Both the position numbers and the translations under genes were made by a program. The notes under the pieces were generated by a model, which had not been told where the DNA came from, ran no database searches, and saw only the letters and a list, made by a program, of their open reading frames with translations. DNA of 57,545 nt, taken from Deltaproteobacteria bacterium (GTDB taxonomy: Bacteria; Myxococcota_A; UBA796; SXON01). Shown here one piece after another: positions 1 to 57,545 of this stretch; positions within the stretch are counted from its first letter, which is position 1; each line of letters opens with the position of its first letter. The stretch spans positions 1-57,545 of the forward strand of contig VGRE01000001.1 in the NCBI GenBank assembly GCA_016875435.1, read 5' to 3'.

Positions 1-648
1 GCCGTTTCCGTGATCGTCCCCGGGCAAGCCGCGTGGCCGCGCCCGCTCGTGGGCCTGCCGGGGGCGCCGCTCTCGCTGTACGCGCAGGGGAACCTCGAGC
101 GCCTGCACGCGCCGATGGTGGCGCTCGTTGGGGCCCGGTCGTGCACCGGCGACGGCCGGGGGATGGCGCGGCGCCTGTCGGCGGCCGTGGCCGAGGCCGG
201 GGGCGTGGTGGTGAGCGGTCTCGCGGCGGGTATCGATGCCGAGGCCCACCTCGCGGCGCGCGGGCGCACGGTGGCTGTGCTGGGGCAGGGGCTGGGCGCG
301 CCGATGGCGCGGTGGCAGCGCGACTTGCGGTCGCAGGTGCTCGACGCCGGTGGGCTGGTGCTCAGCGAGTACGAGGGGGACACCGCTGCCTCCGCGTGGA
401 CCTTCCCTCGGCGCAATCGCATCATCGCCGGCCTGGCGCGGGCGGTGGTGGTGGTCGAGGCGGCGCGCCGGAGCGGGTCGAAGAACACCGCCGCCCACGC
501 GCTCGCCTATGGGCGCGAGGTGTACGCGGTGCCGTGGTCGCCGGGCATCCCCACGGCGGAGGGCTGTCTCGATCTCATCGAGCAGGGTGCGGGCGTGGTG
601 CGGGGCTCCGACACTGTCGCGGGGCTGGTGGGGAGCCCGCCGGGATAG
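1..648 (+). CDS. dprA: DNA processing protein DprA/Smf (5' partial, C-terminal part)
   Basis: The frame is open from base 1. Motifs GLAAGIDAEAH, FPRRNRIIAGLA and GSKNTAAHALAYGREVYAVP are typical of the DprA Rossmann-like domain. Confidence 0.85.
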   Translation, partial: AVSVIVPGQAAWPRPLVGLPGAPLSLYAQGNLERLHAPMVALVGARSCTGDGRGMARRLSAAVAEAGGVVVSGLAAGIDAEAHLAARGRTVAVLGQGLGAPMARWQRDLRSQVLDAGGLVLSEYEGDTAASAWTFPRRNRIIAGLARAVVVVEAARRSGSKNTAAHALAYGREVYAVPWSPGIPTAEGCLDLIEQGAGVVRGSDTVAGLVGSPPG

Positions 649-657
649 GCACCGCCG

Positions 658-921
658 ATGGCCCGCGCAACCTACGAGCATGTCGAGATCGAGCCCGCCG
701 CGAGCGACTTTGTCGAGCTGCTGCGCGAGCTGGGGCACCTCGACGACGCGGGCATCGAGGTGCTCACGAGCGACTTGATGCGCGCGGGGAGCAGCGGCAA
801 GCCGGTCACGCTGGCTGACGTGCGAAGGCAGGCGGCGCTCCAGCTCTTCGATCTGCGCGAGCAGATGCGGCCCGACCAGCGCGAACTGCTCGACGCCGAG
901 TGGGGCCGCCTTTTCGCCTAG
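658..921 (+). CDS. hypothetical small acidic protein (87 aa)
   Basis: ATG ORF starting 9 nt after the dprA stop. Third-position GC is strong. No family recognised. Confidence 0.4.
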   Translation: MARATYEHVEIEPAASDFVELLRELGHLDDAGIEVLTSDLMRAGSSGKPVTLADVRRQAALQLFDLREQMRPDQRELLDAEWGRLFA

Positions 922-930
922 GCTTGGCGA

Positions 931-1767
931 CTAGAGCAGCTCGGCCACGCGCTGGATGCCCCGGATGGCGCCAGTGCTACCACGGGCCGCGAGGCCGGCG
1001 ATGGCGAGTCGCGCGGCCTCGGCGATGTCGCTGGCCACCACGGCGTAGGTGACGACCTCGCCAGCCTTGCCGTCGGCAGTGACGGTGAAGGCGCTCGGCT
1101 TGCCGCCGGCGGTCACCCGTGCTGCAGCGGCGGGTGCCGACGCGGCATGCGCGCGGGCCGCCTTGGTCTCGACTCTGGCCGGGGCAGCGGGTGCGACCGG
1201 CGCGGCCTTCGCGGGCGCGTTGGGCTTGCTGGGGTTGATACCGCGGCGGGAACGGTAGGCACGCACATTCTCGGTGGTGACACCGGCCCGGGTGGCGATC
1301 TCGGCGTCGGGCAGCTTGCCGAGGAGGTGAACATAGGGATCGAGCTTGGACTTGCGACCGTGGAAGGCCTTGGCTGCCGGGGCGGCCGGCGCAGCGGCGA
1401 CCTTGGGCGCCGCCACGGGGGTCGGCTTGACGTCGGCGGCTGCAGGCTTGGAGGCCGGTGCCTTCTGCGGTGCGGCCCGCGCGGGTGTCGGCTTGGCGGG
1501 CCCGGCCTTTGCGGCCGCGGGCTTGGACGCCGGTGCCTTCGTGGACGCGGACTTGGAACCAGCGGACTTCGCGGCACTCGCCGCCTTGGCAGGCGCGGCG
1601 CCGGGCTGGAACTTGTAGCCCTCGTAGGATTTGATGCCCATCCGCTTCCGGAAGCTAACGACCGCCGTGCGCGAGACGCCCGCCTGCGCTGCGATCTCGT
1701 GGTCGGGGATTTTCCCGAGCTTGTCCTTGAACGGGGCGAGTTTCTGGTCGACGGGCGGACGCGGCAT
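931..1767 (-). CDS. hypothetical protein with two HTH-like repeats and Ala/Pro/Lys-rich linkers
   Basis: Internal duplication: KLGKIPDHEIAAQAGVSRTAVVSFRKRMGI versus LLGKLPDAEIATRAGVTTENVRAYRSRRGI. The repeats are separated by AKP-rich low-complexity stretches. Codon bias is good. Confidence 0.6.
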   Translation of the reverse strand: MPRPPVDQKLAPFKDKLGKIPDHEIAAQAGVSRTAVVSFRKRMGIKSYEGYKFQPGAAPAKAASAAKSAGSKSASTKAPASKPAAAKAGPAKPTPARAAPQKAPASKPAAADVKPTPVAAPKVAAAPAAPAAKAFHGRKSKLDPYVHLLGKLPDAEIATRAGVTTENVRAYRSRRGINPSKPNAPAKAAPVAPAAPARVETKAARAHAASAPAAAARVTAGGKPSAFTVTADGKAGEVVTYAVVASDIAEAARLAIAGLAARGSTGAIRGIQRVAELL

Positions 1768-1833
1768 TCAATCTCCACTGGGTGGGGCGGCGCGCATAAC
1801 TCGTGTCACCCGGTAGACAAGGTACACGGGTCG

Positions 1834-3801
1834 CTAGTCGCCCTGCTCCCCCGAACAGACGGCGAGCAGCGAGGTTCCCACCTCTGCCAGCAATCGAGGC
1901 TCGCGCATGTCGAAGCGATGCAGCGGGATGTCCCACGCCGCGCCGATGCCGACGACCACGAGGTCAGCACCTTTGGACGCCGCTTTGAGTGCGTCGATGC
2001 GGCCACCGTCACTCCGGCCGTCGATGACCACCAGCTCCACTCCAGGCCGGGAGGCGATGCGGTCGGCCACTCGCTTGGCGGCCTCGTCGTTGTCGCCCCC
2101 GAGTCCCAGCACCACTCGGCGCGCGCCGCGGAAGCCCGCGTCATGGAACACCAAGACATCGCAGGGCGCCGCGTGTGCCACTCCGGCCACCGGCCCGCCG
2201 AGCTGGGCCCCCCCCCAGAGCGGGCGATGCAGGCCGAGCAGGATCGCGTCCGCCCTGTTCAACCGGGAAAAGTTCTGGATCGCATCGACCACGTCGCCGG
2301 CCTGCGCGGTGACAGGCTCAAAGGTGGATCCTGCCCCTTGCGCAACCCCGGCGAGGATCTCGGCCGGGCCTTCGGCCTCGGTGGGCTCGTTGGGGAAGAG
2401 GCCAGGTTGCTCGCCCATGCTTACCAGCCGCAGCGCCCAGCCCCGGGCGGGCGGCGGGCCACAGATCGCGCCGGCCAGCCTGCCCAGCGCCGCCGCGTTG
2501 TCTGGGTGGGCCACGCAGGCCACGAGACCGTATGTCGAGGCGGCCGTCGCCCGGGTCGTCTCGGCCAGCACGCGAGCGCGGGGGTAGAGCCAGGCCACGA
2601 GCGGCGCGGTGGCGAGCGTGTTGACGATCGCCATCACCACGAACATCGCGAAGAGCGTGGGTGTCAGCAAGCCGAGGTCGAGTCCGATGGTGAGGATGAT
2701 GAGCTCCATCAATCCCCTCGTGTTCGCCAGCACGCCGAGGGTCACGCCGTCACGGAAACCAAGGCCAGCCCGCAGCGCAGGCACCAGCGCGCCGAGCCAC
2801 ATCGCCCCCGTCGAGATGGCGATGATCGCGAGCGTCCAGCTCCCCTTGCCTGCCGACATCGACGCCATCAGGTCGGTGCGCAGCCCGGTCGCCGCGAAGA
2901 ACACGGGCAGCAGGATTAGCGTCGCGATGTCCTCCACTCGCCCACGAATGGCGGCCACCGTCCGGTGTACCCGCGGCATGGCCACGCCCGCGAGGAAGGC
3001 GCCGAATAGCGCGTGGATGCCTACGTGCTCGGCCAGCAGCGCGCTCACGAACACGGCGAGGAGGAGGAGGGCGAGGCCGGTCTGCTTGAGATCGCGGAGC
3101 GTGCCGAAGCGCAGCTCGATGCGCGCCAACAAGGGGCGCACCAGCAGGATCATCGCCCCCACGTACGCGAGGGTGACGGTGACGGCACGGGTCACCCCGG
3201 TGGCCCCGGTGGCGTGCGCCGCCGACGCGGAGACGCCGAGCATGACGAAACTCGCGAGATTCTGGCCGGCGGCGGCAGTGAGCGCGATGGTGCCCACCGT
3301 GGTGGCCAGCATGCCCCTCTCGGCGAGGATGCGCGCCAGTACCGGGAAGGCGGTGACCGACATCGCGACCGCGATGAAAAAGGCGAACTGCGCGAACGGC
3401 ACGCCGGGCGGACCGAAGCCGCGGTGGAGGGCCAGCGCCAGCGCCACGCCCGCGGCGAGCGGCACCACCAGCGTGCCGATGGTGACGCTGGCCGCGAGGC
3501 GACCTTGCCTGCGGAGCACGCCCAGGTCGAGTTCGAGCCCCACGAGGAACATGAAGAGCAGGAGCCCCACCTGGCTGATGGCGTCGAGCGCCGGGAGGCT
3601 GCTCGGGGGGAATAGCACCGCGTGCCACTCCGGCCAGAAGCGCCCCAGCAGCGTCGGCCCCATCAGCATCCCCGTGACCATCTCCGCGATCACCTGGGGC
3701 TGCCCGAGCCGCCGGAAAAGCGAGCCCACCACGCGGGCGGCACCGAGGATCAACACCAGTTGAACGAGGAGGCGCGTACTGGGGGAGAGAACGTCGTCCA
3801 C
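1834..3801 (-). CDS. cation:proton antiporter (CPA2/Kef-type) with C-terminal USP-like cytoplasmic domain
   Basis: The N-terminus LLVQLVLILGAARVVGSLFRRLGQPQVIAEMVTGMLMGP is the classical Na_H_Exchanger start. It is followed by many TM segments and then a soluble tail of about 230 aa. Confidence 0.85.
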   Translation of the reverse strand: MDDVLSPSTRLLVQLVLILGAARVVGSLFRRLGQPQVIAEMVTGMLMGPTLLGRFWPEWHAVLFPPSSLPALDAISQVGLLLFMFLVGLELDLGVLRRQGRLAASVTIGTLVVPLAAGVALALALHRGFGPPGVPFAQFAFFIAVAMSVTAFPVLARILAERGMLATTVGTIALTAAAGQNLASFVMLGVSASAAHATGATGVTRAVTVTLAYVGAMILLVRPLLARIELRFGTLRDLKQTGLALLLLAVFVSALLAEHVGIHALFGAFLAGVAMPRVHRTVAAIRGRVEDIATLILLPVFFAATGLRTDLMASMSAGKGSWTLAIIAISTGAMWLGALVPALRAGLGFRDGVTLGVLANTRGLMELIILTIGLDLGLLTPTLFAMFVVMAIVNTLATAPLVAWLYPRARVLAETTRATAASTYGLVACVAHPDNAAALGRLAGAICGPPPARGWALRLVSMGEQPGLFPNEPTEAEGPAEILAGVAQGAGSTFEPVTAQAGDVVDAIQNFSRLNRADAILLGLHRPLWGGAQLGGPVAGVAHAAPCDVLVFHDAGFRGARRVVLGLGGDNDEAAKRVADRIASRPGVELVVIDGRSDGGRIDALKAASKGADLVVVGIGAAWDIPLHRFDMREPRLLAEVGTSLLAVCSGEQGD

Positions 3802-4067
3802 GGCCGCTGGATAACCCCTGTTCGCGGAGTCTAACGGACGAGTTGCAGGAGACGGATGGTTGCTTCCTACTCCGGGTCGATGGCCCCCGCGCGCGCGAAC
3901 GCATTCCGCCGCGCCCCCGAGGAGGCGCCCTCGCCCCCAAACTCGATGGCGGTCTCTGCCACGCGCTCACCGTGTGCCGAATCGGGATGGCGTTGACAAG
4001 CAGCCAGCGGTGGCCACCTGGCGACATCGTGCTTGTAAAACAGCACCCTGGCTGGCATTCTCGCGGA

Positions 4068-4451
4068 ATGCTACCCCTCGTCTCCCTTCTCCTCGTCGCC
4101 TGCCCCGGCTTCGGCTCGCAGGCGATAGGCGGCGGAAACACCGAAGTGCCAGATGCTCCGACCTACATCGAGCACGCGGGCCCGATCCTCGACCGCTACT
4201 GCGCGCCTTGCCACGGCGAGACCGCCAGCGGTGGCGCTCCGGACTACTTCCGGCTCGATGCCTACGAGAATGATGGCAGTCGCGACGGCGCCTCCGAGAT
4301 GGCAGACCGCATCGAGGCGCGCGCCACAGGAGACAGCCCCACGATGCCACCCGCCTACGCCACCCAGCCGACCGACATCGACCGCGAGATCCTCGCGGCA
4401 TGGGTCGCGGACGGCGCCCCGTACGGCGCCGACACGGGGGGTGCCGAGTGA
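4068..4451 (+). CDS. lipoprotein with single c-type heme motif (planctomycete cytochrome C / PSCyt1-like)
   Basis: I chose the internal ATG at 4068, which gives MLPLVSLLLVAC (a lipobox). GPILDRYCAPCHGE...YFRLD resembles the PSCyt1 CxxCH domain. The upstream part of the 202-aa ORF looks non-coding. Confidence 0.6.
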   Translation: MLPLVSLLLVACPGFGSQAIGGGNTEVPDAPTYIEHAGPILDRYCAPCHGETASGGAPDYFRLDAYENDGSRDGASEMADRIEARATGDSPTMPPAYATQPTDIDREILAAWVADGAPYGADTGGAE

Positions 4452-5785
4452 AGCGCTACCTCCTGCCGGCCCTCGCGGCGGCGCTGGTGTTCGCCGGCCT
4501 CGCGCGACGCACGGAGGCCCAGCCGGGCTACGCGCTTCGTAGCGCCAACGACTGCGGAACCTGCCACGTGGAGCCCACCGACTGGGCCAACCCCGAGGTC
4601 AAGGACCGCCTCTGCTCGCTCAACTGCACCACGTGTCACATCAGCCCGGCCGGGGGTGGCCTCCGCACGCCATCCGGCCTGTACTATGGGCGCGAGTCGG
4701 TGCCCTGGTTCGGCCACCGTCCCTCGGCGCACGCCGCGCCCCGCGAGAACCCGACCGACGGCCAGTACGACTTTCTAAAGGGATTCTCGGGCTGGGCGCC
4801 CGGCCAGACCCCTTCCGGCTCGGTGGCCGATCGCTACGGCAACATCGATCCCGACCCCAAGTTCGTCGCGGGCGCCGACCTGCGCGCCATGGCCTACTTC
4901 CCTCTGGCGGAAGGCGACTACGCCTCGGTCTTCCCGATGCAGGCCGACCTCTACGGTGCGGCTCGGCTGTCGCGACACCTCCAACTGTATGCCGACGTGG
5001 GCCTCTACAGCAGTCGCTCCACCTTCGCGCTCGACGAGGCCTACCGGTCAACCCGCCCCTCGGCGCTTGACTACCTGAAGATCGACGAGCTGTTCGTGAA
5101 GTACGACCGGCTCCCGTACAACGGCTATGTGCGCGCCGGTCGCCTCGCGCCCACCTACGGCTGGCGCATCCCCGATCACACGAGCTTCATCCGTCGCGAC
5201 CTCGGCTTCGGGGAAACTAGGTCCTGGTTCGGCGTCGAGGCTGGGATCAATCCCAACTACCCCTACGCGAACCTCGCGCTCTTCTACCAGGGCCTCGACT
5301 TCTGGCCGGGCGAGACCAGCGCGACGGGCGTCGGCGCGGCGGCGAGCGCGGGCGTGCGGGAGCTCGGCTGGCAGGCGGGGGGCAACGTGCACGTGCTGAC
5401 GCTCGCCGACGGCGGGCTCGACGTGGCCGCGGGGCCGCAGTGGGGGATCAACTGGAACCCGGTGGTCTACCTCGGCGAGTTCGACTACCGGCGGCTCGGC
5501 GACGGCGAGGGCGACGCGACGAGCGCCCTCTTCGCCTACCACGAGGTGCAATGGCTCTTCCACCGGGGCCTTGCCGCCAAACTGAAGTACGACTGGATGG
5601 ACCCCTCCCTGGACTACAAGGACGACCACCTCAACCGCGTGGCGCTGGGCCTCGACATCGCGCCCTACACCTCCTTCGAGCTGGAGCCGCAGTACCGCCG
5701 CACATGGCGCGGCGGCGGCTTCTTCGCCAGCGGCGGCGAGCTCGCCAGCCACGAGGTGATCGTGATGGCGCACGGCTGGTTCTAG
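4448..5785 (+). CDS. secreted protein: N-terminal di-heme (2x CxxCH) segment fused to a predicted outer-membrane beta-barrel
   Basis: GTG at 4448 overlaps the upstream stop (GTGA). Signal peptide KRYLLPALAAALVFAG. Heme motifs CGTCH and CTTCH. The long C-terminal part has alternating-residue strands and ends in HGWF, a C-terminal aromatic as in OMPs. Confidence 0.6.
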   Translation: MKRYLLPALAAALVFAGLARRTEAQPGYALRSANDCGTCHVEPTDWANPEVKDRLCSLNCTTCHISPAGGGLRTPSGLYYGRESVPWFGHRPSAHAAPRENPTDGQYDFLKGFSGWAPGQTPSGSVADRYGNIDPDPKFVAGADLRAMAYFPLAEGDYASVFPMQADLYGAARLSRHLQLYADVGLYSSRSTFALDEAYRSTRPSALDYLKIDELFVKYDRLPYNGYVRAGRLAPTYGWRIPDHTSFIRRDLGFGETRSWFGVEAGINPNYPYANLALFYQGLDFWPGETSATGVGAAASAGVRELGWQAGGNVHVLTLADGGLDVAAGPQWGINWNPVVYLGEFDYRRLGDGEGDATSALFAYHEVQWLFHRGLAAKLKYDWMDPSLDYKDDHLNRVALGLDIAPYTSFELEPQYRRTWRGGGFFASGGELASHEVIVMAHGWF

Positions 5786-5947
5786 GCAGGCTGTAGGAGG
5801 TAGGCTCTAGGCGTTAGGGCCTCGGTCGGGGTGGTGGAGAGGCCATCGCCTTGCCTTCGGCCACGCCAGGAGTTGCGCGGGGGGTGCCGGGGCGGGCGGC
5901 ACCATCATGAACCCACCTGCCGCCTAAGCCCTGCAGCCTACAGTCTC

Positions 5948-8422
5948 TCAGGCCACCGACCTCGGTCGCAGGCTCGTCGACAGGTCGATTCCGGATCGCG
6001 CGAGCGTGGCCACCTGCTCGGCGGTCACCGGCTTGCAGAGGCCGAAGCCCTGGCCGATGTCACAGCCCTCGTGAGCAAGCATCGCGAGCTGCTCGCCGTT
6101 CTCCACGCCCTCGGCCACGACCTCCAGCCGGATGGCGTGGGCGAGCTGGATGATGGCGGACACGAGCGCCCGCTGCTCGCCGTCGCGGGTGGCATCGGCA
6201 AGGAAAGCGCGGTCGATCTTCAGGCGGTCGATGGGGAACTGTCTCAGGTAAGCGAGCGAGGAGTAGCCGGTGCCGAAGTCGTCGAGTGCCACCGTCACGC
6301 CGCGCGTGCGCAGGTCGGCCAGCACGGTGCGGGCCACGTCGGGGTTCTTCATCGCCAGCGACTCGGTGATCTCCACCTCGAGCAGACGGGGCTCGAGACC
6401 ACTCTGCGCGAGCGCGAGGTCGACGGCCTGCTGCACGCCGCCGTTGAGGAACTGTCGCGCCGAGAGGTTCACCGCCATGCGCAGCGGCGGGAGTCCTTCC
6501 TGCTGCCACGCCTTGCCCTGGCGGCAGGCCTCGCGCAACACCCAGGCCCCGATGGGCGCAATGAGGCCGGTCTGCTCGGCCACGGGGATGAACTCCATCG
6601 GCGGCACCATCACGCCGTCCCGTTGCCAGCGGATGAGGGCCTCGACGCCGACGATCCGGCCGCTCGCGAGGTCGACTTGCGGCTGGTAGTGCAGCAGGAA
6701 CTCGTTCCGGTCGAGCGCGTGGGCGAGCCGGGCGCGGGTATCGACGAGACGCGCGGTGTTGGCGGCGATCTGCGCGTTGTAGAGTTGGTACCCGTCGCGA
6801 CCGGCTTCCTTCGCCTGGTACATCGCCATGTCGGCGCGCTTGACGAGCTCGCCGGCGTCGTGACCGTCGTCCGGGTAAACGGCCACGCCCACGCTGGCGG
6901 TGAGGTGCAGCTCACGCCCGTCAAGGTTGAACGGGCGCCGCATCAGGGCGAGGAGCCGCTCGGCGAGGGCGCCCGCCTCGGGGCGCTCCCCGAGACTGGG
7001 CATCAGCACGAGGAACTCGTCGCCGCCTTGGCGAGCAACCACGTCGCCCCCGCGCAGTCCCTCGCGTAGCCGCAGGGCCACGTCGACGAGGAGCCGGTCG
7101 GCGAGGTCGTGGCCGAAGGTGTCGTTGATCTCCTTGAACTGGTCGATGTCCACGAAGGCCACGCCCAGGACGTCGCCGCGGCCGTCGGCGGTCTGCAGGG
7201 CCTCGCGAAGGCGGTCCTGAAACAGCGCCCGGTTGGGCAGGCCGGTGAGGCCGTCGTGCCAGGCCAGGTGGCGCGTCCGCGCTTCCTCGGCGTGCCGCGC
7301 GCTCACGTCGCGGACGAAGACGCAGAGCACGTCGTCGTCGCGCCATGTCATGCGCGATGCCAGCACGTCGAGGTACACCACCCTGCCCTCGCCCCCCGGG
7401 CGATAGGGCAGTTCGCCAATCTGCGTGCGGTCGCGACCGAGAAGGCCCCGGAGGGCAATCGTGGCGGCAGGCGACAGGGGGAGCACCTCGGGCAACGTGA
7501 GACTTCGAAGCTCCGTGCCAGACCGTGCCAGCAACCTGAGCACGGCCGCGTTGGCCTGCCGGACCTTCAAGGTGTCGAGCTCAACCAGCAGCAGCCCTTC
7601 CCCCGAATTCTCCACGAACTCCGAGTACAGGCGGTCGCTCTCCCGGTCGACCATCACCGGCACCAGGCGCAGCGCGAGGAGCCCCAGTGCCGCCGAGACC
7701 ACGGCGTAGCCGACGATGAGCATGTGAAAGAGCTGCGTCGCGGCGGCGTTCATCGTCCTCGGGGCGCGAGCTTCCAGCATCATGGGCTGGCCGCCGCGCG
7801 AGAGGATCGTGCGGGTGGTCTGGAGGTTCCCATCGTCGCCCAGGCTCACCTGGCTGCCGCTCGGGTCGCTCGCCGCGCCGGTGAGCAGGCGAAGGGACAA
7901 CCCAAGGGGCTGCCCCCATTCCTCCAGGCGAGCCGCGCTGATGATCTGCCCCGCCACGAGGCTGCCGCTCGCGCCGTCGTCGTGAGCACGCAGCGGTCTT
8001 GTCGTCAGGTAGACGGGGTCTGGTCCCTGGAGATCGATCGTGCCATCCACCTCGGACGGAACGGCCAGCGCTCGCTCGGCGGCGCCGTCGTAGCCCGGGG
8101 GCTGCTCTCGGTGGCGCACCAGCCCGTTCCCGTCGACAATCACGAGGAGATCGACGCCGTCGGGGGTCACGAACGACTGAACGATGCCGTGACTCGCGAG
8201 CCGGTCGGCCTGCCGCTCGAACGCGGCAAGGCGCAACTCCACCAGGGAGGCGGCGCGGTCGGCGCGTTGTATCGCGCCGGCCCGCTCGAGTTGCGCGGAG
8301 GCGCCGTACACGACGACGTGGAACAGCGCCCAGGCCAGCGCGACGCTCCCGATCCACGTGCTCGCGACGAAGAGCGCGACGGATCGCCGCGGCGTCCAGG
8401 GTTGCGGGTCGTGGAGGCCCAT
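5948..8422 (-). CDS. membrane sensor diguanylate cyclase/phosphodiesterase (periplasmic domain-PAS-GGDEF-EAL)
   Basis: GGDEFLVL active-site motif, EALIRWQ and DDFGTGYSSL EAL motifs, and an N-terminal TM plus a second TM segment. Confidence 0.9.
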   Translation of the reverse strand: MGLHDPQPWTPRRSVALFVASTWIGSVALAWALFHVVVYGASAQLERAGAIQRADRAASLVELRLAAFERQADRLASHGIVQSFVTPDGVDLLVIVDGNGLVRHREQPPGYDGAAERALAVPSEVDGTIDLQGPDPVYLTTRPLRAHDDGASGSLVAGQIISAARLEEWGQPLGLSLRLLTGAASDPSGSQVSLGDDGNLQTTRTILSRGGQPMMLEARAPRTMNAAATQLFHMLIVGYAVVSAALGLLALRLVPVMVDRESDRLYSEFVENSGEGLLLVELDTLKVRQANAAVLRLLARSGTELRSLTLPEVLPLSPAATIALRGLLGRDRTQIGELPYRPGGEGRVVYLDVLASRMTWRDDDVLCVFVRDVSARHAEEARTRHLAWHDGLTGLPNRALFQDRLREALQTADGRGDVLGVAFVDIDQFKEINDTFGHDLADRLLVDVALRLREGLRGGDVVARQGGDEFLVLMPSLGERPEAGALAERLLALMRRPFNLDGRELHLTASVGVAVYPDDGHDAGELVKRADMAMYQAKEAGRDGYQLYNAQIAANTARLVDTRARLAHALDRNEFLLHYQPQVDLASGRIVGVEALIRWQRDGVMVPPMEFIPVAEQTGLIAPIGAWVLREACRQGKAWQQEGLPPLRMAVNLSARQFLNGGVQQAVDLALAQSGLEPRLLEVEITESLAMKNPDVARTVLADLRTRGVTVALDDFGTGYSSLAYLRQFPIDRLKIDRAFLADATRDGEQRALVSAIIQLAHAIRLEVVAEGVENGEQLAMLAHEGCDIGQGFGLCKPVTAEQVATLARSGIDLSTSLRPRSVA

Positions 8423-8497
8423 GACGGTCGCTTCGGCTGCTCTTCGTTAGACTTGAGCGGCCGGGAGACATCTTCCCTGACTAGTTTCGCCGACGCG

Positions 8498-8794
8498 GTG
8501 CTGCGCGTGTTGAAGCCTCGGAACGTCCGTGAGCGGCTCCGGGCCCGCTTGCTGGGCGGCTGGACGGTCGTGCAAGTGCTCGAGCGGCTCGAGGCGGGCG
8601 ACTGGGCGTTGGACGGGCCCGGCGACGCGGCCGAGCAGGCGCTGGCCTACCGCCGCCGCGCCGAGGCGGTCCGCGCCGAGCTCCTGGCGCTCGCGGCTGC
8701 TGGCCGAGTGTGCCGGGGGACCACCACGATGGGGGCCACCCTCAAGAGCAAGGGCGAGCGCAAGATCATCGTCGACGTCTTCAGGCTCGCCTAG
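8498..8794 (+). CDS. hypothetical protein (about 98 aa), start uncertain
   Basis: This is the only coding-like tail of the 561-aa shadow ORF after the GGDEF/EAL gene ends. It converges with rfbB and overlaps it by 14 nt. No family recognised. Confidence 0.3.
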   Translation: MLRVLKPRNVRERLRARLLGGWTVVQVLERLEAGDWALDGPGDAAEQALAYRRRAEAVRAELLALAAAGRVCRGTTTMGATLKSKGERKIIVDVFRLA

Positions 8795-9701
8795 CTTCCT
8801 CCAATAGGTGCGGGAGCGCTGACGCCAGCGTGATCGTGGGCGAGTAGCCCAGTCGCACCAGGCGCGACCCATCCATGGCGTAGCGCCGGTCGTGCCCGGG
8901 ACGGTCGGGCACTGAGATGATCGCGTCGTCGCCGCGCCCGCTGAGGCGGCAGATTGCCTCGGCCACGCTGCGATTGGTCCTCGGCCCCTCGCCGGGCAGG
9001 TTGTAGGCGGTCCCCGGGGCGCCGCGCGTGGCCACCAGCATGCAGGCGCGGGCCACGTCGTCTGCGGACACCCAGTCGCGACAGTGAAGGCCGTCGCCGT
9101 AGAGCGGCAGGGGCTCCCCGCGCGCCGCCGCCCGGCAGAGGACGGGGAGAAGCTTCTCGGTGAACTGGCCGCTTCCAAAGCCATTGGCCGGGCGGAGGAT
9201 CACCGCGTCGAGCCCGTGGGTGCGGGCGGCTGCGGCCACGAGGTGCTCGGCGCCCGCCTTGCTCGCGGCGTAGGGCGACCCGGGACGAAAGGCCGCCGAC
9301 TCGTCGGCGAAACCCTCGGCGATGCTCCCGTACACCTCGTCCGTCGACACGTGCAGGAAACGCCCCACCCCGCGCTCCCGAGCCACGTCGAGCATCACCT
9401 GGGTGCCCACCACGTTGCTGCGCACGAAGGCGGCCGGGGCGGCAATGCTGCGGTCGACGTGAGTCTCGGCCGCCATGTGCACCACGAGATCCACAGCGCC
9501 GAGACGCTCGAAGGCGGCGCGCACGGCCAGGGGATCGGCCACGTCGCCCACGTGCAGCGGCGTGTCGCCCAGCCGACTCGCGTCGGCGGCGTAGGTGAGC
9601 GCGTCGAGCACGAGCAAGCGGTCGCCTGGGCGCGCGCGACGCCAGTGGGCCACCAGGTGGTGACCGAGGAAACCCGCGCCGCCGGTGACGAGGACGTTCA
9701 T
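8781..9701 (-). CDS. rfbB: dTDP-glucose 4,6-dehydratase
   Basis: VTGGAGFLG, AAETHVDRSI, STDEVYG, PYAASKAGAEHLV and DRPGHDRRYAMD are the canonical RmlB/SDR-extended motifs. Confidence 0.9.
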   Translation of the reverse strand: MNVLVTGGAGFLGHHLVAHWRRARPGDRLLVLDALTYAADASRLGDTPLHVGDVADPLAVRAAFERLGAVDLVVHMAAETHVDRSIAAPAAFVRSNVVGTQVMLDVARERGVGRFLHVSTDEVYGSIAEGFADESAAFRPGSPYAASKAGAEHLVAAAARTHGLDAVILRPANGFGSGQFTEKLLPVLCRAAARGEPLPLYGDGLHCRDWVSADDVARACMLVATRGAPGTAYNLPGEGPRTNRSVAEAICRLSGRGDDAIISVPDRPGHDRRYAMDGSRLVRLGYSPTITLASALPHLLEEARRA

Positions 9702-9725
9702 GCCGACCCTGCTACTCTACGCGGA

Positions 9726-10445
9726 ATGCGCGATCTCCGCGGCGTGGTGCTCGCCGGTGGCTCGGGAAGCCGACTCCACCCGCTCACCAAGACCACCAAC
9801 AAGCACCTGCTTCCCGTGGGGAGCAGGCCGATGGTCTACTACCCCATCGAGGCGTTGGTCGCGGCTGGCATTCTCGACATCCTCGTGGTCACCGGCGTGC
9901 ATCACTTCGGCGCGCTGGTGGCGCAGCTCGGCTCGGGCGCCGAGTTCGGGTGCCGCTTCACCTACAAGGTGCAGGACCGTGCTGGCGGCATCGCCGAGGC
10001 GCTGGGCCTCGCCGAGGACTTCGCGCACGGGGGACGGGTCGCGGTCGTGCTCGGCGACAACGTCTTCGACGCGCCGCTCCGCCCGCACCTCGATGCTTGG
10101 CACGAGAGCGGGAAGGCGGCGATGATCCTGTTGGCGCGCGTGCCCGACCCGCAGCGGTTCGGCGTCCCCCGCTTCGACGGCGAGCGGCTGGTGGAGGTGA
10201 TCGAGAAGCCCACCGAGCCGCCGTCGCCCTTCGCCGTGACCGGCGTGTACTTCTACGACTCGGCCGTCTACGACATCATCCGCACGCTTCGCCCCTCGAC
10301 GCGCGGCGAGCTGGAGATCAGCGAGGTGAACACGCGCTACATCGCGCGGGGAGACATGCACTGGGCCGAGCTGGGCGGGCGCTGGACCGACGCGGGGACG
10401 ATGGAGTCGTATGCGAGGGCGCAGGCGCTAGCGACCAGGCCGTAG
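9726..10445 (+). CDS. sugar-1-phosphate nucleotidyltransferase (RmlA-like, short form)
   Basis: Internal ATG at 9726 gives MRDLRGVVLAGGSGSRLHPLTKTTNKHLLPV, the G-x-G-x-R-L-x-P-L-T signature. The first 214 codons of the 453-aa ORF are antisense to rfbB. Confidence 0.85.
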   Translation: MRDLRGVVLAGGSGSRLHPLTKTTNKHLLPVGSRPMVYYPIEALVAAGILDILVVTGVHHFGALVAQLGSGAEFGCRFTYKVQDRAGGIAEALGLAEDFAHGGRVAVVLGDNVFDAPLRPHLDAWHESGKAAMILLARVPDPQRFGVPRFDGERLVEVIEKPTEPPSPFAVTGVYFYDSAVYDIIRTLRPSTRGELEISEVNTRYIARGDMHWAELGGRWTDAGTMESYARAQALATRP

Positions 10446-10573
10446 GGCGTGGGCTTGTGGGTATCCGGCGGTTGGGTACCAGCGCTCTACCGGTGTTCTC
10501 GGTGGCGCTGCGACGATCATCGCTGCCGCCGCTCCCGCCGCCGACGCTCAGGGTCTACGGCCTACGGCCTCCC

Positions 10574-10612
10574 CGTCACTGAAACCTGTCCCCCTCGTCA
10601 CGCGATCGTCAC
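10574..10612 (+). promoter_or_regulatory. candidate Pho-box-like direct repeat array upstream of the pst operon
   Basis: CGTCAC hexamers at 10574, 10596 and 10607 (22- and 11-bp phasing), plus CTGTCC at 10586. They resemble the E. coli CTGTCA(T/C) Pho-box half sites. A TAAGAA -10-like hexamer lies at 10623-10628. Confidence 0.35.
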
Positions 10613-10635
10613 GCACCATCGCTAAGAACCGGGCC

Positions 10636-11520
10636 GTGAGCTCGCTCCCACCCGACATCGTCGCCGACCCGCTCGAGGGGCGGCACCAGCGACAGAAGGT
10701 CGTGGAGTTGGCGCTCCTCGCCGCCACGCTCATGGCTGCTTTCCCGGCGCTGGCCATCATCGGCTTCATCCTCGTCAAGGGCGGCCCCGCCATCTCGGCC
10801 GAGTTCCTGCTCGAGATGCCGGTCTCGGGCATGACCAAGGGCGGCATCCTCCCGGCCATCGTGGGCACTTTGTGGCTCGTGGGCGTGTCGCTGGCCTTCT
10901 CGGTGCCGGTGGGCGTGCTCGCCGGGATGTACCTCTCCGAGTACGCCGGCGAGGGCAGGCTGGCGCGCGCCGTCGACCTCGCCATCGTCAACCTCGCCGG
11001 CGTGCCCAGCATCGTGCACGCGCTCTTCGGTCTCGGCGCATTCGTGCTCTTTCTCGACTTCGGCACCTCGATCCTCGCGGCCGGTCTCACGCTGGGGGTG
11101 ATGACCCTCCCGGTCATCATCACGTCCACCAAGGCCGCTTTGCAGGCTGTGCCGCAGAACTTTCGCGTGGCTTGTTGGAATCTCGGGGCCACCCGCTGGC
11201 AGACCATCTGGCACGTGGTGTTGCCCAACGCGCTCCCCGGGATCCTCACCGGGGTGATCCTGCAAGTGAGCCGCGCAGCCGGGGAAACCGCTCCGGTCCT
11301 CTTCACGGGCGCAGCCTTCTACCTGCCGATTCTTCCTACGAGCGTGTACGACCAGACGATGGCGCTGTCGATGCACGTCTTCGCGCTCGTCACCCAGGTG
11401 CCCAACGTGCCCGAGGCCACCAAGTATGGCACGGCCCTGGTCCTCCTCGGGGTGGTGGTGCTGTTCAACAGCTCGGCCATCGCGCTTCGTTACTACCTGC
11501 GTCGCAACCGGAAGTGGTGA
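10636..11520 (+). CDS. pstA: phosphate ABC transporter permease PstA
   Basis: GMTKGGILPAIVGTLWLV and the EAA-loop region TKAALQAVPQNFRVACWNLGATRWQ are typical of PstA. Confidence 0.9.
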   Translation: MSSLPPDIVADPLEGRHQRQKVVELALLAATLMAAFPALAIIGFILVKGGPAISAEFLLEMPVSGMTKGGILPAIVGTLWLVGVSLAFSVPVGVLAGMYLSEYAGEGRLARAVDLAIVNLAGVPSIVHALFGLGAFVLFLDFGTSILAAGLTLGVMTLPVIITSTKAALQAVPQNFRVACWNLGATRWQTIWHVVLPNALPGILTGVILQVSRAAGETAPVLFTGAAFYLPILPTSVYDQTMALSMHVFALVTQVPNVPEATKYGTALVLLGVVVLFNSSAIALRYYLRRNRKW

Positions 11521-12272
11521 TGTCCGCGCCGCACCTGTCCATCCAGGATCTCTCGCTGCGCCTCGGCGAAAAGCAGGTGCTCACGGGCGTGAGCCTCGAC
11601 GTGCCCCGCAACGGGATTGTCGGCATCATCGGCCCCGCCGGCGCGGGTAAGAGCTCGCTGCTCACTTGTTTCAACCGTACCGTGGAGCAGAACCCGCTCG
11701 CCCACATGACGGGGCGCGTGGTGCTCGACGGCGAGGACGTGCGCCGCATCGACACCAGCGACCTTCGGCGTCGCGTGGCGATGGTGTTGCCCTTGCCGGT
11801 GGGCCTGCCGATGTCGGTGTACGACAACGTGGCCTTCGCGCCGCGGATGGCGGGGGTGCGTCGCAAGGCCGAGCTCGACCAGATCGTGGAGCGCTGCCTG
11901 GTCCAGTCGGCGCTCTGGGACGAGGTCAAGGACCGTCTCGACATGCTGGGCACGCGCCTGTCGGGGGGCCAGCAACAGCGGCTCACGCTGGCGCGCGCCC
12001 TGTCGACCGACCCCGAGATCTTGTGTCTCGACGAGTTCAGCATCGCGATCGACCCGGTGACCACCATGCGCATCGAGGCGGTGCTGGTGGAGCTCAAGAA
12101 GTCGATGACGATCGTGATGGTGACGAACCTCTTGCTCCAGGCGCGTCGCATCGCGGACTACACGGTATTCATGCTCGCCGGCAAGGTGGTCGAGGCGGCC
12201 CCGACCGACGATCTCTTCGTGTTCGCGCGCGACCCGCGCACCAACGACTACCTGACGGGGAAGTTCGGATGA
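11520..12272 (+). CDS. pstB: phosphate ABC transporter ATP-binding protein PstB (copy 1)
   Basis: ATG at 11520 overlaps the pstA stop (ATGA). Walker A GPAGAGKSS, signature LSGGQQQRL, and the PstB-type C-terminus YLTGKFG. Confidence 0.9.
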   Translation: MSAPHLSIQDLSLRLGEKQVLTGVSLDVPRNGIVGIIGPAGAGKSSLLTCFNRTVEQNPLAHMTGRVVLDGEDVRRIDTSDLRRRVAMVLPLPVGLPMSVYDNVAFAPRMAGVRRKAELDQIVERCLVQSALWDEVKDRLDMLGTRLSGGQQQRLTLARALSTDPEILCLDEFSIAIDPVTTMRIEAVLVELKKSMTIVMVTNLLLQARRIADYTVFMLAGKVVEAAPTDDLFVFARDPRTNDYLTGKFG

Positions 12273-13027
12273 GCGAGCCGATCATCCGGTGCCGCGGGCT
12301 CTCGCTGTGGTACGGCAGCTTCCGCGCGCTCGACCGCGTGAGCCTCGACGTGAAGCCCGGCGAGATCCTCTCGCTCATCGGCCCCTCGGGCTGTGGGAAG
12401 TCCACGCTGATCCGGTGTTTCAACCGGATGAACGACTATCCCTACGTGCGCATCGAGGGCGACCTCCAGGTGGCTGGCTACGACGTGACGAGCAGGCAGA
12501 CCGACGCGCTGGCGCTGCGTCGCGACGCTGGAATGGTGTTTCAGCGACCGAACCCGCTCCCGCTCTCCATCCGCGACAACGTGCTGTTCGGCGTCCGTCT
12601 CCACGCGCCGCGCACGCCGCGGTCAGTGCAGGATGGGCTGGTCGAGAACTCGCTGCGCGCGGTGATGCTATGGGACCAGGTGAAGGACCGGCTCGATCAC
12701 GACGCCGAGACCTTGTCGCTCGAGGGGCGGCAGAAGCTCTGCATCGCGCGGCTGTTGCCGCTCAAGCCCAAGGTGTTGCTCATGGACGAGCCCTGCTCCG
12801 CGCTCGACCCCGACGGCATCGGGGCGGTCGAGGAGTTGATGGGGAGCCTGCGCGGCGCCTTCACCCAGGTGATCGTCACCCACAACATGCAGCAGGCGCG
12901 CCGGATCTCGGACCGTTGCGTGTTCATGCTGATGGGCGAGCTGGTGGAGTTGGGGCCCACCGCCCAGCTCTTCACCAAGCCGGTGGACGAGCGCACCGCT
13001 CGGTACATCGAGGGCCGCTACGGCTAG
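12269..13027 (+). CDS. pstB: phosphate ABC transporter ATP-binding protein PstB (copy 2)
   Basis: ATG at 12269 overlaps the upstream stop (ATGA). Walker A GPSGCGKST, Walker B LLMDEPCSALD, and the C-terminus YIEGRYG. Confidence 0.9.
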   Translation: MSEPIIRCRGLSLWYGSFRALDRVSLDVKPGEILSLIGPSGCGKSTLIRCFNRMNDYPYVRIEGDLQVAGYDVTSRQTDALALRRDAGMVFQRPNPLPLSIRDNVLFGVRLHAPRTPRSVQDGLVENSLRAVMLWDQVKDRLDHDAETLSLEGRQKLCIARLLPLKPKVLLMDEPCSALDPDGIGAVEELMGSLRGAFTQVIVTHNMQQARRISDRCVFMLMGELVELGPTAQLFTKPVDERTARYIEGRYG

Positions 13028-13106
13028 TTGTCACCCGATCGGCACGCGCGCTTCGCCGCCGCGCCACGGGGGTTGTTTATTCCTTGCCCGCCTCGAGGTT
13101 TCGCTC

Positions 13107-14009
13107 ATGACTCGTGTCCTCTTCCTCTCGCTCCTCGCGACAACCGCGTGCTCCCGCCCCGACAAGAACGGCGGCGAGGCCGACGCATCGAGGCCGGTCG
13201 TGCTGCAGGCCAAGGGCAGCGACACCATGGTCAACCTGATCCAGCGGCTCTCGGAGGAGTACGCCAAGGTGAGCCCAAGGACGGTGGTGGCGGTGACCGG
13301 CGGCGGCAGTGGCACCGGCATCAAGGCGATCATCGACGGCACCACCGACATGGCCGCCTCGTCGCGCGCCATGAAGGACGAGGAGAAGGCCCAGGCCGAG
13401 GGCAAGGGCATTCACCCTGTCGAGACGACGATCGCCTTCGACGGCCTCAGCATCTACGTCCACAAGGACAATCCGATGACTCAGGTCGACTTCGACACGC
13501 TCAAGCTGATCTTCGGCAGCGAGGGCACGGCGGCCCACTGGAAGGACGTGGGCGTGACGATGGACTGCGGCAACGGCGACGACGCCATCGTGAAGGTGGG
13601 TCGCCAGAACAACAGCGGCACCTACGAGTACTTCAAGGAGCACGTGCTCGGCACGGAAGGGAAGTTCACCTCGACGATGGACCAGTCCGGCACGCAGCAG
13701 GTGCTCGACGTCGTCGGCACCACCAAGTGCGCGATCGGCTACGGAGGCATGGGCTACTCCAACCCGGGCGCCAAGCACCTCTGCCTCGCCAAGGGCAAGA
13801 CCGACGCCTGCGTGGAGCCCATTGAGCAGAACGTGTTGAGCGGCAACTACCCTTTCAGCCGCGCCTTGTTCATCTACACCAACGGCGCGCCCAGCGGCGC
13901 GGTGAAAGAGTTCCTCGACTGGTCGCTGTCGGCGGCGGCCGACAAGGTCGTGGCCGAGGCGGGTTTCGTGCCCACGCCGAAGAGCGGCGCGGCGCCGGCG
14001 GGAGGCTAG
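13107..14009 (+). CDS. pstS: phosphate-binding lipoprotein PstS family
   Basis: Lipobox LLATTAC. GSDTMVNL and TGGGSGTGIKAIIDGTTDMAASSR are typical of PBP-like PstS proteins. Confidence 0.85.
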   Translation: MTRVLFLSLLATTACSRPDKNGGEADASRPVVLQAKGSDTMVNLIQRLSEEYAKVSPRTVVAVTGGGSGTGIKAIIDGTTDMAASSRAMKDEEKAQAEGKGIHPVETTIAFDGLSIYVHKDNPMTQVDFDTLKLIFGSEGTAAHWKDVGVTMDCGNGDDAIVKVGRQNNSGTYEYFKEHVLGTEGKFTSTMDQSGTQQVLDVVGTTKCAIGYGGMGYSNPGAKHLCLAKGKTDACVEPIEQNVLSGNYPFSRALFIYTNGAPSGAVKEFLDWSLSAAADKVVAEAGFVPTPKSGAAPAGG

Positions 14010-14011
14010 GG

Positions 14012-14908
14012 ATGGCGGAGATCGCGAGGCGTCGACCGCCGTCGTACACCCGGCACGTCGAGTTCGTGATCGAGGGGCTCATCCGCCTGTGCGGCGTGAG
14101 CGCGATCATCTTCATTCTCGCGATCTTCGTGTTCATCGGCAAGGAGGGCATCGGCTTCCTCCTGCGAAACGTGCTGCCGATGCTGGTGTCGATCGACTGG
14201 TCGCCCACCGCCGAGCCGCCGGTGTACGGCATCCTCGCGCTGGTCGTGGGCACGCTCTGGTGCGTGGGGCTGTCGCTCTGTTTCTCCGTGCCGGTCGGCC
14301 TGGCCTCGGCGGTGTACCTTTCGGAGTTCGCGAGCGACCGGGCGCGCGAGTCGCTGAAGGTGGTGGTGGAGCTCCTCGCCGCCATCCCGAGCGTGGTGTG
14401 GGGCTTCATCGGCGTGATGATCCTCAACCCGCTCCTGCAGAAGCTGGGCGCCCAGGTCGGGCTCAACGGGCTCAATGGCGCGATCGTGCTGGCGCTGATG
14501 ACCTTGCCGCTCTTGGTGTCGCTCGGCGAGGATGCGCTGCGCGCGGTGCCCGAGTCCTACCGGCAGGCGGCGATCGCCATGGGCGCCACCAGGTGGGAAA
14601 TGGTGTGGCGGGTGCTCATGCCCGCCGCCCAGCGCGGGTTGCTCGTTGCGGTGCTGCTCGGCGTGGGCCGCTGCATCGGCGAGACGATGGCGGTGTTGAT
14701 GGCCACCGGGCACGCCGTGCGGATCCCCACCTCGATCTACGACCCGGTCCGCACGCTCACCGCCACCATCGCGGCGGAGCTGGGCGAAGCCGTCCGTGGC
14801 GGGGAGCACTACCAGTCCTTGTTTGCGCTCGGGATCTTGCTCTTCGCGGTTACCTTCGTCGTCAACTTCATCGCAGACCGCACGCTCCGGGGCCGCCGGG
14901 CGTCCTAG
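14012..14908 (+). CDS. pstC: phosphate ABC transporter permease PstC
   Basis: VELLAAIPSVVWGFIG and AIAMGATRWEMVWRVLMPAA match PstC permease motifs. Confidence 0.9.
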   Translation: MAEIARRRPPSYTRHVEFVIEGLIRLCGVSAIIFILAIFVFIGKEGIGFLLRNVLPMLVSIDWSPTAEPPVYGILALVVGTLWCVGLSLCFSVPVGLASAVYLSEFASDRARESLKVVVELLAAIPSVVWGFIGVMILNPLLQKLGAQVGLNGLNGAIVLALMTLPLLVSLGEDALRAVPESYRQAAIAMGATRWEMVWRVLMPAAQRGLLVAVLLGVGRCIGETMAVLMATGHAVRIPTSIYDPVRTLTATIAAELGEAVRGGEHYQSLFALGILLFAVTFVVNFIADRTLRGRRAS

Positions 14909-14932
14909 GTCGAATATCGGAGCCCGCCGCGA

Positions 14933-15616
14933 ATGCAGACACCTCATCTCGACCAGGCCTACGAGGACGAACTCCAGCACCTGTCTGTGCAACTCTCGCG
15001 CACCGCGGCGCGGGCCGAGCAGATGCTCCGCGACGCCGTGCGCGCCCTGATCAGTCGCGACACCTCGCTGGCCCGGCAGGTGATGGACACCGACCGCGAG
15101 CTGGATCGCCTCGAGGTTGAGCTCGACAAGCTGTGCATCGTGATGCTGGCGCGCCGATCGCCGGTGGGCGAGGACTTGCGGCTGGTGCTCACCGCGCTGA
15201 AGTCCGACGTCGACATGGAGCGCATCGGCGACCTTGCCGGCCACGTGGCCGAGCGGGCCATCGAGCTGGCGGCGGGCGCGGGCATCAGCGCGCCGCCCGA
15301 GGTGCTGGAGCTGGCCAACGGCAGCGTGGAACTCGTGGGGCGCGCGATGAAGGCGCTGGCCGACCGCGACGGCGAGGCGGCACGGGCGGTGATCGTCGAC
15401 GACCGCAAGCTCGACAACCTCCACGGCAGCGTGATCCGGCGCATGATCCAGATCGCAAAGGACCACCCCGACCAGCTCGAGCGCTCGATCGCCTGGTCGA
15501 GCGTGTCGCGACAGCTTGAGCGCGCGGCCGACCACGCTTGCAACATCGCCGAAATGACGGTGTTCCTGGCCGAGGGGCAGGTGCTGCGTCACGCGGGGTT
15601 GAAGGGGAATAGTTAG
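14933..15616 (+). CDS. phoU: phosphate signalling regulator PhoU
   Basis: Two PhoU repeats with IGDLAGHVAERA and LERAADHACNIAE motifs. Confidence 0.9.
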   Translation: MQTPHLDQAYEDELQHLSVQLSRTAARAEQMLRDAVRALISRDTSLARQVMDTDRELDRLEVELDKLCIVMLARRSPVGEDLRLVLTALKSDVDMERIGDLAGHVAERAIELAAGAGISAPPEVLELANGSVELVGRAMKALADRDGEAARAVIVDDRKLDNLHGSVIRRMIQIAKDHPDQLERSIAWSSVSRQLERAADHACNIAEMTVFLAEGQVLRHAGLKGNS

Positions 15617-15776
15617 GGTGTAGGACGCGGGCTTTAGGGCCCGAGGCTGGGATACGCGGGGCCTCGCCCTGTCCCGCTTGCGGGAGCGGTTGTCAAAGGG
15701 GCCGGAGAGGTCGCTTCACCCCTCAAGCCTTTCCCGCCCGATTCCGATTTCGTTCTCATCACAGAGGAGTGCCCCG

Positions 15777-15947
15777 ATGACCGCCGGAACCGCTACCGTC
15801 GCAGCCTCGCGCCGCCGTGCCATCGGGATGCTCTACGTCGACCTCGGCCTCGTGACGCGATCGCAGGTCAACCACGCGCTGGTGGAGTGCGCGCGCCTCG
15901 GCACCTCGTTGCCGGCCGCGCTCCGGCGCCTGGGGTACATGCCGTAG
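15777..15947 (+). CDS. small protein (56 aa) with GspE/MshE-N-terminal-like (T2SSE_N) helix repeat
   Basis: A GAGGAG Shine-Dalgarno lies 7 nt upstream of the ATG at 15777. AIGMLYVDLGLVTRSQVNHALVECARLG resembles the MshEN/T2SSE_N motif. Confidence 0.4.
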   Translation: MTAGTATVAASRRRAIGMLYVDLGLVTRSQVNHALVECARLGTSLPAALRRLGYMP

Positions 15948-15990
15948 GGCTTGCCGGCGCGGGCGGGGGCGTATAGAAGGCGCCCCGTCT

Positions 15991-16067
15991 GGCGCCGTAG
16001 CTCAGTTGGTTAGAGCACGCGGTTCATACCCGCGGTGTCGTAGGTTCAAGTCCCACCGGCGCCACCA
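15991..16067 (+). tRNA. tRNA-Met (anticodon CAT), elongator-type, CCA encoded
   Basis: 77-nt cloverleaf GGCGCCGTAGCTCAGTTGGTTAGAGCAC...GGTTCATACC...GGTTCAAGTCCCACCGGCGCCACCA. The 7-bp acceptor stem is fully paired and the T-loop is GGTTCAAGTCC. A tRNA-Ile2 (lysidine) identity cannot be excluded. Confidence 0.9.
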
Positions 16068-16076
16068 TTGCTGGTG

Positions 16077-16114
16077 GGCAGGGGGGGAACCCGCGTGGCG
16101 GGTTCCCCCCTGCC
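16077..16114 (+). terminator. GC-rich stem-loop immediately after the tRNA
   Basis: GGCAGGGGGGGAACCCGC-GTG-GCGGGTTCCCCCCTGCC is a near-perfect 17-bp stem with one extra G. It is followed by GCCTTTCG. Confidence 0.5.
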
Positions 16115-16198
16115 GCCTTTCGCCCTCTGGCCTGCGGTTTCCACGCTGTGGCGTTTACGGTGCAAGTAGCACGGCAAACGGCGGGCTCTCCCCATTCC
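16077..16198 (+). repeat. intergenic repeat, copy A (related to 36365-36494)
   Basis: Shares with copy B a G-run/C-run hairpin, and a block GGCGTTTACGGTGCAAGTAGCACGGCAAACGGCGGGCTCTCCCCATTCC that is about four-fifths identical by eye. Confidence 0.5.
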
Positions 16199-16331
16199 GT
16201 TCGACACGCCCTCGCTCGATGGCTGGCGGGGCTCGTCGTCCTCGGCCGCTTCGGAAGGCGTTGGCGGCACGTCGAAGCCTCGCGCCGACGGGGACGGGGG
16301 TGGCGCGTGGCGCCGGGGATAAGACATCCCC

Positions 16332-17201
16332 GTGGTGATTCACCCGCTCGCCGTGGCCATTGCCGCCACCCTGGTGCTCGGGGCGGCGAAGCTCGCGGTG
16401 GCGCTCGTCACCGGCAGTCACGCGGTGATGGCCTCGGCCGCTGACTCGCTGGGCGACGCCATCGTCAGCGGCGTCAACCTGATCATGGTGCGCCAGGCGG
16501 CCGAGCCGCCGGACGAGGGCCACCCGTGGGGTCACGGCAAGGCCGAGGCGCTGGCCTCCCTCGCGCAGGTCGCCGTGCTGGCGCTGGTGGTGGGCGCCAT
16601 CGGCGTCAACGCGGTGGGCGCGCTGCTCGGCGGTGCCGGGCCGGTGCCGGCGGCAGGCCCCACGCTCGGCGTCATGGCCGTGTCCATGCTCGGCTCGCTG
16701 TCGATCAGCGCGTACCTGTCCCGCGCGGCGAGGCGCACCGGCTCGCTCCTCATCCGGGCCGACGCCGTCCACTACCGCATGGACCTCTTGAGCGGCGCCG
16801 CCGTGGTCCTCGGCCTCGTCGCGAGCCAGGTTCTCGGCAACGCTGTCGGTGACGCCGGTGCGAGCTTGCTCGTCAGCGCGATCATGGTGAAGGAGGTGTA
16901 CGGCGTGGGTCGCGAGGCCATCGACGAACTGATGGACCGTCCCCTGCCGCCCGAGGAGACCGCCCGGATCGAGTCGGCGCTCCGCGAGATGGGCGCGCCG
17001 CTGGTCTCGTGGCACGACCTGCGCACCCGGCGCTCGGGACCCCATCGCTTCGTGCAGGTGCACGTGGTGCTGCCGGCCGACATTCCCTTCGCCGAGGCTC
17101 ACGCCGCAGCCGACGCTGTCGAGGCCCGCCTGCGCGGCGCGCTGCCCAATCTCGACGTCATCGTGCACGCCGACCCCGAGGGCGTAGAGGAGACGCCCTG
17201 A
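16332..17201 (+). CDS. cation diffusion facilitator (CDF) family metal efflux transporter
   Basis: SHAVMASAADSLGDAIVSG and HPWGHGKAEALASL motifs, six TM segments and a C-terminal cytoplasmic domain (VHADPEG). Confidence 0.85.
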   Translation: MVIHPLAVAIAATLVLGAAKLAVALVTGSHAVMASAADSLGDAIVSGVNLIMVRQAAEPPDEGHPWGHGKAEALASLAQVAVLALVVGAIGVNAVGALLGGAGPVPAAGPTLGVMAVSMLGSLSISAYLSRAARRTGSLLIRADAVHYRMDLLSGAAVVLGLVASQVLGNAVGDAGASLLVSAIMVKEVYGVGREAIDELMDRPLPPEETARIESALREMGAPLVSWHDLRTRRSGPHRFVQVHVVLPADIPFAEAHAAADAVEARLRGALPNLDVIVHADPEGVEETP

Positions 17202-17314
17202 GCGCATCCCGCGGCTGGTACTACACCCGTCGCGACGATGGCTCGCTGGAAGCCCGCCCGCATGGCCTCGACGGGCTCGCCGTGGTGCGCTCCCCCGGGT
17301 CGAGCGTCGCGCAA

Positions 17315-20107
17315 ATGCTCCGGCTTGCCCGGGGGCCGGGCGCTTCGGCTGGCGCGGCACCGGGTGGACGGGCCACCGGCGAGGGGGGAGGCTCTCCCAG
17401 CCGCGTGCTCTTCTTCGAGTCGCTGATGAACGCCGAGATGCCGCACAACGACGCCGAGATCTCGCAGGGCGTCCTGCACATGATCTCGTCCTTGCAGGAC
17501 ACGGGTGCCGACGTCCGCCTCGCCAACGTGAAGATGGCGATTACCGGCCGCGAGCGGCCGGCGTCGGGGCTCGACACCCTGGAGGCCGCGCTCGCCGACG
17601 GCCCGGTCAACCTCGTGGTGATCACGCTGCTGGAGGGCTACTGGGAGGGCGTCGTGTCGCTGGTGCGGGAGTTGCGCGCTCTCGGCTGCCGGGGTCACGT
17701 GGCGCTGGGCGGCGTGATGCCCACGCTCGCCCCGGAACACGTGGCGGCGCACTTCCCCGATGCGAGCTTCGTCTGCCGCGGGGCCGGCGAGGTGTTCCTG
17801 CCGCGCCTCTGCGCCATCGTGGGCGACGGCAACGTCGACACGCCCTTCACCGAGACGCAGCTCGCGGCGCTGTCGCGACTCGATGGGCTCATCGCCATCG
17901 ACCGCGCCGGCGGCGTGCTGGTGTCGGCCAACAGCGCTGCCGTCGCCACCGTCCCCGACCTCGACCGGGTGTCCCTCGACCTGTCGAGACTGTCGCCGCG
18001 CCACCTCGAGGCAGGGGTGGAGATCGCCACCTCGCGCGGCTGCGTTCACCGTTGCACCTTCTGCTCGATCATCGGCCGCGAGTCGTACCAGGCGCGATCG
18101 GCGGGCGGTGTGATTGAGCTACTCGATGCCTACGACCAGCGCTATGCCGAGATGTTCGGCGCCGGGCCCCGCGACGCCCGGGGGCGCAACACCCTCGCCC
18201 CCCCCAACGCCTACCGGGTGCACATCAGCGACGACGACTTCGCCTGCGATCGCGCGCGCGCTCTCGACTTCTTCCGCGCGATCCTCGCCACGCCCTTTCG
18301 ACTGGCCTCCTGCCAGGTGTCGGTGGCCGACCTGTGCCAACGTCGCGAGGATATCTTGCTCGCCGAGCCCGACGCGACGCTGCTCGACGCCATCCGGCCC
18401 GAGTGTTTCGACGACCACGGCCGCAGCTTCCCCGCCCGCGACTTCGTGGCCGACCACCGCACCCGCACCTGGTCGAGCTACCTCCAGCTCGGGGTGGAGA
18501 GCTTCTCCGACACCGAGCTGGTGCGGCTGGGGAAGGGCTACAAGCGCGCCCACGTCCGCGCCGTCGTGGCGGCGCTCGCCGAGCGTGGGATCCACCACGA
18601 CGCCTACTTCATTCTCTGCAACGCCGACACCACGGCGATGGAACTCCTGGAGGTGCTCGACGAGGTGGTACGGCTGAAGCTGGCGCATCCCGTGCATTTC
18701 CACGTGCGCTTCCCCGTGGTCCCGAGGTTGGTCGCCTACTTCACCAGCGCCGCCTACCGTCGACACGTGCAGCAGGGGCGGCTCGACCACCTTCGCCTGC
18801 GCGGCCGCCTCGCGGTGGCCGGCTACCCCGAGTTCGACTACCCGCTGGTGGACCACGAGATCCCCGCCGATGCGCGGGTGGAGGCCGCGGTCGAGGCCGG
18901 ATTCTTCACCGACGAGGACTATTACGCCGCGAGTTTCCGTCGCCTGCGTGCGCTATGGCAAGACGACGAGGACCTGGCCCGCGCGCTCGACGATCGGCCA
19001 CGCCGCCGGGTGTTCGAGCTGCTCGACCAGGCCCGCAAGGGCGCCCAGGGCGGCGACCCGCGCGAGGAGGCCCGGATGCGCGGGGTGGCGGAGGGCCTGC
19101 TCGGCCCCGTCGACCGGTGGATCCACGCGTTCCAACGCTACGCGCAGGGGGGCGTCACCCGGCTGGTGGTGATCCCTACCTGGCAGTGCGAGTTGCGCTG
19201 CAACTACTGCTACATCCCCAAGCAGGACGGTCGCGTGATGAGTCGCGACACCATCGACCGCGCCGTCGGCCTGCTTCTGTCGAGCGAACGTTCCGCGTTG
19301 ACCTTGCAGTTCTTCGGCGGCGAGGCGCTGGTCGAGTGGGACAACGTCCGCCACGCCATCGAGAGCGCGTCGCGTCGCGCCGCTGCGCTCGGCAAGACCA
19401 TCGACTTCGTCCTGTCCTCAAATGGCTACTCGCTCGACGCCGACAAGCTCGCCTGGTTGAAACAGTACCCGGTGAAGCTGGAGCTCTCCCTCGACGGCGA
19501 CCCCGACACCCAGCGACGATTCCGTCCCGCGCGACAGGCGGGCGACGACAGCTACACCCAGGGCATCGCCCCCCGGGCCCGCGAGATCGTCGCCAGCGGG
19601 CTCGCCTACGACGTCATCATGGTCTGTCATCCCACCCAGATCGAGCGCCTCTGCGACAACTACCTGCACATCGTGGACCTCGGCTTTCGCCGCGTGCAGA
19701 TCAACTTCGCCCTCGGCAAGCCGTGGACGGTGGCGCAGCGCCAGGGGCTCGCCGACCAGCTGTTCCGGCTGGCGGGGGAGCTCGACCGTCGCCCGGGGGT
19801 GGTGTTCGTCAACGCCGAGAACGCGCCGATGCCGATGCGGCTCAACGCCGAGATCACCGTGGACTGGGACGGCACCATCTACGGCGGCAACGCCTTCCTC
19901 CACGAGACGGAGCACAAGGCCAAGTTCCGCCTCGGTCACCTCGACGAGCGCGCCAACTTCGACCGCTACTGGATGGACGCCCCGCCCAACTCGGAGCTGG
20001 TGAAGTGGAGCTACGAGCCGGGGGTGACCGCGAACAACCTGAAGGTGGGCGCGGTGATGGCGGACTTCGTGCGCTGGTACCGGTCGCGGGGCGCTCAGAG
20101 CGACTGA
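17315..20107 (+). CDS. fusion protein with two radical-SAM cores: B12-binding-type radical SAM (N) plus second radical-SAM domain (C)
   Basis: The Rossmann-like region VNLVVITLLEGYW...VALGGVMPTLAPE is followed by TSRGCVHRCTFCS (CX3CX2C). A second core has IPTWQCELRCNYCYIP plus LQFFGGEALVEW. The start is uncertain: ATG 17315 was chosen because the 17009 start overlaps the CDF gene. Confidence 0.8.
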   Translation: MLRLARGPGASAGAAPGGRATGEGGGSPSRVLFFESLMNAEMPHNDAEISQGVLHMISSLQDTGADVRLANVKMAITGRERPASGLDTLEAALADGPVNLVVITLLEGYWEGVVSLVRELRALGCRGHVALGGVMPTLAPEHVAAHFPDASFVCRGAGEVFLPRLCAIVGDGNVDTPFTETQLAALSRLDGLIAIDRAGGVLVSANSAAVATVPDLDRVSLDLSRLSPRHLEAGVEIATSRGCVHRCTFCSIIGRESYQARSAGGVIELLDAYDQRYAEMFGAGPRDARGRNTLAPPNAYRVHISDDDFACDRARALDFFRAILATPFRLASCQVSVADLCQRREDILLAEPDATLLDAIRPECFDDHGRSFPARDFVADHRTRTWSSYLQLGVESFSDTELVRLGKGYKRAHVRAVVAALAERGIHHDAYFILCNADTTAMELLEVLDEVVRLKLAHPVHFHVRFPVVPRLVAYFTSAAYRRHVQQGRLDHLRLRGRLAVAGYPEFDYPLVDHEIPADARVEAAVEAGFFTDEDYYAASFRRLRALWQDDEDLARALDDRPRRRVFELLDQARKGAQGGDPREEARMRGVAEGLLGPVDRWIHAFQRYAQGGVTRLVVIPTWQCELRCNYCYIPKQDGRVMSRDTIDRAVGLLLSSERSALTLQFFGGEALVEWDNVRHAIESASRRAAALGKTIDFVLSSNGYSLDADKLAWLKQYPVKLELSLDGDPDTQRRFRPARQAGDDSYTQGIAPRAREIVASGLAYDVIMVCHPTQIERLCDNYLHIVDLGFRRVQINFALGKPWTVAQRQGLADQLFRLAGELDRRPGVVFVNAENAPMPMRLNAEITVDWDGTIYGGNAFLHETEHKAKFRLGHLDERANFDRYWMDAPPNSELVKWSYEPGVTANNLKVGAVMADFVRWYRSRGAQSD

Positions 20108-20268
20108 ACGAAGGCCGACATGTCGGCGATCTCCTGGTTCGACAGGACGTCGGCAAACGACGGCATGTCTGCCTTGCCCTCGAGCACGATGTCCACGAAG
20201 GCCTCGCCCACGAGCGCGGGGCCGCTGCCGCCGCCCGTCAAATGGCCAAGGGCGACCGCATCGCGCGG
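20095..20268 (-). pseudogene. relic of a class I cytochrome c gene (C-terminal half only, heme-binding Cys lost)
   Basis: My own translation of the minus strand gives PRDAVALGHLTGGGSGPALVGEAFVDIVLEGKADMPSFADVLSNQEIADMSAFVQSL*. GC3 is strong, a TAA lies directly upstream, and there is no CxxCH, signal peptide or start codon. Confidence 0.4.
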
Positions 20269-20282
20269 TTATTGCGGCCCGA

Positions 20283-21326
20283 GTGCTCCCCACCCTCGCG
20301 CAGGCCGAGCGAAGGCTGGCCCAGGTGCTCGCCGCCGACAGCGCCCAGACCGGCGGCAACACCGACCGCCTGATGCTGATGCTCACGCGGAGCTGCGAGC
20401 TGCGTTGCACCTACTGCCTCGTGGGGCTCAGCGAGGAAGGCGCCGGTCGCGACTTCGCGGGCGAGTACCAGGCCGGTCGCCCGGTGGGCGACATGCCGCG
20501 CGCTACCATCGACGCGGCGCTGGCCCACCTGCTCGCCAGCCCCAAGCCCCGCCTCGGGCTCCAGATCTTCGGCGGCGAGCCCACCCGCCGCTGGGATCTC
20601 GTGCAACACGCGGTCGCCACCGCTCGCCGCGGTCGCGAGGTGGAGGTCCAGCTCACCACCAACGGGCTCAACCTCGACGACGGGCGCCTCCGTTGGCTCG
20701 CCGACCACGACGTGACCGTGCAGCTCAGCGTCGACGGCACCGGTCGCGACAACCGCTTTCGCAGCACCCGGCACGCGCTCGACGCGGCGATCGTCGCGCT
20801 CCGCGCCGCGCCGGTGCGCTGGTTCCTCAACGTGACCGTTCCCCCCGCCGCGAGCGACGAGCTGCCGGAACGCCTCGCTCACGCGCGCGATCTCGGCGTG
20901 CCGGCGGTGCAACTCAACTACGCCACCGGGCTGCGCTACACGCCGGCGCAGTTCGAGTCGTATCTGCGCGGGCTCGACGCCTGCCTGCGGGATGACCAGG
21001 GCCGCGTTCAGCTCTACAACTGGCAGAACGCGGCCGACCCGGCGCCGCTCTGTGGCGACGTCATCTGCGACGCCGACGGCACCTTGCTCCAGGTGGGCGG
21101 CATCTTTCACGAGGCCCGCTTCCCCGCGCTGTATGCCGCCTATCGCCGGGGGACGGTGTTCGATGGCGCCCCCTTTGCAGCCACCCGCTCCACCCTCGCC
21201 GAGCTGGCGGCCCGCACCGAGGCCACCCTCTCGACCGATGACTGGACCTTGTTCCGGCAGGGAATGCTACTCGGCGCGGCGCAAGACCTCGTGTGTCGCC
21301 TCGCGCGGAAGGAGCTCGGTCGATGA
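20283..21326 (+). CDS. radical SAM protein, paralogous to the C-terminal half of the upstream fusion
   Basis: LTRSCELRCTYCLV (CX3CX2C), LQIFGGEPTRRW, and LTTNGLNLDD...QLSVDGTGRDNRFR are collinear with SSNGYSLDAD...ELSLDGDPDTQRRFR of the upstream protein. Confidence 0.8.
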   Translation: MLPTLAQAERRLAQVLAADSAQTGGNTDRLMLMLTRSCELRCTYCLVGLSEEGAGRDFAGEYQAGRPVGDMPRATIDAALAHLLASPKPRLGLQIFGGEPTRRWDLVQHAVATARRGREVEVQLTTNGLNLDDGRLRWLADHDVTVQLSVDGTGRDNRFRSTRHALDAAIVALRAAPVRWFLNVTVPPAASDELPERLAHARDLGVPAVQLNYATGLRYTPAQFESYLRGLDACLRDDQGRVQLYNWQNAADPAPLCGDVICDADGTLLQVGGIFHEARFPALYAAYRRGTVFDGAPFAATRSTLAELAARTEATLSTDDWTLFRQGMLLGAAQDLVCRLARKELGR

Positions 21327-22633
21327 AGCCGGTGATTGTCGTCGGGGGCGGGCCGGCCGGGAGCGTGGCGGCGGCCTTCCTCGCCCGGCACGGGGCGCCC
21401 GTGATCCTGTTCGAAGGAGAGAAGTTCCCCCGGCACCACGTTGGAGAGAGCCTCCAGCCGGCCACCTTCCAGTTCCTCGACCAGCACTTCGGCCTCGGCC
21501 CTGGCTTCGCCGCGCAGGGCTACGCGCGCAAGTACGGCGCGCTCTACGTGTGGGGCGAGTCGCGACAGCCCTGGTCGGTGCTCTTCGATCCCCGTCTCGA
21601 GGCCGAGCTGCCCGGGCTCTCCGAGGAAACGCTGCTTGCAGGCGACTACGAGCGGGCCTGGCAGGTCGACCGCGCCAGCTTCGACAAGCTCCTGCTCGAC
21701 CACGCGCGGGGCTGCGGCGCCGACGTGCGCGAGGGGGTGACGGTCACGGCGGTGCGCTGGGACGGCGACCGCGCCGCGGGCGTGGCCGCCGGCGGGCACG
21801 ACATCGACGCTGCCTACGTGCTCGACGCCTCGGGACAGCGAACGCTGGTGGGCCGGTCGCTCGGGCTGGTGGAGGTGATCGAAGACCTGCGATCGACGTC
21901 TACCTACGCCTACTTCGACGGCGCCGGCGGGGTTCACCCGGTGCTGGGGCGTCACGCGCAGCTCATCGTGACCGTCCCCGAGGGCTGGGTGTGGTTCATC
22001 CCCATCTCGCCCATGCGCACCAGCGTGGGCGTGGTCGTCAAGGAACGTGCCCGGATGGACCTGCCCCGTTTCCTCGACGTGGTCCGCGCGGCCGTGCCCA
22101 TCGACGAGGGCGTGCTCGTCAACCCGGCCGACCCGCTCCACTTCGTCCGCGACTGGTCCTACGCGCTCCGGAAGACGACGGGGCCCGGCTGGACCGCCAT
22201 CGGCGACGCGGCGGCCTTTGTCGATCCCATCCTCTCGGGCGGGGTGGACTTCGCGGTGCGCGGCGCGGTGAACGCGGCGATCGGCGTCTTGCGCGTGCTC
22301 GACGGGGCCGACGAGGCGGCGACCATGGGCGACATCGCCACCCGCCTGCATCGCGAGTTCCGCGCGTACTTGCGCCTCGCGCGCTACTGGTACGGAAACA
22401 ACAGGTCGACCGAGAGCTTTTTCTGGGAGGCTCACGAGGAGCTGGGCGCCGAGTCGCTCTCCACGCCGCTGCGGGCCTTCGTGTACCTCACCAGCGGGCG
22501 CTACGCGGCCGACCACAGCTTCAAGGTGTTCCAGCAGTGGCAGGAAGAGAAGATGTTCCGCGCCCTCGGCGTGGACAAGTCGCGACTGGGGCAGGCCCTG
22601 AAAGCTAGAAAGAGTGACGAACCTGGGCGATGA
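21323..22633 (+). CDS. FAD-dependent oxidoreductase, flavin-dependent halogenase-like
   Basis: ATG at 21323 overlaps the upstream stop (ATGA). VVGGGPAGS dinucleotide fold, HVGESL, DASGQRTLVGRSLGL, EGWVWFIPIS (the WxWxIP motif) and FVDPILSGGV. Confidence 0.8.
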   Translation: MKPVIVVGGGPAGSVAAAFLARHGAPVILFEGEKFPRHHVGESLQPATFQFLDQHFGLGPGFAAQGYARKYGALYVWGESRQPWSVLFDPRLEAELPGLSEETLLAGDYERAWQVDRASFDKLLLDHARGCGADVREGVTVTAVRWDGDRAAGVAAGGHDIDAAYVLDASGQRTLVGRSLGLVEVIEDLRSTSTYAYFDGAGGVHPVLGRHAQLIVTVPEGWVWFIPISPMRTSVGVVVKERARMDLPRFLDVVRAAVPIDEGVLVNPADPLHFVRDWSYALRKTTGPGWTAIGDAAAFVDPILSGGVDFAVRGAVNAAIGVLRVLDGADEAATMGDIATRLHREFRAYLRLARYWYGNNRSTESFFWEAHEELGAESLSTPLRAFVYLTSGRYAADHSFKVFQQWQEEKMFRALGVDKSRLGQALKARKSDEPGR

Positions 22634-23333
22634 CCTGGAGGGTCGGGTCGGCCCAGATGGTCAAGAGAGGCGCGGCGAGCCCAGCGTCGACAGTCCAGCG
22701 CGGGCCCACGCCCGGCTGGGCGTACCGGGCCAGGGCGCGGAGGTGCAGCGGCGACATCCCCCATGCCGCCTCGAACTCGCTGACCATGGACCAGTCCCCG
22801 GCCACCGGCTGCACCCAGGCGATCGCGGCGGCGGCGTCGATGTCGTCGGGGCCCCAGCCGGTGCCCCAGTAGAGCCCGGCGTGCCACCCCGCGTGCGCGT
22901 GCCAGCCGAGGCGCCACGCGCTGCCCTCGTAGGCCACGGCCGCGCCGAGGAAGGCGACCGTGGCCTCGGGTACCGTTCCCCACCACGTGACGGGGCTCTC
23001 GGGGGCCAGCCAGCCCCCCGCCGGGACCTTCACGCGCAAGCCAAGCCCGTGGCGCCGGCCGCGATCGACCAGGAAACGGCTGTCGAGGATGAGATTGCCG
23101 AGCCCGTAGCCCTCCCAATTCTCGCCAAAGCCAGCGGTGCCCGCGAGCTCGGCCGCGAAGCCGAAGCGGCCGGCCCAGGTCTGCCCGCCCAGGGTGAGCT
23201 CCGGGTAGAAGGCGCCATCGAGGTCTTTCACCAGGGCCAGCCGCGTGAAGGCCGAGCGACCGGCGCCGAGGTTCGTCACCCGGAAACCCTCGCAGGGGCA
23301 GGCGGCGAGGGCGAGGCTGGCGGCGAGGATCAC
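22605..23333 (-). CDS. hypothetical secreted beta-barrel-like protein
   Basis: GTG at 23333 overlaps the upstream stop (GTGA) and gives VILAASLALAAC as a signal/lipobox. The protein is Gly/Trp/aromatic-rich with alternating strands and ends in VRHSF. The alternative ATG start is at 23399. Confidence 0.5.
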   Translation of the reverse strand: MILAASLALAACPCEGFRVTNLGAGRSAFTRLALVKDLDGAFYPELTLGGQTWAGRFGFAAELAGTAGFGENWEGYGLGNLILDSRFLVDRGRRHGLGLRVKVPAGGWLAPESPVTWWGTVPEATVAFLGAAVAYEGSAWRLGWHAHAGWHAGLYWGTGWGPDDIDAAAAIAWVQPVAGDWSMVSEFEAAWGMSPLHLRALARYAQPGVGPRWTVDAGLAAPLLTIWADPTLQVIAQVRHSF

Positions 23334-23563
23334 TCGCTGTCCCCGGGGAACGCCTCGAGGCGGTCGAGGGCGGCGTCGAGGCAGGCGGACGCGGCGCACG
23401 CCACGCCCAGCGCGCGAGCGTAGTCAGCCGCCGTTGGCCAGCAGATGCCGAGGTCGCAGTCGCTTCGCTCGTCGAAGTCTCCGGTCGCCGGCGACCCGAA
23501 CCGCCAGGCCTCGGTGGCTCGCGCGAGCAGGTGCGCACGGGTAGTGGCGACGTGCGGGAGCAT
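23330..23563 (-). CDS. minimal nucleotidyltransferase (MNT/Pol-beta fold) domain protein, 77 aa
   Basis: RFGSPATGDFDERSDCDLGI fits the G-S-x(9-13)-D-x-D nucleotidyltransferase signature. It is short for the family. Confidence 0.45.
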   Translation of the reverse strand: MLPHVATTRAHLLARATEAWRFGSPATGDFDERSDCDLGICWPTAADYARALGVACAASACLDAALDRLEAFPGDSE

Positions 23564-23906
23564 CTCGGCAGCCTAGTCGCGGGGCCCCCCCGTGCCAAGC
23601 GCGGCTGCGCCTTGCACGTCGCGCGCGGCATCTATGCATCTGTTCATGCAACGCCGACCCGCATCGGCTGCCTCGACCTCGACACCTTCTTCGGGTCGGT
23701 GGAGCGCTTGCTCGAGCCGGCGCCGAGGTCACGCTCGTGGTGGGGATGGCCCTGTCGGGCGGGGCGGGGAGGCGAGCGCGCGGGGGGGGGCAGTCGTAAG
23801 CGACAGTGTGCTGAGTCGTCGAACGCCAGTACCTCCTCGGGCGGGCGCGCGACGCGCCGTGGCGATCACGAAACGATGGAGGCGGGAGCGGGATAGCTCC
23901 GGGCGA

Positions 23907-24275
23907 TTGTCCCTACTCGTCCACGGCATCCCCTCCTGCGGCACGGTCAAGAAGGCGCGCGCCTGGCTCGATCAGCACGGCGTGGCCTACACCTTCGTCG
24001 ACCTGCGCGAGAGCCCGCCTAGTGCCAGCGTCGTCGCGACGTGGGTCAAACACTTCGGCGACAAGGCGCTGCGGAACACCTCGGGTGGTAGCTACCGCGC
24101 GCTCGGGCCCGAGAAGGACGGGTGGTCGGCGGCGCAGTGGTCTCGCGAGTTTACGGCCGATCCGATGCTGATCAAGCGACCCGTGGTCACGCGCGACGGC
24201 TCGCCGCTGATCGTGGGTTGGAATCTCGACGACGAGGAGATCCTCGCGAGGCTCGGCGCCCCCGCCGCGCGCTGA
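23907..24275 (+). CDS. ArsC/Spx/YffB family protein
   Basis: LLVHGIPSCGTVKKARAWLDQHGVAYTFVDL and LIKRPVV are the family hallmarks. The TTG start at 23907 is a guess. The upstream part of the 227-aa ORF is G-rich and low-complexity. Confidence 0.65.
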   Translation: MSLLVHGIPSCGTVKKARAWLDQHGVAYTFVDLRESPPSASVVATWVKHFGDKALRNTSGGSYRALGPEKDGWSAAQWSREFTADPMLIKRPVVTRDGSPLIVGWNLDDEEILARLGAPAAR

Positions 24276-24304
24276 CCGCCTTGCGCGCGTAGGATGCCCG
24301 GTGG

Positions 24305-24928
24305 CTACTCGCCGCGGCGCCGCGCCCAGAGGATTCGCCCCACCACGAGGCCCTGCTGCGGCAGCACCACGAGGGTGTAGCCCACGGTCTCGACGCTCCA
24401 TGACGCGAGCGGCGGGAAGGCCAGCGTGTTGAGAAGCCCCCCGGCGAGGAAGAACAGCCACCCGGCGAGGCTCTCGTGACGAGGGTGCCGCAGCACGCTC
24501 CAGAGGGTGGGTGCGCTGGCGAGGGTGTCGGTGAGGATCGCGAGCAGCAGCGCCGCGCGGGCGTCCCTCGCCCCCAGCAGCAGCAGGAGGCTCAGCAGGG
24601 CGAGCCCGCCGAAAAAAAGGTCGAAGGCGCCGGGCGAGCGGTCGCCCACTCGCCACGCCGCCACGCTCACGCCGAGGCAGCCGAGGAAGTAGGCCACCGG
24701 CAGCCAGTTGGTATCGGTGGCCCCACCGGCCCGGGCGCCGAGGAAGATCACCCCCTGGAGCGCCGTCCAGATCACCCAGGACACCAGCCGTGGGCGGGTG
24801 CCACCCCGCAAGCGAAGGGCTGCGAAGGCTGCCTTTCGCCAGCCGCTCTGGCCGGGGCCGAGCATGTCCAGCAGGTACATCGGGTAGCCGACGAGCGACA
24901 CCAGGGCGGCGACCAGGCCGATGCTCAC
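24305..24928 (-). CDS. hypothetical polytopic membrane protein (207 aa)
   Basis: GTG at 24928 overlaps the kinase stop (GTGA). About six hydrophobic segments. No family recognised. Confidence 0.6.
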   Translation of the reverse strand: MSIGLVAALVSLVGYPMYLLDMLGPGQSGWRKAAFAALRLRGGTRPRLVSWVIWTALQGVIFLGARAGGATDTNWLPVAYFLGCLGVSVAAWRVGDRSPGAFDLFFGGLALLSLLLLLGARDARAALLLAILTDTLASAPTLWSVLRHPRHESLAGWLFFLAGGLLNTLAFPPLASWSVETVGYTLVVLPQQGLVVGRILWARRRGE

Positions 24929-26681
24929 GCCGGCATCACCGACCGCAGGTGCTCCCGGTTGTGGAAGAACTCGCGCACCACCGCCGCGTGACGCGCCTGC
25001 GCCTCGGCCGCGGCCCCCTCCTGGCCCAGCGCCTTCACGTCGCGCAGGAGAGCCAGCACGATGGCAGGCACCAGGGCCGCGCGCTCCGATGATTCCAACC
25101 TGCGCTTCGCGTCGTAACAGCGCACGAAGTGAACCACTCGCCGGGGATCGGCCTGCTCGTCGTTGCCCCGGTAGCCGGCGTACACGGCGGAACGGCCCAG
25201 ATCAAACAACATTGGTGAAACCCTGAGTTTTTCTAGGTCGAGCACGGCGATGCGACCGTCGCCGAGCGACACCGCGTGGTCGCGATGGAAGCTCCCGTGG
25301 ACGAGCCCGCGCGGGAGCTCGGTTGCGACACCCGCCATGGCCCAGTCCCAGGCCTCGCGCAGCCCCGGCGCGTCGAAGGGCTGGAGCGTGGCCCAGGGCA
25401 GGTCCTCGTCGCGATTGTCGATCTCGGGGAACTCGAGGCGCAGATCGCCGATGGCGTGGAAGGCCGCGAGGGCGTGGGCCAGGCGCTCGATGTCGCGGGC
25501 GCTCGACGAGGGGCGTGCGTCGCCGAGGTAGGGGTAGAGCGCCGCCACGCGGGGGCCCACGCGCAGGATCGAGCGGCCATCGGGGAGACGAGCGGCGACT
25601 CGACGACAGCCGCGGCGCCCTGGAGGCGCTGGTCGATCGCTTGCTCCAGCTCGAAAAGCCGCCCCGGAACGGGCTTGTTGAAGACCTTGAGCACCGCCTC
25701 GCCCTCGCGCAGGCTCACCCGGATCACGTCGTTGCAGGCATGGCGCTGGTAGCTCGCCGTCGCGACGGCGCCGAGGCCGAGGGCGCCGAGATCCACGCCG
25801 TCGAGGGGGTGCCAGAGACCGTCCTCCGGGCGCCACGGCCCGGTCCACTCGGTCTTGGGGAAGGCCCGCGGGTACCGGTCCTGCCCGTGCGCCGGCCGCG
25901 ACGGGGTGCAGGCCGCCTCCCAGGGCGAGGACTCGCCCTTGGCGAGGCGACGCTCGGCGTGCAGCAGCCACAGGTACAGGCCGATCCGCGCCCGATCAGC
26001 GTCTTGACCGGTCACGGCCTCCCAGGCGGCGGCGATGGGATCGATGCCGCATGGATCGCCTCCGGCGCCGTGGACCGCCTGGGCAAGGTCGATCTCGGGG
26101 TCGGCCCAGCCCACGGCCCCGAAGTCGAGCAGGCCCACGAGTTCGGTGCTGCGCGTCACCCAGTTCGAGGGGTGGAGGTCGAGGTGACAGGTGGCATCGC
26201 CCACCAGCACCAGCGACGCGAAGGCCTCCCGCAGCTCGGCCGGCAACTCCGGTCGCGACACGCGCAGTCGGGTGCGTTGCACCCAGTCCATCGCGCTCGC
26301 GCCGAGGGGCGCGCGCTGGCGGTGGAGGCGGCCGAGGATGGCGCCCGCGGCAGGGAGCTGGTCGGGGCGCAGGCGAAGGGGCCGGGGGTTTCCCTGGCGC
26401 ACGTCGTCGAGCACCAGCGTGGCGCCTGCATCCGGGTGAACCCGAGGGGCGACGAAGCCGAGGTCGAGGCCAAGCACGGCGCGCTCGCGATCGGCGCGGG
26501 CGGGCTCGTCGTGGATCTTGATGAAGCGACGCTCGAAGCTGGCGTCGCGACGGCGATACACGTGCACCCCGGCGTGGGCGCCCACCAGATCGAGGGGTCC
26601 GAACTTGGCGCGTAGCGCCACCTCGTCGATCGCGTCGGCCCGCCCGTGCGCGCGGGGCAGTCCCGGCGGGAGCGGCATCAC
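24925..26681 (-). pseudogene. tandem APH/choline-kinase-type phosphotransferase (two kinase domains) interrupted by an apparent frameshift near 25585-25612
   Basis: Domain 1 is complete in the 482-aa ORF (HLDLHPSNW, LLDFGAVGW). The domain 2 N-lobe (VIRVSLREGEAVLKVFNK) is in that same frame. Its C-lobe (LVHGSFHRDHAVSL, VLDLEKL) is in the frame of the 348-aa ORF. After the junction both ORFs turn into Arg/Pro/Ser junk. Confidence 0.6.
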
Positions 26682-27211
26682 GTGGCTGTCTCGGGCGGGT
26701 CCCAGGACTCGAGGTCACCCTCCCTCAGCGCGAAGGGGAGCTTGATGTCGACCGTGAAGGTGAGACGAGGCTGGTCGCTCGGGTTCCGCGCCGAGTGGGG
26801 AACTCGCACGTCGAGCAGGCGCAGGGTGCCCAGGGGCCAGCGGGCCTCTTCCTCGGCGGGGAGCTGGCAGGCGAGGTGTACCCGCACCATGTCGTCGTCG
26901 CGCAAGTCGGTGTGCTTGGCCAGGTCGGCGCCGGGGTCGAGGCGCAAGAAGCCGGCGACGGGCGCGTTCGGCAGCCGGTCGAGGACGGCCATCGTGGCGG
27001 GACAGCGCGCGCGGTTGGCGGCGAAGTCGACGCCGGGGAATTCCTTTTCCCAGGGGCCAACGCGCAGGAGGAAGCCACGCCACTGGCCGCGGTAGCGCTC
27101 GCGCGAGGGCATGTCGACGAACAACTCGGCCGGGATCGACAGCGCCTCGGCGCGGATGGCCTCGGCGGCGGCGAGAATGTGCTCGGTGCCGGGAATGTCG
27201 GCGGGAGACAT
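26678..27211 (-). CDS. aspartyl/asparaginyl beta-hydroxylase family (cupin, 2OG/Fe(II)) protein
   Basis: Internal ATG at 27211. GFLRLDPGADLAKHTDLRDDDMVRVHLACQLP matches the Asp_Arg_Hydrox H-x-D ... R-x-H-L core. The stop overlaps the kinase start. Confidence 0.75.
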   Translation of the reverse strand: MSPADIPGTEHILAAAEAIRAEALSIPAELFVDMPSRERYRGQWRGFLLRVGPWEKEFPGVDFAANRARCPATMAVLDRLPNAPVAGFLRLDPGADLAKHTDLRDDDMVRVHLACQLPAEEEARWPLGTLRLLDVRVPHSARNPSDQPRLTFTVDIKLPFALREGDLESWDPPETAT

Positions 27212-27372
27212 GCGCGGAATGTACCGCGCGTCGCGGACCTCGGAGGGGCGCTGGCCCTGCTCGCCAGCTTGATCGCCTTCTCGCCGCCACGAGCGGTTCG
27301 GGGGAGGTTGGGGAGTCAGGGCCGCCACCCAGGGGGTGGGCGGACCCGTAGCGGCTCGGATACCGTCCGCAC

Positions 27373-28272
27373 GTGGTGCCCGCGCACGAGGATCCCGCCA
27401 TCCACGCCTTGCTCGCGGGGGGGCCGGCGTTGCAGGTGGCGTGGCTGCGGAGGCGGTCGCTCCCAGCGGCGGTGTTGCTTCCCCTGCTCAACGCCTGCGC
27501 CCAGCGGTGTTTCTTCTGCGCCGGGCCGGGGACGACGATGGTGCCCGAGCGCGAGGTCACGTCCTGGGCGACGATCGACGCCCAGCTCTGTCCGCCTCCC
27601 GGCGTGTCGCGACTGCTCGTGGGCGGGAACGAGCCGACGCTACACCCGAGGTTCGCCAACGCGCTGCAACTCGCGCGCGATCGCGGCTTCGGCCACGTCG
27701 ACCTGATGACCAACGGCGCCACGCTCATCACCGGCGCGCGAGCGTGGGCGGCGCTCGGCCTTCGCGAGGTGGTGGTGCCCCTCTACGGCACCCGCGCCGC
27801 GGAACACGACCCTGTCGCCGGGTCGCCCTGCTTCGACGCGGTGATGTCCGGGCTCCGCGCCGCGCAGGCGGCCGACATCCGCGTGTGGGTGCACACCCTC
27901 GCGACGCGGGAAACGCTGCCGCGGCTCGGAGAGCTCGCCGCGTTCGCCCGGGCGGAGTTCGGCACGCGCCTCGGCCTGGGGCTGCTGCGCCCCAAGCCGG
28001 TATTCGACTGGTCGCGACACGCGGTCTCCCTGGGACAGCTGCGCCGTGCCCTCGTCCATCTCGACGTGGACCTGCTGGCTGCGCCGCTTTGCCTCGCGTG
28101 GGGACAGGGTGACGACCTCGTCCCTGGGCCATCCAGCCCCGCCTCGGAACGTTCCCCACTAGCGACGATCTACTTCCTCACCCAGCGACGCCGCTACCTC
28201 CCGGCGTGCGACGGCTGCCCGTCGCGAGCGAACTGCGCGGGGGTGGTGGATGCCTACGCTACATCACCCTGA
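27373..28272 (+). CDS. radical SAM protein with C-terminal Cys cluster
   Basis: LLNACAQRCFFCAG (CX3CX2C), LLVGGNEPTLHP, DLMTNGATL and the C-terminal CDGCPSRANCAG. It is divergent from the hydroxylase operon. Confidence 0.8.
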   Translation: MVPAHEDPAIHALLAGGPALQVAWLRRRSLPAAVLLPLLNACAQRCFFCAGPGTTMVPEREVTSWATIDAQLCPPPGVSRLLVGGNEPTLHPRFANALQLARDRGFGHVDLMTNGATLITGARAWAALGLREVVVPLYGTRAAEHDPVAGSPCFDAVMSGLRAAQAADIRVWVHTLATRETLPRLGELAAFARAEFGTRLGLGLLRPKPVFDWSRHAVSLGQLRRALVHLDVDLLAAPLCLAWGQGDDLVPGPSSPASERSPLATIYFLTQRRRYLPACDGCPSRANCAGVVDAYATSP

Positions 28273-28440
28273 TCGCCGCCGCGAGACCGTCGATCGCCTC
28301 CGCGATGCGCGCGGGCGGCGCGAGCGCGCCAGCGCAGATCACCCCGAGGAGCCCGAGGCCGACGAGCGGCGTTCCCTTCATCGAGGCCGTCACGGAGTCC
28401 ACCCGTGCGGCAGCGTATTCTGTCGCGATGAGGGGCCCAT

Positions 28441-29670
28441 TCACGGCGCGCCCAGCCGGTGGAGCACAATCTCGCTCGCGATGCCCATCCGGGGCGGCAG
28501 CCCGGTGTGCCAGTTGCCGCGGTGCACCCACAGCGCCGTGCCCTCGCGCTCGAACCGGCCCTGGTCGTAGGCGCCGAACAAACGGAGCAAGCTCCAGGGG
28601 CGGCCCACGTCCACGCCCACCTGTCCCCCGTGGGTGTGGCCGGCGAGCACCAGCTGGAATCGTCCCGGGGGCACCGCGTCGAATACCCGCGGATCGTGTA
28701 CCATCAGCAGGCGACGGTCGGCGGGTGGGGCGGGCATGCGGGCGATCGCTGCCGCCGCGCGCGCGCGGGCGTCCTTCCAGTGGAAGTTCACCGCGGCCAC
28801 CTCTACCGTGAGGTCGCCGAGCACCAGGAGCCGCGACTCGTCTACGAGGCAGTGCATGCCTCGGGCCTCGAAACCGGCGCGCAGTCGCTCGGCGACGGGG
28901 AGGTCGTGATTGCCGAGGCAGGCGACGACGGGAACGTTCAGTCGCGACAGGGCGTCGAGCACGAAGTCAAAGTCGCCCTCGGAGTAGGGCATCAGGTGGT
29001 CGCCGGTGACGGCCACGATCTCCGGCGAGAGCGCCTGGGCTCGCCCGACCACCGCGTCGAGGTCGCGGCGTGTCATCAGGGGGCAGCCGTGGAGGTCGCT
29101 CAGGTGGACGACGCGCAGGGCGCGCTCTCCGGTGCCCACCCGGTGCTCGCGGACGGTCGAGTGGCGCAGGTAGGTCCACGCCGTGCCGAGGAGAGCCAGG
29201 CCGAGCGGCCCGAGGAGCCAGGCCCCCGGCCACCAGTCCCGCGTCAAGAGCGCGTAGGGCGCCCAGAAACACAGCCAGAGCCCGGTCCACAGCGAGAACG
29301 CCATCGCCGCCTGCGCGAGCCGGGCCAGCGCCGTCCAGAACGGCCCCGGGTCGCGACGTAGATCGAGCGCGTGGAAGAGGCCGTAGATCGCGGCCGGTCC
29401 CACGGCGAGCGAGAGGCCGAGCGCCCAGGAACGAGCGCCCGAGAGGCTCCACAGCGTGGGGTAAACACCCACCATCGCCACCACGAGCACGGCCACGGCG
29501 TGGTCGTTGAGCGTTCGTCCACCGCGCCACACCCGCCAGCAGGTGAGCACCGCGAGGAGCGCCGCGGCGCCCCAGCCGAGAAGGTGAGCCTGCGCGCTAC
29601 CCGCAGTCAACGAGGCAGTCGCTACCGGTGTCGTCGGGCTCGGGGCTGGACTCGCCACCGCCGGAACCAT
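28441..29670 (-). CDS. membrane-anchored metallophosphoesterase (calcineurin-like)
   Basis: Several N-terminal TM segments, then VVHLSDLHG, VTGDH, LGNHD and LAGHTHGGQV. Confidence 0.85.
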   Translation of the reverse strand: MVPAVASPAPSPTTPVATASLTAGSAQAHLLGWGAAALLAVLTCWRVWRGGRTLNDHAVAVLVVAMVGVYPTLWSLSGARSWALGLSLAVGPAAIYGLFHALDLRRDPGPFWTALARLAQAAMAFSLWTGLWLCFWAPYALLTRDWWPGAWLLGPLGLALLGTAWTYLRHSTVREHRVGTGERALRVVHLSDLHGCPLMTRRDLDAVVGRAQALSPEIVAVTGDHLMPYSEGDFDFVLDALSRLNVPVVACLGNHDLPVAERLRAGFEARGMHCLVDESRLLVLGDLTVEVAAVNFHWKDARARAAAAIARMPAPPADRRLLMVHDPRVFDAVPPGRFQLVLAGHTHGGQVGVDVGRPWSLLRLFGAYDQGRFEREGTALWVHRGNWHTGLPPRMGIASEIVLHRLGAP

Positions 29671-29721
29671 CGCAAGCGAAGAACAGCCAGGAGAGGAGGA
29701 GCATCATGCGGCGACCATAAC

Positions 29722-30306
29722 TCACAGGCCACCGAAGAGGGCCTGGCAGTCTTCCAGCACGTCCTGGGGCGAGGTGCTGTAGTTCACGTCGTCGTACTCC
29801 AGCAGCACCGCGCCGTCGTCGCCGAGCAACCTCGTGATGCGGTCGGCAACGGTGGTGCGATCGCTCTCTGCGGCGCCGTAGTACAGCGCCAGCGTCTTGT
29901 CGTCGTCGGTCCAGAGGTCGAAGAGGTAGCCCTCTTCCTCAGCCCAGGCCTGGTTGGCGCTCGGTTCGTCGAAGGAAACGCCCACGATCTTGACGCCAAG
30001 GGCGTCGAAGTGTTGCTGGCGGTCGCGGTACCCGCAACCTTCTGTGGTTCAGCCAGCGGTGTTGGCGAGCGGGTAGAACCAGATCACCGTGGGGTGGCCC
30101 ACGAGGTCGACGCTGGTGCGCGCGGTGCCGTCGCGGTTGGTGGCCGCAAACTCGGGAACGGGCACCGGCTCGCTCGGCGCCACGCCGTGGAGGCCTTGCG
30201 GCATCGGCTCGGCGCTGTCGCCGGTGTCGGCCGCGGGGGCGCTGGTGTCGGCGGAGACTTCGGCTTGGGGCTGTTTCGCCGCGCAGGCCACGAGGAGGAG
30301 CATCAT
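29722..30306 (-). CDS. BCP-type peroxiredoxin lipoprotein with in-frame TGA at the peroxidatic position (candidate selenocysteine)
   Basis: ORFs 30049-30306 and 29722-29985 are in the same frame and are separated only by the TGA at 30049-30051. The read-through gives IWFYPLANTAG-U-TTEGCGYRD...GVSFDEP, which is the FYPxxxTPGCTxExCxFRD Prx/BCP signature. N-terminal lipobox LLLVAC. Confidence 0.6.
30021..30039 (-). other. candidate bacterial SECIS stem-loop
   Basis: mRNA GGUUGCG-GGUAC-CGCGACC forms a 7-bp stem including one G-U pair. It begins 9 nt after the UGA, so the loop starts about 17 nt after the UGA and contains GU. Confidence 0.4.
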
Positions 30307-30315
30307 GACGGCCGA

Positions 30316-30846
30316 CTAACCGACCCCCCAGCCGACGAGGTCGCCGGGGACGTTGAAGTTGAGGACACAGCCGGGGTCGCTCACCTCGACGCGCGGGGCG
30401 AGGCGAAGGCGCTCGTCGAGGCGGCCGGGGCGGTGGGGCGCCGCGAGCCGCACCGGGTGACCGTCGCGACCCTGGAACCTGGGGACCGCGTCGCCGGTGG
30501 CGGCGAGCAAGGCGGCGAGGGTGTCGGGCCGGGGCGGCGGCAGGTCGACCGGGGAAAGCAGGCAGTCGCCCAGCCCATTCAGGGCGAGCCAGGCCGACGC
30601 TGCCGGGTCGGTGGCGGCCCAGTCATGGTTCTCGACCACGCGCACCCCGGCGGGGACCACGGCCCGGACCCGCGGGGCCTCGGCTCCGATGACGACCGTG
30701 ACCCGCAGGCCGAGCGAGGCATAGGCACGGATGTGCCACAGCAGCAGCGGCTCGCCGTCGAGCGGGAGCAGCGCCTTGGGGCGGCCCATCCGGCGCCCGC
30801 CGCCGGCGGCGAGGACAACCGCTTCGCGCAGCCCCGCGTGTTCCAC
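30316..30846 (-). CDS. MobA/MocA-like nucleotidyltransferase (molybdenum cofactor nucleotidylyltransferase family)
   Basis: VVLAAGGGRRMGRPKALLPLDGEPLL is the MobA-like NTP_transf_3 signature. Confidence 0.75.
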   Translation of the reverse strand: MEHAGLREAVVLAAGGGRRMGRPKALLPLDGEPLLLWHIRAYASLGLRVTVVIGAEAPRVRAVVPAGVRVVENHDWAATDPAASAWLALNGLGDCLLSPVDLPPPRPDTLAALLAATGDAVPRFQGRDGHPVRLAAPHRPGRLDERLRLAPRVEVSDPGCVLNFNVPGDLVGWGVG

Positions 30847-30948
30847 CTGGCCTCCGTGCTACATGTAGTCGGCACCGGGCGCTTTGCCCGGCGGAGAGGC
30901 CACCGCTTGCTGCCGAAGACAAAAGCCTGGTTCATCAGGCAGACTCCG

Positions 30949-31599
30949 ATGCTCTCCGACCTGCCGGAGCGCGATAAGGACCTGTTCGATCACGTTGGAG
31001 AATCCATGGATCTCCGGCGGAAAGCGCTGATCTGGGAGCCCGGGGACAGCACCTCGTCCGTCTTCCTGGTGCGCGCCGGGATTGTCAAGCTGAGCAAGAC
31101 CAGCGACGAGGGCCGCGAGTTGACGCTCGGCTTCTTCACCCGTGACCAGTTTCTCGGCGAGCTCGGCATCGTGAGCGATGCAGCGCACGACACCATCGCC
31201 GAGGCTTACGAGGACACGCAGTTGTTCCGCGTGCCCAAGGACGACTTCGTGCGCGTGATGATGCGGCACCCCCCGCTGGCGCTCCGGATGGTGAAGCTGG
31301 TGGGCGAGCGGCGGCAGCGCCTAGAAAACCGTGTGGAAAGCCTATTGTTCAAGAGTGCGCACGCCAGGCTCGCGGGGCTCTTTCTCGACCTGGTCCGCGA
31401 CTTTGGCGTCCGTGACAGCCGCGGGCACATCGTGAACCTGAAGCTCACCCACAAGGAAATCGCCAACTTGATTGGTGCTACTCGCGAGACGGTGAGTTTC
31501 GCCATTCTCGACATGCGCCGCGACGGGCTGATTCTCACCGAGGGCAAGCGGGTGATCATGGTCGACGAGCTCAGGCTCCGGCACCTGCGCGACAGCTGA
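30949..31599 (+). CDS. CRP/FNR family transcriptional regulator
   Basis: Internal ATG at 30949. cNMP-binding fold (VFLVRAGIVKLSK...GRELTLGFF...FLGE) and a C-terminal HTH (THKEIANLIGATRETVSFAILDMRRDG). Confidence 0.85.
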   Translation: MLSDLPERDKDLFDHVGESMDLRRKALIWEPGDSTSSVFLVRAGIVKLSKTSDEGRELTLGFFTRDQFLGELGIVSDAAHDTIAEAYEDTQLFRVPKDDFVRVMMRHPPLALRMVKLVGERRQRLENRVESLLFKSAHARLAGLFLDLVRDFGVRDSRGHIVNLKLTHKEIANLIGATRETVSFAILDMRRDGLILTEGKRVIMVDELRLRHLRDS

Positions 31600-31604
31600 G
31601 CAGG

Positions 31605-32396
31605 ATGGCAGGGATGTTGGCCGCGACCTGGCTCCCGGCGATGCTGGGCTGCCTGCCGCACGGGGCGATGGGGGGGCGGGGACGCGAAGAGGCGCGCGCC
31701 TACGACATCGAGGTCTCCGACGACCAGGGCCTCGCCTGCGCCGCCCGGCTGAGCCTGCACTACGCCGAGGAATTCCGCGACCAGAGCATCGGGTGGCTGG
31801 CCTGCCTGCACCCGCCGGGCGCCGCGCCCATCGCGAGCGAGTGTGTCGAGCTCCGCGCCTTCCCCACCGGCGAGGTGCTGGAGGTGCGGGGGCTTGCCGA
31901 GCGGCCGGCCCTCGCGCGTCTCGATCTCCTATGGCCGATGCTCTCCCCCGCGATCGGGAACGGGGCGGTGATCACCAGCTGGCCCCTGTACTCCGGGCCG
32001 TCGCAGCCGGTGCGCGTGGTGGCGAGCGGCCGGTGGTCGCGCGAGGGGGACCAGCACGCCTGGCGAGCGACGCTGGAGGCCAACGACCCGTCGCTGGTGC
32101 TGGCGGGCGAGGTGGAGGCCCGAGTGAGCGTGGGCGGCGGCTCGGTGCGGCAGGCCGAGTGGAACGCGAGGCGCTCCGCGTGCGCCGGTGACGACTGCGT
32201 CGACTGGACGACCACCGGGCGCTTGCGCGCCGTGGGGATGGTCCCGGCGCTCGCCAGCGCGGTGGTGGCCGATCGCGCGGCGGTCCTCGGGCGCCGACAG
32301 CCCGGCGTGACGACTGCCGCCAACTACACGAGAGTCTTGCGTGGCGAGGATACTTCAGCGCTTCCTGGCTGCGTCGCGGGTGCGCCTTCCGGCTGA
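31605..32396 (+). CDS. hypothetical lipoprotein
   Basis: The N-terminus LPAMLGC is lipobox-like. It starts 5 nt after the crp-like stop. No family recognised. Confidence 0.5.
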   Translation: MAGMLAATWLPAMLGCLPHGAMGGRGREEARAYDIEVSDDQGLACAARLSLHYAEEFRDQSIGWLACLHPPGAAPIASECVELRAFPTGEVLEVRGLAERPALARLDLLWPMLSPAIGNGAVITSWPLYSGPSQPVRVVASGRWSREGDQHAWRATLEANDPSLVLAGEVEARVSVGGGSVRQAEWNARRSACAGDDCVDWTTTGRLRAVGMVPALASAVVADRAAVLGRRQPGVTTAANYTRVLRGEDTSALPGCVAGAPSG

Positions 32397-32428
32397 AACT
32401 TGGTACAGTCGCGGCCGGAGCCGATGCC

Positions 32429-35176
32429 GTGAACCTCGAGCTGCTCGGTCGCCTAGCGCGCAGCGCGCGGTTCTTGCCGCGCGTGGAAGGGGCGGGTGCT
32501 TCTGCCGCGTTGGCGGCCCTGCCAGCGCTGGTCGACGGGCTGCCGGAACTGCGGCCAACGGGCGACGGCCGCGCGATGCCGCAGATTCCCGTGGCTTGTG
32601 GCGCCGTGCTGAACGGGGCCATCGAGCGCGCCCTGCGCGATGTCCTCGACGGGGCCCTCGCCGATCTTCCCCCCGTGCCTGCCGATGAGGAGGCCCGCAA
32701 GCTCGCGACCGACCCCGTGGTCGCGCTCCTTCGCCACCTGCTCCTGGAGGCCCACCCGGTGTCGCCGGGCGCCTGCGTGGTGATGGCGCTGGAGTACGCC
32801 CGGGTGTGCGCTAGCCAACTCGTCGACCCCGGCGCTTTGGTGGCCGAGCAGGTGAGGCAGTTCCGGGCGCTCCCGGCCGCGAAGCGCCACGTGGCGCACG
32901 CGCGCGTGGCCCATGCGATGCGAGCCCGCCTGTCGGTGGCCATCGTCGAGGAGGCCCGCGCGGGTCGTGCGCCCTCGGCGCTGCTGGCGGCGCTCGCCGC
33001 CAACCCCTTGCCCTACCTGTTTGGCCGGGGCGCCTTCGATGCGGAACTCGACCTCGGGCTGCTCCACGCGGTCGTGGGCGGAAGCGTGCCCTCGGAGCAG
33101 GTGGCCGCCGCGGTGGCTGCGCTGAGGCACGCGGTGGGCCTTGCCCTTGCCCGCCTGGCCACGCGGAAGGCCACGGCGGACGACCAGGCCCTGGCGCTGC
33201 GCGCCTGTGTCCCGCAGCTCGTCGAGCAGGGGCCTGCGGCAGCGGCCGACGTTCTCGCGGCCGACCCCGACACCTGGGCCTTCGTATTGCCGAACCTCGC
33301 CCGGTTCAGCGACCAGGAGCAGCTGGTGGCGGCGGGCCTGACCGCCGACCAGGCCAGGGCCCTGCTGCGTGTCGACGTTGCCATGGCGGTGGCCGCCTCG
33401 ATGCGCGCGACGCTGCTCGCGCTGCGCGCCTGGGACGTGCTCACCACGCTGACGACGGCCTTGGCCCCGGTGCGCGACGACGACCCCGTGGAGCGACGGC
33501 TCGTGGTCCCGCGGGGGCGCCCAGTCGAGGCCACGGTCGTGGCGGTGTTGCTGTCCGGCGCGCGGGCGATGGGTGACGGCACGTCCTTGCCGGACGCGGC
33601 GAGCACGGCCTGGGAGTCGTGGACGGCCTCGGCGGAGGGGGCCCTGCGCGTCGACCTTGGCGTCGTGGGGCTGGTCATCTTCGGAGACCCGGTGGTCGCC
33701 GCGCGCTTCGCCGCGTCGTTGCGCGACCGGGGGACGGGCACCATCCCCGTGCCGCCCATCTCGGTCGCGACGGGTCGCGTCACCGGAGGCACCGACGGCG
33801 GGACGGTGCGCGTGGGCGGACCGGCGGTGAGCGAGGCCATGCGACTGTTGCCCTCCGGGCCCCTGTCGGCACGACCCGAGGGCATGCACTCCCTCGCGCG
33901 GTTGGCGGTCTACGCTGGCCAGCTCTCTGGGGCGGGAGTTGTAGTTGATGTCGTGACGACAGAGGCGCTTCGGCGCAGCGGACTGCAACCGCACCCGTCG
34001 AAGCGGCGTCCTCGGGGGGTGGCCGTGCGCGAGGTGTGGGACAGCGAGGAGGGATTGCTCGTGCTCGTCGACATCCCGGCGCTCGAGGGGGGATTCGAGC
34101 TGGTGCGGGTGTCGCCGGCGGACTGGTCAGCGCTCCTCGACGCCCCTATCCCCGTGGAGCCGACGCTCGACCCGTCCGTGCCCCCTGCCAGCGAGCTTTC
34201 GCGTGCACAGAGCCGCCATCGCTGGGGCCCGTGCGCGCCCGAGGATGCAGCGGCGCCCCTGGCCTACGAGGGCGAGTCGGACGACGACTTGCCCAGCAAC
34301 CAGGACCAGTGCACCGCGACCAGTCTTGACGGGGGCTACGACGGCACTTGGGGGGCGAGGCCCACGCCGGGCACGGCCGCCACCCCCAGCGGCAGCGCCC
34401 CCGCGCCGCCGGCGCCTCCCTCGTCGCCGCCCCTCGCCCCGGCTGGCACCGACACCACCGCTCCGCCGGCATCTCCCGCGCCGCCGCCGCAGCGTGCCCG
34501 GCCGCGAGAGATCATCGTGCCCGAACTCTCGGAGGATCCCTTCGGGTTCGCCGTCGACGCGCCTCCGGCCATGGCCGATCCCTTCGGCGGAGGCGTGGCT
34601 TCCGACACCGCCGCCGGCGAAGGAGGTTTCAGCGACATCTTCGGCGTGCCCGCCGCGCCGGTCGACGCGCCGCAGCCCAAGCCAGGGCCACCGCCCACCA
34701 TGGCGCCGCCGATGCTCTCTGGCGACGATTTCAGCCTCACGGTCGAGGAGGACGAGGGCGACGAGCTGTCCTCGCCATTCCTCCGGGCCGACGGCCGGGA
34801 GGTGGCGGAAGAGCACGTCGCCTTCGCGCTGCCCGAGGGCGTGAGCGGTGGCGAGAACCGGGCCATCGAGGAACTCGCGCCGACGAAGGGCCCCAAGCTC
34901 GCGGCGGTCGACTTCGGCTTCGTGCTGAATGGCTACGCCTGCTACGTGCTGCACGAGCGAGTCGTCTTCGGCCGCCCCTACGGCACCCGGCTCATCGATC
35001 ATCATGCGTACGACACCGGCAGCAACCTCGATCGCGCCTACCAGATTTTCCTGCAGGACAAGATCCGAGAGGGCTTCATCCCGCAGACCGAGATGGTGGG
35101 TGACCTGCCCCGCGGCGTGACGGTCATGCCGCTGGAGCCCGAGCGGTTAGCGGCAGCGTGGAGGGCCTTGACCTGA
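32429..35176 (+). CDS. large hypothetical protein (915 aa) with Ala-rich N-region, Pro-rich linkers and a WGR-like C-terminal domain
   Basis: Consistent GC3 over 2.7 kb. The C-terminus YACYVLHERVVFGRPYGTRLIDHHAYDTGSNLDRAYQIFLQDKIREGF loosely resembles WGR domains. The middle part VGLVIFGDPVVAARFAASL is weakly cyclase-like. Confidence 0.6.
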   Translation: MNLELLGRLARSARFLPRVEGAGASAALAALPALVDGLPELRPTGDGRAMPQIPVACGAVLNGAIERALRDVLDGALADLPPVPADEEARKLATDPVVALLRHLLLEAHPVSPGACVVMALEYARVCASQLVDPGALVAEQVRQFRALPAAKRHVAHARVAHAMRARLSVAIVEEARAGRAPSALLAALAANPLPYLFGRGAFDAELDLGLLHAVVGGSVPSEQVAAAVAALRHAVGLALARLATRKATADDQALALRACVPQLVEQGPAAAADVLAADPDTWAFVLPNLARFSDQEQLVAAGLTADQARALLRVDVAMAVAASMRATLLALRAWDVLTTLTTALAPVRDDDPVERRLVVPRGRPVEATVVAVLLSGARAMGDGTSLPDAASTAWESWTASAEGALRVDLGVVGLVIFGDPVVAARFAASLRDRGTGTIPVPPISVATGRVTGGTDGGTVRVGGPAVSEAMRLLPSGPLSARPEGMHSLARLAVYAGQLSGAGVVVDVVTTEALRRSGLQPHPSKRRPRGVAVREVWDSEEGLLVLVDIPALEGGFELVRVSPADWSALLDAPIPVEPTLDPSVPPASELSRAQSRHRWGPCAPEDAAAPLAYEGESDDDLPSNQDQCTATSLDGGYDGTWGARPTPGTAATPSGSAPAPPAPPSSPPLAPAGTDTTAPPASPAPPPQRARPREIIVPELSEDPFGFAVDAPPAMADPFGGGVASDTAAGEGGFSDIFGVPAAPVDAPQPKPGPPPTMAPPMLSGDDFSLTVEEDEGDELSSPFLRADGREVAEEHVAFALPEGVSGGENRAIEELAPTKGPKLAAVDFGFVLNGYACYVLHERVVFGRPYGTRLIDHHAYDTGSNLDRAYQIFLQDKIREGFIPQTEMVGDLPRGVTVMPLEPERLAAAWRALT

Positions 35177-35841
35177 TCATCCTGGCCGCCATCGCCATCG
35201 CCGCCAGCGTGGAGCTCGGCGCGACCGCGGGGGTGGCCGCCGATTTTGCCGACGAACCCCCTGCTGGCGACGGCCACGCGCGGTTCGGCCCCGCGGGCAC
35301 CCTGCGCACGCGGCTCGAGGTGGTTTTCGGCGCCGCCGCGCTCCGCGTCCAGGTTGCGGGCTTGACCGGTCCCGGTCGTGACACCGTGTACTGGTGGGAG
35401 GACGGGTGGCGGTCCAGCACCGATCACTGGACCTGGCTCGGCGGGGTGACGATCGGCGCGGGACCGATGGTGCGGATACCGCTTTCCCAGTCGGTGCAGG
35501 TCGGGGGTGGAGCCACGGCCGGCTTGATGGGCATCGGCGCTTTCCACGACTTCGGTGGCGAGACGCAGTACCTGCTCGACCCGGCCCAGAACGATCTCGA
35601 CGACCCGGGCAACGTCGACCCCTACACGTTCCAGGCCGTGCCGAGCGCGGAGATGGTGGCTGCGCTTCGCCTCGGCCGTGGGCTGGCCGCGGAACTGGAG
35701 CTGGGGTATACGCTCGCCCTCGTCCCGGCGGCCGATCTTTCGGGGACCCCCCCCGAGTCGTCGGCGAGGCGGACGGCGTTCGCGCTGGGCGCCGTCTTCA
35801 TCGCCTTCGGCGTGTCGGCGCCTGTCGCGCCAGGAAACTAG
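35158..35841 (+). CDS. hypothetical protein, Gly-rich, beta-rich
   Basis: GTG at 35158 overlaps the upstream gene by 19 nt. N-terminal hydrophobic segment. No family recognised. Confidence 0.5.
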   Translation: MEGLDLIILAAIAIAASVELGATAGVAADFADEPPAGDGHARFGPAGTLRTRLEVVFGAAALRVQVAGLTGPGRDTVYWWEDGWRSSTDHWTWLGGVTIGAGPMVRIPLSQSVQVGGGATAGLMGIGAFHDFGGETQYLLDPAQNDLDDPGNVDPYTFQAVPSAEMVAALRLGRGLAAELELGYTLALVPAADLSGTPPESSARRTAFALGAVFIAFGVSAPVAPGN

Positions 35842-35843
35842 CC

Positions 35844-36362
35844 ATGAAGCTGTACCGCGCCCGCATCCCCGCCATCGCCCACGCGGTGATCGAGCGGCTC
35901 TCCAACGAGGGCGACATCGAGGTCGATGCCGCCGACCGCGAGGAAGCCGCGAGTGACCTCGTCGCCATCATGGACTCGTACCTTCGTCGCGACAATGATC
36001 TGCGCGAAGCGGTCCGCGAGTTGATGGAGCGGAAGAACATTCCGTACGACCAGTACGGCAAGGTGAAGGGCGAGGTTGCCGACGGCTGGGGTCACCCCAC
36101 GGGCGACGACGTGGACCGTTATCTCGCGCGCCAGTTCATCGAGAACTTCATGATCTCGAAGTTCGTCGGCGAGGTTTTCACTGACGATCGCGAGCTCTTC
36201 AAGAAGATCATCGACACCATCAAGCCCTTTGACGTCGACGAGCGCGCTCTGCGCGCCGAGGCTGAGGAGCGCATCAAGAACGTGCGCGAGGGCAGCGTGG
36301 AGCGGCAGGAAGCGCTGAGCCGGGCGCTCAAGGAAGTCCGCAAACGGCATGGGCTCCTGTAG
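35844..36362 (+). CDS. DUF507-like conserved hypothetical protein
   Basis: ATG at 35844, immediately after the upstream stop. MKLYRARIPAIAHAVIERLSNEGDIEV and FMISKFVGEVFTDDRELFKKI recall the DUF507 family; this is from memory. Confidence 0.55.
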   Translation: MKLYRARIPAIAHAVIERLSNEGDIEVDAADREEAASDLVAIMDSYLRRDNDLREAVRELMERKNIPYDQYGKVKGEVADGWGHPTGDDVDRYLARQFIENFMISKFVGEVFTDDRELFKKIIDTIKPFDVDERALRAEAEERIKNVREGSVERQEALSRALKEVRKRHGLL

Positions 36363-36364
36363 GT

Positions 36365-36494
36365 GAGGGGGGGGACCGCAGGGCGGTTTCCCCCCACTAC
36401 CGCCCGCGTCCCTCCGCGCGCCGACCTTCGGCCTCTGCGCTCCGGCGTTTGACGTGCTCGTAGCGCGGCAAGCGGCGGGCTCTCCTCCCCTTCC
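36365..36494 (+). repeat. intergenic repeat, copy B (related to 16077-16198)
   Basis: Contains the G-run/C-run hairpin plus GGCGTTTGACGTGCTCGTAGCGCGGCAAGCGGCGGGCTCTCCTCCCCTTCC. It is collinear with copy A. Confidence 0.5.
36369..36395 (+). terminator. GC-rich stem-loop after the DUF507-like gene
   Basis: GGGGGGACCGC-AGG-GCGGT(TT)CCCCCC begins 7 nt after the stop. It has the same architecture as the hairpin after the tRNA. Confidence 0.5.
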
Positions 36495-36589
36495 ATTGCA
36501 TGCTTTCGCTTACGACGCGGGTGGGGCGGTCGTCGCGGGGGGCGGATCGTCGTGACCCTGACCCGGGGGCACTCCCTCCTCCCTCCTCC

Positions 36590-37531
36590 CTAGGGCAGGT
36601 ACCCGACGGGATCGACCGACTCGCCGTCGACGATCAGGTCGAAGTGGAGGTGCGGGCCGGTGCTCATGCCCGAGTTGCCCGAGTAGGCGATGAGCTGGCC
36701 GGCGAGCACTTCCTCGCCCTCGTCGACCACCAGCACGGCGTTGTGGCCGTAGCGGGTGTACACCCCCTCGCCATGGTCGATGATCACCTGCCGGCCGCTG
36801 CCGCCGCTCCAGTCGGCCGTCACCACCGTGCCATCAGATGTCGCGACAACAGGTGTATAGTAAGGAACGCCGATGTCGATGCCGCTGTGCATCGTCCAGC
36901 GGCCCCCGAAGGGGGACCTGCGGTAACCCCACTCGCTGGTCAGCGTGCCGCCCTCGACTGGCCACAACTGCGGGAGGGCGCCTCCCCGGCGCTGCAGCAG
37001 GAGCGCGTCGTCCTCGAGCGCGTCGAGCCGGGACACCACGTCGTCGAGGTCGAGCGCGATCTCCTCGCTCCGCTCGACGATCGCCAGGGCGAGGTCGGCG
37101 GGCTCGCCCCCGGGCCACTCCAGCGTCGCCGGGACGGCCTCGCCCGCGAGCCACGCCTCGTAGGCCTCCATCTCGCGGGCATCGAGCGGCCCGGCCCCGG
37201 GCAGGCGTCCCTCGCGCGCGAGGGCGCGCACCTGGTCGTCGAAGGCCTCTACCCGCCCAGCCAGTCCTTCCATGTGGGCCAGCCTTGCCTCGGTTGACTC
37301 GAGGCCCGTGCGCAAGCGAGCGTTCTCGGCGAGGAGCCGCCGCGCCTGGGCAGCCTTTGGCAAGGCCCAGCCTGCTGCCACCAGCAGCACGAGCAGCGCG
37401 GTGCTGGCCACGATGGCCACGCGCGCGCCGAACTGGACCGCGCGCGCGCTCACCTCCACCTGCCGCACCTGCCCGTTGGCCCCGCGCGGCACGATCAGGA
37501 TGGTGAAGCCGCGCTTGGACTGCTTCTGCAT
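36590..37531 (-). CDS. M23 family metallopeptidase with N-terminal TM and coiled-coil
   Basis: HSGIDIGVP ... GNSGMSTGPHLHFDLIVDG are the LytM/M23 active-site motifs. Confidence 0.85.
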   Translation of the reverse strand: MQKQSKRGFTILIVPRGANGQVRQVEVSARAVQFGARVAIVASTALLVLLVAAGWALPKAAQARRLLAENARLRTGLESTEARLAHMEGLAGRVEAFDDQVRALAREGRLPGAGPLDAREMEAYEAWLAGEAVPATLEWPGGEPADLALAIVERSEEIALDLDDVVSRLDALEDDALLLQRRGGALPQLWPVEGGTLTSEWGYRRSPFGGRWTMHSGIDIGVPYYTPVVATSDGTVVTADWSGGSGRQVIIDHGEGVYTRYGHNAVLVVDEGEEVLAGQLIAYSGNSGMSTGPHLHFDLIVDGESVDPVGYLP

Positions 37532-37554
37532 GCCTCGCGAGTAACCGGCGGTGG

Positions 37555-38433
37555 CTACTCGAGTTCTGCGTTGGCGTTCGCCAGCAACGGCTTGAGGCGT
37601 TCCATGATGCGCGTGTGCAACTGGCTGACCCGGCTCTCGGTCACGCCCAGCAGTTGGCCGATTTCCTTGAAGCCCAGCTCCTTGAAGTAGTACAGATCCA
37701 CGATCATCCGGTCGCGCTCGGGCAGTTGTCCCACGATGGCGCGCACGCGGGCTCGGAAATCGTTGACCTCGAGGATTTCGCCGGGCGTCTCGCCCTCGTG
37801 GGCGATGGTGTCGCCGAGCGTGTGGTCGTCGTCGATGCCCTCTTCCATGCTCACGACGTTGTGAATCAGGCTGTTGTCCTGCAGGTCCTGCAGGCGTGCA
37901 GGGCTCACCCCGAGCGCGGTCGCCAGCTCCGCCTCGGTGGGCTCTCGGCCGAGGTCGCGGGTGAGCCGATCCTTCTCGGTGCGGAGCCGTTCGCCGCGAT
38001 CGCGCACCGACCGCGGCACCCAGTCCATCTTGCGCATCTCGTCGACGATCGCGCCTTGGACGCGGATGCGCGCGTAGCCGGAGAAGCTGATGCTTCGGTC
38101 CTCCTCGAAGCGGTCGACGGCTTCCAAGAGCCCCAGCGTTCCCATGTGGATCAGGTCGCCCACGTCGATACAGCTCGGGTAGCGGCTGGCGAGGCGGTAG
38201 GCCACGCGGCGCACCATGTTGAGATGGTCCTCGATGAGCTTGCGCCGCACCTCGGGGTCGAGCCGCTCCCTGCGTGTGGGTCGCTCCTCGTCGATGAAAT
38301 CGAGCGGGCGTTGTGCGGCTTGCGCCTTCTGGACCAGAGCCATGTGGTGTTCCTCTTTGCTCGGTCGCCCGCGTCGGGGCGCCACTCCAGTCAACGGCGA
38401 GGCGCGACCGGTCTTGAGGCTTTCTTGCGACAT
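37555..38433 (-). CDS. RNA polymerase sigma factor, FliA/WhiG (sigma-28) subfamily
   Basis: Region 2 is DLIHMGTLGLLEAVDRFEEDRSISFSGYARIRVQGAIVDEMR. Region 4 is LYYFKELGFKEIGQLLGVTESRVSQLHTR. Confidence 0.85.
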   Translation of the reverse strand: MSQESLKTGRASPLTGVAPRRGRPSKEEHHMALVQKAQAAQRPLDFIDEERPTRRERLDPEVRRKLIEDHLNMVRRVAYRLASRYPSCIDVGDLIHMGTLGLLEAVDRFEEDRSISFSGYARIRVQGAIVDEMRKMDWVPRSVRDRGERLRTEKDRLTRDLGREPTEAELATALGVSPARLQDLQDNSLIHNVVSMEEGIDDDHTLGDTIAHEGETPGEILEVNDFRARVRAIVGQLPERDRMIVDLYYFKELGFKEIGQLLGVTESRVSQLHTRIMERLKPLLANANAELE

Positions 38434-38487
38434 GTGTCTTGCAAATAAATGACGTAGTACCTGCTATCGGTCAGGGCCCGTCGTTGT

Positions 38488-39714
38488 TTAGCCCCCGGCA
38501 TCTTCGTCGCGAGTGATCTCATGGGCGTCCTCGAGTTGTGGCAGGATCTGGTCGCGCAATGCGAAGAACGCGGGCTTCTCGGACTCGGGGAGCGGCTTGG
38601 TCACCGGGACGATCTGCTTCATGGGGTCCTTGTGAACGCCGTTGACCATGAACTCGTAGTGCAGGTGCGGCCCGGTGGACATGCCCGTGCTGCCGACGCG
38701 CCCGATGAGCTGCCCCTGGCGCACCTTCTCGCTGCGTTTGACCCCGATCGAGGACAGGTGGGAGTAGCCGGTGGTGTAGCCGCCCTCGTGCCGCACCTCG
38801 ATGTGGTTGCCGTGGCCCCCCGCCCAGCCCGCCTTGGTGACGACGCCGTCGGCCACCGATCGGATGGGGGTGCCCGTGGGCGCAGCGAGATCGACGCCCT
38901 TGTGCGCGCGCATGGTGCCGAGGATCGGGTGACGTCGACCCGACGAGAAGCCTGAGGTCACCCGCGAGAACTCGATGGGTGACCGGAGGAAGGCCTTGCG
39001 GCGGGCGCTGCCGTCCGCGGCGTACCAGCTCACCTCGCCGTCGGCGCTGCGGTAACGGATGGCCGTGAAGCTCTTACCGCCGTTGTCGAGGATAGCGGCG
39101 CGGATATCCCCAACGCGCTGCTGGCCGTCGTCGTCAGTCAGCCGGTCGAGGACAAGCCGGAACCGTGCCCCCGCGACGAGTTCGGTGTTGAAGTCCACGT
39201 CGTACTCGAAGATCTTCGCCAGGTTGATCACCTGCGAAGGCGAGAAGCCCACGCTGGTGGCTGCCTCCCACAGCGACGAGGTGACGGTGACCGCCGCCGC
39301 CATTTCCTCCACGACGTAGGGCACCGGCACCTGCCGCGCCTTGTACTTGTCGCCCGTGCGTGCAATCTCGAAGGTGAAGGCGGGGTCGTGGTGAAGGCGC
39401 AGGCGGAAGGGTTGGCTATCCCCCTCGCGCCAGTCGATCAGGATCTCGTCGCCGATCGAGAGGCGGTCGAGGCCGTTTCCCGCGGCGGTGAGCATGGCTG
39501 CCGGCGCGCCCATGGCGCGGAGGATGCTCCCGGCGGTGTCGCCCTCGCGCACCTCGTGCCGCTCGGTGCGAAGCAACGGTGGCGGTGCGGCGAGGTCGGC
39601 GGTCACCGAGGCCATCGGGGGTTGCGCCACGGGCCGCGGCGCGGCCGCGACGTAGGCAGCGAAGCTCAACAGTCCGAGCACCACCGACGTCACGGCGACC
39701 CGCGAGAGCCTCAT
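38488..39714 (-). CDS. M23 family metallopeptidase (OapA/LysM-like N-domain)
   Basis: ATG at 39714 overlaps the kinase stop (ATGA). HKGVDLAAPTGTPI ... GSTGMSTGPHLHYEFMVNG. Confidence 0.85.
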   Translation of the reverse strand: MRLSRVAVTSVVLGLLSFAAYVAAAPRPVAQPPMASVTADLAAPPPLLRTERHEVREGDTAGSILRAMGAPAAMLTAAGNGLDRLSIGDEILIDWREGDSQPFRLRLHHDPAFTFEIARTGDKYKARQVPVPYVVEEMAAAVTVTSSLWEAATSVGFSPSQVINLAKIFEYDVDFNTELVAGARFRLVLDRLTDDDGQQRVGDIRAAILDNGGKSFTAIRYRSADGEVSWYAADGSARRKAFLRSPIEFSRVTSGFSSGRRHPILGTMRAHKGVDLAAPTGTPIRSVADGVVTKAGWAGGHGNHIEVRHEGGYTTGYSHLSSIGVKRSEKVRQGQLIGRVGSTGMSTGPHLHYEFMVNGVHKDPMKQIVPVTKPLPESEKPAFFALRDQILPQLEDAHEITRDEDAGG

Positions 39715-41114
39715 TTTCGTCCCCCAACGAACCAGACGACCAACACCACCGCGATGAGGAACATGCCCACCAGCGCCCCGGCGGCCAGGCCCTGCACCAC
39801 GATCCACAGCGCGTTGCTGCGCTTCTTCTGGGGCGGCGGGGCGGGTCGCGACACGAGGTTCACCGGGCGCGAAGGCTCCGGCGGAGGCGCGGCCCGGGCC
39901 CTGGGAGACGGCGCCGGCGCCGGGATGACGCTGCGCACCGGTCCCGGCGGCGGCGCTGGCCGCGAGGTCTGGTCGAGGAAGGCGGGGCGCTCGACGTTGA
40001 GCATCGTGGCCTCCTGTGGCAGCGGGTCGAGCCCGCGCGGCGGCGAGGGCGACCCCGACGCCGACCGTGACGCGAGCGTGGGGGCGTTGCCCTGCCAGCG
40101 CGGCGGCCCCTGGGGCACTGCCGACGACGCGCCCGCCAGCGACGGCACGGCCTCGTCACCATCGCCATCGCCATCGGCGATCGACACGGCCTGGCCCACC
40201 AGCCCGGCACCGTCGCGCGCGTCGCGACGGGCGGCCTCCATCGCCGTCGGCACCGCCGCCGCGGCCCAGGAGCGTAGGCCCGTGCCGCGGAGGAGGTCGG
40301 CGGCGGCGATCAGTTGCCGCTCAACCGTGGCGCCATCGGGCCGGTCTTGCGGCTTCCACGCCATCATCTGCCGGAGCACCGGCACGAGCTGGGCATGAGT
40401 CCCCGAGATCTGGCCGAGCCGCTCGTCGAGCCGCTTCTGGTGCACGTCTTCCCTGAGCTTGGGCTGCCCGAATACATCGCCAGCGGCCGCCTCCCAGAGC
40501 GTCAGCGCCAGGCCGAAGATGTCGGCTGCGGGGCTCACCTCGCCGGTGATGATGTACTCGGGCGCCATGTAGTTGAGCGTGCCCAGGACGAACTGCCCGG
40601 TGCGGCTCTCGCGCGCGGCGAAGCGCGCCTGTGCCACGCCGAAGTCGAGCAGCCTCACGCCGCCCTTGTCGGTGACCATCACGTTGGCCGGCTTCACGTC
40701 GCGATGCACGACGTTGAGCGCCTCGCCGGTAGACGGGTGCCGCGCGGTGTGGGCGGTGTGCAGCGCTCCTGCCACGGTGGCGCCGAGTTCCGCGAGCGCG
40801 CGGGGTGGCGGCCGCTCAGACTTGGCGATCAGCGCGTCGAGATCAATCCCCTCGACGTATTCCATCAGTACCGCATCGCGACCTGCTACGCGCACGAGCT
40901 CCAGCACCTTGAGGATGTGCTCGTCTTGCAGCAGGCCCAGGAGGCGCGCCTCGTCGCGGACGCGCGACACGAACATCTCGCCATCGGGGTGGTTCTCGGC
41001 GAGCACCTTCACCGCCACCGGGCGCCGGAAGCCACGCGAGCCGACCAACTCGGCGAGGTAAACCGTGCCGAAGGCTCCGGACCCCACTACTCGCGAGAAC
41101 ATCAACCGTCGCAC
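39711..41114 (-). CDS. Ser/Thr protein kinase with Pro-rich linker and C-terminal TM anchor
   Basis: GSGAFGTVYLA, VAVKVL, HRDVKPANVMV, DFGVA and the APE motif. The tail ends in a hydrophobic helix. Confidence 0.9.
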   Translation of the reverse strand: MRRLMFSRVVGSGAFGTVYLAELVGSRGFRRPVAVKVLAENHPDGEMFVSRVRDEARLLGLLQDEHILKVLELVRVAGRDAVLMEYVEGIDLDALIAKSERPPPRALAELGATVAGALHTAHTARHPSTGEALNVVHRDVKPANVMVTDKGGVRLLDFGVAQARFAARESRTGQFVLGTLNYMAPEYIITGEVSPAADIFGLALTLWEAAAGDVFGQPKLREDVHQKRLDERLGQISGTHAQLVPVLRQMMAWKPQDRPDGATVERQLIAAADLLRGTGLRSWAAAAVPTAMEAARRDARDGAGLVGQAVSIADGDGDGDEAVPSLAGASSAVPQGPPRWQGNAPTLASRSASGSPSPPRGLDPLPQEATMLNVERPAFLDQTSRPAPPPGPVRSVIPAPAPSPRARAAPPPEPSRPVNLVSRPAPPPQKKRSNALWIVVQGLAAGALVGMFLIAVVLVVWFVGGRK

Positions 41115-41150
41115 GGCACTCCCTTTAGTCGGGTGGCCGTGACTTCGCTT

Positions 41151-41678
41151 CTACTCGTTTACCGGCGTCATCCAGAGGGTCTGGGCCGACACCCCGAGAC
41201 GCTGGAGCGCCCGGTCGTAGCGGTCGCCCAGCGGGCACTCGAACAGCAGGTCGGGCGTGGCCTCGACGTACACCCAGGAGCCTTCCTCCAACTCGCGGTC
41301 GAGCTGCCCCGGGCCCCAGCCCGCGTAGCCCAGGCAGAGCGCAAACTCGGAACTCGCCGCAATCAGGGCGGCTAGGCGCTCTCGGGAGGGGGAGATGCCG
41401 ATCCCCGAGACCGTCCATCCCTCGCGACACACCCCGCGGTAGAGCACGAAGCCGCTTCCTCGCTCCACTGGGCCGCCCCACAGCGCGGGCGACAGGAGGG
41501 GACCACTTTTCCCCGGCAGGTCGAGGTGGCTCGCCACGTCGCCGATCTTGACCGGCGCCTCGCGGTTCACCACCAGCCCCAGCGCACCCTGCGAAGAGTG
41601 CTGCACCAGCAGCACCACCGCGCCCCCGAAGTTCGGGTCCCGCATCTGGGGGCTGGCGACGAGGAGCCCGGGTTCCAT
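41151..41678 (-). CDS. YqgE/AlgH family protein (UPF0301)
   Basis: LLVASPQMRDPNFGGAVVLLVQHSSQGALGLVVN and GYAGWGPGQLDRELEEGSW are the family signatures. Confidence 0.8.
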   Translation of the reverse strand: MEPGLLVASPQMRDPNFGGAVVLLVQHSSQGALGLVVNREAPVKIGDVASHLDLPGKSGPLLSPALWGGPVERGSGFVLYRGVCREGWTVSGIGISPSRERLAALIAASSEFALCLGYAGWGPGQLDRELEEGSWVYVEATPDLLFECPLGDRYDRALQRLGVSAQTLWMTPVNE

Positions 41679-42938
41679 CTACCCGGCGCCGCCCAGCTCG
41701 CGCAGCGGCTCGATCTGCGGCTGGGCGCCGTTCCGGATCACGTCCTCGTTGATGACCACTTCCTTGATGTTGTCTTGCGATGGCAGCTCGAACATGATGT
41801 CCAGCATCACCGACTCGAGGATGGTGCGCAGCCCGCGGGCGCCGGCCTTCCGGGTGACGGCCTTCTCGGCGATGGCACGCAGAGCCTCCGGCGTGAAGGA
41901 GAGCTTGACCTTCTCGAACTTGAACAGCTTCTGGTACTGCTTGACGATGCTGTTGCGCGGCTCCGCGAGCACGTGCACCAGGTCGTCTACCCCGAGCGGG
42001 TCCATGACGGCGAGTACCGGCAGGCGTCCGATGAACTCGGGGATCAACCCGAACTGCTCGAGGTCTTCCGGGGTGAGGATGCGCATCAACTTCTGCGCCA
42101 CCTCGCCCTTCTCGCCGCGCTCGTGCCCGAAGCCCACGGTCTTGCGGCCGGTGCGTTCCTGCACCAGGCGCTCGATGCCCTCGAAGCTGCCGCCGCAGAT
42201 GAACAGGATGTTCGTGGTGTCGACCTGCAGGAATTCCTGGTTGGGCAGCCGCTTGCTGCCCTTGATCTGGATGCTGGCGTTGCTGCCCTCGAGGATCTTC
42301 AACAGCGCCTGCTGCACCCCCTCGCCGCTCACGTCGCGACTCACGGAGCTCGAGAAGCTCTTGCGGGCGAGCTTGTCGACCTCGTCGATGTAGACGATGC
42401 CGCGCTGGGTTTTCTCCACGCTGTTGCCGCTGGCGTGGAAGAGGTTGAGGATGATGTTCTCGACGTCCTCGCCCACGTACCCGGCCTCGGTCAGCGCGGT
42501 GGCATCGGCCACCACGAAGGGCACGTCGAGCAAGCGCGCGAGGGTCTGGGCGATGAGCGTCTTGCCGGTTCCCGTGGGGCCCACCAGGAGCACGTTGGAC
42601 TTCTGGATCTCCACGTCGCCCGGGCGCGCCTTCCCCTGCTGGTTGGCCTCGAGGCGCTTGTAGTGGTTGTACACGGCCACCGCGATCCTTCGCTTCGCCG
42701 CGTCTTGCCCCACCACGTACTGGTCGAGGAAGGACTTGATGCGGGCGGGCGAGGGGATCTTGCCGCTGCCGAAGCTGATGCCGGTGGCGCTCTTGTTCTC
42801 GCGGATGATGTCGAGGCAGAGACGAATACACTCGTTGCAGATATAGACGTTTGGACCAGCGACAATCTTCTCGACGTCGCGCTGCGGCTTGTGGCAGAAG
42901 CTACACGACAGAGACGACTGGCTGGAGTACTTCGGCAT
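41679..42938 (-). CDS. clpX: ATP-dependent Clp protease ATP-binding subunit ClpX
   Basis: Zinc-binding CSFCHK...CNECI, Walker [18 protein letters not shown] and the IGF-like loop region. Confidence 0.95.
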
Positions 42939-43039
42939 CGGCTCCTCGGTGCGGCGCTACAGGGACACTCTAAGCGTGGCAGGATCAGGGCGTCAACGTG
43001 CATTCGGCACGTCGAGCGTATGCTTGATACGAAACGGTC

Positions 43040-44191
43040 ATGCCTGCCGCGAGCGACTACTACGCCTTGCTCGGTGTCGCCCGCGACGCGACGGCCAAGG
43101 ACATCAAGAGGGCCTTCCGCGCCGCCGCCAAGGAGTGCCATCCCGACGTGGCGGGCGACGACCCCGAGAAGACCGAGCGTTTCAAGATGCTCCGCGCCGC
43201 CTACGAGGTGCTGGCCGACCCGGTGAAGCGCGCCGCCTACGACCGTCGCCTCGATCGCCGCGCCAACCCGAGCCCCTTCTACGGCAGCCACTGGAAGCAC
43301 GCCGGCAAGCCGACGGCGTCCACCACCGCGCACGCGCCCGGGGGCAACGACCTCGACCTCGAAGACCTGTTCAACGACTTCGGGGGCATCGACCTGGGCT
43401 TCGGCAAGGCGCCGGGGCGCACGCCCGGCCACGCCACCACGGCGCCGCACGGCAAGCCTCCGCCGCAGGGCGACGGCTGGTACCGCCAGACTCATGCCCG
43501 GCCGGCCGGTCGGTCTCGTCCCTCCGAGGCCAGGGCCGAGCCCTCCGGTCACGCCGGGCCCCCGGTCCAGGGTGACGACGTCAAGGTGAAGGTCGACGTG
43601 CCCGCCGGCATCGCGATGCGCGGCGGCCTCGTCACCGTCACCTACGTGCGCCTGGTGCGCGGCGACGACCTGCGCGCGGTGCACACCATCGACGAGTTGC
43701 ACGAGCTGCGGGTGCCGCCCGGGGTGCGCGAGGGCGAGGTGCTGCGCGTGGAGCGCCACGGGCACGCCGGTCCCAACGGCGGACCCTACGGCGATCTCGT
43801 CGCCACCGTACACATCGTCGGGCCTCGTCCCGGGGCGGCCGCGCCGGGCGACGCCGAGGGCGCGCGCGGTCCCCGGATGCGCATGCCGGCGTCCGGCGAG
43901 GGCGTGGTGGCCGAGGGCGATGTCGACGTGCTGCGCTTCGATGTCGGGGTGGTCGAGGCCATCCTGGGCGGGCGGGTGGAGGTCGACACCCCCCAGGGGC
44001 GCGTGCGGGTGACCATCCCCCCCGGCACCAGCTCGGGCACGCGCCTGCGACTGCGGGCGCGGGGCAACAACGGTCACGACGGGGCCGCTCGCGATCTCTA
44101 CGCCGAGGTGCGGATCGTCGTGCCCGCGGAGATCGACGAGGAGTCGCGTCGGCTCATCGAGGAGTTCGGGCGGCTCAACCCCGGGGAGTAG
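43040..44191 (+). CDS. J-domain protein (DnaJ/CbpA-like, no zinc finger)
   Basis: DYYALLGV...KRAFRAAAKECHPDV...AYEVLADPVKRAAYD, plus a DnaJ C-terminal beta-domain (GRVRVTIPPGTSSGTRLRLRARG). Confidence 0.85.
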   Translation: MPAASDYYALLGVARDATAKDIKRAFRAAAKECHPDVAGDDPEKTERFKMLRAAYEVLADPVKRAAYDRRLDRRANPSPFYGSHWKHAGKPTASTTAHAPGGNDLDLEDLFNDFGGIDLGFGKAPGRTPGHATTAPHGKPPPQGDGWYRQTHARPAGRSRPSEARAEPSGHAGPPVQGDDVKVKVDVPAGIAMRGGLVTVTYVRLVRGDDLRAVHTIDELHELRVPPGVREGEVLRVERHGHAGPNGGPYGDLVATVHIVGPRPGAAAPGDAEGARGPRMRMPASGEGVVAEGDVDVLRFDVGVVEAILGGRVEVDTPQGRVRVTIPPGTSSGTRLRLRARGNNGHDGAARDLYAEVRIVVPAEIDEESRRLIEEFGRLNPGE

Positions 44192-44471
44192 CGCGGGGGC
44201 GTGGCGACGGCATCGGGGTGGGCTACGCTGCGCGTCATGGCCGACCCCGAGGAAACCGCGGCGGAACGCGCCGAGCGTCCGGGAGGGTGAAGGACCTCCA
44301 GGACATCGTGCTGCTCCGCGAGGGGGGGTCGCGATCGACGAACCAGGGTGAAGTCGCGTTGGCGCCGTCCGCGCGCCGTCGCCAGGAGAGTGGCTCGCAC
44401 AGGGCCCACGGGGAACACAGAGTCGAGAGGCCGACCGCGCCACCGAGGCAGTGAGTTCCAGGCTTTTTCTC

Positions 44472-46826
<2,355 letters not shown>

Positions 46827-47109
46827 GGAATCTGGGCGCCTAACGTTGACACCGGCCCGCGGCCTTTCTACAAACGTCACATGGGCAACCTCTCCACGCA
46901 GAAGGCACCGCAGGCGTAGCAGGCCAGCGCCGGTCTCGGCGCTGCGGTGTCCACGCGGGAGGGCGGGAAGCAGGTCGCCGTCCACCTGATGCAACGCGGG
47001 CGCAAGTCCACGGCGGCGGCCGTGGAGTCGCGCCGCGCCGGGGAAACCGACGAGGCGGTGAGGGCCGCGCTCTCGCAGTAGCCTCCAGGCGTTGTAAACT
47101 GCGGGGCCC

Positions 47110-50100
47110 GTGGCCCAGGCCCAGCCCGTCCAGTTCGGTGAGTACCAGCTCATCGAGCGCCTCGCGACCGGCGGGATGGCCGAGGTGTACCTCGCGCGGA
47201 GCAGTGGCATCGAGGGCTTCGAGAAGCGGCTGGTCATCAAGAAGATCCTCCCCGAGCTGGCGCAGAACCCGCGCTTCGTCCAGATGTTCGTTCACGAGGC
47301 CAAACTCTCGGTCTCGCTGAGCCACCCCAACATCGTCCAGGTCTTCGACCTCGGGAAGGTCAACAACGACCCCTACATGGCCATGGAATACATCCACGGC
47401 CGGGACCTCACCTCGATCATGCGCGCGCTGCGTCGTAGCGGCGAGCGTATGGATGTGGGGATCGCCGTCTACGTGGCCGGCAAGGTGCTGCGCGGCCTCG
47501 GCTACGCCCACTCGCGCACGGCGCCGGACGGGCGCCCGCTCCACATCGTCCATCGCGACGTGTCGCCGCACAACGTCGTGGTGAGCTTTGAGGGCGAGGT
47601 GAAGCTCGTCGACTTCGGCATCGCGCGGCTCGTGGGCGAGTCGCTCGGCGAGGCGGATCCCTTGCAGGCGGGCCGGCCGGGCGGCGGCAAGTTTGCCTAC
47701 ATGTCGCCCGAGCAGGCGCAGGGCCTCGCCGTCGACCACCGCTCCGACGTGTTCTCGCTCGGCGTGGTGCTCTTCGAGATGCTGGCCGGTCGGCGGCTGT
47801 TCGCCAACGACGATCCCGACGAGAAGCTCAGGCAGGTCATCGCCTGCGAGGTGCCCGACATCCGCGCCATCAACGAGGCCGTGACCGACGCGCTGCATGC
47901 CATCCTCTGCACGGCCCTGTCGCGCCGCGTCGAGGACCGCTACCTCGACGCCGCGTGCTTCGAGGAGGAGCTTCGCGCCTTCGCCTTCGCTCAGGGTCTA
48001 CGGGCCGACGGCAGTGCGCTGTCGGCGCTGGTCCGGCGGCTGTTCGCCGCCGAGCTGGCGGGCGACACCTCTGCCACCAACCTCGACCTCCTGGCCGGCG
48101 ATCTCGACGCGATGCACACCGGGGTCGACCACGAGCCGAGCATGTCGGCCTCCACGAGCGAGAGCGCCTCCGCCTCCGAGGAGCGTGCGCACCACCGTTT
48201 GCTCGGCGTGCACGGCGAGCGCAAGAACGTGGTCGCCCTGGTGGTGGAGGTGAACGGTCTCACCGAGTTCTCCGCTCGCGCCGAGACCGAGGACGTGGGC
48301 CGCGTTCACTTCAAGATGCTGCGGATGGTGCGCACGCTGGTGGATCGCATGGGCGGCGTGGCCGAGCGCTTCGACGACGACACGCTCTTCGTGTTCTTCG
48401 GCCTCCCGCGGGCCCACGGCGACGACCTCGACCGGGCGCTCGGCTGCGCGCGCGAGTTCCACCGGCTCGCGGGCCGGCTCCGGCGGCGCGGCTTCGCGGT
48501 GGAGTTCAGCGTGGGCGTTCACGTGGGCGAGCTGAACGTCGGGCGCCAGCGGGGTCGCCACTACCGCTTCACGGCGCGGGGCGACACGCTCAAGACCTGC
48601 GTCCGCCTGGCCTACGCGGCCGACCCGGGCAGCACGCTGGTGTCGGACCGGGTGGCGGCGCTGGCCGGTGACCGTTTCCCTTTCGAGCGCGGCCCGGAGC
48701 TGCGTCGCAAGGGCACCCGCGGGCATCGCTCCACCTTCGTCCTCGGCGAGGGGCGGCGTCGCGCCGGGCGCGGTGTCGTTGGGCGCTGGCTGCGCCGGGG
48801 CAACGAGCTGGAGGTGCTCCGCGACGCCATCGGCGGCCTGCGCGAGGGCCGCGGGTCGCGCATCGGCGTGCACGGCGACGCCGGCATGGGAAAAACGCGC
48901 TTCTTCCGAGAGCTGCGCGAGCTCGCCTCGCGGCGGCAAATCCCGGTCTTCCACGGTCGCGCGCTCCCCTTCGGCGCAGATCGCCCCTTCGCGCCCTTCC
49001 GCGACCTCATCTCCGACATCCTGGGCATCGAGGCCGATACCCAGCTCGTCGAGGTCAAGGAGCGGCTGCAACGGCTCGCGGCCCTCCGGCTGGACGAGGT
49101 GGACATCGCGGTGATCGGCTCGCTCTACGCCGTGGAACTCGGCGACAAGGGCCTACCGGCACGCGAAGCGATCGACACGGTGCTGGTGAAGCTGGTGCGA
49201 GGACTGGCGCGGGAGCGGCCCACCATCGTGATGCTGGAAGACATCCAGTACCTCGACACGCTCGAGGGCCAGCTGTTCAACCAGTTGCTTCACGCCACCG
49301 AGGGCGAGTCGGTGTTGTTGCTTGCCAGCTGGCGAGGCGAGGCACCTCAGGGGTGGGCGGCGCGCATGGACGTGGTGCACCTGCGGCCCCTGGAGCCCGA
49401 GACGCTGGAAGCCCTGGCGGCCGAGGTGCTGGGCGCCGAGTCCATCGGCTCGGATCTGTCGCGACTTGTGCGACGCACGACGGAAGGCAACCCCCTTTAC
49501 CTGGAGGAGGTGCTCAAAGCGCTGCGCCAGGTCGGCCGGATCTGGTACGAGGGCGGCCGCGCCCGCCTGAAGGATCCCCAGCTCGATCCACGCATCCCCG
49601 ACACCCTCCAGGGCCTCATCGCCGCGCGGGTGGACACCCTCGATCCGCTCGCCAAGGGGGCGCTCCAGGTCGCGGCGATCGTCGGCCTCGGCTTCTCGCC
49701 GGTGCTGCTCGGCGAGGCCGTGGGCGCCGACGAGCCAATGGCGCTGGTGGGCGAGCTGGTGCGCGCCGGGCTCGTGGTACCGGACGGGCGCTCGCCCGAC
49801 ACCGCCTACTCCTTCGCCTCGGTGCTGGTGTGGGAGAGCGTAGATAGGGGTATTCTCGGCGTACAACGTCGTGAGTACCACCGCATGGTCGCGGCGGCGA
49901 TGGAGCGGGTGTACGCGGGGCGGCTCGAGTCGGCCATGGAGAGCTACGCCCAGCATTGCCAGGCCGGCGGGCGGCAACGCGACGCCGTGGCTGCCGTGCT
50001 CCGGGCCGGGGCAGATCATCGCAACGCACAGTTCTTCGAGCGCGCGCTGGACTGCTTCCTCCGCGGTATCGCCTGGCACGACGCGGCCCCGCGCGGCGAG

Positions 50101-51063
50101 AAGGCGCACGGCGTGGAGGCCGAGCTGCACGTGTGCGCCGGCGAGGTGGCGGCGTTGCTCGGGCTCCCCACGGCCGAGCGCATGTTCTCGGTGGCCCTCG
50201 ACATCGCGAGCGAGGTCGGTCCCCGGTCGTGCGAGGCCCGGGCGCTCCTGGGGATCGGCCAGCTATACGCGCAGCGCGGAAAGCTGGCGGTCGCTCGCGC
50301 CAACGTGGAAGACGCGTCGCGCATCGCGCGGCGGCAGGGCGAGGTGGCCCTCCACGTGCAATGCCTGGAGTCGCTCGGCGCGATCGCGCTCGACGAGGGC
50401 AACGCAGAGGAGGCGCGCAGCTTCTATGCCGAGGGCCTGAGCGTGGCCGGCGAGCGGGGCGACCTGGCGGCGCGCATGATCCTGGGCCTTGCCTGCCACT
50501 CTCTCCGCAAGGGCGAGAACGCTGCCGCGCTGGCGATGCTGAAGGAGGCGCTGCCGCACGCCGAGCGTGCGACCGACCGCGTCCTCGCGGGACGAATCGT
50601 CAACAACATTGGCATCGCCTTCATCGACGAGGGCAAGCCGGCCGAGGCGCTCGTCGAGTTTCGCCGGGCGCTGGAGCTGCGACGGGGGCTCGGCTACCGG
50701 CGTGGCGAGGTGATCAACCTCCACAACATCGGCGACGCCTACTTCCGCATGGGCGACCACCCCCGCGCCTGGGCCGCCTTCGAGCAGAGCCGCGACCTCG
50801 CGCGGGAGTGCGGCTGGGAGCGCGGCGCGGTGCTCAACGAGGTGTACCTCGCCTACCTGCGCGGCGGGCGCGGGGAAGACGCCGCCCCGGAGCTGAGTCG
50901 TCTCGCGACGGTAGCCACCCGCCTCGGCGAGCCCGAGTCGGGCTTCACTGCCCGGTGGTTTGCAGCGCGCTTGCTGGGCGACAAGGCGGGCGAGGCCGCG
51001 GTGGCGTCGGAGGCCGCCGCGGCGGGCTTCCCGAGCCTCGCCCGGCAGCTCGGCCAGGGCTGA
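47110..51063 (+). CDS. multidomain Ser/Thr kinase - cyclase-homology domain - AAA/STAND ATPase - TPR protein
   Basis: HRDVSPHNVVV and DFGIA (kinase). VVALVVEV...FFGLPRAHGDD (class III cyclase-like). GDAGMGKTRF (P-loop). C-terminal TPR-like repeats. Confidence 0.9.
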   Translation: MAQAQPVQFGEYQLIERLATGGMAEVYLARSSGIEGFEKRLVIKKILPELAQNPRFVQMFVHEAKLSVSLSHPNIVQVFDLGKVNNDPYMAMEYIHGRDLTSIMRALRRSGERMDVGIAVYVAGKVLRGLGYAHSRTAPDGRPLHIVHRDVSPHNVVVSFEGEVKLVDFGIARLVGESLGEADPLQAGRPGGGKFAYMSPEQAQGLAVDHRSDVFSLGVVLFEMLAGRRLFANDDPDEKLRQVIACEVPDIRAINEAVTDALHAILCTALSRRVEDRYLDAACFEEELRAFAFAQGLRADGSALSALVRRLFAAELAGDTSATNLDLLAGDLDAMHTGVDHEPSMSASTSESASASEERAHHRLLGVHGERKNVVALVVEVNGLTEFSARAETEDVGRVHFKMLRMVRTLVDRMGGVAERFDDDTLFVFFGLPRAHGDDLDRALGCAREFHRLAGRLRRRGFAVEFSVGVHVGELNVGRQRGRHYRFTARGDTLKTCVRLAYAADPGSTLVSDRVAALAGDRFPFERGPELRRKGTRGHRSTFVLGEGRRRAGRGVVGRWLRRGNELEVLRDAIGGLREGRGSRIGVHGDAGMGKTRFFRELRELASRRQIPVFHGRALPFGADRPFAPFRDLISDILGIEADTQLVEVKERLQRLAALRLDEVDIAVIGSLYAVELGDKGLPAREAIDTVLVKLVRGLARERPTIVMLEDIQYLDTLEGQLFNQLLHATEGESVLLLASWRGEAPQGWAARMDVVHLRPLEPETLEALAAEVLGAESIGSDLSRLVRRTTEGNPLYLEEVLKALRQVGRIWYEGGRARLKDPQLDPRIPDTLQGLIAARVDTLDPLAKGALQVAAIVGLGFSPVLLGEAVGADEPMALVGELVRAGLVVPDGRSPDTAYSFASVLVWESVDRGILGVQRREYHRMVAAAMERVYAGRLESAMESYAQHCQAGGRQRDAVAAVLRAGADHRNAQFFERALDCFLRGIAWHDAAPRGEKAHGVEAELHVCAGEVAALLGLPTAERMFSVALDIASEVGPRSCEARALLGIGQLYAQRGKLAVARANVEDASRIARRQGEVALHVQCLESLGAIALDEGNAEEARSFYAEGLSVAGERGDLAARMILGLACHSLRKGENAAALAMLKEALPHAERATDRVLAGRIVNNIGIAFIDEGKPAEALVEFRRALELRRGLGYRRGEVINLHNIGDAYFRMGDHPRAWAAFEQSRDLARECGWERGAVLNEVYLAYLRGGRGEDAAPELSRLATVATRLGEPESGFTARWFAARLLGDKAGEAAVASEAAAAGFPSLARQLGQG

Positions 51064-51114
51064 GTCAGGGCGTCGTAGGCGCAGCGGCTCGAGTCCAGCC
51101 GCATCGGCGAGGCG

Positions 51115-51315
51115 GTGAACTACGCGGCGCGTCTCTGCGGGCTCTGCCCGGCCCTGAACCAGGATCTCGTCGTGAGCGAGACCGTCTACGACGCGTGTCG
51201 CGAGCTCCACACCTTTCGCGAGATGCCGAAAATCAAGGTCAAGGGCATCGCCGGCGAGCCGACTCTATGGGCAGTCACGGGCCCCCGGAGGCCCGGCGGG
51301 AGCAGCACCTCGTGA
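51115..51315 (+). pseudogene. isolated C-terminal fragment of a class III adenylate/guanylate cyclase domain
   Basis: (IGEA)VNYAARLCGLCPALNQDLVVSETVYDACRELHTFREMPKIKVKGIAGEPTLWAV matches only the last third of the domain. An in-frame TAG at 51076 blocks any N-terminal extension. Confidence 0.45.
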
Positions 51316-52217
51316 ACGTCTACGAAGAGAACCGCGAGATGCTGGAGCAGACCTGGGCGCGCGTGCGCGCGCGGCTCGACACCTACCCTGGTCGCCTCGG
51401 CGAGCTGGGGTTCCGCTTCTTCGACCAGGTGGGCGTGGACTCCCTGATCGCCACCGACGCCGCCCCCCTGCTCCACCTCCCCCTGTGGCTTCGTCGCGAC
51501 GTCCACCCGCAGGCGATGGGCGACATCCTGGAGGGCACGGCGCTTTCCTACGCCTACGTGCGCATCCTCGACAACCTCGTGGACGAGCCCGAGTCGAGCG
51601 GCTCGGCGGCCCTGATGCACGTGGCCAACGCGCTGTTGTGGGACGCTCTCGACCTGTGGCGGCCGCACGCCAACGCGCGCGCCTGGGCGGCCTGTCGTGA
51701 CGCATGGCTGCTGTACAGTGACCGCACGGAGGCCGAGCGCCGCATCGTCACTGGTCGCGACGCATATGCGTTCGAAGACTTCGTGGAACACGCCCAGAAG
51801 TGCGCGCTCGCCGAGGCGCCTCTCTACCTGGTGCTCTCTTCGAGCGGCGACGCCCGCACCTGGGAGTCGGTGCGCCCTCTGGTTCACGAGCTCGCGGTGT
51901 CCTACGGCCTGTTCAACGACGTGATGGGCAATGCCCGCGACCTCGAGCGCGGCGCGCACTCCTTCCTCCTGGCCAAGGCGCGCGCACTGGCGGAAAACCG
52001 GGGCGGTGGCGCCGACGTGGAGCGCATCCTCGCCACCACCTCGCTCCAGGAACGATTCCTCGACGAGGCCGCCGTCGCGCTCGACCGCGCCCGCCCCCAC
52101 GCCGAGGCCCTCGACATGCCCAACTTCCCCATCTTCGCCGAGGAGCGCAAGGCGCGCCTTCGCCAGGTGAAGGAAGGAATCACGCTGCTGCGATTGGTGA
52201 GCTCGCTGGCAGCCTAA
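51312..52217 (+). CDS. isoprenoid-synthase-fold protein (squalene/phytoene synthase-like, first Asp-rich motif degenerate)
   Basis: GTG at 51312 overlaps the preceding stop (GTGA). YVRILDNLVDE sits where DDxxD/DxxxD is expected. FNDVMGNARDLERGAHSFL resembles NILRDVGEDxxRGRxYLP. The protein is predicted all-helical. This is only the last 301 codons of the 753-aa shadow ORF. Confidence 0.5.
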   Translation: MNVYEENREMLEQTWARVRARLDTYPGRLGELGFRFFDQVGVDSLIATDAAPLLHLPLWLRRDVHPQAMGDILEGTALSYAYVRILDNLVDEPESSGSAALMHVANALLWDALDLWRPHANARAWAACRDAWLLYSDRTEAERRIVTGRDAYAFEDFVEHAQKCALAEAPLYLVLSSSGDARTWESVRPLVHELAVSYGLFNDVMGNARDLERGAHSFLLAKARALAENRGGGADVERILATTSLQERFLDEAAVALDRARPHAEALDMPNFPIFAEERKARLRQVKEGITLLRLVSSLAA

Positions 52218-52265
52218 GGACAGCACCCCGGTGATCCGATCCCACGTCGTGAACCCGGAGTCCCC

Positions 52266-52499
52266 ATGTCGGCCATGCCCTCGGCGCTGCAGGAGCTCGT
52301 CGGGCGCTCCCTCATCGACGCGGACTTCCGCAAGTCCCTCATGAGCGACACCCGCGGCACGCTGCCGCGCGAGGGTTTCGAGTTCGACGAGTCCACGCTC
52401 GCCGCCATCGAGATGGCCACACGCGACCCCGAGCGCGTGCGCAGCTTCTCCGATGCCTTCTGGGCAGAGTTGTTGGGTCGCGGCGAGTACCTGGTTTAG
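52266..52499 (+). CDS. 77-aa peptide resembling NHLP/Nif11-related (Os1348/Franean1_4349-type) putative RiPP precursors
   Basis: GGAG lies 5 nt upstream of the ATG. LQELVGRSLIDADFRKSLMSD...GFEFDESTLAAIEM recalls the leader-like helical repeat of that clan; this is from memory. Confidence 0.55.
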   Translation: MSAMPSALQELVGRSLIDADFRKSLMSDTRGTLPREGFEFDESTLAAIEMATRDPERVRSFSDAFWAELLGRGEYLV

Positions 52500-52508
52500 G
52501 GCGCGGCC

Positions 52509-53531
52509 ATGCAAGTCCACCCGCTCGAGTTGGTGGTGCGCCAGCCAGAGGCGTCGCCCGAGGTGCGCCGCGTCGATCCCGGCGCGGCCTTGCTCGCCAC
52601 CCGGCCTCGGCCGGTACCGGCCGAACTGCGCGGGGTCCACGGCGAGCACGTGCTCACCACCCCCGACCGCCGCGTGCACCTGCGCCTCGACGCCCAGGAA
52701 TACCACCTGTGGACGCTCATCGACGGCAGGCGCACCGTGGCCGAGATCGCCACGGCCTACTTCCTCCGCCATGGCGCGCTCCCCGTGGGCCGCGTCGGCG
52801 CCTTCATCAGCAGCCTTCGCTGCCACGGCCTGGTGGAGGTGGCGCCGAGCGATTTTCTCCGCGAGCGCGGCGCCGGACTCGCCGAGTGGCGCTGGCACGG
52901 TGCCCACGACGTGGCGGAGCTGGCATGGCGGGCGGTGGGCCCGATGTTCCATGCTGCGATGGCGCCGATCTGGGCTGCCGTGCTGGGCCTCGGCGCCTAC
53001 AGCTGGGCGATCGACGACCGGCTCGCGCCCACGGGCGCCGGGACGGTGGTGGGGGCGACCCTGCTCCTCGCCGCGATCCACGTCTTCGTCCACGAGCTGG
53101 GCCACGCGATGGCGGTGGTCGCCGCCGGGCGACAGGTCCGCTTCGCCGCCGTGGGACTGGCAGGCTTCTACGTGGACAGTACCGACCTGTTCCTCGGGAC
53201 CCGGCGCGAGCACGCGATCGCGTCGCTCGCGGGGCCCTTCGCCACCGCGCTCCTCACTGCCGGCTGCGCGCTCCTGGCCTGCTCCGCGTCCGCCGAGCTC
53301 GCCGGGGCACTCCGGCCGGGGGTGTACCTCGGCCTCGGGGTGCTAGCCCTCACGCTCTACCCCTTCGCTCTCGACAATGACGGTCGCCGCGCGTGGAGCG
53401 ACCTGTGCGGCGAGGCCGAGCTCGGCTGGCCGGCGGTGCGCGCCGTGTTCACGATGAGGGGGTGCCCGAGCCAGTGGACATACACCCTCGGCGCGGCGGC
53501 GATCCCCCTCACGCTCGTGCTCTCGCACTAG
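52509..53531 (+). CDS. M50 (site-2 protease family) membrane metalloprotease with N-terminal PqqD/RRE-like domain
   Basis: EYHLWTLIDGRRTVAEIATAYFLRHG...FISSLRCHGLVEV is PqqD-like. HELGHAM is the HExxH motif. LYPFALDNDG is the second M50 motif. Several TM helices. Confidence 0.7.
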   Translation: MQVHPLELVVRQPEASPEVRRVDPGAALLATRPRPVPAELRGVHGEHVLTTPDRRVHLRLDAQEYHLWTLIDGRRTVAEIATAYFLRHGALPVGRVGAFISSLRCHGLVEVAPSDFLRERGAGLAEWRWHGAHDVAELAWRAVGPMFHAAMAPIWAAVLGLGAYSWAIDDRLAPTGAGTVVGATLLLAAIHVFVHELGHAMAVVAAGRQVRFAAVGLAGFYVDSTDLFLGTRREHAIASLAGPFATALLTAGCALLACSASAELAGALRPGVYLGLGVLALTLYPFALDNDGRRAWSDLCGEAELGWPAVRAVFTMRGCPSQWTYTLGAAAIPLTLVLSH

Positions 53532-53665
53532 CGCCCCTCTCCCGCTTGGGGAAGGGGTTCCCGAGGGGCGGGACAGGGCAGGGACACTGGGACATCGACG
53601 CCCCACCCCCACGAGCCAACCGCCATTTTCGGCGCGGCACGCCCCTTGCATAGCTGTCTCAGGCC

Positions 53666-54925
53666 ATGCGCGCCTTCCCCGCCCTGTTGCTGCTGGCCTG
53701 CTCCGACTACGAGTTTGCCGGTAATGCCGAGCCGCAGAAGCTCCCCGCCCCCGACATCGAGGTGACGCCGGCGTCGCTGAACTTCGCCACGGTGGGTGTA
53801 GGTTGCGACGCCGAGAAGCCGTTGACGATCACCAACGTCGGCGAGGCCCCTCTCACCATCGACGGCAGCGCTATCGAGGGCGACCCGGGTTTCGAGGCCG
53901 AACTCGTCGTGACCACGCTCGATCCTGGCGAGTCGGTGGTGATGGCGGTGCGCTTCGTGCCGGAAGACGCCACGCCGGGCCGCGCGAAGGTGGTGGTCAC
54001 CTCCGACGATCCCGACGAGCACGTGTCCGAGGTGCCGGCCGTAGGCACCGGCGAGTTCGCGGGCCTGGCCACCGACAGCTTCGTGCAGGAGGTCGATCCG
54101 GTCGACGTGCTCTGGGTGATCGACAACAGCTCCTCGATGGGGACCGAGCAGGCCCGCGTGATGGCGGAGATCAGCGCTTTCTTCTCGTGGTTCGACACCC
54201 TGCGACTCGACTACCACATGGGGGTCATCGCCACCGACGTGGTGTCGCCGCAGTTCGCGGGCCAGCTCGTCGGGAGCCCCACCTACCTTGAAAAAACCAC
54301 GCCCGACGCTGAGACCCGCCTCGCGGAGCGCATCAACCTCGGCACCGACGACATGGGCGACGAGTCGGGCCTGCTCGCGGTTGAGATGGCGCTCACCGAT
54401 CCGCTGCTCAACGGCTACAACGCGGGTTTCCTGCGGCCGGACGCTCGCCTCGCGGTGATCTTCCTCTCCGACGAGCCCGAGCAGTCCGCCTACGACGCCC
54501 AGCACTACATCGACTTCCTAAAGACGCTGAAGTCCGACCCCTCGCGGGTGCTGGTGGCCTCGATCGTCGGCGACTACACCAACGGCTGCGCCAATACCTG
54601 CGACGACGTGGAGCAGCGGGCGGGCGCCGGTGACAAGTACATCGACGTCACCACCGCATACGACGGCGTGTTCGGCTCGATCTGCACCTGCGACCTGTCG
54701 CCCACGCTCGACGAGATCGGCATGAAGAGCACGCTGTTCTCACGATCCTTCGCCCTGTCGCAAGTGCCCAGCGACAGCACCGAGATTCGCGTCTGGATCG
54801 ACGGCGAGGAGACCAGCGCCTTCGTCTACGACGCCGAGAACAACGCCGTGGTGTTCGACGGCGCGCCCCTCAATGGCTCGCAGATCGACCTCGAGTACCC
54901 GGTCGACGACGGCTGCGACGACTAG
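53666..54925 (+). CDS. lipoprotein with Ig-like (choice-of-anchor-D/ASH-type) domain and vWA-like domain
   Basis: Lipobox LLLLAC. ASLNFATVGVGCDAEKPLTITNVGEAPLTI is the beta-sandwich motif. VLWVIDNSSSMG is MIDAS-like. Confidence 0.7.
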   Translation: MRAFPALLLLACSDYEFAGNAEPQKLPAPDIEVTPASLNFATVGVGCDAEKPLTITNVGEAPLTIDGSAIEGDPGFEAELVVTTLDPGESVVMAVRFVPEDATPGRAKVVVTSDDPDEHVSEVPAVGTGEFAGLATDSFVQEVDPVDVLWVIDNSSSMGTEQARVMAEISAFFSWFDTLRLDYHMGVIATDVVSPQFAGQLVGSPTYLEKTTPDAETRLAERINLGTDDMGDESGLLAVEMALTDPLLNGYNAGFLRPDARLAVIFLSDEPEQSAYDAQHYIDFLKTLKSDPSRVLVASIVGDYTNGCANTCDDVEQRAGAGDKYIDVTTAYDGVFGSICTCDLSPTLDEIGMKSTLFSRSFALSQVPSDSTEIRVWIDGEETSAFVYDAENNAVVFDGAPLNGSQIDLEYPVDDGCDD

Positions 54926-54932
54926 GCGCGCC

Positions 54933-56507
54933 TCACCAGGGCGCGATCTCGTAGAGCACGCCGCCCCGTGACACGGTAGTGTCGCGCCAGGACGCCACCG
55001 CGTAGAAATAGCCGTCGCGACAGCCCACGGCCGTCCCGAGGTACTGGTCGGCCTCGCTGGCGTAGATGTCGGCGTCCGCGTCGGCGCGTCCCAGGGCGCC
55101 GGGCGGGAGATCGAGAAAGATCCAGGCGCTGCCGCCGCCGCTGGCGGTGCTGTTGTCGGTGTAGTTGCCCACGAGCAGGTCGACGTTGCCGTCGGCGTCG
55201 AGGTCACCGCTCACCAGGCTCGCGCCCACCTCGATGCCAGCCTCGTAGATCTCGGTGGTGGCGTCGGTCCAGGCGTAGGTGCCGGGGCCCGGGTCGGCGA
55301 AGACCACCACGCCACCGTAGCGGTAGGCGGCGAGCGCCACGTCGGGCAAGCCCGAGCGGTCGAGGTCGGCGGGACGGGCCACGCCGCGGCTATTGGTGCC
55401 AAACCAGGCGGCGGCCGATGCGGGGCCGGTGAAGGTCCATGTCGCGCTGCCGAGCCCGGCGGCGCCGCCCGGCAGGCCGTACACCGCGCCCCCGTCGGCG
55501 GCGGCGTCGTCGACCCCGGACGCGCCGACGAGGAGGTCGTCGTAGCCGTCGCCGTCGATGTCGCCGCCCACCACGGTGGCACCGAAGTCGTCGCCCGCGG
55601 CGAGCCCGGTGAAGAGCGTGCCGTCGCTCGCGGAGAGAGAGCCCACGGCGCCGGCGAAGATCCCCACCAGGCCGGCGTCAACCTCGGCGGCGCCCACGGC
55701 CAGTTCGTCCACGCCGTCGCCGTCGAGGTCGGCGGCGTCGAGCGCCTCGCCCCACTCCGCCGTGGCCCACTCCCCGGTGACGGCGATGGCCGCGTCGGCC
55801 GGGGCGAGGCTCCCCGCCACCGGCCCGGCGAAGACGTAGGCCACGCCCACGTTGCCGGCGCTCCGGTCGCCCACCAGCAGGTCGGGCTGGCCATCGCCGG
55901 TGGCGTCGCGCATGCCGAGCGGGACGAAGCCGAGCTCGCTCTCGCCGTTGACCACTGCCACCGCGTCGGCCTCGGCGTCGCCGGTCCAGGCGCTGGAGGC
56001 GGGGAGCACGAAGGCGGCGCCCGGGCCGTGGAAGGGCGAGCCGATGACCGTGTCGTCGAGCCCGTCGCCGGTGATGTCGCCGAGGAGGCTGAGGTTGTCG
56101 ATGGAGCCCATGCGCCCGTCGGCGGTCGCGCCCCCTTCCTCCGCCACGAACACGTCGCGCACGTCGACGTCACCGCTGTATGCGGGCTCCGGCCCGGGCT
56201 CGGCGCTGTCGGCGCTGTCGGCCGAATCCGCGCTGTCGGCAGCCGATCCGCTGTCGATTCCGCTGTCGATTCCGCTGTCGACCCCGCTGTCGACCCCGCT
56301 GTCGACCCCGCTGTCGACCCCGCTGTCGACCCCGCTGTCGACCTCGCTGTCGACCCCGCTGTCGACCCCGCTGTCGACCCCGCTGTCGATTGCACTGTCG
56401 CCGTCGCCGTCGCTGTCGCTGGTGACTGTCCCGTCCTTGCCCGGGTCGTCGACGCTCTCGCCGGGGTCTTCGCCTACGCAAGCGTAGAACATCGCGGTCA
56501 GGATCAC
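54933..56507 (-). CDS. FG-GAP/VCBS repeat protein with N-terminal (DSGV)n low-complexity tract
   Basis: Repeated GDxxGDGxxDLxVG units (GDITGDGLDD, DATGDGQPDLLVG, DLDGDGVDELAVG, DIDGDGYDDLLVG, DLDADGNVDLLVG). Confidence 0.8.
   Translation of the reverse strand: MILTAMFYACVGEDPGESVDDPGKDGTVTSDSDGDGDSAIDSGVDSGVDSGVDSEVDSGVDSGVDSGVDSGVDSGVDSGIDSGIDSGSAADSADSADSADSAEPGPEPAYSGDVDVRDVFVAEEGGATADGRMGSIDNLSLLGDITGDGLDDTVIGSPFHGPGAAFVLPASSAWTGDAEADAVAVVNGESELGFVPLGMRDATGDGQPDLLVGDRSAGNVGVAYVFAGPVAGSLAPADAAIAVTGEWATAEWGEALDAADLDGDGVDELAVGAAEVDAGLVGIFAGAVGSLSASDGTLFTGLAAGDDFGATVVGGDIDGDGYDDLLVGASGVDDAAADGGAVYGLPGGAAGLGSATWTFTGPASAAAWFGTNSRGVARPADLDRSGLPDVALAAYRYGGVVVFADPGPGTYAWTDATTEIYEAGIEVGASLVSGDLDADGNVDLLVGNYTDNSTASGGGSAWIFLDLPPGALGRADADADIYASEADQYLGTAVGCRDGYFYAVASWRDTTVSRGGVLYEIAPW
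56201..56400. repeat. coding tandem repeats: 9-nt (GGCGCTGTC) and 12-nt (CCGCTGTCGACC) units
   Basis: About 13 consecutive 12-nt units encode (DSGV)n and a few 9-nt units encode (ADS)n in the FG-GAP gene. All are read directly from the sequence. Confidence 0.85.
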
Positions 56508-56530
56508 GGGGCCTCGGGGACGCTCCGCGT

Positions 56531-56872
56531 CTAGTAGCTGCTCATTCCCCCGACGTCGGCCACTGTCGTGAAGCCAAGGCGCCTGAGGGTCGAGGCCGCC
56601 GAGGCAGATCGCATGCCGCTGGCGCAGTAGACGACCACCGGGCGGTCACTCGGGCCGATCTCCCCGGCGCGGCGCTCGATCTGGTCGACGGGGATGTTCA
56701 CCGCGCCGTCGACGTGGCCGGCGGCAAACTCCGCCGGGGTCCGGACGTCGACCAGGGCGCCGCCCGCTGCCACCAGGGCTCGGGCGTCGGTCGAGGAGGT
56801 TTTTCCTGCGAAACGCGAGTACAGCATGAAGCTAACCATGGCGACAAGGACGACCCAGAAGAGGACTTTCAC
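56531..56872 (-). CDS. membrane-anchored rhodanese-domain sulfurtransferase
   Basis: GTG at 56872 overlaps the arsR-family stop (GTGA). N-terminal TM VLFWVVLVAMVSFML. The rhodanese core is LVDVRTPAEFAAGHVDGAVNIP ... VVYCASGMRS, which carries the active-site Cys loop. Confidence 0.8.
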   Translation of the reverse strand: MKVLFWVVLVAMVSFMLYSRFAGKTSSTDARALVAAGGALVDVRTPAEFAAGHVDGAVNIPVDQIERRAGEIGPSDRPVVVYCASGMRSASAASTLRRLGFTTVADVGGMSSY

Positions 56873-57180
56873 GAGGGACTCCGGAACTGCTGTTCGACGA
56901 GGCTGACCAGCGCGGCGGCGGCGGGGTGCACCACGCGGTAAACGCGTTGCCGCCCGTCGGTGGTGGACTCGATGACGCCGGCCTCGCGCAGCACCGCGAG
57001 GTGACGGCTCACGAAGGGCTGCGGCAGGTCGAGGCACTCCGCCATCGGGCCCACGCAGCAATCGCCGCCCAGCAGGCCGGCCACGATGCGCAGGCGCACC
57101 GGGTGGGCCAGGGCGGCAAACACCGCCGCTGCGGCGTCGAGTTGACCGGGGTCCAGTCGATCGGCGGCCTCGCTTCTCAT
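56869..57180 (-). CDS. ArsR/SmtB family transcriptional regulator
   Basis: FAALAHPVRLRIVAGLL ... CCVGPMAECLDLPQPFVSRHLAVLREAGVI is the winged-HTH signature, including the CC pair. Confidence 0.85.
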   Translation of the reverse strand: MRSEAADRLDPGQLDAAAAVFAALAHPVRLRIVAGLLGGDCCVGPMAECLDLPQPFVSRHLAVLREAGVIESTTDGRQRVYRVVHPAAAALVSLVEQQFRSPS

Positions 57181-57184
57181 ATCT

Positions 57185-57199
57185 CACATATAAGATGTG
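57185..57199. promoter_or_regulatory. AT-rich palindrome (candidate ArsR-family operator) in divergent intergenic region
   Basis: CACAT-ATAAG-ATGTG sits inside the only AT-rich patch (57178-57200), between the arsR-family start and the HAD gene start. Confidence 0.35.
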
Positions 57200-57230
57200 T
57201 CGGCCGGCCCGTCAAGGGCTAGGCCGCCGC

Positions 57231-57545
57231 ATGCGCCTGCGCCCGCTCTCGACGATGTCTCGCGCCGACGTGGCCCCGGTGATCGGCCTGCTCACCGACA
57301 TCGACGACACCCTCACCCTGCACGGTCGCATCGTGCCGGCCGCCTTCGACGCGATGGCACGGGCGCAGGCCGCCGGGCTCCGGGTGATCCCCGTAACCGG
57401 GCGCCCGGCCGGCTGGTGTGACCTCGTCGCGCGCCAGTGGCCCTGCGAGGGCGTGGTGGGCGAGAACGGCGGGCTCTGGTTCTTCATGGGACAGGGCAAG
57501 CTCCAGCGGCGATTTGTCCAGGACGAGGCCACCCGTGCTGCCAAC
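57231..57545 (+). CDS. HAD-superfamily hydrolase, subfamily IIB-like (3' partial)
   Basis: This is my own translation: MRLRPLSTMSRADVAPVIGLLTDIDDTLTLHGRIVPAAFDAMARAQAAGLRVIPVTGRPAGW, with the DxDxT motif I and the TGR motif II. It runs off the window end, so it is absent from the ORF track. Confidence 0.7.
   Translation, partial: MRLRPLSTMSRADVAPVIGLLTDIDDTLTLHGRIVPAAFDAMARAQAAGLRVIPVTGRPAGWCDLVARQWPCEGVVGENGGLWFFMGQGKLQRRFVQDEATRAAN

What the first reader, a model, noticed from the sequence alone, without database searches (positions are those of the whole stretch)
17315..22633. Operon with a double radical-SAM fusion, a paralogous radical-SAM protein and a flavin-halogenase-like enzyme, with no visible precursor peptide
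The roughly 930-aa protein carries two complete CX3CX2C radical-SAM cores. The first is a B12-binding-type N-terminal half (CVHRCTFC). The second is CELRCNYC with FFGGEALVEW. That second half is clearly paralogous to the next gene (CELRCTYC, IFGGEPTRRW, collinear xxxNGxxLDD...LSxDG...RFR blocks). This implies a duplication in which one copy fused to a class-B-like enzyme. The third gene is ATGA-coupled and has the WxWxIP and FVDPILSGG motifs of flavin-dependent halogenases. Proteins with two radical-SAM cores are rare. I could not find a small precursor-like ORF on either strand in or around the operon, so the substrate is open: a peptide encoded elsewhere, a lipid or a cofactor. Neither of the two paralogous domains shows a Cys-rich SPASM/twitch tail. 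A CDF metal exporter lies directly upstream on the same strand.
Basis: partly seen in the sequence, partly recalled or inferred. Interest (0 to 1): 0.75.

Follow-up and report, generated by a model that had tools for sequence, protein, structure and literature searches.

The report
Double radical-SAM enzyme linked to Ser-His-Gly peptides
The operon is real: it encodes a conserved fusion of a B12-type and a peptide-maturase-type radical-SAM enzyme, a paralogous radical-SAM enzyme and a flavin halogenase, and its missing substrate is most likely a (Ser-His-Gly)n repeat peptide of the poorly understood His-Xaa-Ser system, encoded elsewhere in the genome.

Summary
One ORF carries two complete radical-SAM (rSAM) cores. 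The N-half is cobalamin-type. The C-half resembles the peptide maturases CteB and anSME but has no auxiliary-cluster cysteines. The next gene is a paralogue of the C-half, and an ATGA-coupled flavin halogenase with all its signature motifs follows.

The fusion is not an assembly artefact: more than 120 full-length homologues and about 50 loci were found, all in Myxococcota MAGs.

The gene set extends to 28.3 kb. It adds a frameshifted tandem APH kinase, an Asp/Asn-hydroxylase-like protein and a third, HxsC-like rSAM.

New here: in 9 related loci the fusion lies in or beside a type-4 His-Xaa-Ser operon (HxsD, HxsB, and an HxsA4 precursor ending (SHG)n-QW). A reverse search from (SHG)n DNA found distant fused and split homologues next to such peptides in unrelated bacteria. 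An HxsB gene that very probably belongs to the window's own MAG lies on another contig, and a read-set assembly carrying the same HxsB sequence has an HxsA4 precursor directly after it.

Best reading (about 0.55): this is an unlinked tailoring module for HxsA4 peptides. The chemistry is inferred, not shown.

The parts
16332..17201 (+). CDF (FieF-like) cation-efflux gene. Its stop codon overlaps the probable start of the fusion gene. It is syntenic only in close relatives (L001, L024, L040).
   Evidence: Pfam Cation_efflux 125.7 bits and ZT_dimer 70.3 bits; NCBIfam CDF superfamily 183 bits against a cut-off of 82. CTGA overlap. Synteny.
17198..20107 (+). Double radical-SAM fusion protein, 969 aa if it starts at CTG 17198. 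Domains by residue: small beta domain 1-45; Rossmann/B12-like domain about 69-245; rSAM barrel 1 about 270-560; helical linker 573-650; rSAM barrel 2 about 654-870; Cys-free SPASM-like tail 886-969.
   Evidence: HMM hits. AF2 model pLDDT 88.6. Foldseek: CteB 7e-17, anSME, ChlB, MgmA, TsrM, CysS, TokK. More than 120 full-length homologues. Start-codon comparison.
18041..18064 (+). First [4Fe-4S]/SAM motif, CVHRCTFC (C282, C286, C289). The three cysteines are invariant in 49 homologues.
19187..19210 (+). Second [4Fe-4S]/SAM motif, CELRCNYC (C664, C668, C671). The three cysteines are invariant in 49 homologues. No other conserved Cys lies downstream.
20095..20241 (-). 3' remnant of a small class-I cytochrome c gene. 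It lost the CXXCH part through a deletion of about 200 nt. It fills the fusion-rSAM2 gap and is not part of the system.
   Evidence: The window ORF ends ...GKADMPSFADVLSNQEIADMSAFVQSL. L024 holds an intact copy with CAGCH at the same place. It is absent from L001.
20283..21326 (+). rSAM2, a stand-alone paralogue of the fusion's C-half. It is SPASM-less: only the CxxxCxxC motif is conserved.
   Evidence: Radical_SAM 48.5 bits. 32% identity and E 1e-33 to the C-half. Cys conservation in 15 orthologues. It follows the fusion directly in 17 loci.
21323..22633 (+). Flavin-dependent halogenase of the CndH/CmlS type (variant B), ATGA-coupled to rSAM2.
   Evidence: Trp_halogenase 109.9 bits. PDB matches: 8zop 1.9e-56, CndH 3e1t 2e-50, CmlS 4e-45. 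GxGxxG, the Lys of RKYGA (aligned to the Lys of CndH's IKRGG), WxWFIP and FVDPILSGG are invariant in the 10 cluster-linked orthologues, apart from GxGxxG in those whose extracted N-terminus was cut. It is fused to the double rSAM in P0082.
24925..26681 (-). Tandem APH-type phosphotransferase gene. In the window it is frameshifted near 25584. It is a conserved companion in L007 and L056.
   Evidence: Pfam APH in both halves. tblastn with the intact 639-aa L056 orthologue switches from frame -1 to frame -3 at 25581-25587. Synteny.
26678..27328 (-). Asp/Asn beta-hydroxylase-like Fe/2-oxoglutarate cupin. An H-x-D and a later His are present. It is a recurrent companion of the fusion (10 loci).
   Evidence: PF05118 56.6 bits against a cut-off of 22.6. 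Weak LpxO/OlsC hits. Co-occurrence.
27373..28272 (+). rSAM3, a third radical-SAM protein, divergent from the hydroxylase gene. Its best family match is HxsC. It has CxxxCxxC plus four conserved C-terminal Cys, consistent with an auxiliary cluster.
   Evidence: Radical_SAM 45.3 bits. TIGR03977 HxsC 56.6 bits, below the 267.9 cut-off. Cys columns in 10 orthologues. Orthologues in L006, L007, L012, L018, L023, L038, L056. It groups with the 2nd and 3rd rSAMs of Hxs4 operons.
28441..29670 (-). Calcineurin-type metallophosphoesterase. It is adjacent, but its membership in the system is not supported by synteny.
   Evidence: Metallophos 39.7 bits. YaeI/LpxG-like hits below cut-off. No orthologue was found near the fusion in other loci.

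Best explanation
The operon is an unlinked tailoring module of a type-4 His-Xaa-Ser (Hxs) peptide-maturation system.

Proposed substrate: an HxsA4-type precursor, made of a leader, then ...HC-(Ser-His-Gly)n-Gln-Trp. It is encoded elsewhere in this genome together with HxsB, HxsD, an HxsD-like protein and further rSAM enzymes.

Proposed roles:
- The fused enzyme performs two radical steps on that peptide. Its N-half, a cobalamin-type (class B) rSAM, most likely C-methylates an unactivated carbon or does other cobalamin-dependent radical chemistry. Its C-half, an HxsB/CteB/anSME-like rSAM without auxiliary clusters, abstracts a hydrogen for a cross-link, an epimerisation or a dehydrogenation.
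- rSAM2 repeats the C-half type of chemistry at another position.
- The flavin halogenase adds Cl or Br to an electron-rich ring, with the invariant C-terminal Trp as the obvious candidate.
- The Asp/Asn-hydroxylase-like protein, the tandem APH kinase and rSAM3 at 24.9-28.3 kb belong to the same extended set.

Shown here: the domain identities, the reality of the fusion, the paralogy, the halogenase motifs and the genomic association with HxsA4 systems.

Inferred only: the substrate in this genome, every chemical step, and the biological role. Type-1 HXS is an antiphage system; the role of type 4 is unknown.
For: 1. Orthologues of the fusion lie in or beside Hxs4 operons in 9 loci.
- L030: FUS-c38-HxsD-HxsDrel-HxsB-HxsA4-rSAM-rSAM-rSAM, with abutting or overlapping genes.
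- L181: c38-HxsD-HxsDrel-HxsB-HxsA4-rSAM-rSAM-DUF2237-rSAM-FUS.
- Also L006, L021, L025, L028, L032, L055 and L180.
- In L030 the Hxs calls pass NCBIfam cut-offs: HxsB 490.6 vs 370; HxsA4 95.9 vs 55; HxsD 55.6 vs 50; HxsD_rel 63.6 vs 41.

2. L006 carries a fusion 70-73% identical to the window's. One 13-kb cluster there holds FUS, the hydroxylase, rSAM3, the halogenase and the Hxs4 core.

3. The reverse test agrees. A metagenome scan for (SHG)n DNA returned 119 loci.
- Distant homologues of both halves sit next to the peptide in L110. There a fused 1064-aa protein is 32% identical over 870 aa (E 6e-99), and an rSAM2-like gene follows it (E 1e-27). The L110 peptide scores 77.7 bits on HxsA4.
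- L103 has a fused 852-aa version, and L085 (GC 0.37) has the two halves as separate adjacent genes.

4. The window's C-half and rSAM2 group with the rSAM placed directly after HxsA4. rSAM3 groups with the later Hxs4 rSAMs. The sub-threshold family hits point the same way: PapB and then HxsB for the C-half and rSAM2, HxsC for rSAM3.

5. HxsB MBM4392126.1, on an 11.5-kb contig, falls in the accession block of the window's MAG (MBM4389494-506). Its 98%-identical twin MBM4367615.1 falls in the block of the sister MAG that holds L024. A 3.9-kb read-set assembly (L178) encoding the JGI-called form of that HxsB, and a close relative (L179), show c38-HxsD-HxsDrel-HxsB-HxsA4.

6. The halogenase is fused to the double rSAM in P0082 and lies next to HxsD there.

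7. Fold: the C-half matches peptide or protein maturases (CteB, anSME, ChlB, SkfB, SuiB).
Against: - No Hxs gene and no His-x-Ser repeat lies in the 57.5-kb window.
- In the window's own lineage the Hxs4 operon (L179) is complete without the fusion.
- The fusion also occurs alone, with no rSAM, halogenase or Hxs neighbour within 10 kb (L057, L058).
- Most loci of the window's subclade show only FUS-rSAM2 with the hydroxylase, MiaB-like and APH genes. None of those companions was seen in non-myxobacterial (SHG)n loci.
- The fusion is highly conserved (54-90% identity, many invariant residues). That is more typical of an enzyme with a fixed housekeeping substrate than of a RiPP (ribosomally made, post-translationally modified peptide) tailoring enzyme.
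- No HxsD-like or other recognisable leader-binding domain was found inside the fusion.
- Assigning MBM4392126.1 to the same MAG rests on accession order and on the parallel with the sister MAG, not on the assembly record.
- B12-binding is just below the Pfam cut-off for this protein.
- All chemistry is by analogy.
Confidence: 0.55

Rival explanations
1. The module modifies a different ribosomal peptide or a protein, not HxsA4, that is encoded elsewhere. On this view the enzymes were recruited from an Hxs4-type ancestor, and their adjacency to Hxs4 in some lineages reflects shared descent or clustering of rSAM genes rather than a shared substrate.
For: - The window's subclade pairs FUS-rSAM2 with an Asp/Asn-hydroxylase-like protein, a MiaB/RimO-like methylthiotransferase and a tandem APH kinase (L007, L012, L013, L016, L018, L038, L056). 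These are absent from Hxs4 operons of other phyla.
- From established knowledge, RimO and AspH-type enzymes both act on Asp beta-carbons, and the (SHG)n core has no Asp.
- The Hxs4 operon of the window's lineage is complete without the fusion.
- The fold of the C-half and the family hits still point to a peptidyl substrate.
Against: - Distant homologues (32% identity), fused or split, sit beside (SHG)n peptides in unrelated bacteria. This is hard to explain by shared descent within Myxococcota.
- The fusion lies inside the operon, with overlapping genes, in L030 and L181.
- No alternative conserved small ORF travels with the genes.
Confidence: 0.22
2. The enzymes act on a non-peptide substrate such as a membrane lipid or a cofactor. 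For example, they might carry out B12-dependent methylation plus C-C or C-O bond formation on an acyl or isoprenoid chain, followed by hydroxylation and halogenation.
For: - The hydroxylase's only named relatives are the lipid hydroxylases LpxO and OlsC, at 31.8 and 21.3 bits, far below cut-off.
- A YaeI/LpxG-like phosphoesterase is adjacent.
- FA_hydroxylase genes lie near the fusion in L056 and L057, and PMT_2 glycosyltransferases in L055 and L056.
- There are weak N-half hits to the 'lipid biosynthesis B12-binding/radical SAM protein' family.
- Orphan occurrences and high conservation fit a housekeeping role.
- CndH/CmlS-type halogenases normally act on small, carrier-bound molecules (established knowledge).
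Against: - All these hits are far below family cut-offs, and the lipid-type neighbours are not consistently syntenic.
- The nearest sequence and structure relatives of the C-half and rSAM2 are peptide or protein maturases.
- The repeated operon-level linkage with HxsA4, HxsB and HxsD is unexplained by this view.
Confidence: 0.15
3. The long ORF is an assembly or frameshift artefact that joins two separate genes.
For: The contig is from a MAG, and another gene in the window (the tandem APH) does carry a frameshift. A split arrangement exists in one distant low-GC relative, L085.
Against: - More than 120 independent full-length homologues of 950-1100 aa exist, from NCBI, JGI, ENA and Logan assemblies.
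- The alignment is collinear across the junction.
- The linker is modelled with confidence.
- A triple fusion with the halogenase exists.
Confidence: 0.01

Closest known systems
HXS (HxsABCD) system: a His-Xaa-Ser repeat effector matured by two radical-SAM enzymes (Haft and Basu families TIGR03976-03979). The type-1 system of E. coli was shown in 2026 to block phage DNA entry (PMC13128918).
   Same: - It is a system of several rSAM enzymes acting on a His-x-Ser repeat substrate.
- The window's C-half and rSAM2 have HxsB as their second-best named relative, and rSAM3 has HxsC as its best.
- Orthologues of the fusion sit inside type-4 Hxs operons with HxsA4, HxsB, HxsD and HxsD_rel.
   Different: - None of the window's proteins reaches an Hxs family cut-off (85 vs 370; 56.6 vs 267.9).
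- The window holds no HxsA, HxsB or HxsD.
- The C-half and rSAM2 lack the SPASM cysteines of HxsB.
- Type 1 has no cobalamin-type rSAM, no halogenase, no hydroxylase and no kinase.
- Its HxsA is a 214-aa peptidoglycan-binding protein with five repeats, not a short peptide with about 10-25 SHG units.
- According to that paper, 99.7% of the HxsA proteins it surveyed are in Pseudomonadota.
Class B (cobalamin-dependent) radical-SAM enzymes: TsrM, TokK, CysS, MgmA (methylases), and AprD4.
   Same: - The N-half has a Rossmann-like domain followed by a CxxxCxxC partial barrel.
- Foldseek matches have E 1e-9 to 1e-7.
- Relatives at 31-40% identity pass PF02310 (39 of 40).
   Different: - No sequence match to any solved structure, and B12-binding is just under the cut-off (31.4 vs 32.1).
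- It carries an extra N-terminal beta domain and is fused to a second rSAM.
- Cobalamin binding and methyl transfer are untested. AprD4, also among the matches, is a diol dehydratase rather than a methylase.
SPASM/twitch peptide and protein maturases: CteB, anSME, PapB, ChlB, SkfB, SuiB, QhpD.
   Same: These are the best sequence and fold relatives of the C-half and rSAM2: CteB 5wgg phmmer 8e-15 and Foldseek 7e-17; PapB model 106.5 bits. A beta-hairpin 'DxDGxxY' element is retained where the SPASM domain would start.
   Different: The defining auxiliary-cluster cysteines are absent and are not conserved in the family. Chemistry that needs auxiliary clusters is therefore unlikely.
Variant-B flavin-dependent halogenases (CndH, CmlS, PltA). 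The peptide halogenases MibH and SrpI are analogues by function, cited from my own knowledge.
   Same: GxGxxG, the catalytic Lys, WxWxIP and FxxPxxSxG are all present and conserved. Like CndH, the protein is short and lacks a large substrate-enclosing C-terminal domain.
   Different: It is linked to rSAM enzymes, and once fused to one, rather than to PKS/NRPS carrier proteins. No flavin reductase or carrier protein lies nearby. The substrate and halide are unknown. It also scores 138 bits (cut-off 240) on QhpG, a peptidyl-Trp hydroxylase, so hydroxylation is not excluded.
FbiC (fused CofG/CofH F0 synthase), the textbook protein with two radical-SAM domains (my own knowledge).
   Same: It is one polypeptide with two complete rSAM cores, thought to act in succession on one pathway. 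Fused and split forms both occur in nature (here L085 against L103 and L110).
   Different: It is not homologous beyond the superfamily: there were no CofG/CofH hits. FbiC has no cobalamin-type domain, and its two halves are not of the class-B and SPASM-like kinds.

Membership tests
Radical SAM superfamily (PF04055) | CxxxCxxC cluster motif within a partial TIM barrel; expected twice in the fusion | tested here: met
   Two Pfam stretches were found (N-half 29.5 bits, C-half 45.1 bits). Both triads are invariant in 49 homologues. Two barrels in the AF2 model match solved rSAM enzymes.
Class B cobalamin-dependent radical SAM | N-terminal Rossmann-type B12-binding domain (PF02310) before the rSAM core | tested here: inconclusive
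   The score is 31.4 bits against a cut-off of 32.1. Paralogues at 31-40% identity pass (39 of 40, best 8.4e-14), and the fold matches TsrM, TokK, CysS and MgmA.
Class B cobalamin-dependent radical SAM | Binds cobalamin and uses it in catalysis | not testable with these tools
   This needs purified protein (UV-vis or ICP for Co). No B12 riboswitch is in the window.
SPASM/twitch radical-SAM maturases | C-terminal Cys-rich motif binding one or two auxiliary [4Fe-4S] clusters | tested here: not met
   No conserved Cys lies after C671 in the fusion. In rSAM2 only the CxxxCxxC is invariant. PF13186 was not hit. rSAM3, in contrast, has four conserved C-terminal Cys.
SPASM/twitch radical-SAM maturases | Overall fold and sequence relationship to CteB, anSME and PapB | tested here: met
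   Foldseek gives CteB 7.4e-17 and anSME 6e-14. phmmer gives 5wgg 8.1e-15. The PapB model scores 106.5 bits, below the 340 cut-off.
His-Xaa-Ser (Hxs) system | HxsA-type precursor with His-x-Ser repeats in the locus | tested here: not met
   There is none in the window. HxsA4 peptides or other type-4 Hxs genes are present in 9 related loci. One lies on L178, a read-set contig carrying the HxsB sequence that is attributed to the same MAG.
His-Xaa-Ser (Hxs) system | HxsB (TIGR03978 at 370 bits or more) and HxsC (TIGR03977 at 267.9 bits or more) | tested here: not met
   The C-half scores 85.1 bits and rSAM2 56.2 bits on HxsB. rSAM3 scores 56.6 bits on HxsC. They are relatives, not members.
His-Xaa-Ser (Hxs) system | HxsD or HxsD-like small protein | tested here: not met
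   None is in the window. hhalign of three fusion segments against HxsD and HxsD_rel alignments gave probabilities below 1%.
Flavin-dependent halogenase (PF04820; CndH/CmlS type) | GxGxxG, catalytic Lys, WxWxIP and FxxPxxSxG motifs, and an HMM score above cut-off | tested here: met
   The HMM score is 109.9 bits against 21. The alignment to CndH puts the K of RKYGA on the Lys of CndH's IKRGG motif. All motifs are invariant in the 10 orthologues, apart from GxGxxG in those whose extracted N-terminus was cut.
Flavin-dependent halogenase (PF04820; CndH/CmlS type) | Halogenating rather than hydroxylating activity | not testable with these tools
   The motifs favour halogenation. A sub-threshold QhpG hit (138.2 vs 240) keeps hydroxylation possible.
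Asp/Asn beta-hydroxylase family (PF05118) | HMM score above cut-off and an Fe-binding HxD...H | tested here: met
   The score is 56.6 bits against 22.6. HTD and a later His are visible in the translation. LpxO and OlsC equivalogs were not met (31.8 vs 500).

The most novel reading that the evidence does not exclude
Myxococcota, and some unrelated bacteria, make a so far undescribed class of rSAM-modified peptide. A (Ser-His-Gly)n-Gln-Trp core would be processed by up to seven radical-SAM domains, including a dedicated cobalamin-type/SPASM-less fusion enzyme. In some lineages it would also be halogenated, hydroxylated and phosphorylated.

The product would be a heavily cross-linked, methylated poly-histidine peptide. 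It might act as a metal-binding molecule; metal exporters flank the module in the window and in L056. Or, like type-1 HXS, it might act as an envelope-located antiphage effector.
Probability: 0.3. Interest if true: 0.75.

Novelty: new variant of a known kind. Interest (0 to 1): 0.62.

Why it matters
The His-Xaa-Ser systems were predicted in 2011. Only the type-1 system has been studied (2026, antiphage), and even there the chemistry, a +8 Da change on an SHRSS motif, is unresolved.

The type-4 systems have simple (SHG)n cores and occur in metagenomes of very different GC content. They have no known product or role.

This result links a conserved B12-type/SPASM-less double radical-SAM enzyme, its paralogue and a bona fide halogenase to those peptides. 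That gives a concrete, testable substrate for an otherwise orphan enzyme family of several hundred members. It also predicts new radical chemistry on His, Ser or Gly repeats.

The case further shows that a missing precursor in a RiPP-like operon can be recovered by searching from the neighbourhoods of relatives, and from the precursor side.

Tried and rejected
- **Precursor in the window.** Six-frame scans for His-x-Ser or any periodic peptide, and lenient tblastn with three HxsA4 leaders, found nothing near the operon. The only periodic peptide is a (VDSG)n linker in an unrelated lipoprotein at 56.2 kb.
- **Conserved small ORFs.** Clustering 1226 small intergenic ORFs from 54 loci and part of the window gave only alternative-frame noise and lineage-specific synteny.
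- **The minus-strand ORF in the fusion-rSAM2 gap as a precursor.** Rejected. It is a truncated cytochrome c gene.
- **A hidden HxsD or leader-binding domain in the fusion's N-terminus or linker.** Rejected by hhalign, with probabilities below 1%.
- **Anti-phage defence models (PADLOC).** Only weak generic viperin-type rSAM hits appeared.
- **B12 riboswitch or other RNA element.** Rfam found only a tRNA-Met.
- **Promoter and terminator scans.** Uninformative in this 70% GC sequence.
- **Literature searches.** Searches for double or tandem rSAM proteins, for rSAM plus halogenase in Myxococcota, and for PDB entry 8ZOP found nothing relevant.
- **Local Pfam copy.** It lacks PF27806 (HxsD), so HxsD calls rest on NCBIfam and on precomputed Pfam labels.
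- **A first tblastn with the C-half.** It used an out-of-frame translation and was repeated in frame.
- **A look-up of P0429.** It returned nothing; P0433, the JGI-called form of HxsB from the same 11,546-bp contig, worked.

Full report
**1. What is in the sequence**

The window is a 57,545-bp, roughly 70% GC contig of a MAG labelled 'Deltaproteobacteria bacterium'. NCBI already annotates the three genes generically, as 'radical SAM protein', 'radical SAM protein' and 'tryptophan 7-halogenase'.

The plus strand carries, in order:
- a CDF exporter gene (16332-17201);
- a long ORF ending at 20107;
- a 347-aa ORF (20283-21326);
- a 436-aa ORF (21323-22633).

The last two genes overlap in ATGA.

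**2. The fusion is a real double radical-SAM enzyme**

Pfam finds Radical_SAM in two separate stretches. B12-binding scores 31.4 bits, just under its 32.1-bit cut-off.

An AlphaFold2 model built on 49 homologues is confident (pLDDT 88.6, pTM 0.85). It shows, by residue:
- a small N-terminal beta domain;
- a Rossmann-like domain;
- a first barrel;
- a helical linker (573-650);
- a second barrel;
- a C-terminal tail.

Foldseek against the PDB gives two sets of hits. For the C-half: CteB (7e-17), anSME, ChlB, SkfB and SuiB. For the N-half: MgmA, TsrM, AprD4, CysS and TokK. Sequence search alone finds only CteB and TigE for the C-half and nothing for the N-half.

In the 49-sequence alignment both CxxxCxxC triads are invariant, and no cysteine after C671 is conserved.

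A full HMMER scan of 1.84 billion representatives with the N-half found 536 relatives. The second tier (31-40% identity) passes PF02310 in 39 of 40 cases and includes other two-rSAM proteins. This supports a class-B origin for the N-half.

**3. Not an artefact, and the start is earlier**

More than 120 homologues of 950-1100 aa cover 96-100% of the protein at 54-90% identity. They come from NCBI, JGI, ENA and Logan assemblies. A genome scan returned 54 loci, all from Myxococcota-type MAGs.

One homologue, P0082 (1402 aa), has the halogenase fused in front of the double rSAM.

The homologues share an N-terminal motif (DRGWYY...). At the equivalent position L040 has ATG and L001 has GTG. The window and its 93% relative L024 have CTG, overlapping the CDF stop (CTGA). 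Differences between the window and L024 upstream of 17315 are mostly synonymous. The region is therefore translated. Initiation is most likely at CTG 17198 or coupled to CDF termination.

**4. The other two genes**

rSAM2 is a paralogue of the C-half (32% identity over 280 aa, E 1e-33). Across 15 orthologues only its CxxxCxxC is invariant.

The flavoprotein matches solved variant-B halogenases: 8zop 1.9e-56, CndH 2e-50, CmlS 4e-45 and PltA. Its Lys in RKYGA aligns with the Lys of CndH's IKRGG motif. GxGxxG, WxWFIP and FVDPILSGG are conserved in the cluster-linked orthologues compared. It also scores below threshold on QhpG, LodB and GoxB, which are peptidyl-Trp-modifying flavoproteins.

**5. 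The gene set is larger than the finding**

Clustering ORFs across the loci and directed tblastn show recurrent companions:
- an Asp/Asn-hydroxylase-like cupin (window 26678-27328, minus strand; 10 loci);
- a third rSAM transcribed divergently from it (27373-28272; 9 loci), whose best family is HxsC and which has four conserved C-terminal Cys;
- a MiaB/RimO-like methylthiotransferase (7 loci; absent from the window);
- a tandem APH kinase (window 24925-26681, L007, L056).

L056 and L007 repeat the window's arrangement 'APH-(MiaB)-hydroxylase | rSAM3' a few kb from FUS-rSAM2. rSAM2 follows the fusion directly in 17 loci. The halogenase lies within 10 kb in 10 loci. Some loci hold the fusion alone (L057, L058).

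**6. The link to His-Xaa-Ser systems**

Four loci near the fusion encode peptides ending ...SHGSHG...SHGQW. In L030 these and their neighbours pass NCBIfam cut-offs as HxsA4, HxsB, HxsD and HxsD-like. The further rSAMs there have HxsC4 as best, sub-threshold match.

The fusion is the first gene of that operon in L030. It is the last gene, overlapping its upstream neighbour, in L181. Hxs4 genes lie within 10 kb of the fusion in 9 loci: L006, L021, L025, L028, L030, L032, L055, L180 and L181.

L006 has a fusion 70-73% identical to the window's. It holds the fusion, hydroxylase, rSAM3, halogenase and Hxs4 core in one cluster.

**7. The reverse test**

A metagenome scan for DNA encoding (SHG)5 returned 119 loci with GC from 0.26 to 0.77.
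- Most encode leader-(SHG)n peptides ending in W or Y, with HxsB and HxsD nearby.
- In about 18 loci an rSAM of the C-half/rSAM2 type is encoded in the locus, directly downstream of the peptide gene where the layout is visible.
- Three loci carry homologues of both halves. L110 has a fused 1064-aa protein, collinear with the window's over 870 aa (32% identity, E 6e-99), followed by an rSAM2-like gene and preceded by an HxsA4 peptide. L103 has a fused 852-aa protein. L085 has two adjacent genes.

A bit-score matrix places the window's C-half and rSAM2 with the 'post-HxsA4' rSAMs. It places rSAM3 with the later Hxs4 rSAMs.

**8. The same genome probably has the precursor**

Searching with L006's HxsB found a 90%-identity cluster with exactly two NCBI MAG entries.
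- MBM4392126.1 lies 2,620 accessions after the window's genes.
- MBM4367615.1 lies 1,065 accessions after L024's genes.
- The two are 98% identical, matching the window/L024 pairing seen for every other gene.

L178, a 3.9-kb read-set assembly that encodes the JGI-called form of the first HxsB, carries c38-HxsD-HxsDrel-HxsB and then a peptide ...LLAQHCSHGSHGSHG... that runs off the contig end. The close relative L179 shows the whole operon, with a 158-aa HxsA4 and three rSAMs but no fusion.

In this lineage the core operon and the tailoring module are therefore unlinked.

**9. Model, and what is inferred**

Shown here:
- the domain identities;
- the reality of the fusion;
- the paralogy;
- the lack of auxiliary-cluster cysteines;
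- the halogenase motifs;
- the extended conserved gene set;
- the operon-level association of the fusion family with HxsA4 systems;
- the probable presence of such a system in this MAG.

Inferred:
- that HxsA4 is the substrate here;
- that the N-half methylates, or does other cobalamin chemistry;
- that the C-half and rSAM2 form cross-links or oxidise;
- that the halogenase targets the conserved C-terminal Trp;
- any biological role.

For the type-1 system, HxsB, HxsC and HxsD are needed for a +8 Da change on an SHRSS motif and for antiphage activity (PMC13128918). Nothing is published on type 4.

**10. Rivals**

- A different peptide or protein substrate (0.22) fits the Asp-directed look of the hydroxylase and MiaB-like companions, and the self-sufficient Hxs4 operon in L179.
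- A lipid or cofactor substrate (0.15) fits weak LpxO/OlsC/LpxG-like hits, occasional lipid-type neighbours, orphan loci and the high conservation. It does not explain the Hxs linkage.
- An assembly artefact is excluded.

**11. Novelty**

The parts belong to known superfamilies, and the Hxs system is a known kind. The following are, as far as the searches show, not described:
- the B12-type/SPASM-less fusion;
- its paralogue;
- the halogenase (once fused to the double rSAM);
- their link to (SHG)n peptides.

No curated family model covers them. I file the finding as a new variant of a known kind.

Noticed in passing
window 17198-17201: The fusion gene appears to start at a CTG that overlaps the CDF stop codon (CTGA). 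Orthologues have ATG (L040) or GTG (L001) at the same place. This suggests non-canonical initiation or termination-reinitiation coupling with the metal exporter.
   Followed up: partly
window 20095-20241 (-); L024 3952 to about 4240 (-): This is a truncated small class-I cytochrome c gene. Only its C-terminal 48 codons are left in the window. L024 has the intact lipoprotein-like copy with CAGCH, wedged tail-to-tail between the fusion and rSAM2.
   Followed up: yes
window 24925-26681 (-), break near 25584: The tandem APH phosphotransferase gene is frameshifted (frame -1 to -3) relative to the intact 639-aa orthologue in L056. It is either a pseudogene or a MAG consensus error.
   Followed up: partly
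window 15991-16067 (+): A tRNA-Met (CAT) lies between a small conserved ORF (15678-15947; also present in L001 and L040) and the CDF gene. The CDF-fusion-rSAM2-halogenase unit therefore starts after a tRNA gene. A pstS-pstC/A-phoU block lies upstream (13107-15616).
   Followed up: partly
window 16332-17201; L056 14271-16820: Metal transporters of different families flank FUS-rSAM2: a CDF exporter before it in the window, L001 and L024 (in L040 it lies about 1.5 kb upstream), and a P-type cation ATPase after it in L056. A poly-His product would bind metals, so this may not be a coincidence.
   Followed up: no
L055 18000-19742; L057 13494-14033; L179 1-8804: Proteins with MopE-type Cu-binding repeats (PF11617) lie next to fusion or Hxs4 loci three times. 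Such repeat proteins seem frequent in these Myxococcota MAGs, so this may be chance.
   Followed up: no
window 22605-23399 (-): A 264-aa ORF ends in Phe and looks like an outer-membrane beta-barrel protein. It converges on the halogenase gene and overlaps its 3' end by 29 nt. It is conserved only in L024 and has no family hit.
   Followed up: partly
window 56248-56389 (within 54933-56645, -): A 12-bp tandem repeat (11.8 copies) encodes a (VDSG)n linker, followed by (ADS)n, in a protein that looks like an FG-GAP/VCBS-type repeat lipoprotein. It is unrelated to the finding.
   Followed up: yes
L059-L177 (metagenome loci): Leader-(Ser-His-Gly)n peptides are found in contigs of GC 0.26-0.77. Their C-termini differ: GSW, GQW, GSY, GNY and RGGWCNPRC. 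Some contigs carry two copies (L143). Repeat number ranges from about 6 to more than 40.
   Followed up: partly
L030 7903-8475; L178 900-1394; L179 8874-9368; L181 3246-3752: A 164-190-aa protein opens the type-4 Hxs operons in Myxococcota. In L028 and L179 it has a twin-arginine-like signal (for example MENRRQFLQRALFG...). It has no family assignment (only the L030 copy was scanned).
   Followed up: no
window 23330-23572 (-): A short ORF gives weak hits to nucleotidyltransferase domains (Polbeta, NTP_transf_2). It may be a toxin-antitoxin remnant lying between the halogenase and the ArsC-like gene.
   Followed up: no

What the first reader, a model, noticed from the sequence alone, without database searches (positions are those of the whole stretch)
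29722..30306. Peroxiredoxin split by an in-frame TGA at the catalytic position: candidate selenoprotein with SECIS-like hairpin
The two ORFs called at 30049-30306 and 29722-29985 are in the same frame. They are interrupted only by the TGA at 30049-30051. Read-through restores a complete lipoprotein BCP/Prx: ...IWFYPLANTAG-[TGA]-TTEGCGYRDRQQHFDALGVKIVGVSFDEP... The TGA falls exactly where the peroxidatic Cys of the T-P-G-C-T-x-E-x-C motif sits, and the resolving Cys is retained 5 residues later (UxxxxC). Nine nt after the UGA the mRNA can fold into GGUUGCG-GGUAC-CGCGACC. This places a GU-containing apical loop about 17 nt downstream, within the geometry described for bacterial SECIS elements. 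Sec-containing Prx-like proteins are known in Deltaproteobacteria, so this gene is probably mis-called as two fragments by standard ORF finding.
Basis: partly seen in the sequence, partly recalled or inferred. Interest (0 to 1): 0.65.

Follow-up and report, generated by a model that had tools for sequence, protein, structure and literature searches.

The report
Selenocysteine peroxiredoxin miscalled as two genes
The two short ORFs are one gene for a BCP/PrxQ-type peroxiredoxin whose catalytic cysteine is replaced by a UGA-encoded selenocysteine with an insertion hairpin just downstream; this is a new, widely misannotated branch of a known selenoprotein family in uncultured Myxococcota-like bacteria.

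Summary
Minus-strand ORFs 30306-30049 and 29985-29722 share a frame and are separated only by TGA 30051-30049. Read-through gives a 194-residue AhpC/TSA protein (Pfam 7e-23). The TGA aligns with the peroxidatic Cys, and the PxxxTxxU motif, the Cys at +5 and the catalytic Arg are all present.

In 80 related genome loci, nearly all Myxococcota or 'Deltaproteobacteria' MAGs, 72 carry TGA at this codon and 8 carry TGC. Coding sequence is conserved on both sides.

In all 78 distinct TGA forms the six codons after U-T-x-E/Q are nearly frozen at synonymous sites as GGT TGC GGG TAC/TTC CGC GAC (one CGT). They form the hairpin GGUUGCGG-GUA-CCGCGACC. The eight TGC forms, in three separate clades, use other codons and fold weakly (-3.7 to -7.5 against -11.9 kcal/mol).

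The hairpin meets all four criteria of the published bacterial SECIS model. dN/dS against the closest relatives is 0.10-0.27 before the TGA and 0.13-0.23 after it. Three independent lake metagenome assemblies carry the same TGA.

A true selA lies 4 kb from the orthologue in one MAG. The sel genes of the window's own genome could not be examined.

Sec-containing Prx (PF00578/COG1225, TxxU) is a known selenoprotein family, so this is a new member, not a new kind.

The parts
29722..30306 (-). Complete gene for a 194-residue Sec-containing BCP/PrxQ-type peroxiredoxin. ATG at 30306-30304, Sec-UGA at 30051-30049, terminal TGA at 29724-29722.
   Evidence: One frame with a single internal TGA. PF00578 AhpC-TSA 7e-23, residues 49-167. 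Best solved relatives are BCP/PrxQ.
30283..30306 (-). Very short N-terminal hydrophobic segment with lipobox, MMLLLVAC (Cys8 codon 30285-30283). An acidic, low-complexity linker follows, to about residue 45.
   Evidence: A crude regex finds a lipobox Cys in 61 of 80 family members, and several of the rest show one by eye. Many have ordinary signal peptides beginning MR/MK. An in-frame TAG 4 codons upstream excludes a longer N-terminus in the window.
29806..30162 (-). AhpC/TSA (thioredoxin-fold peroxiredoxin) domain, residues 49-167.
   Evidence: Pfam coordinates. The AlphaFold model of the Cys homologue P0001 has domain pLDDT above 90, and its top Foldseek hits are Sulfolobus Bcp1, Xanthomonas PrxQ and M. 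tuberculosis BcpB, with TM about 0.8 on the target.
30049..30051 (-). In-frame UGA: selenocysteine codon at the peroxidatic position (residue 86 of PxxxTxxU).
   Evidence: It aligns with the Cys of FYPKDSTPGC, the motif that carries the peroxidatic Cys, in PrxQ. The codon is TGA in 78 distinct homologous sequences and TGC in 8. Three independent assemblies confirm it.
30021..30039 (-). SECIS apical hairpin GGUUGCGG-GUA-CCGCGACC. It starts 9 nt after the UGA, and the loop (30031-30029) begins 17 nt after it. It is encoded by codons G-C-G-Y-R-D plus the first base of the next codon.
   Evidence: The 19-nt hairpin folds at -11.9 kcal/mol. RNAalifold gives it as the consensus structure for 72 sequences, with 99.8% of cells paired. 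Its synonymous sites are frozen in Sec forms only.
30034..30036 (-). Cys91, the predicted resolving cysteine 5 residues after Sec (UxxxxC).
   Evidence: Read directly from the sequence. It is present in all 80 aligned family members, though the search patterns required it.
29839..29841 (-). Arg156, the conserved active-site arginine of peroxiredoxins.
   Evidence: It aligns with the Arg of IERSTFLL in Xanthomonas PrxQ. It is invariant in 80 of 80 members.
29746..29748 (-). Cys187 in the C-terminal motif VLEDCxxLFG, a third cysteine of unknown role.
   Evidence: It is Cys in 64 of 80 family members. It lies in the last helix of the model.

Best explanation
One gene (30306-29722, minus strand) encodes a selenocysteine-containing peroxiredoxin of the BCP/PrxQ class.

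How it is made. During translation the UGA at 30051-30049 is decoded as Sec. SelB carrying Sec-tRNA(Sec) is recruited by the hairpin GGUUGCGG-GUA-CCGCGACC, which lies 9 nt downstream inside the coding sequence. This is inferred from the anatomy and comparative data. It has not been shown biochemically.

How it probably works. The product has a lipobox Cys at residue 8 and an acidic linker, so it is probably a lipid-anchored cell-envelope protein. Sec86 of the PxxxTxxU motif would attack a peroxide with the help of Thr83 and Arg156, giving a selenenic acid. Cys91 would resolve it into an intramolecular selenenylsulfide, as the +5 Cys does in E. coli-type BCP. An unidentified thioredoxin-like envelope reductant would then recycle the enzyme.

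Standard gene finders stop at the UGA and report two fragments.
For: Shown here:

1. Single in-frame TGA, AhpC/TSA domain, and TGA aligned to the peroxidatic Cys.
2. Of 80 loci from species-representative genomes, 72 have TGA and 8 have TGC at this codon. With the window, the metagenome loci and paralogues, that makes 78 distinct TGA forms. The 20 residues upstream (..HPTVxWFYPxxxTxG) and the residues downstream (TxEGCGYRD..) are conserved in frame.
3. Synonymous sites are frozen only in Sec forms. In the first 72 Sec forms, GGT, TGC, GGG and GAC are each 72/72 and CGC is 71/72. Nearby codons vary freely, for example Gly +18 is GGC 43, GGT 14, GGG 9, GGA 5. In the 8 Cys forms, Gly +4 is never GGT, Gly +6 is never GGG, and Asp is GAC, GAT or GAG.
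4. The only two changes inside the element are compatible with its function. CGC to CGT turns G-C into G-U, and the third loop base changes from A to U (TAC to TTC), leaving the loop G-U intact.
5. The Cys forms fall in three separate clades nested among Sec forms. In each the hairpin has decayed to -3.7 to -7.5 kcal/mol, against -11.9.
6. All four criteria of the consensus bSECIS model in PMC13188914 (Fig. 2) are met: loop of 3-9 nt, stem of 4-16 bp, G then G/U at the start of the loop, 16-37 nt from UGA to loop (here 17), and MFE at or below -7.5.
7. dN/dS of the window against L008 and L009 is 0.10-0.27 for the 45 codons before the TGA and 0.13-0.23 after it.
8. A bona fide selA (TIGR00474, 440.9 bits, cutoff 267.9) lies 4 kb upstream of the TGA orthologue on contig L017.
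9. Catalytic Pro79, Thr/Ser83 and Arg156 are invariant in 80 of 80 members.
10. The TGA is present in three independent assemblies.
Against: - No selA, selB, selD or tRNA-Sec lies in the 57.5-kb window. The rest of the genome was not available, so Sec competence of this organism is inferred from its clade.
- The hairpin is invariant, so there is no compensatory base-pair covariation. Support rests on the Sec-versus-Cys contrast at synonymous sites.
- The window lacks the extended lower stem seen in some orthologues such as L001, which has 14 bp with a bulged G.
- The window's signal peptide has only 7 residues before the lipobox Cys and no basic residue. This is atypically short, so export of this particular copy is uncertain.
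- No expression, selenium-labelling or activity data exist.
Confidence: 0.93

Rival explanations
1. Nonsense pseudogene: a TGC-to-TGA mutation inactivated an ordinary Cys-peroxiredoxin, and the two ORFs are decaying remnants.
For: TGC and TGA differ by one base. Cys forms of the same family exist. No Sec machinery lies in the window.
Against: - The same TGA is present in 72 of 80 related genome loci at 47-92% protein identity, with no frameshifts or further stops.
- dN/dS is 0.10-0.27 upstream and 0.13-0.23 downstream in the window's own clade.
- A hairpin maintained at synonymous sites makes no sense for a dead gene.
Confidence: 0.02
2. Split enzyme: two separately translated polypeptides, an 85-residue lipoprotein ending at the UGA and a C-terminal piece re-initiated just downstream, assemble into a peroxiredoxin without a peroxidatic residue.
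For: Gene callers start many C-terminal fragments at an ATG, GTG or TTG two codons after the TGA, giving M/VEGCGYRD....
Against: - That codon is not a conserved start. Among 72 Sec forms it is GTC 24, ATC 11, GTG 8, ACC 6, AAG 3 and others. In the window it is ACA.
- The next possible start in the window is 21 codons downstream, inside a beta-strand.
- The assembly would lack the catalytic residue, while every other catalytic residue is kept.
Confidence: 0.01
3. UGA is read through, but not as Sec. The mechanisms would be a reassigned UGA, near-cognate Trp or Cys insertion, or Cys loaded on tRNA(Sec), with the hairpin acting only as a read-through or pausing stimulator.
For: The chemical identity of residue 86 was not determined. 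Hairpins downstream of stop codons can stimulate read-through in general (general knowledge).
Against: - TGA is the commonest ordinary stop of high-GC3 ORFs in the window and also terminates this gene. This excludes reassignment.
- The position is the redox-active Cys site, where Trp would kill the enzyme.
- The hairpin matches the SelB-type bSECIS model and shares GGUUGC(A/G)GGU with the E. coli fdhF SECIS.
- selA is linked to an orthologue.
Confidence: 0.04

Closest known systems
Sec-containing peroxiredoxin 'Prx' selenoprotein family (PF00578 / COG1225, motif TxxU or PxxxTxxU), from the Sargasso Sea and GOS metagenome surveys and prokaryotic selenoproteome reviews (PMC1088965, PMC2398784, PMC13188914)
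   Same: It has the same Pfam domain. Its best solved and structural relatives are BCP/PrxQ proteins, which is the class that COG1225 is recalled to denote. Sec sits at the peroxidatic position in the motif T-A-G-U. Cys homologues are widespread, and a SECIS lies directly downstream.
   Different: This branch carries an N-terminal lipobox and an acidic linker, so it is probably envelope-anchored. It also has a Cys at +5 (UxxxxC), a third conserved Cys in VLEDC, and a 19-nt SECIS hairpin that is nearly invariant across about 78 sequences. It occurs in uncultured freshwater and marine Myxococcota-like MAGs. Direct sequence comparison with the published reference (WP_011365628.1) was not possible with these tools.
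E. coli BCP and Xanthomonas campestris PrxQ (solved BCP/PrxQ peroxiredoxins; 5iph, 5iiz, 3gkn)
   Same: They are the best sequence matches among solved structures (E = 1.6e-13), and the Cys homologue has the same fold. FYPxxxTxGC(U)T, the catalytic Arg and the domain length agree. The resolving Cys 5 residues after the peroxidatic residue matches E. coli BCP (recalled, not tested here).
   Different: Those enzymes use Cys, are cytoplasmic and are reduced by thioredoxin. Xanthomonas PrxQ has its resolving Cys 36 residues downstream instead. Pro of the T-P-G-C motif is Ala in the window.
PrxU, the selenocysteine peroxiredoxin of Eubacterium acidaminophilum (NCBIfam NF040737)
   Same: It is a bacterial peroxiredoxin with Sec at the peroxidatic position.
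   Different: It belongs to a different peroxiredoxin subfamily. The window protein scores 24.3 bits against a cutoff of 270, so it is not a member.
E. coli fdhF SECIS element
   Same: Both are stem-loops inside the ORF just 3' of the UGA, with G-U in the apical loop. The two share the string GGUUGC(A/G)GGU, and both hairpins end at nucleotide +31 from the U of UGA. The fdhF sequence was verified in 5419 of 5426 E. coli genomes.
   Different: The spacer is 9 nt instead of 11. The stem is a continuous 8 bp with a U-G wobble where, from recalled literature, fdhF has a bulged U. The loop is GUA (or GGUAC) instead of GGUC. Binding by SelB was not tested.
'Prx-like' thiol:disulfide oxidoreductase selenoproteins (UxxC or UxxU)
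   Same: They share the AhpC/TSA or thioredoxin fold, a Sec in a redox motif, and frequent occurrence in Deltaproteobacteria.
   Different: Those have a thioredoxin-like UxxC motif. Here the motif is TxxU with Cys at +5, that of a true peroxiredoxin (PMC1088965).

Membership tests
Peroxiredoxin, BCP/PrxQ subfamily | AhpC/TSA thioredoxin-fold domain | tested here: met
   PF00578 at 7e-23, 81.3 bits against a cutoff of 26. The best PDB sequence hits are BCP/PrxQ. The AlphaFold model of the 66%-identical Cys homologue matches Bcp1, PrxQ and BcpB at TM about 0.8.
Peroxiredoxin, BCP/PrxQ subfamily | Universal PxxxT/SxxC active-site motif plus the conserved Arg | tested here: met
   The motif is P79-L-A-N-T83-A-G-U86, with U in place of C, and R156 is present. 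P, T/S and R are invariant in 80 of 80 family members.
Peroxiredoxin, BCP/PrxQ subfamily | Resolving Cys 5 residues after the peroxidatic residue (E. coli BCP type) | tested here: met
   Cys91 gives U86-T-T-E-G-C91. Its role as the resolving residue is inferred by analogy.
Peroxiredoxin, BCP/PrxQ subfamily | Peroxidase activity with a thiol reductant | not testable with these tools
   This needs an enzyme assay.
Bacterial selenoprotein (SelB/SECIS-dependent) | In-frame UGA aligned with a conserved redox Cys of homologues (Sec/Cys pair) | tested here: met
   The codon is TGA in 78 distinct sequences and TGC in 8. Database homologues P0001-P0007 have Cys.
Bacterial selenoprotein (SelB/SECIS-dependent) | bSECIS consensus: 3-9 nt loop, 4-16 bp upper stem, G in the first two loop positions, 16-37 nt from UGA to loop, MFE at or below -7.5 kcal/mol (PMC13188914, Fig. 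2) | tested here: met
   The loop is GUA, the stem is 8 bp, the distance is 17 nt, and the energy is -11.9 (19 nt) or -13.3 (UGA plus 45 nt) kcal/mol.
Bacterial selenoprotein (SelB/SECIS-dependent) | TGA-containing orthologues in other organisms, with conservation on both sides of the TGA and of the hairpin | tested here: met
   72 of 80 genome loci qualify. The hairpin codons are frozen only in Sec forms. dN/dS is below 0.3 on both sides.
Bacterial selenoprotein (SelB/SECIS-dependent) | selA, selB, selC (tRNA-Sec) and selD in the same genome | not testable with these tools
   None lies in the 57.5-kb window (ARAGORN, Rfam, and tblastn with E. coli probes recalled from memory). The rest of the genome is not available. 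selA (TIGR00474, 440.9 bits) lies 4 kb from the orthologue on L017. Laying L017 selA on the source metagenomes gave only short, unattributable patches.
Bacterial selenoprotein (SelB/SECIS-dependent) | Selenium incorporated at the UGA position | not testable with these tools
   This needs 75Se labelling or mass spectrometry.
PrxU (NF040737) Sec-peroxiredoxin | Score above the NCBIfam equivalog cutoff | tested here: not met
   The score is 24.3 bits against a cutoff of 270.
Prx-like (UxxC) thiol:disulfide oxidoreductase selenoproteins | Thioredoxin-like UxxC motif | tested here: not met
   The sequence is U-T-T-E-G-C, that is TxxU and UxxxxC. Motif definitions are from PMC1088965 and PMC2398784.
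Bacterial lipoprotein | Signal peptide with n-region and h-region, followed by a lipobox [LVI][ASTVI][GAS]C | tested here: inconclusive
   The lipobox L-V-A-C8 is present, and most family members have ordinary lipoprotein signals such as MRTALFALLLLGC. The window's pre-Cys segment is only 7 residues and carries no basic residue. No signal-peptide predictor was available.

The most novel reading that the evidence does not exclude
Uncultured freshwater and marine Myxococcota-like bacteria may share a lipid-anchored, cell-envelope selenoprotein peroxidase. It is often present in two or three paralogues. Its SECIS is embedded in the codons of the active-site helix and is held nearly invariant across the lineage, and it resembles the E. 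coli fdhF SelB-binding loop. This would be a rare case of a lipoprotein-type exported Sec enzyme. It would also imply a selenium-dependent envelope peroxide defence with an unknown periplasmic reductant. In the window's clade that partner could be the conserved 36-residue CxxxC lipoprotein encoded immediately downstream.
Probability: 0.3. Interest if true: 0.5.

Novelty: new member of a known kind. Interest (0 to 1): 0.35.

Why it matters
- **Annotation.** This peroxiredoxin is split into two meaningless fragments in public gene calls, for example the 107-residue 'redoxin domain-containing protein' entries. At least 72 species-level MAG genomes are affected. No specific NCBIfam model reached its cutoff for the read-through protein.
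- **SECIS definition.** About 78 sequences of one nearly invariant SECIS, with matched Cys-form controls, define a likely SelB recognition element for a poorly studied phylum.
- **Biology.** The data indicate that these lake and marine bacteria use selenium. They probably place a Sec-peroxidase in the cell envelope, which bears on selenium demand and oxidative-stress ecology.

The general phenomenon, Sec-containing Prx with a TxxU motif, has been known since about 2004-2005.

Tried and rejected
- **Sec machinery and other selenoproteins in the window.** ARAGORN and Rfam found only tRNA-Met. tblastn with E. coli SelA, SelB and SelD probes found nothing in the window. A GC3-continuity scan for in-frame TGAs found only the Prx and one artefact at +37295, which is antisense to the M23 peptidase gene 36590-37531.
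- **Same scan on the 87 loci.** It gave only more Prx copies and adjacent same-frame genes.
- **Rfam search of the hairpin region at permissive E-value.** Only chance hits appeared.
- **tRNA-Sec on L017, L008, L009 and L088.** None was found.
- **Lower or basal helices.** A basal helix pairing UGAAC with GUUCGA is possible in many sequences. It shows no covariation and scores no better than shuffles, so it is not claimed. The extended lower stem seen in L001 is not conserved.
- **Tying Sec machinery to the window's organism.** L017 selA was laid on contigs of the source lake metagenomes. Only short conserved patches from many contigs matched, and they cannot be attributed.
- **Locating the source contig.** An exact look-up of the sigma-factor protein found nothing. 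The 87-residue fragment did find the contig.
- **First search with the full-length alignment A1.** It was rejected because it had no conserved gap-free stretch. A2 was used instead.
Full report
**1. Observation**

The minus strand of 29722-30306 translates as one frame of 195 codons. It contains a single internal stop, TGA at 30051-30049, and ends in TGA at 29724-29722.

The read-through sequence is MMLLLVAC...HPTVIWFYPLANTAG-U-TTEGCGYRDRQQHFDALGVKIVGVSFDEP...VLEDCQALFGGL.

With Cys in place of the stop it matches Pfam AhpC-TSA (PF00578, 7e-23) and Redoxin. The best solved relatives are BCP/PrxQ peroxiredoxins. In the alignment to Xanthomonas PrxQ the stop lies on the Cys of FYPKDSTPGCTTEG, the motif that carries the peroxidatic Cys.

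Nine nucleotides after the UGA the RNA folds into GGUUGCGG-GUA-CCGCGACC (30039-30021). The energy is -11.9 kcal/mol for the 19 nt and -13.3 for UGA plus 45 nt. The 65-nt stretch has z = -2.4 against shuffles. The description is accurate. In a 70.6% GC window the hairpin alone is only mildly unusual.

**2. The TGA is real**

A public contig of the same organism (Logan SRR7053297_55242, 22 kb) carries the identical gene. Its gene calls split it into products of 85 and 87 residues.

The sequence occurs in several lake-water metagenome runs. Contigs of three independent runs cover 30049-30051 without any differing letter.

**3. Homologues**

A protein search returned two kinds of hit:
- full-length Cys forms (P0001-P0007, with G-C-T-x-E-G-C);
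- about twenty fragments of 106-109 residues that all begin M/VEGCGYRD, two codons after the expected TGA, plus an N-terminal fragment ending ...WFYPAAGTSG.

DNA of three such metagenome loci showed GGC TGA ACN NTG GAR GGT TGC GGG TAC CGC GAC.

A scan of one genome per species (GTDB) with an alignment of the C-terminal halves gave 80 loci. Nearly all are Myxococcota, Myxococcales or 'Deltaproteobacteria' MAGs. L008 (92% identity) and L009 (88%) are closest to the window.

At the peroxidatic codon, 72 loci have TGA and 8 have TGC. Counting the window, the metagenome loci and paralogues, there are 78 distinct TGA forms. The reading frame is conserved on both sides in every one. Upstream it reads ..G-x-P-T-V-x-W-F-Y-P-x-x-x-T-x-G and downstream T-x-E/Q-G-C-G-Y/F-R-D.

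Pro79, Thr/Ser83 and Arg156 are invariant in 80 of 80 aligned members.

**4. The hairpin is under selection only where TGA is present**

In the first 72 distinct Sec forms, the six codons that make the hairpin are nearly frozen: GGT 72/72, TGC 72/72, GGG 72/72, TAC 65 and TTC 7, CGC 71/72, GAC 72/72. Neighbouring codons for equally conserved residues vary: Phe +14 is TTC 53 and TTT 19, Asp +15 is GAC 36 and GAT 25, Gly +18 uses four codons. Six further Sec forms with Gln instead of Glu carry the same string.

In the eight Cys forms the same amino acids are encoded differently. Gly +4 is GGC or GGG and never GGT. Gly +6 is GGC, GGA or GGT and never GGG. Asp is GAC, GAT or GAG. The 19-nt segment then folds at only -3.7 to -7.5 kcal/mol, against -11.9.

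A rough neighbour-joining tree puts the Cys forms in three separate clades nested among Sec forms. The link between TGA and hairpin codons is therefore replicated at least three times.

The only two variations within the element in Sec forms preserve function. CGC to CGT turns a G-C pair into G-U, and the third loop base changes from A to U, leaving the loop G-U intact.

Because the stem is invariant there is no compensatory covariation. The evidence is the Sec-versus-Cys contrast at synonymous sites.

A possible basal helix (UGAAC with GUUCGA) shows no covariation and is not claimed. An extended lower stem exists in some orthologues but not in the window.

**5. Comparison with the SECIS model**

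The consensus bacterial SECIS model quoted in a 2026 review (PMC13188914, Fig. 2) has four requirements:

| Requirement | Model | Here |
|---|---|---|
| Apical loop | 3-9 nt | GUA (3 nt) |
| Upper stem | 4-16 bp | 8 bp |
| UGA to loop | 16-37 nt | 17 nt |
| MFE | at or below -7.5 kcal/mol | -11.9 / -13.3 kcal/mol |

All are met.

I recalled the E. coli fdhF SECIS from memory and verified it: the sequence is 100% identical in fdhF of 5419 of 5426 E. coli genomes. It shares GGUUGC(A/G)GGU with this element, and both hairpins end at +31. The spacer differs (11 nt in fdhF, 9 nt here). So does the stem, which from recalled literature has a bulged U in fdhF and here has a U-G wobble. Rfam gave no match to this element.

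**6. Purifying selection in the window's own clade**

| Comparison | Last 45 codons before the TGA | 108 codons after the TGA |
|---|---|---|
| Window vs L008 | dN/dS 0.27 | dN/dS 0.23 |
| Window vs L009 | dN/dS 0.10 | dN/dS 0.13 |

Both halves are maintained as coding sequence, which argues against a recent pseudogene.

**7. Sec machinery**

None of selA, selB, selD or tRNA-Sec is in the window. No other credible in-frame-TGA gene is there either. The one other candidate, at +37295, is antisense to an M23 peptidase gene.

Among the related loci, contig L017 (Myxococcales MAG Baikal-deep-G128) carries a genuine selA about 4 kb upstream of its TGA-Prx (TIGR00474, 440.9 bits, cutoff 267.9). This physically links Sec biosynthesis with the family.

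An attempt to find a selA attributable to the window's organism in its source metagenomes was inconclusive. Sec competence of this genome is therefore inferred, not shown.

**8. What the protein is**

The protein is a BCP/PrxQ-type peroxiredoxin. The AlphaFold model of the 66%-identical Cys homologue P0001 has domain pLDDT above 90. Its top Foldseek hits are Sulfolobus Bcp1, Xanthomonas PrxQ and M. tuberculosis BcpB.

The motif is PxxxTxxU with Cys at +5. From recalled literature, this is the arrangement of peroxidatic and resolving Cys in E. coli BCP. A third Cys, in VLEDC, is conserved in 64 of 80 members, and its role is unknown.

Most family members begin with a lipoprotein-type signal ending in a lipobox Cys, followed by an acidic low-complexity linker. 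The window's version, MMLLLVAC, is unusually short, so export of this copy is likely but unproven.

The inferred mechanism has three steps:
- Sec86 reduces a peroxide to give a selenenic acid.
- Cys91 resolves it into a selenenylsulfide.
- An unidentified envelope thiol reductant recycles the enzyme.

**9. Rivals**

- **Nonsense pseudogene.** Contradicted by sections 3, 4 and 6.
- **Split two-chain enzyme re-initiated after the UGA.** Contradicted because the putative start codon is not conserved (GTC, ATC, ACC or AAG in most, ACA in the window) and the catalytic residue would be missing.
- **Code reassignment.** Excluded because TGA is the commonest normal stop in the window and ends this very gene.
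- **Non-Sec read-through.** It cannot be formally excluded without chemistry, but the SelB-type hairpin and the redox position make it unlikely.

**10. Relation to what is known**

[quoted passage not shown] It had 253 members in the GOS data (PMC1088965, PMC2398784). It is listed with the PxxxTxxU motif in the 2026 review.

The window's protein fits that family. It is not PrxU (24.3 bits against a cutoff of 270). It is also not the 'Prx-like' UxxC group.

The new features are the lineage (uncultured Myxococcota-like MAGs), the lipoprotein architecture, the near-invariant SECIS, and the scale of misannotation. NCBI entries for fragments are named 'redoxin domain-containing protein'.

**Verdict**

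This is a new member of a known kind, of moderate interest.

Noticed in passing
window 29597-29707 (-): A 36-residue ORF, MMLLLSWLFFACDGSGGGESSPEPDDTGSDCLVDCG*, starts 14 nt after the Prx stop. It has a lipobox and a C-terminal CxxxC. It is conserved in frame in L008 (identical) and L009 (several substitutions and one codon indel), but is absent from the other 77 loci. Its first ~17 nt (CATGATGCTCCTCCTC) repeat the Prx start region. It overlaps, out of frame, the called start of the downstream metallophosphoesterase (28441-29670). It could be a small redox partner or a duplicated signal sequence.
   Followed up: partly
L071 7130, 7719, 8438; also L034+L068 (CAIUDO01) and L044+L083 (SXOB01): Some MAGs carry several Sec-Prx paralogues. 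L071 has three in tandem, all with TGA and the same hairpin.
   Followed up: partly
L017 3493-4842 (+): A genuine selA (TIGR00474, 440.9 bits) lies about 4 kb upstream of the TGA-Prx on the same contig of a Lake Baikal Myxococcales MAG. An RluA-family pseudouridine synthase lies between them. No selB or tRNA-Sec is on this contig.
   Followed up: yes
L015, L016, L018, L019, L021, L042, L054, L059, L074, L082: These contigs carry this Myxococcota-type gene, yet their records are titled as Klebsiella pneumoniae, Enterobacterales or Enterobacteriaceae MAGs. The taxonomic labels look wrong.
   Followed up: no
protein P0010 (ENA, 240 aa): This homologue is called as one protein. It reads past the TGA site in another frame for about 35 residues, returns to frame, and ends in CSGH repeats. 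It is probably an indel-ridden assembly or a gene-calling artefact.
   Followed up: no
window 36500-37297 (+), TGA at 37295: A long ORF pair separated by TGA with a tempting C-L-G-U context. It is antisense to the real M23 peptidase gene (36590-37531, minus strand, HLHFD motif) and so is an artefact of high GC.
   Followed up: yes
window 28441-30846 (-): The Prx sits in a same-strand run. A MobA-like NTP transferase (30316-30846, PF12804) ends 9 nt before the Prx ATG. The Prx is followed by the small lipoprotein ORF and then a membrane metallophosphoesterase (PF00149). A Crp/cNMP-binding regulator is divergent upstream. This neighbourhood is not conserved in the wider family.
   Followed up: partly
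A3 columns 4-6 (codon -1, Gly before the UGA): The Gly codon before the UGA is GGT in 40 of 72 Sec forms despite high GC, and never GGT in the 8 Cys forms. This may reflect a UGA-context effect or a basal pairing. A covariation test of the basal helix was negative.
   Followed up: partly

Follow-up and report, generated by a model that had tools for sequence, protein, structure and literature searches.

A candidate RiPP-type cassette linking a class-I isoprenoid-synthase-fold enzyme to an NHLP-clan peptide in a deltaproteobacterium

The closest described relatives of the locus reported here are systems in which a trans-IDS-like prenyltransferase is encoded beside the peptide that it modifies. 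In ComQ/ComX/ComP of Bacillus, ComQ, which is without a true second Asp-rich motif (PMC10853753), prenylates an internal Trp of a ribosomal pheromone precursor, and a sensor kinase is encoded alongside. The ComX leader has been assigned to the LigA-like group, which also takes in Frankia_peptide and Nif11 (PMC12353581). PalQ/PalX/PalP of Paenibacillus alvei combines an isoprene-synthase-superfamily prenyltransferase, once labeled a terpene synthase, with a precursor of the NHLP type and a histidine kinase, and PalQ acts on Trp as a C-terminal aromatic acceptor (PMC10853753). ChrPC and NctPC, as far as they are described in PMC13290415 (after Hubrich et al. 2024), are prenyltransferase-cyclase fusions acting on Trp, with peptide prenylation followed by cyclization of the prenyl chain to give RiPPs with a polycyclic isoprenoid. 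This group of peptide prenyltransferases is known for an Ord1-like architecture (PMC13290415). On the precursor side, the Os1348-Os1351 cluster of Pseudomonas sp. Os17 contains an NF038399/PF14407 precursor, an HExxH metallopeptidase, and, for tailoring, a GNAT acetyltransferase and a SagB-type dehydrogenase (PMC7726476). Frankia_peptide precursors have also been described with RimK-like ATP-grasp ligases (Iyer et al. 2009, as related in PMC8939145). M50 proteases act in RiPP pathways as EpeP (epipeptides) and TglG/TmoG (pearlins) (PMC10885120).

The window, a 57,545-nucleotide stretch of DNA from a Deltaproteobacteria bacterium (GCA_016875435.1 VGRE01000001.1:1-57545), was found to carry at 51312-53531 three intact ORFs on the + strand, encoding the enzyme, the peptide, and a PqqD(RRE)-M50 protease (Table 1). 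An initial annotation had described this trio, the ribosome-binding site of the peptide gene, and the motifs DNLVDE, NDVMGNARD, HELGH, and LDNDG; the ORFs and the GGAG lie where it had placed them, and translation of the window agrees with all four motifs. The M50 gene starts 9 nt past the stop codon of the peptide gene, and homologue alignments of each of the three proteins keep the enzyme, peptide, and protease motifs. The annotation had recognized no RiPP class here, a claim that gave way to the precedents of ComQ/ComX, PalQ/PalX with its NHLP-type precursor, and ChrPC (PMC10853753, PMC13290415): as for ComQ, PalQ, and the P domain of ChrPC, the enzyme is encoded beside a leader-type precursor.

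The window resembles PalQXP in that the precursor is of the NHLP type, with a conserved leader followed by a short putative core, that an isoprenoid-fold enzyme is encoded beside it, that the cluster includes a signaling kinase, and that an aromatic residue at or near the C terminus is the putative acceptor (PMC10853753). The likeness is one of gene context; the window's system is without a conserved Trp, its signaling proteins are a Ser/Thr-kinase-STAND-TPR protein and a cyclase rather than a histidine kinase, and it has an RRE-M50 fusion where PalQXP has no dedicated protease. ComQXP differs in phylum and in signaling proteins. Compared with the fusions described in PMC13290415, the window's cluster lacks a cyclase-type partner, whereas divergent relatives hold a squalene-hopene-cyclase-like gene (L051) or fusions (P0128). 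The Os1348-Os1351 cluster shares the precursor family and the presence of an HExxH metallopeptidase but contains no isoprenoid-fold enzyme, RRE-M50 protease, or STAND protein (PMC7726476). The ATP-grasp systems share the precursor family and, in the Anaerolineae loci L018 and L021, a PqqD-M50 protease homologous to the window's, there with two C-terminal cNMP-binding domains. Like EpeP and TglG/TmoG, the window protease is a membrane-embedded HExxH...DG site-2-type enzyme encoded beside a peptide.

Table 1. Features of the locus, in coordinates of the window
Feature	Position	Strand	Basis or remark
1317-aa Ser/Thr kinase with degenerate cyclase-like domain, AAA_16 (STAND) ATPase, and TPR	47110..51063	+	Pfam
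66-aa C-terminal remnant of class III nucleotide cyclase	51115..51315	+	Deletion junction near 51078/51079
301-aa class-I isoprenoid-synthase-fold enzyme (trans-prenyltransferase/terpene-synthase-like), candidate peptide modifier	51312..52217	+	AF2, Foldseek, Pfam, HMM
First Asp-rich motif DNLVDE (D87, N88, D91, E92)	51570..51587	+	Alignments, translation
Second metal-binding motif NDVMGNARD (N202, D203, G206, D210), NSE/DTE-triad spacing	51915..51941	+	Alignments, translation
GGAG ribosome-binding site of peptide gene	52257..52260	+	Read from sequence; 5 nt before ATG
Peptide gene, 77 aa	52266-52499	+	ATG start
Peptide residues 1-52, NHLP-clan/LigA-like leader domain	52266..52421	+	PF14407, NF038399; residue-52 boundary is an estimate
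Peptide residues 53-77, putative core RDPERVRSFSDAFWAELLGRGEYLV, plus stop codon	52422..52499	+	Alignments
PqqD(RRE)-M50 membrane metalloprotease, 340 aa	52509..53531	+	Pfam, alignments, model
PqqD-like RiPP recognition element, residues 37-110	52617..52838	+	Pfam, PDB profile, AF2
HELGH, M50 zinc-binding and catalytic motif	53091..53105	+	H195, E196, H199 invariant
LDNDG, second M50 motif with third zinc ligand Asp	53370..53384	+	N290, D291 invariant

The enzyme gene starts with GTG, and the starts of its homologues align to the same position. The AF2 model (pLDDT 90.3, pTM 0.89) predicts the all-alpha fold of class-I isoprenoid synthases (IPR008949-type). When searched against the PDB with Foldseek it gave 38 matches at E ≤ 1e-3, all to polyprenyl diphosphate synthases or prenyltransferases and including 3aqb_B (1.3e-5), Ord1, and MoeN5, with TM-scores of 0.47 to 0.73. 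In fold the enzyme comes nearest to trans-prenyl diphosphate synthases and prenyltransferases, and its motifs are of the terpene-synthase type. The protein had been proposed to be squalene/phytoene-synthase-like; the isoprenoid-synthase fold stands with the pLDDT 90 model, but the more specific identity does not, as neither the window protein nor 12 close homologues matched SQS_PSY (PF00494) at E ≤ 1. A weak match to that model was seen only in one distant fused relative, P0118 (E 5.8e-4). Pfam polyprenyl_synt and NCBIfam gave no match for the window enzyme at E ≤ 1. Terpene_syn_C_2 (PF19086) scored 13.8 bits, below the gathering cut-off of 23.7 (E 0.048); it was matched by 5 of 12 family members (best E 0.0016) and reached 24.0 bits, against the same cut-off, in the distant relative P0094. 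A search with the enzyme-family HMM retrieved 474 cluster representatives at E ≤ 1e-3, and fusions within the superfamily carry geranylgeranyl-reductase-like or squalene-hopene-cyclase-like domains, the latter for example in P0128.

The first Asp-rich motif had been called degenerate. The deviating DNLVDE is real, yet every lineage keeps D87 and D91, and divergent enzymes read RIQDDxxDE, the canonical DDxxD. In the second motif, D203 and D210 are invariant and N202 almost so across lineages. Both acidic metal-binding motifs of the class-I fold, which lie on opposite helices, are represented. Because the metal-binding Asp residues are invariant, the non-catalytic scaffold that had also been suggested appears unlikely from the alignments.

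For the peptide, the proposed NHLP/Os1348-type identity found HMM support, in both cases below the cut-off: PF14407 (Frankia_peptide) matched residues 10-58 with E 2.4e-8 and 34.6 bits against 48, and NF038399 (Os1348-family NHLP clan) matched residues 7-65 with E 1.8e-9 and 37.6 bits against 40. The precomputed annotation of the collection also gives PF14407 to the window peptide and its relatives, while the window peptide scored 15 bits against the cut-off of 50.9 for the canonical NHLP leader (TIGR03793). The peptide-family profile matched Os1348 (6lk7, E 0.015) and an NHLP leader chimera (8tb1, E 0.038) in the PDB, and also NHase alpha chains (E ~0.3) over the same stretch as 6lk7. The peptide is consistent with a protein of ~70-100 aa with a predicted N-terminal three-helix NHase-alpha/LigA-like domain.

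The leader motif L[IV]GRxxxDxxFR is kept across six lineages, between which the N-terminal ~50 residues are alike and the C-terminal ~25 unrelated. Inside the window's lineage, the putative core is nearly invariant, and the peptide is the most conserved of the three gene products, always 77 aa long and 66-81% identical over its full length in the same genomes where the enzyme and protease are 45-50% identical. An aromatic residue stands at or near the C terminus in four of the six lineages. A conserved Trp was absent from the window's lineage and from five other lineages, W66 being confined to the window's own copy. No cleavage motif was recognizable in the peptide, and the alignment holds no GG or GA between leader and tail. 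The 77-aa peptide also has no transmembrane segment, so an RRE would be a sensible means for the M50 protease to recruit it.

The proposed PqqD-like N terminus of the protease was borne out by family-wide searches. PqqD (PF05402) was matched by 10/10 full-length family members (best 6.9e-4) and, with the isolated domain, by 12 of 16 homologues (best 5.3e-6), and the best match of the protease-family profile among solved structures was PqqD (5sxy, E 0.0025). The domain profile further matched TbiB1 (0.043), TfuB1 (0.36), and PaaA (0.5) in the PDB. In the window copy, the PqqD match spans residues 46-108 with 14-17 bits, below the Pfam cut-off of 23.4. The AF2 model of the region places strands at 39-43, 46-50, and 57-60 and helices at 62-70, 77-87, and 93-105, at pLDDT <50, and Foldseek of the protease model returned SpoIVFB as the top match (E 0.17) and TbiB1 at E 0.26. 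An RRE fold is suggested by weak profile matches and a low-confidence model. Peptidase_M50 (PF02163) was likewise matched by all 10 members (best 1.7e-6), with the window protease below threshold on both PF02163 (10.6 bits against 27.2) and PF13398 (12.8 against 26) and at 11 bits on the NCBIfam LiaK/YydH model (cut-off 225); the family appears to be a divergent one. HELGH is flanked by hydrophobic segments and model helices, and with the downstream Asp this gives the arrangement of an M50 site-2 protease, HExxH and Asp within hydrophobic helices. Distant homologues align over the PqqD and M50 regions in one stretch. No described M50-PqqD/RRE fusion was found in a non-exhaustive search of the literature. 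No curated Pfam or NCBIfam cut-off was reached by any of the window's three proteins.

The conserved block is larger than the trio, adding upstream genes for a Ser/Thr-kinase-AAA16-TPR protein and a class III cyclase. The 1317-aa kinase protein (Pkinase 4.9e-33, AAA_16 1.3e-16, TPR_12 1.9e-20, Guanylate_cyc 0.0016) carries the kinase motifs HRD, DFG, and VIKK and is a candidate sensor or regulator of the system. The cyclase is reduced in the window to a remnant 43% identical to residues 380-432 of the 435-aa L001 cyclase; by blastn, ~1137 bp present in L009, L008, L036, and L007 are missing, a deletion of ~1.14 kb. The stop codon of the remnant overlaps the GTG start of the enzyme gene (GTGA), and the overlap of cyclase and enzyme genes, seen in the window's lineage, L040, and L042, suggests translational coupling. 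Other enzyme homologues adjoin a histidine kinase or response regulator.

In support of the trio as a unit, no related locus of the lineage that is long enough to show all three genes (L001-L016, L035-L039) lacks any of them. The close relatives form one clade and also have an unrelated Lon gene upstream. Enzyme and peptide genes are separated by three additional genes in L007 and by an opposite-strand GDSL-lipase-like gene in L005, L006, and L016. Gene content downstream of the M50 gene differs among L001, L003, and L005, which argues that the block is selectively retained. Beyond this lineage, the trio does not hold as the conserved core: it is the enzyme-peptide pair that is linked in at least six divergent bacterial lineages. 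The pair was found in ~20 loci of the window's lineage, in L041 (enzyme 37% identical; Frankia_peptide ORF at E 1.8e-7), in L042 (Frankia_peptide at 53.7 bits, over the cut-off of 48), in L043/L044, in L050, where the two genes are 5 nt apart, and in L051/L052. Enzymes of the divergent lineages match the family profile at E 1e-20 to 1e-58, with wholly different flanks, Lon included.

A giant kinase/cyclase-AAA-TPR (STAND) protein accompanies the pair in three lineages, with the architecture Pkinase-AAA16-TPR in L051 and cyclase-like-AAA16-TPR in L043. Proteases beside the pair vary in class, from RRE-M50 in the window's lineage to an S53 peptidase in L043, and no M50 is encoded beside it in L043/L044, L050, or L051/L052. 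In L045 a Trypsin_2 protease adjoins the enzyme, with an unclassified 102-aa neighbor. What has stayed together in evolution is the enzyme-peptide pair, frequently joined by a STAND kinase/cyclase protein, and the M50 protease is specific to the window's lineage. Tailoring genes likewise vary, comprising a WelO5-like oxygenase (2OG) and a methyltransferase in L043, an SQHop_cyclase-like protein in L051, and a lycopene-cyclase-like flavoprotein in L050. In Chloroflexi (L017, L018, L021), the RRE-M50 protease is paired with Frankia_peptide genes in the company of an ATP-grasp ligase.

The analysis shows the family and fold to which each of the three proteins belongs (tentatively for the RRE fold of the protease), the conservation of their catalytic motifs, and the recurrent linkage across lineages, and on this footing we favor, with moderate confidence, a RiPP-type cassette built around a Frankia_peptide/Os1348-type (NHLP-clan) precursor and a class-I isoprenoid-fold enzyme that would act on it. 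By analogy, a ComQ/ComX- or PalQ/PalX-like peptide system is the best reading, and it would be a new variant, because it is without the Trp acceptor used by all characterized relatives. The soluble 77-aa precursor would be recognized via its three-helix leader. The enzyme would bind a prenyl diphosphate with Mg2+ through the Asp-rich and NSE-like motifs and transfer, or transfer and cyclize, the isoprenoid onto a residue in the C-terminal ~25, the leading candidate being the invariant Tyr75 in ...RGEYLx. The fused PqqD/RRE of the membrane M50 protease would then capture the leader, which would be cut off, with the product perhaps released at the membrane. The kinase-AAA-TPR STAND protein, with the cyclase in relatives, may sense the product or control its production, which would parallel ComP and PalP in the pheromone systems. 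Counting against this reading are the Trp specificity of all characterized trans-IDS-like peptide prenyltransferases (PMC13290415), the interruption of the pair by other genes in L005 and L007, the absence of a Frankia_peptide neighbor beside some divergent enzyme homologues (L045, L048), the sub-threshold family scores of the window's own proteins, the weak profile matches and low-confidence model behind the RRE fold, and the failure to find a recognizable cleavage motif in the peptide or a gene for prenyl-donor supply in the cluster. A further objection is the high full-length conservation of the peptide, which a folded protein partner could show as well.

That last point belongs to an unlikely alternative, a module for regulated proteolysis. 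Here the 77-aa LigA-like protein would be a folded regulatory partner or small subunit, degraded by the PqqD-M50 protease on Ser/Thr-kinase or cNMP signals, and the enzyme would make a free terpenoid or other diphosphate-derived molecule as input or output. Besides the fixed length and full-length conservation of the 77-aa protein, this would suit the crystallization of Os1348 as a folded dimer (PMC7726476) and the service of LigA-like domains as enzyme subunits, as in LigA and the TglI N-terminal domain (PMC12353581). It would also account for the fusion of distant PqqD-M50 homologues to two cNMP-binding domains or an FHA domain, the cyclase and Ser/Thr kinase encoded next door in the window's lineage, the apparent translational coupling of cyclase and enzyme, and the two-component genes beside other enzyme homologues. 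However, a kept leader with C-terminal tails that vary between lineages is what precursors, rather than enzyme subunits, usually show, and leader recognition in RiPP pathways is characteristically the work of a PqqD/RRE domain. Moreover, the peptides of other lineages go with unrelated protease classes and with 2OG oxygenase, methyltransferase, and ATP-grasp genes, and in the window the cyclase is mostly deleted while the other three genes are intact.

Quite improbable is a pearlin-like scheme, in which the peptide would be a reusable scaffold modified at its C-terminal residue(s) and the M50 enzyme, as a carboxypeptidase, would free a small modified amino acid or a short fragment carrying the prenyl group. 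TglG and TmoG, both membrane M50 proteases, do cut modified C-terminal residues off scaffold peptides (PMC10885120), PalQ works strictly on the terminal residue (PMC10853753), and both the conservation over the entire peptide and the frequent C-terminal aromatic would fit, but no PEARL/LanB-like amino-acid-adding enzyme was found in any locus examined, two residues (YLx) come after the Tyr in the window's lineage, and the pair occurs without a neighboring M50 in three lineages. Synteny inherited in one MAG lineage, with the three genes independent, is very improbable: although the single clade, its shared Lon gene, and the genes inserted in L005 and L007 would be expected from it, it does not explain why the pair recurs with divergent enzymes in entirely different flanks, why PqqD-M50 and Frankia_peptide recur together in Chloroflexi, or why the block persists above varying downstream genes.

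Returning to the RiPP-type cassette, the recurrence of the pair in at least six divergent lineages suggests an undescribed group of probably prenyl-modified peptides that possibly serve as signals. A bolder version, which we regard as tentative and rather doubtful, is a widespread undescribed peptide-terpenoid RiPP family in which the enzyme would attach an isoprenoid to a non-Trp residue of Frankia_peptide-type precursors, possibly a Tyr or Phe at the C terminus, and in some lineages would help to cyclize that isoprenoid. Its products would be signals read by giant STAND kinase/cyclase-TPR receptors, a ComX-like pheromone circuit in bacteria other than Firmicutes, coupled to Ser/Thr-kinase and cyclic-nucleotide signaling. 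If true, a family acting on precursors without a conserved Trp would mean new prenylation chemistry and biocatalysts for peptide lipidation, and the recurrent enzyme-peptide pair offers a handle for mining such gene clusters with an enzyme family that has no Pfam model. The PqqD-M50 fusion points to a way of steering a membrane site-2-type protease to a soluble substrate, and the cNMP-binding and FHA fusions, together with the repeated STAND kinase/cyclase linkage, would tie RiPP maturation to second-messenger signaling.

The initial annotation had described a RiPP-like trio, and its three genes were found present and intact, coding for an isoprenoid-synthase-fold protein (the enzyme), a leader-type small protein (the peptide) and a PqqD-M50 membrane metalloprotease (the protease). 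The motifs it cited, DNLVDE, NDVMGNARD, HELGH and LDNDG, were all found in the translations, and its interpretation withstood the tests it had proposed for its own refutation. The GTG start of the enzyme gene was backed by homologues, which carry M-x-V-Y-E-E-N at the same position. The G+C content was ∼70% along the whole window, and a scan of the 71% GC region for promoter and terminator consensus sequences gave no match and was uninformative on operon structure. Elsewhere in the window, a tandem repeat with a 12-nt unit (11.8 copies, 96% matches) was found to encode a (DSGV)n run near the N terminus of a 524-aa protein.

Coordinates and gene content of the window and of related loci (L numbers)
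Locus	Position	Strand	Feature
Window	44472-47240	-	Lon protease gene, divergent, 5' of kinase gene
Window	47110-51063	+	kinase-STAND protein, 1317 aa
Window	51115-51315		cyclase remnant, 66 aa, C-terminal
Window	51312-53531	+	enzyme, peptide, protease
Window	from 51312	+	enzyme gene, 301 codons, GTG start
Window	52266-52499	+	peptide gene, 77 codons; GGAG five bases 5' of ATG
Window	52509-53531	+	protease gene, 340 codons; nine bases 3' of peptide stop codon
Window	56248-56389		tandem repeat, within - strand ORF 54933-56507
L007	6645-8898		three extra genes (360, 233, 135 aa) between enzyme and peptide
L040			cyclase gene overlapping enzyme gene; contig stops after enzyme
L041			enzyme (37% identical), then Frankia_peptide ORF
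L042			cyclase, enzyme, 74-aa Frankia_peptide (53.7 bits)
L043/L044	L043 5431-14066		S53 peptidase, WelO5-like 2OG oxygenase, enzyme, methyltransferase, 80-aa Frankia_peptide, convergent cyclase-like-AAA16-TPR (1356 aa)
L050	2898-5233		enzyme, 82-aa Frankia_peptide 5 nt on, lycopene-cyclase-like flavoprotein, MFS transporter
L051/L052	L051 7001-13174		enzyme, 73-aa Frankia_peptide, squalene-hopene-cyclase-like protein, Pkinase-AAA16-TPR (1358 aa)
L018	9887-12133		distant PqqD-M50 fusion protein
L024	9319-12723		distant PqqD-M50 fusion protein
L020	4225-6081		distant PqqD-M50 fusion protein

The peptide matched PF14407 (Frankia_peptide) at 34.6 bits (E 2.4e-8; cut-off 48) and NF038399 (Os1348 family NHLP clan) at 37.6 bits (E 1.8e-9; cut-off 40), below the cut-off in each case, and the canonical NHLP leader model gave just 15 bits. 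A profile built from ten orthologues matched the Os1348 crystal structure 6lk7 (E 0.015) at its N-terminal stretch, which also matched an NHLP-leader chimera and nitrile hydratase alpha chains. No hydrophobic segment was detected in the 77 residues. Within this lineage, i.e., the close relatives sharing the gene order of the window, the length was fixed at 77 residues with 66 to 81% identity over the full length, and in the same genomes the protease (45 to 48%) and the enzyme (46 to 50%) were far more diverged. A word-indexed search with the peptide returned close relatives only, and the distant peptides were located via their neighbor genes. In the resulting alignment of six lineages, the leader was conserved (L[IV]GRxxxDxxFR...), and the C-terminal tails were unrelated (GEYLV, GDATPG, DRKAAF, GPVGAI, DRAAY and DPSGY), 4/6 of them ending in an aromatic residue or carrying one close to the C terminus.

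The initial annotation had likened the enzyme to squalene/phytoene synthases, a label that was wrong in detail: Pfam SQS_PSY was not matched, and the sole Pfam hit was a subthreshold one to Terpene_syn_C_2 in 5/12 homologues (best E 0.0016). A sequence search of the family against solved structures found nothing at E≤10; fold comparison alone was informative. The AF2 model was confident (pLDDT 90.3, pTM 0.89), and all 38 Foldseek matches in the PDB at E≤1e-3 were trans-polyprenyl diphosphate synthases or prenyltransferases, Ord1 and MoeN5 among them, with TM-scores up to 0.73 and identities of 12 to 18%. When 1.84 billion cluster representatives were searched with a profile of the enzyme, 474 relatives passed E≤1e-3, of which 151 passed E≤1e-10 and 27 passed E≤1e-30. 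Some distant relatives carried a fused FAD domain resembling geranylgeranyl reductase or a fused domain resembling squalene-hopene cyclase, and some attained the Terpene_syn_C_2 threshold; the superfamily is therefore terpenoid related. Residues R84, D87, D91, D203 and D210 were invariant across lineages. The first motif is a canonical RIQDDxxDE in divergent enzymes and DN in this lineage, while the second, NDxxGxxxD, has NSE/DTE spacing. Judged from the sequences, retention of the metal ligands argues for a catalytic enzyme.

The gene order in this lineage was Lon (opposite strand), Ser/Thr kinase-AAA16-TPR (∼1,320 aa), class III cyclase (435 to 462 aa), enzyme, 77-aa peptide and PqqD-M50, with variable genes 3' of the M50 gene. 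The peptide and M50 genes were always 1 to 10 nt apart. Between enzyme and peptide, three loci (L005, L006 and L016) carried an opposite-strand GDSL-lipase-like gene, and the inserted genes of L007, an 86%-identical relative, had no Pfam match. In the window, the cyclase gene was reduced to a remnant by a clean deletion of ∼1,137 bp relative to four close relatives (junction near 51078/51079), which removed its first ∼380 codons; the GTGA overlap between the remnant stop codon and the enzyme start was kept. This deletion may reflect either genuine loss or an artifact of metagenome assembly. The kinase-STAND protein retained intact kinase motifs (HRD, DFG and VIKK) and a weak internal cyclase-homology domain (residues 372 to 545, E 0.0016) between its kinase and AAA16 modules. 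Lon was rejected as a component of the system, being conserved 5' of the kinase gene throughout this lineage only and absent from divergent enzyme-peptide loci; its position probably reflects inherited synteny.

The decisive evidence is the recurrence of the enzyme-peptide pair beyond this lineage. Divergent enzyme homologues again adjoined Frankia_peptide genes, with otherwise unrelated neighbors. The flanking genes of L051 and L050 hint that an isoprenoid moiety is processed further. Beside two further homologues (L045 and L048), no Frankia_peptide neighbor was detectable, and these adjoined a response regulator and a histidine kinase, respectively. The L043 locus had the appearance of a fuller biosynthetic cluster, its peptidase being of the pro-kumamolisin type and its WelO5-like protein an oxygenase or halogenase.

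In the protease family, 10/10 members matched both Peptidase_M50 (best E 1.7e-6) and PqqD (best E 6.9e-4). Among solved structures, the family profile matched the PqqD domain 5sxy best (E 0.0025), and SpoIVFB was matched in the catalytic region. When the isolated N-terminal domain was searched again with distant homologues added (16 sequences), 12/16 matched PqqD (best E 5.3e-6), and the real PDB matches were RRE proteins throughout (PqqD, TbiB1, TfuB1 and PaaA). The AF2 model (7 sequences) had a good membrane core and, in residues 1 to 125, a pLDDT below 50 with the three strands and three helices expected for an RRE; Foldseek matched SpoIVFB and TbiB1 weakly (E 0.17 to 0.26). Structure thus gave no confirmation, and the RRE fold remains a sequence-level assignment, at which level the RRE-M50 fusion appears well supported. 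Distant homologues of the whole unit (600 to 1,190 aa; 25 to 33% identity in a single alignment stretch across both regions) were found in Chloroflexi and Actinobacteria, fused to two cNMP-binding domains (Chloroflexi) or an FHA phospho-Thr-binding domain (Catenulisporales), whereas in the lineage of the window a cyclase and a Ser/Thr kinase are encoded by neighboring genes. In Anaerolineae, the neighbors of PqqD-M50 homologues included Frankia_peptide genes along with an ATP-grasp ligase of the RimK type. The isoprenoid-fold enzyme was absent from all these distant loci, and small ORFs 5' of the Chloroflexales M50 genes (L024, L025, L030 and L031) had no Pfam match. These cross-lineage contexts lead to the conclusion that enzyme and peptide together form a functional unit of ancient origin and that the RRE-M50 protease, recruited by different pathways, is a module with specificity for Frankia_peptide leaders. 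Enzyme-peptide or RRE-M50 systems are also repeatedly tied to STAND kinase/cyclase proteins and to signaling by cNMP or phospho-Thr.

The best-supported model, by analogy to ComQ/ComX and especially PalQ/PalX/PalP (PalQ being likened by its published description), would be a RiPP-type pathway. ComQ, PalQ and the ChrPC P domain have been reviewed as "trans-IDS-like" peptide prenyltransferases of Ord1-like architecture, with Trp the target of all characterized members (2026; PMC13290415). ComX, Nif11, Frankia_peptide and the nitrile hydratase alpha chain were placed in one LigA-like group by the ECOD curators (PMC12353581), and M50 proteases (EpeP and TglG/TmoG) are already used in RiPP maturation (PMC10885120). 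By this analogy, the precursor would be prenylated by the enzyme, with Tyr75 as the leading candidate acceptor, its leader would be removed at the membrane by the RRE-guided protease, and the product may be sensed or regulated by the STAND protein. The main rival reading casts the 77-aa protein as a folded partner with a regulatory role, part of a circuit that combines proteolysis with second messengers. It is favored by the uniform conservation of the 77-aa protein and the signaling-domain fusions of protease homologues, but the variable C-terminal tails, the variable proteases beside the pair and the accompanying tailoring enzymes speak against it.

The trio observed in the initial annotation was confirmed, and the kind of system, which that annotation had not recognized as a known RiPP class, has precedents. 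A full-text literature search of limited reach found no publication on the enzyme-Frankia_peptide pairing. What appears to be new is an enzyme family without a model, paired with Frankia_peptide precursors that lack the Trp acceptor, together with the PqqD-M50 fusion and the recurrent STAND kinase/cyclase partner. The enzyme-peptide system is directly testable.
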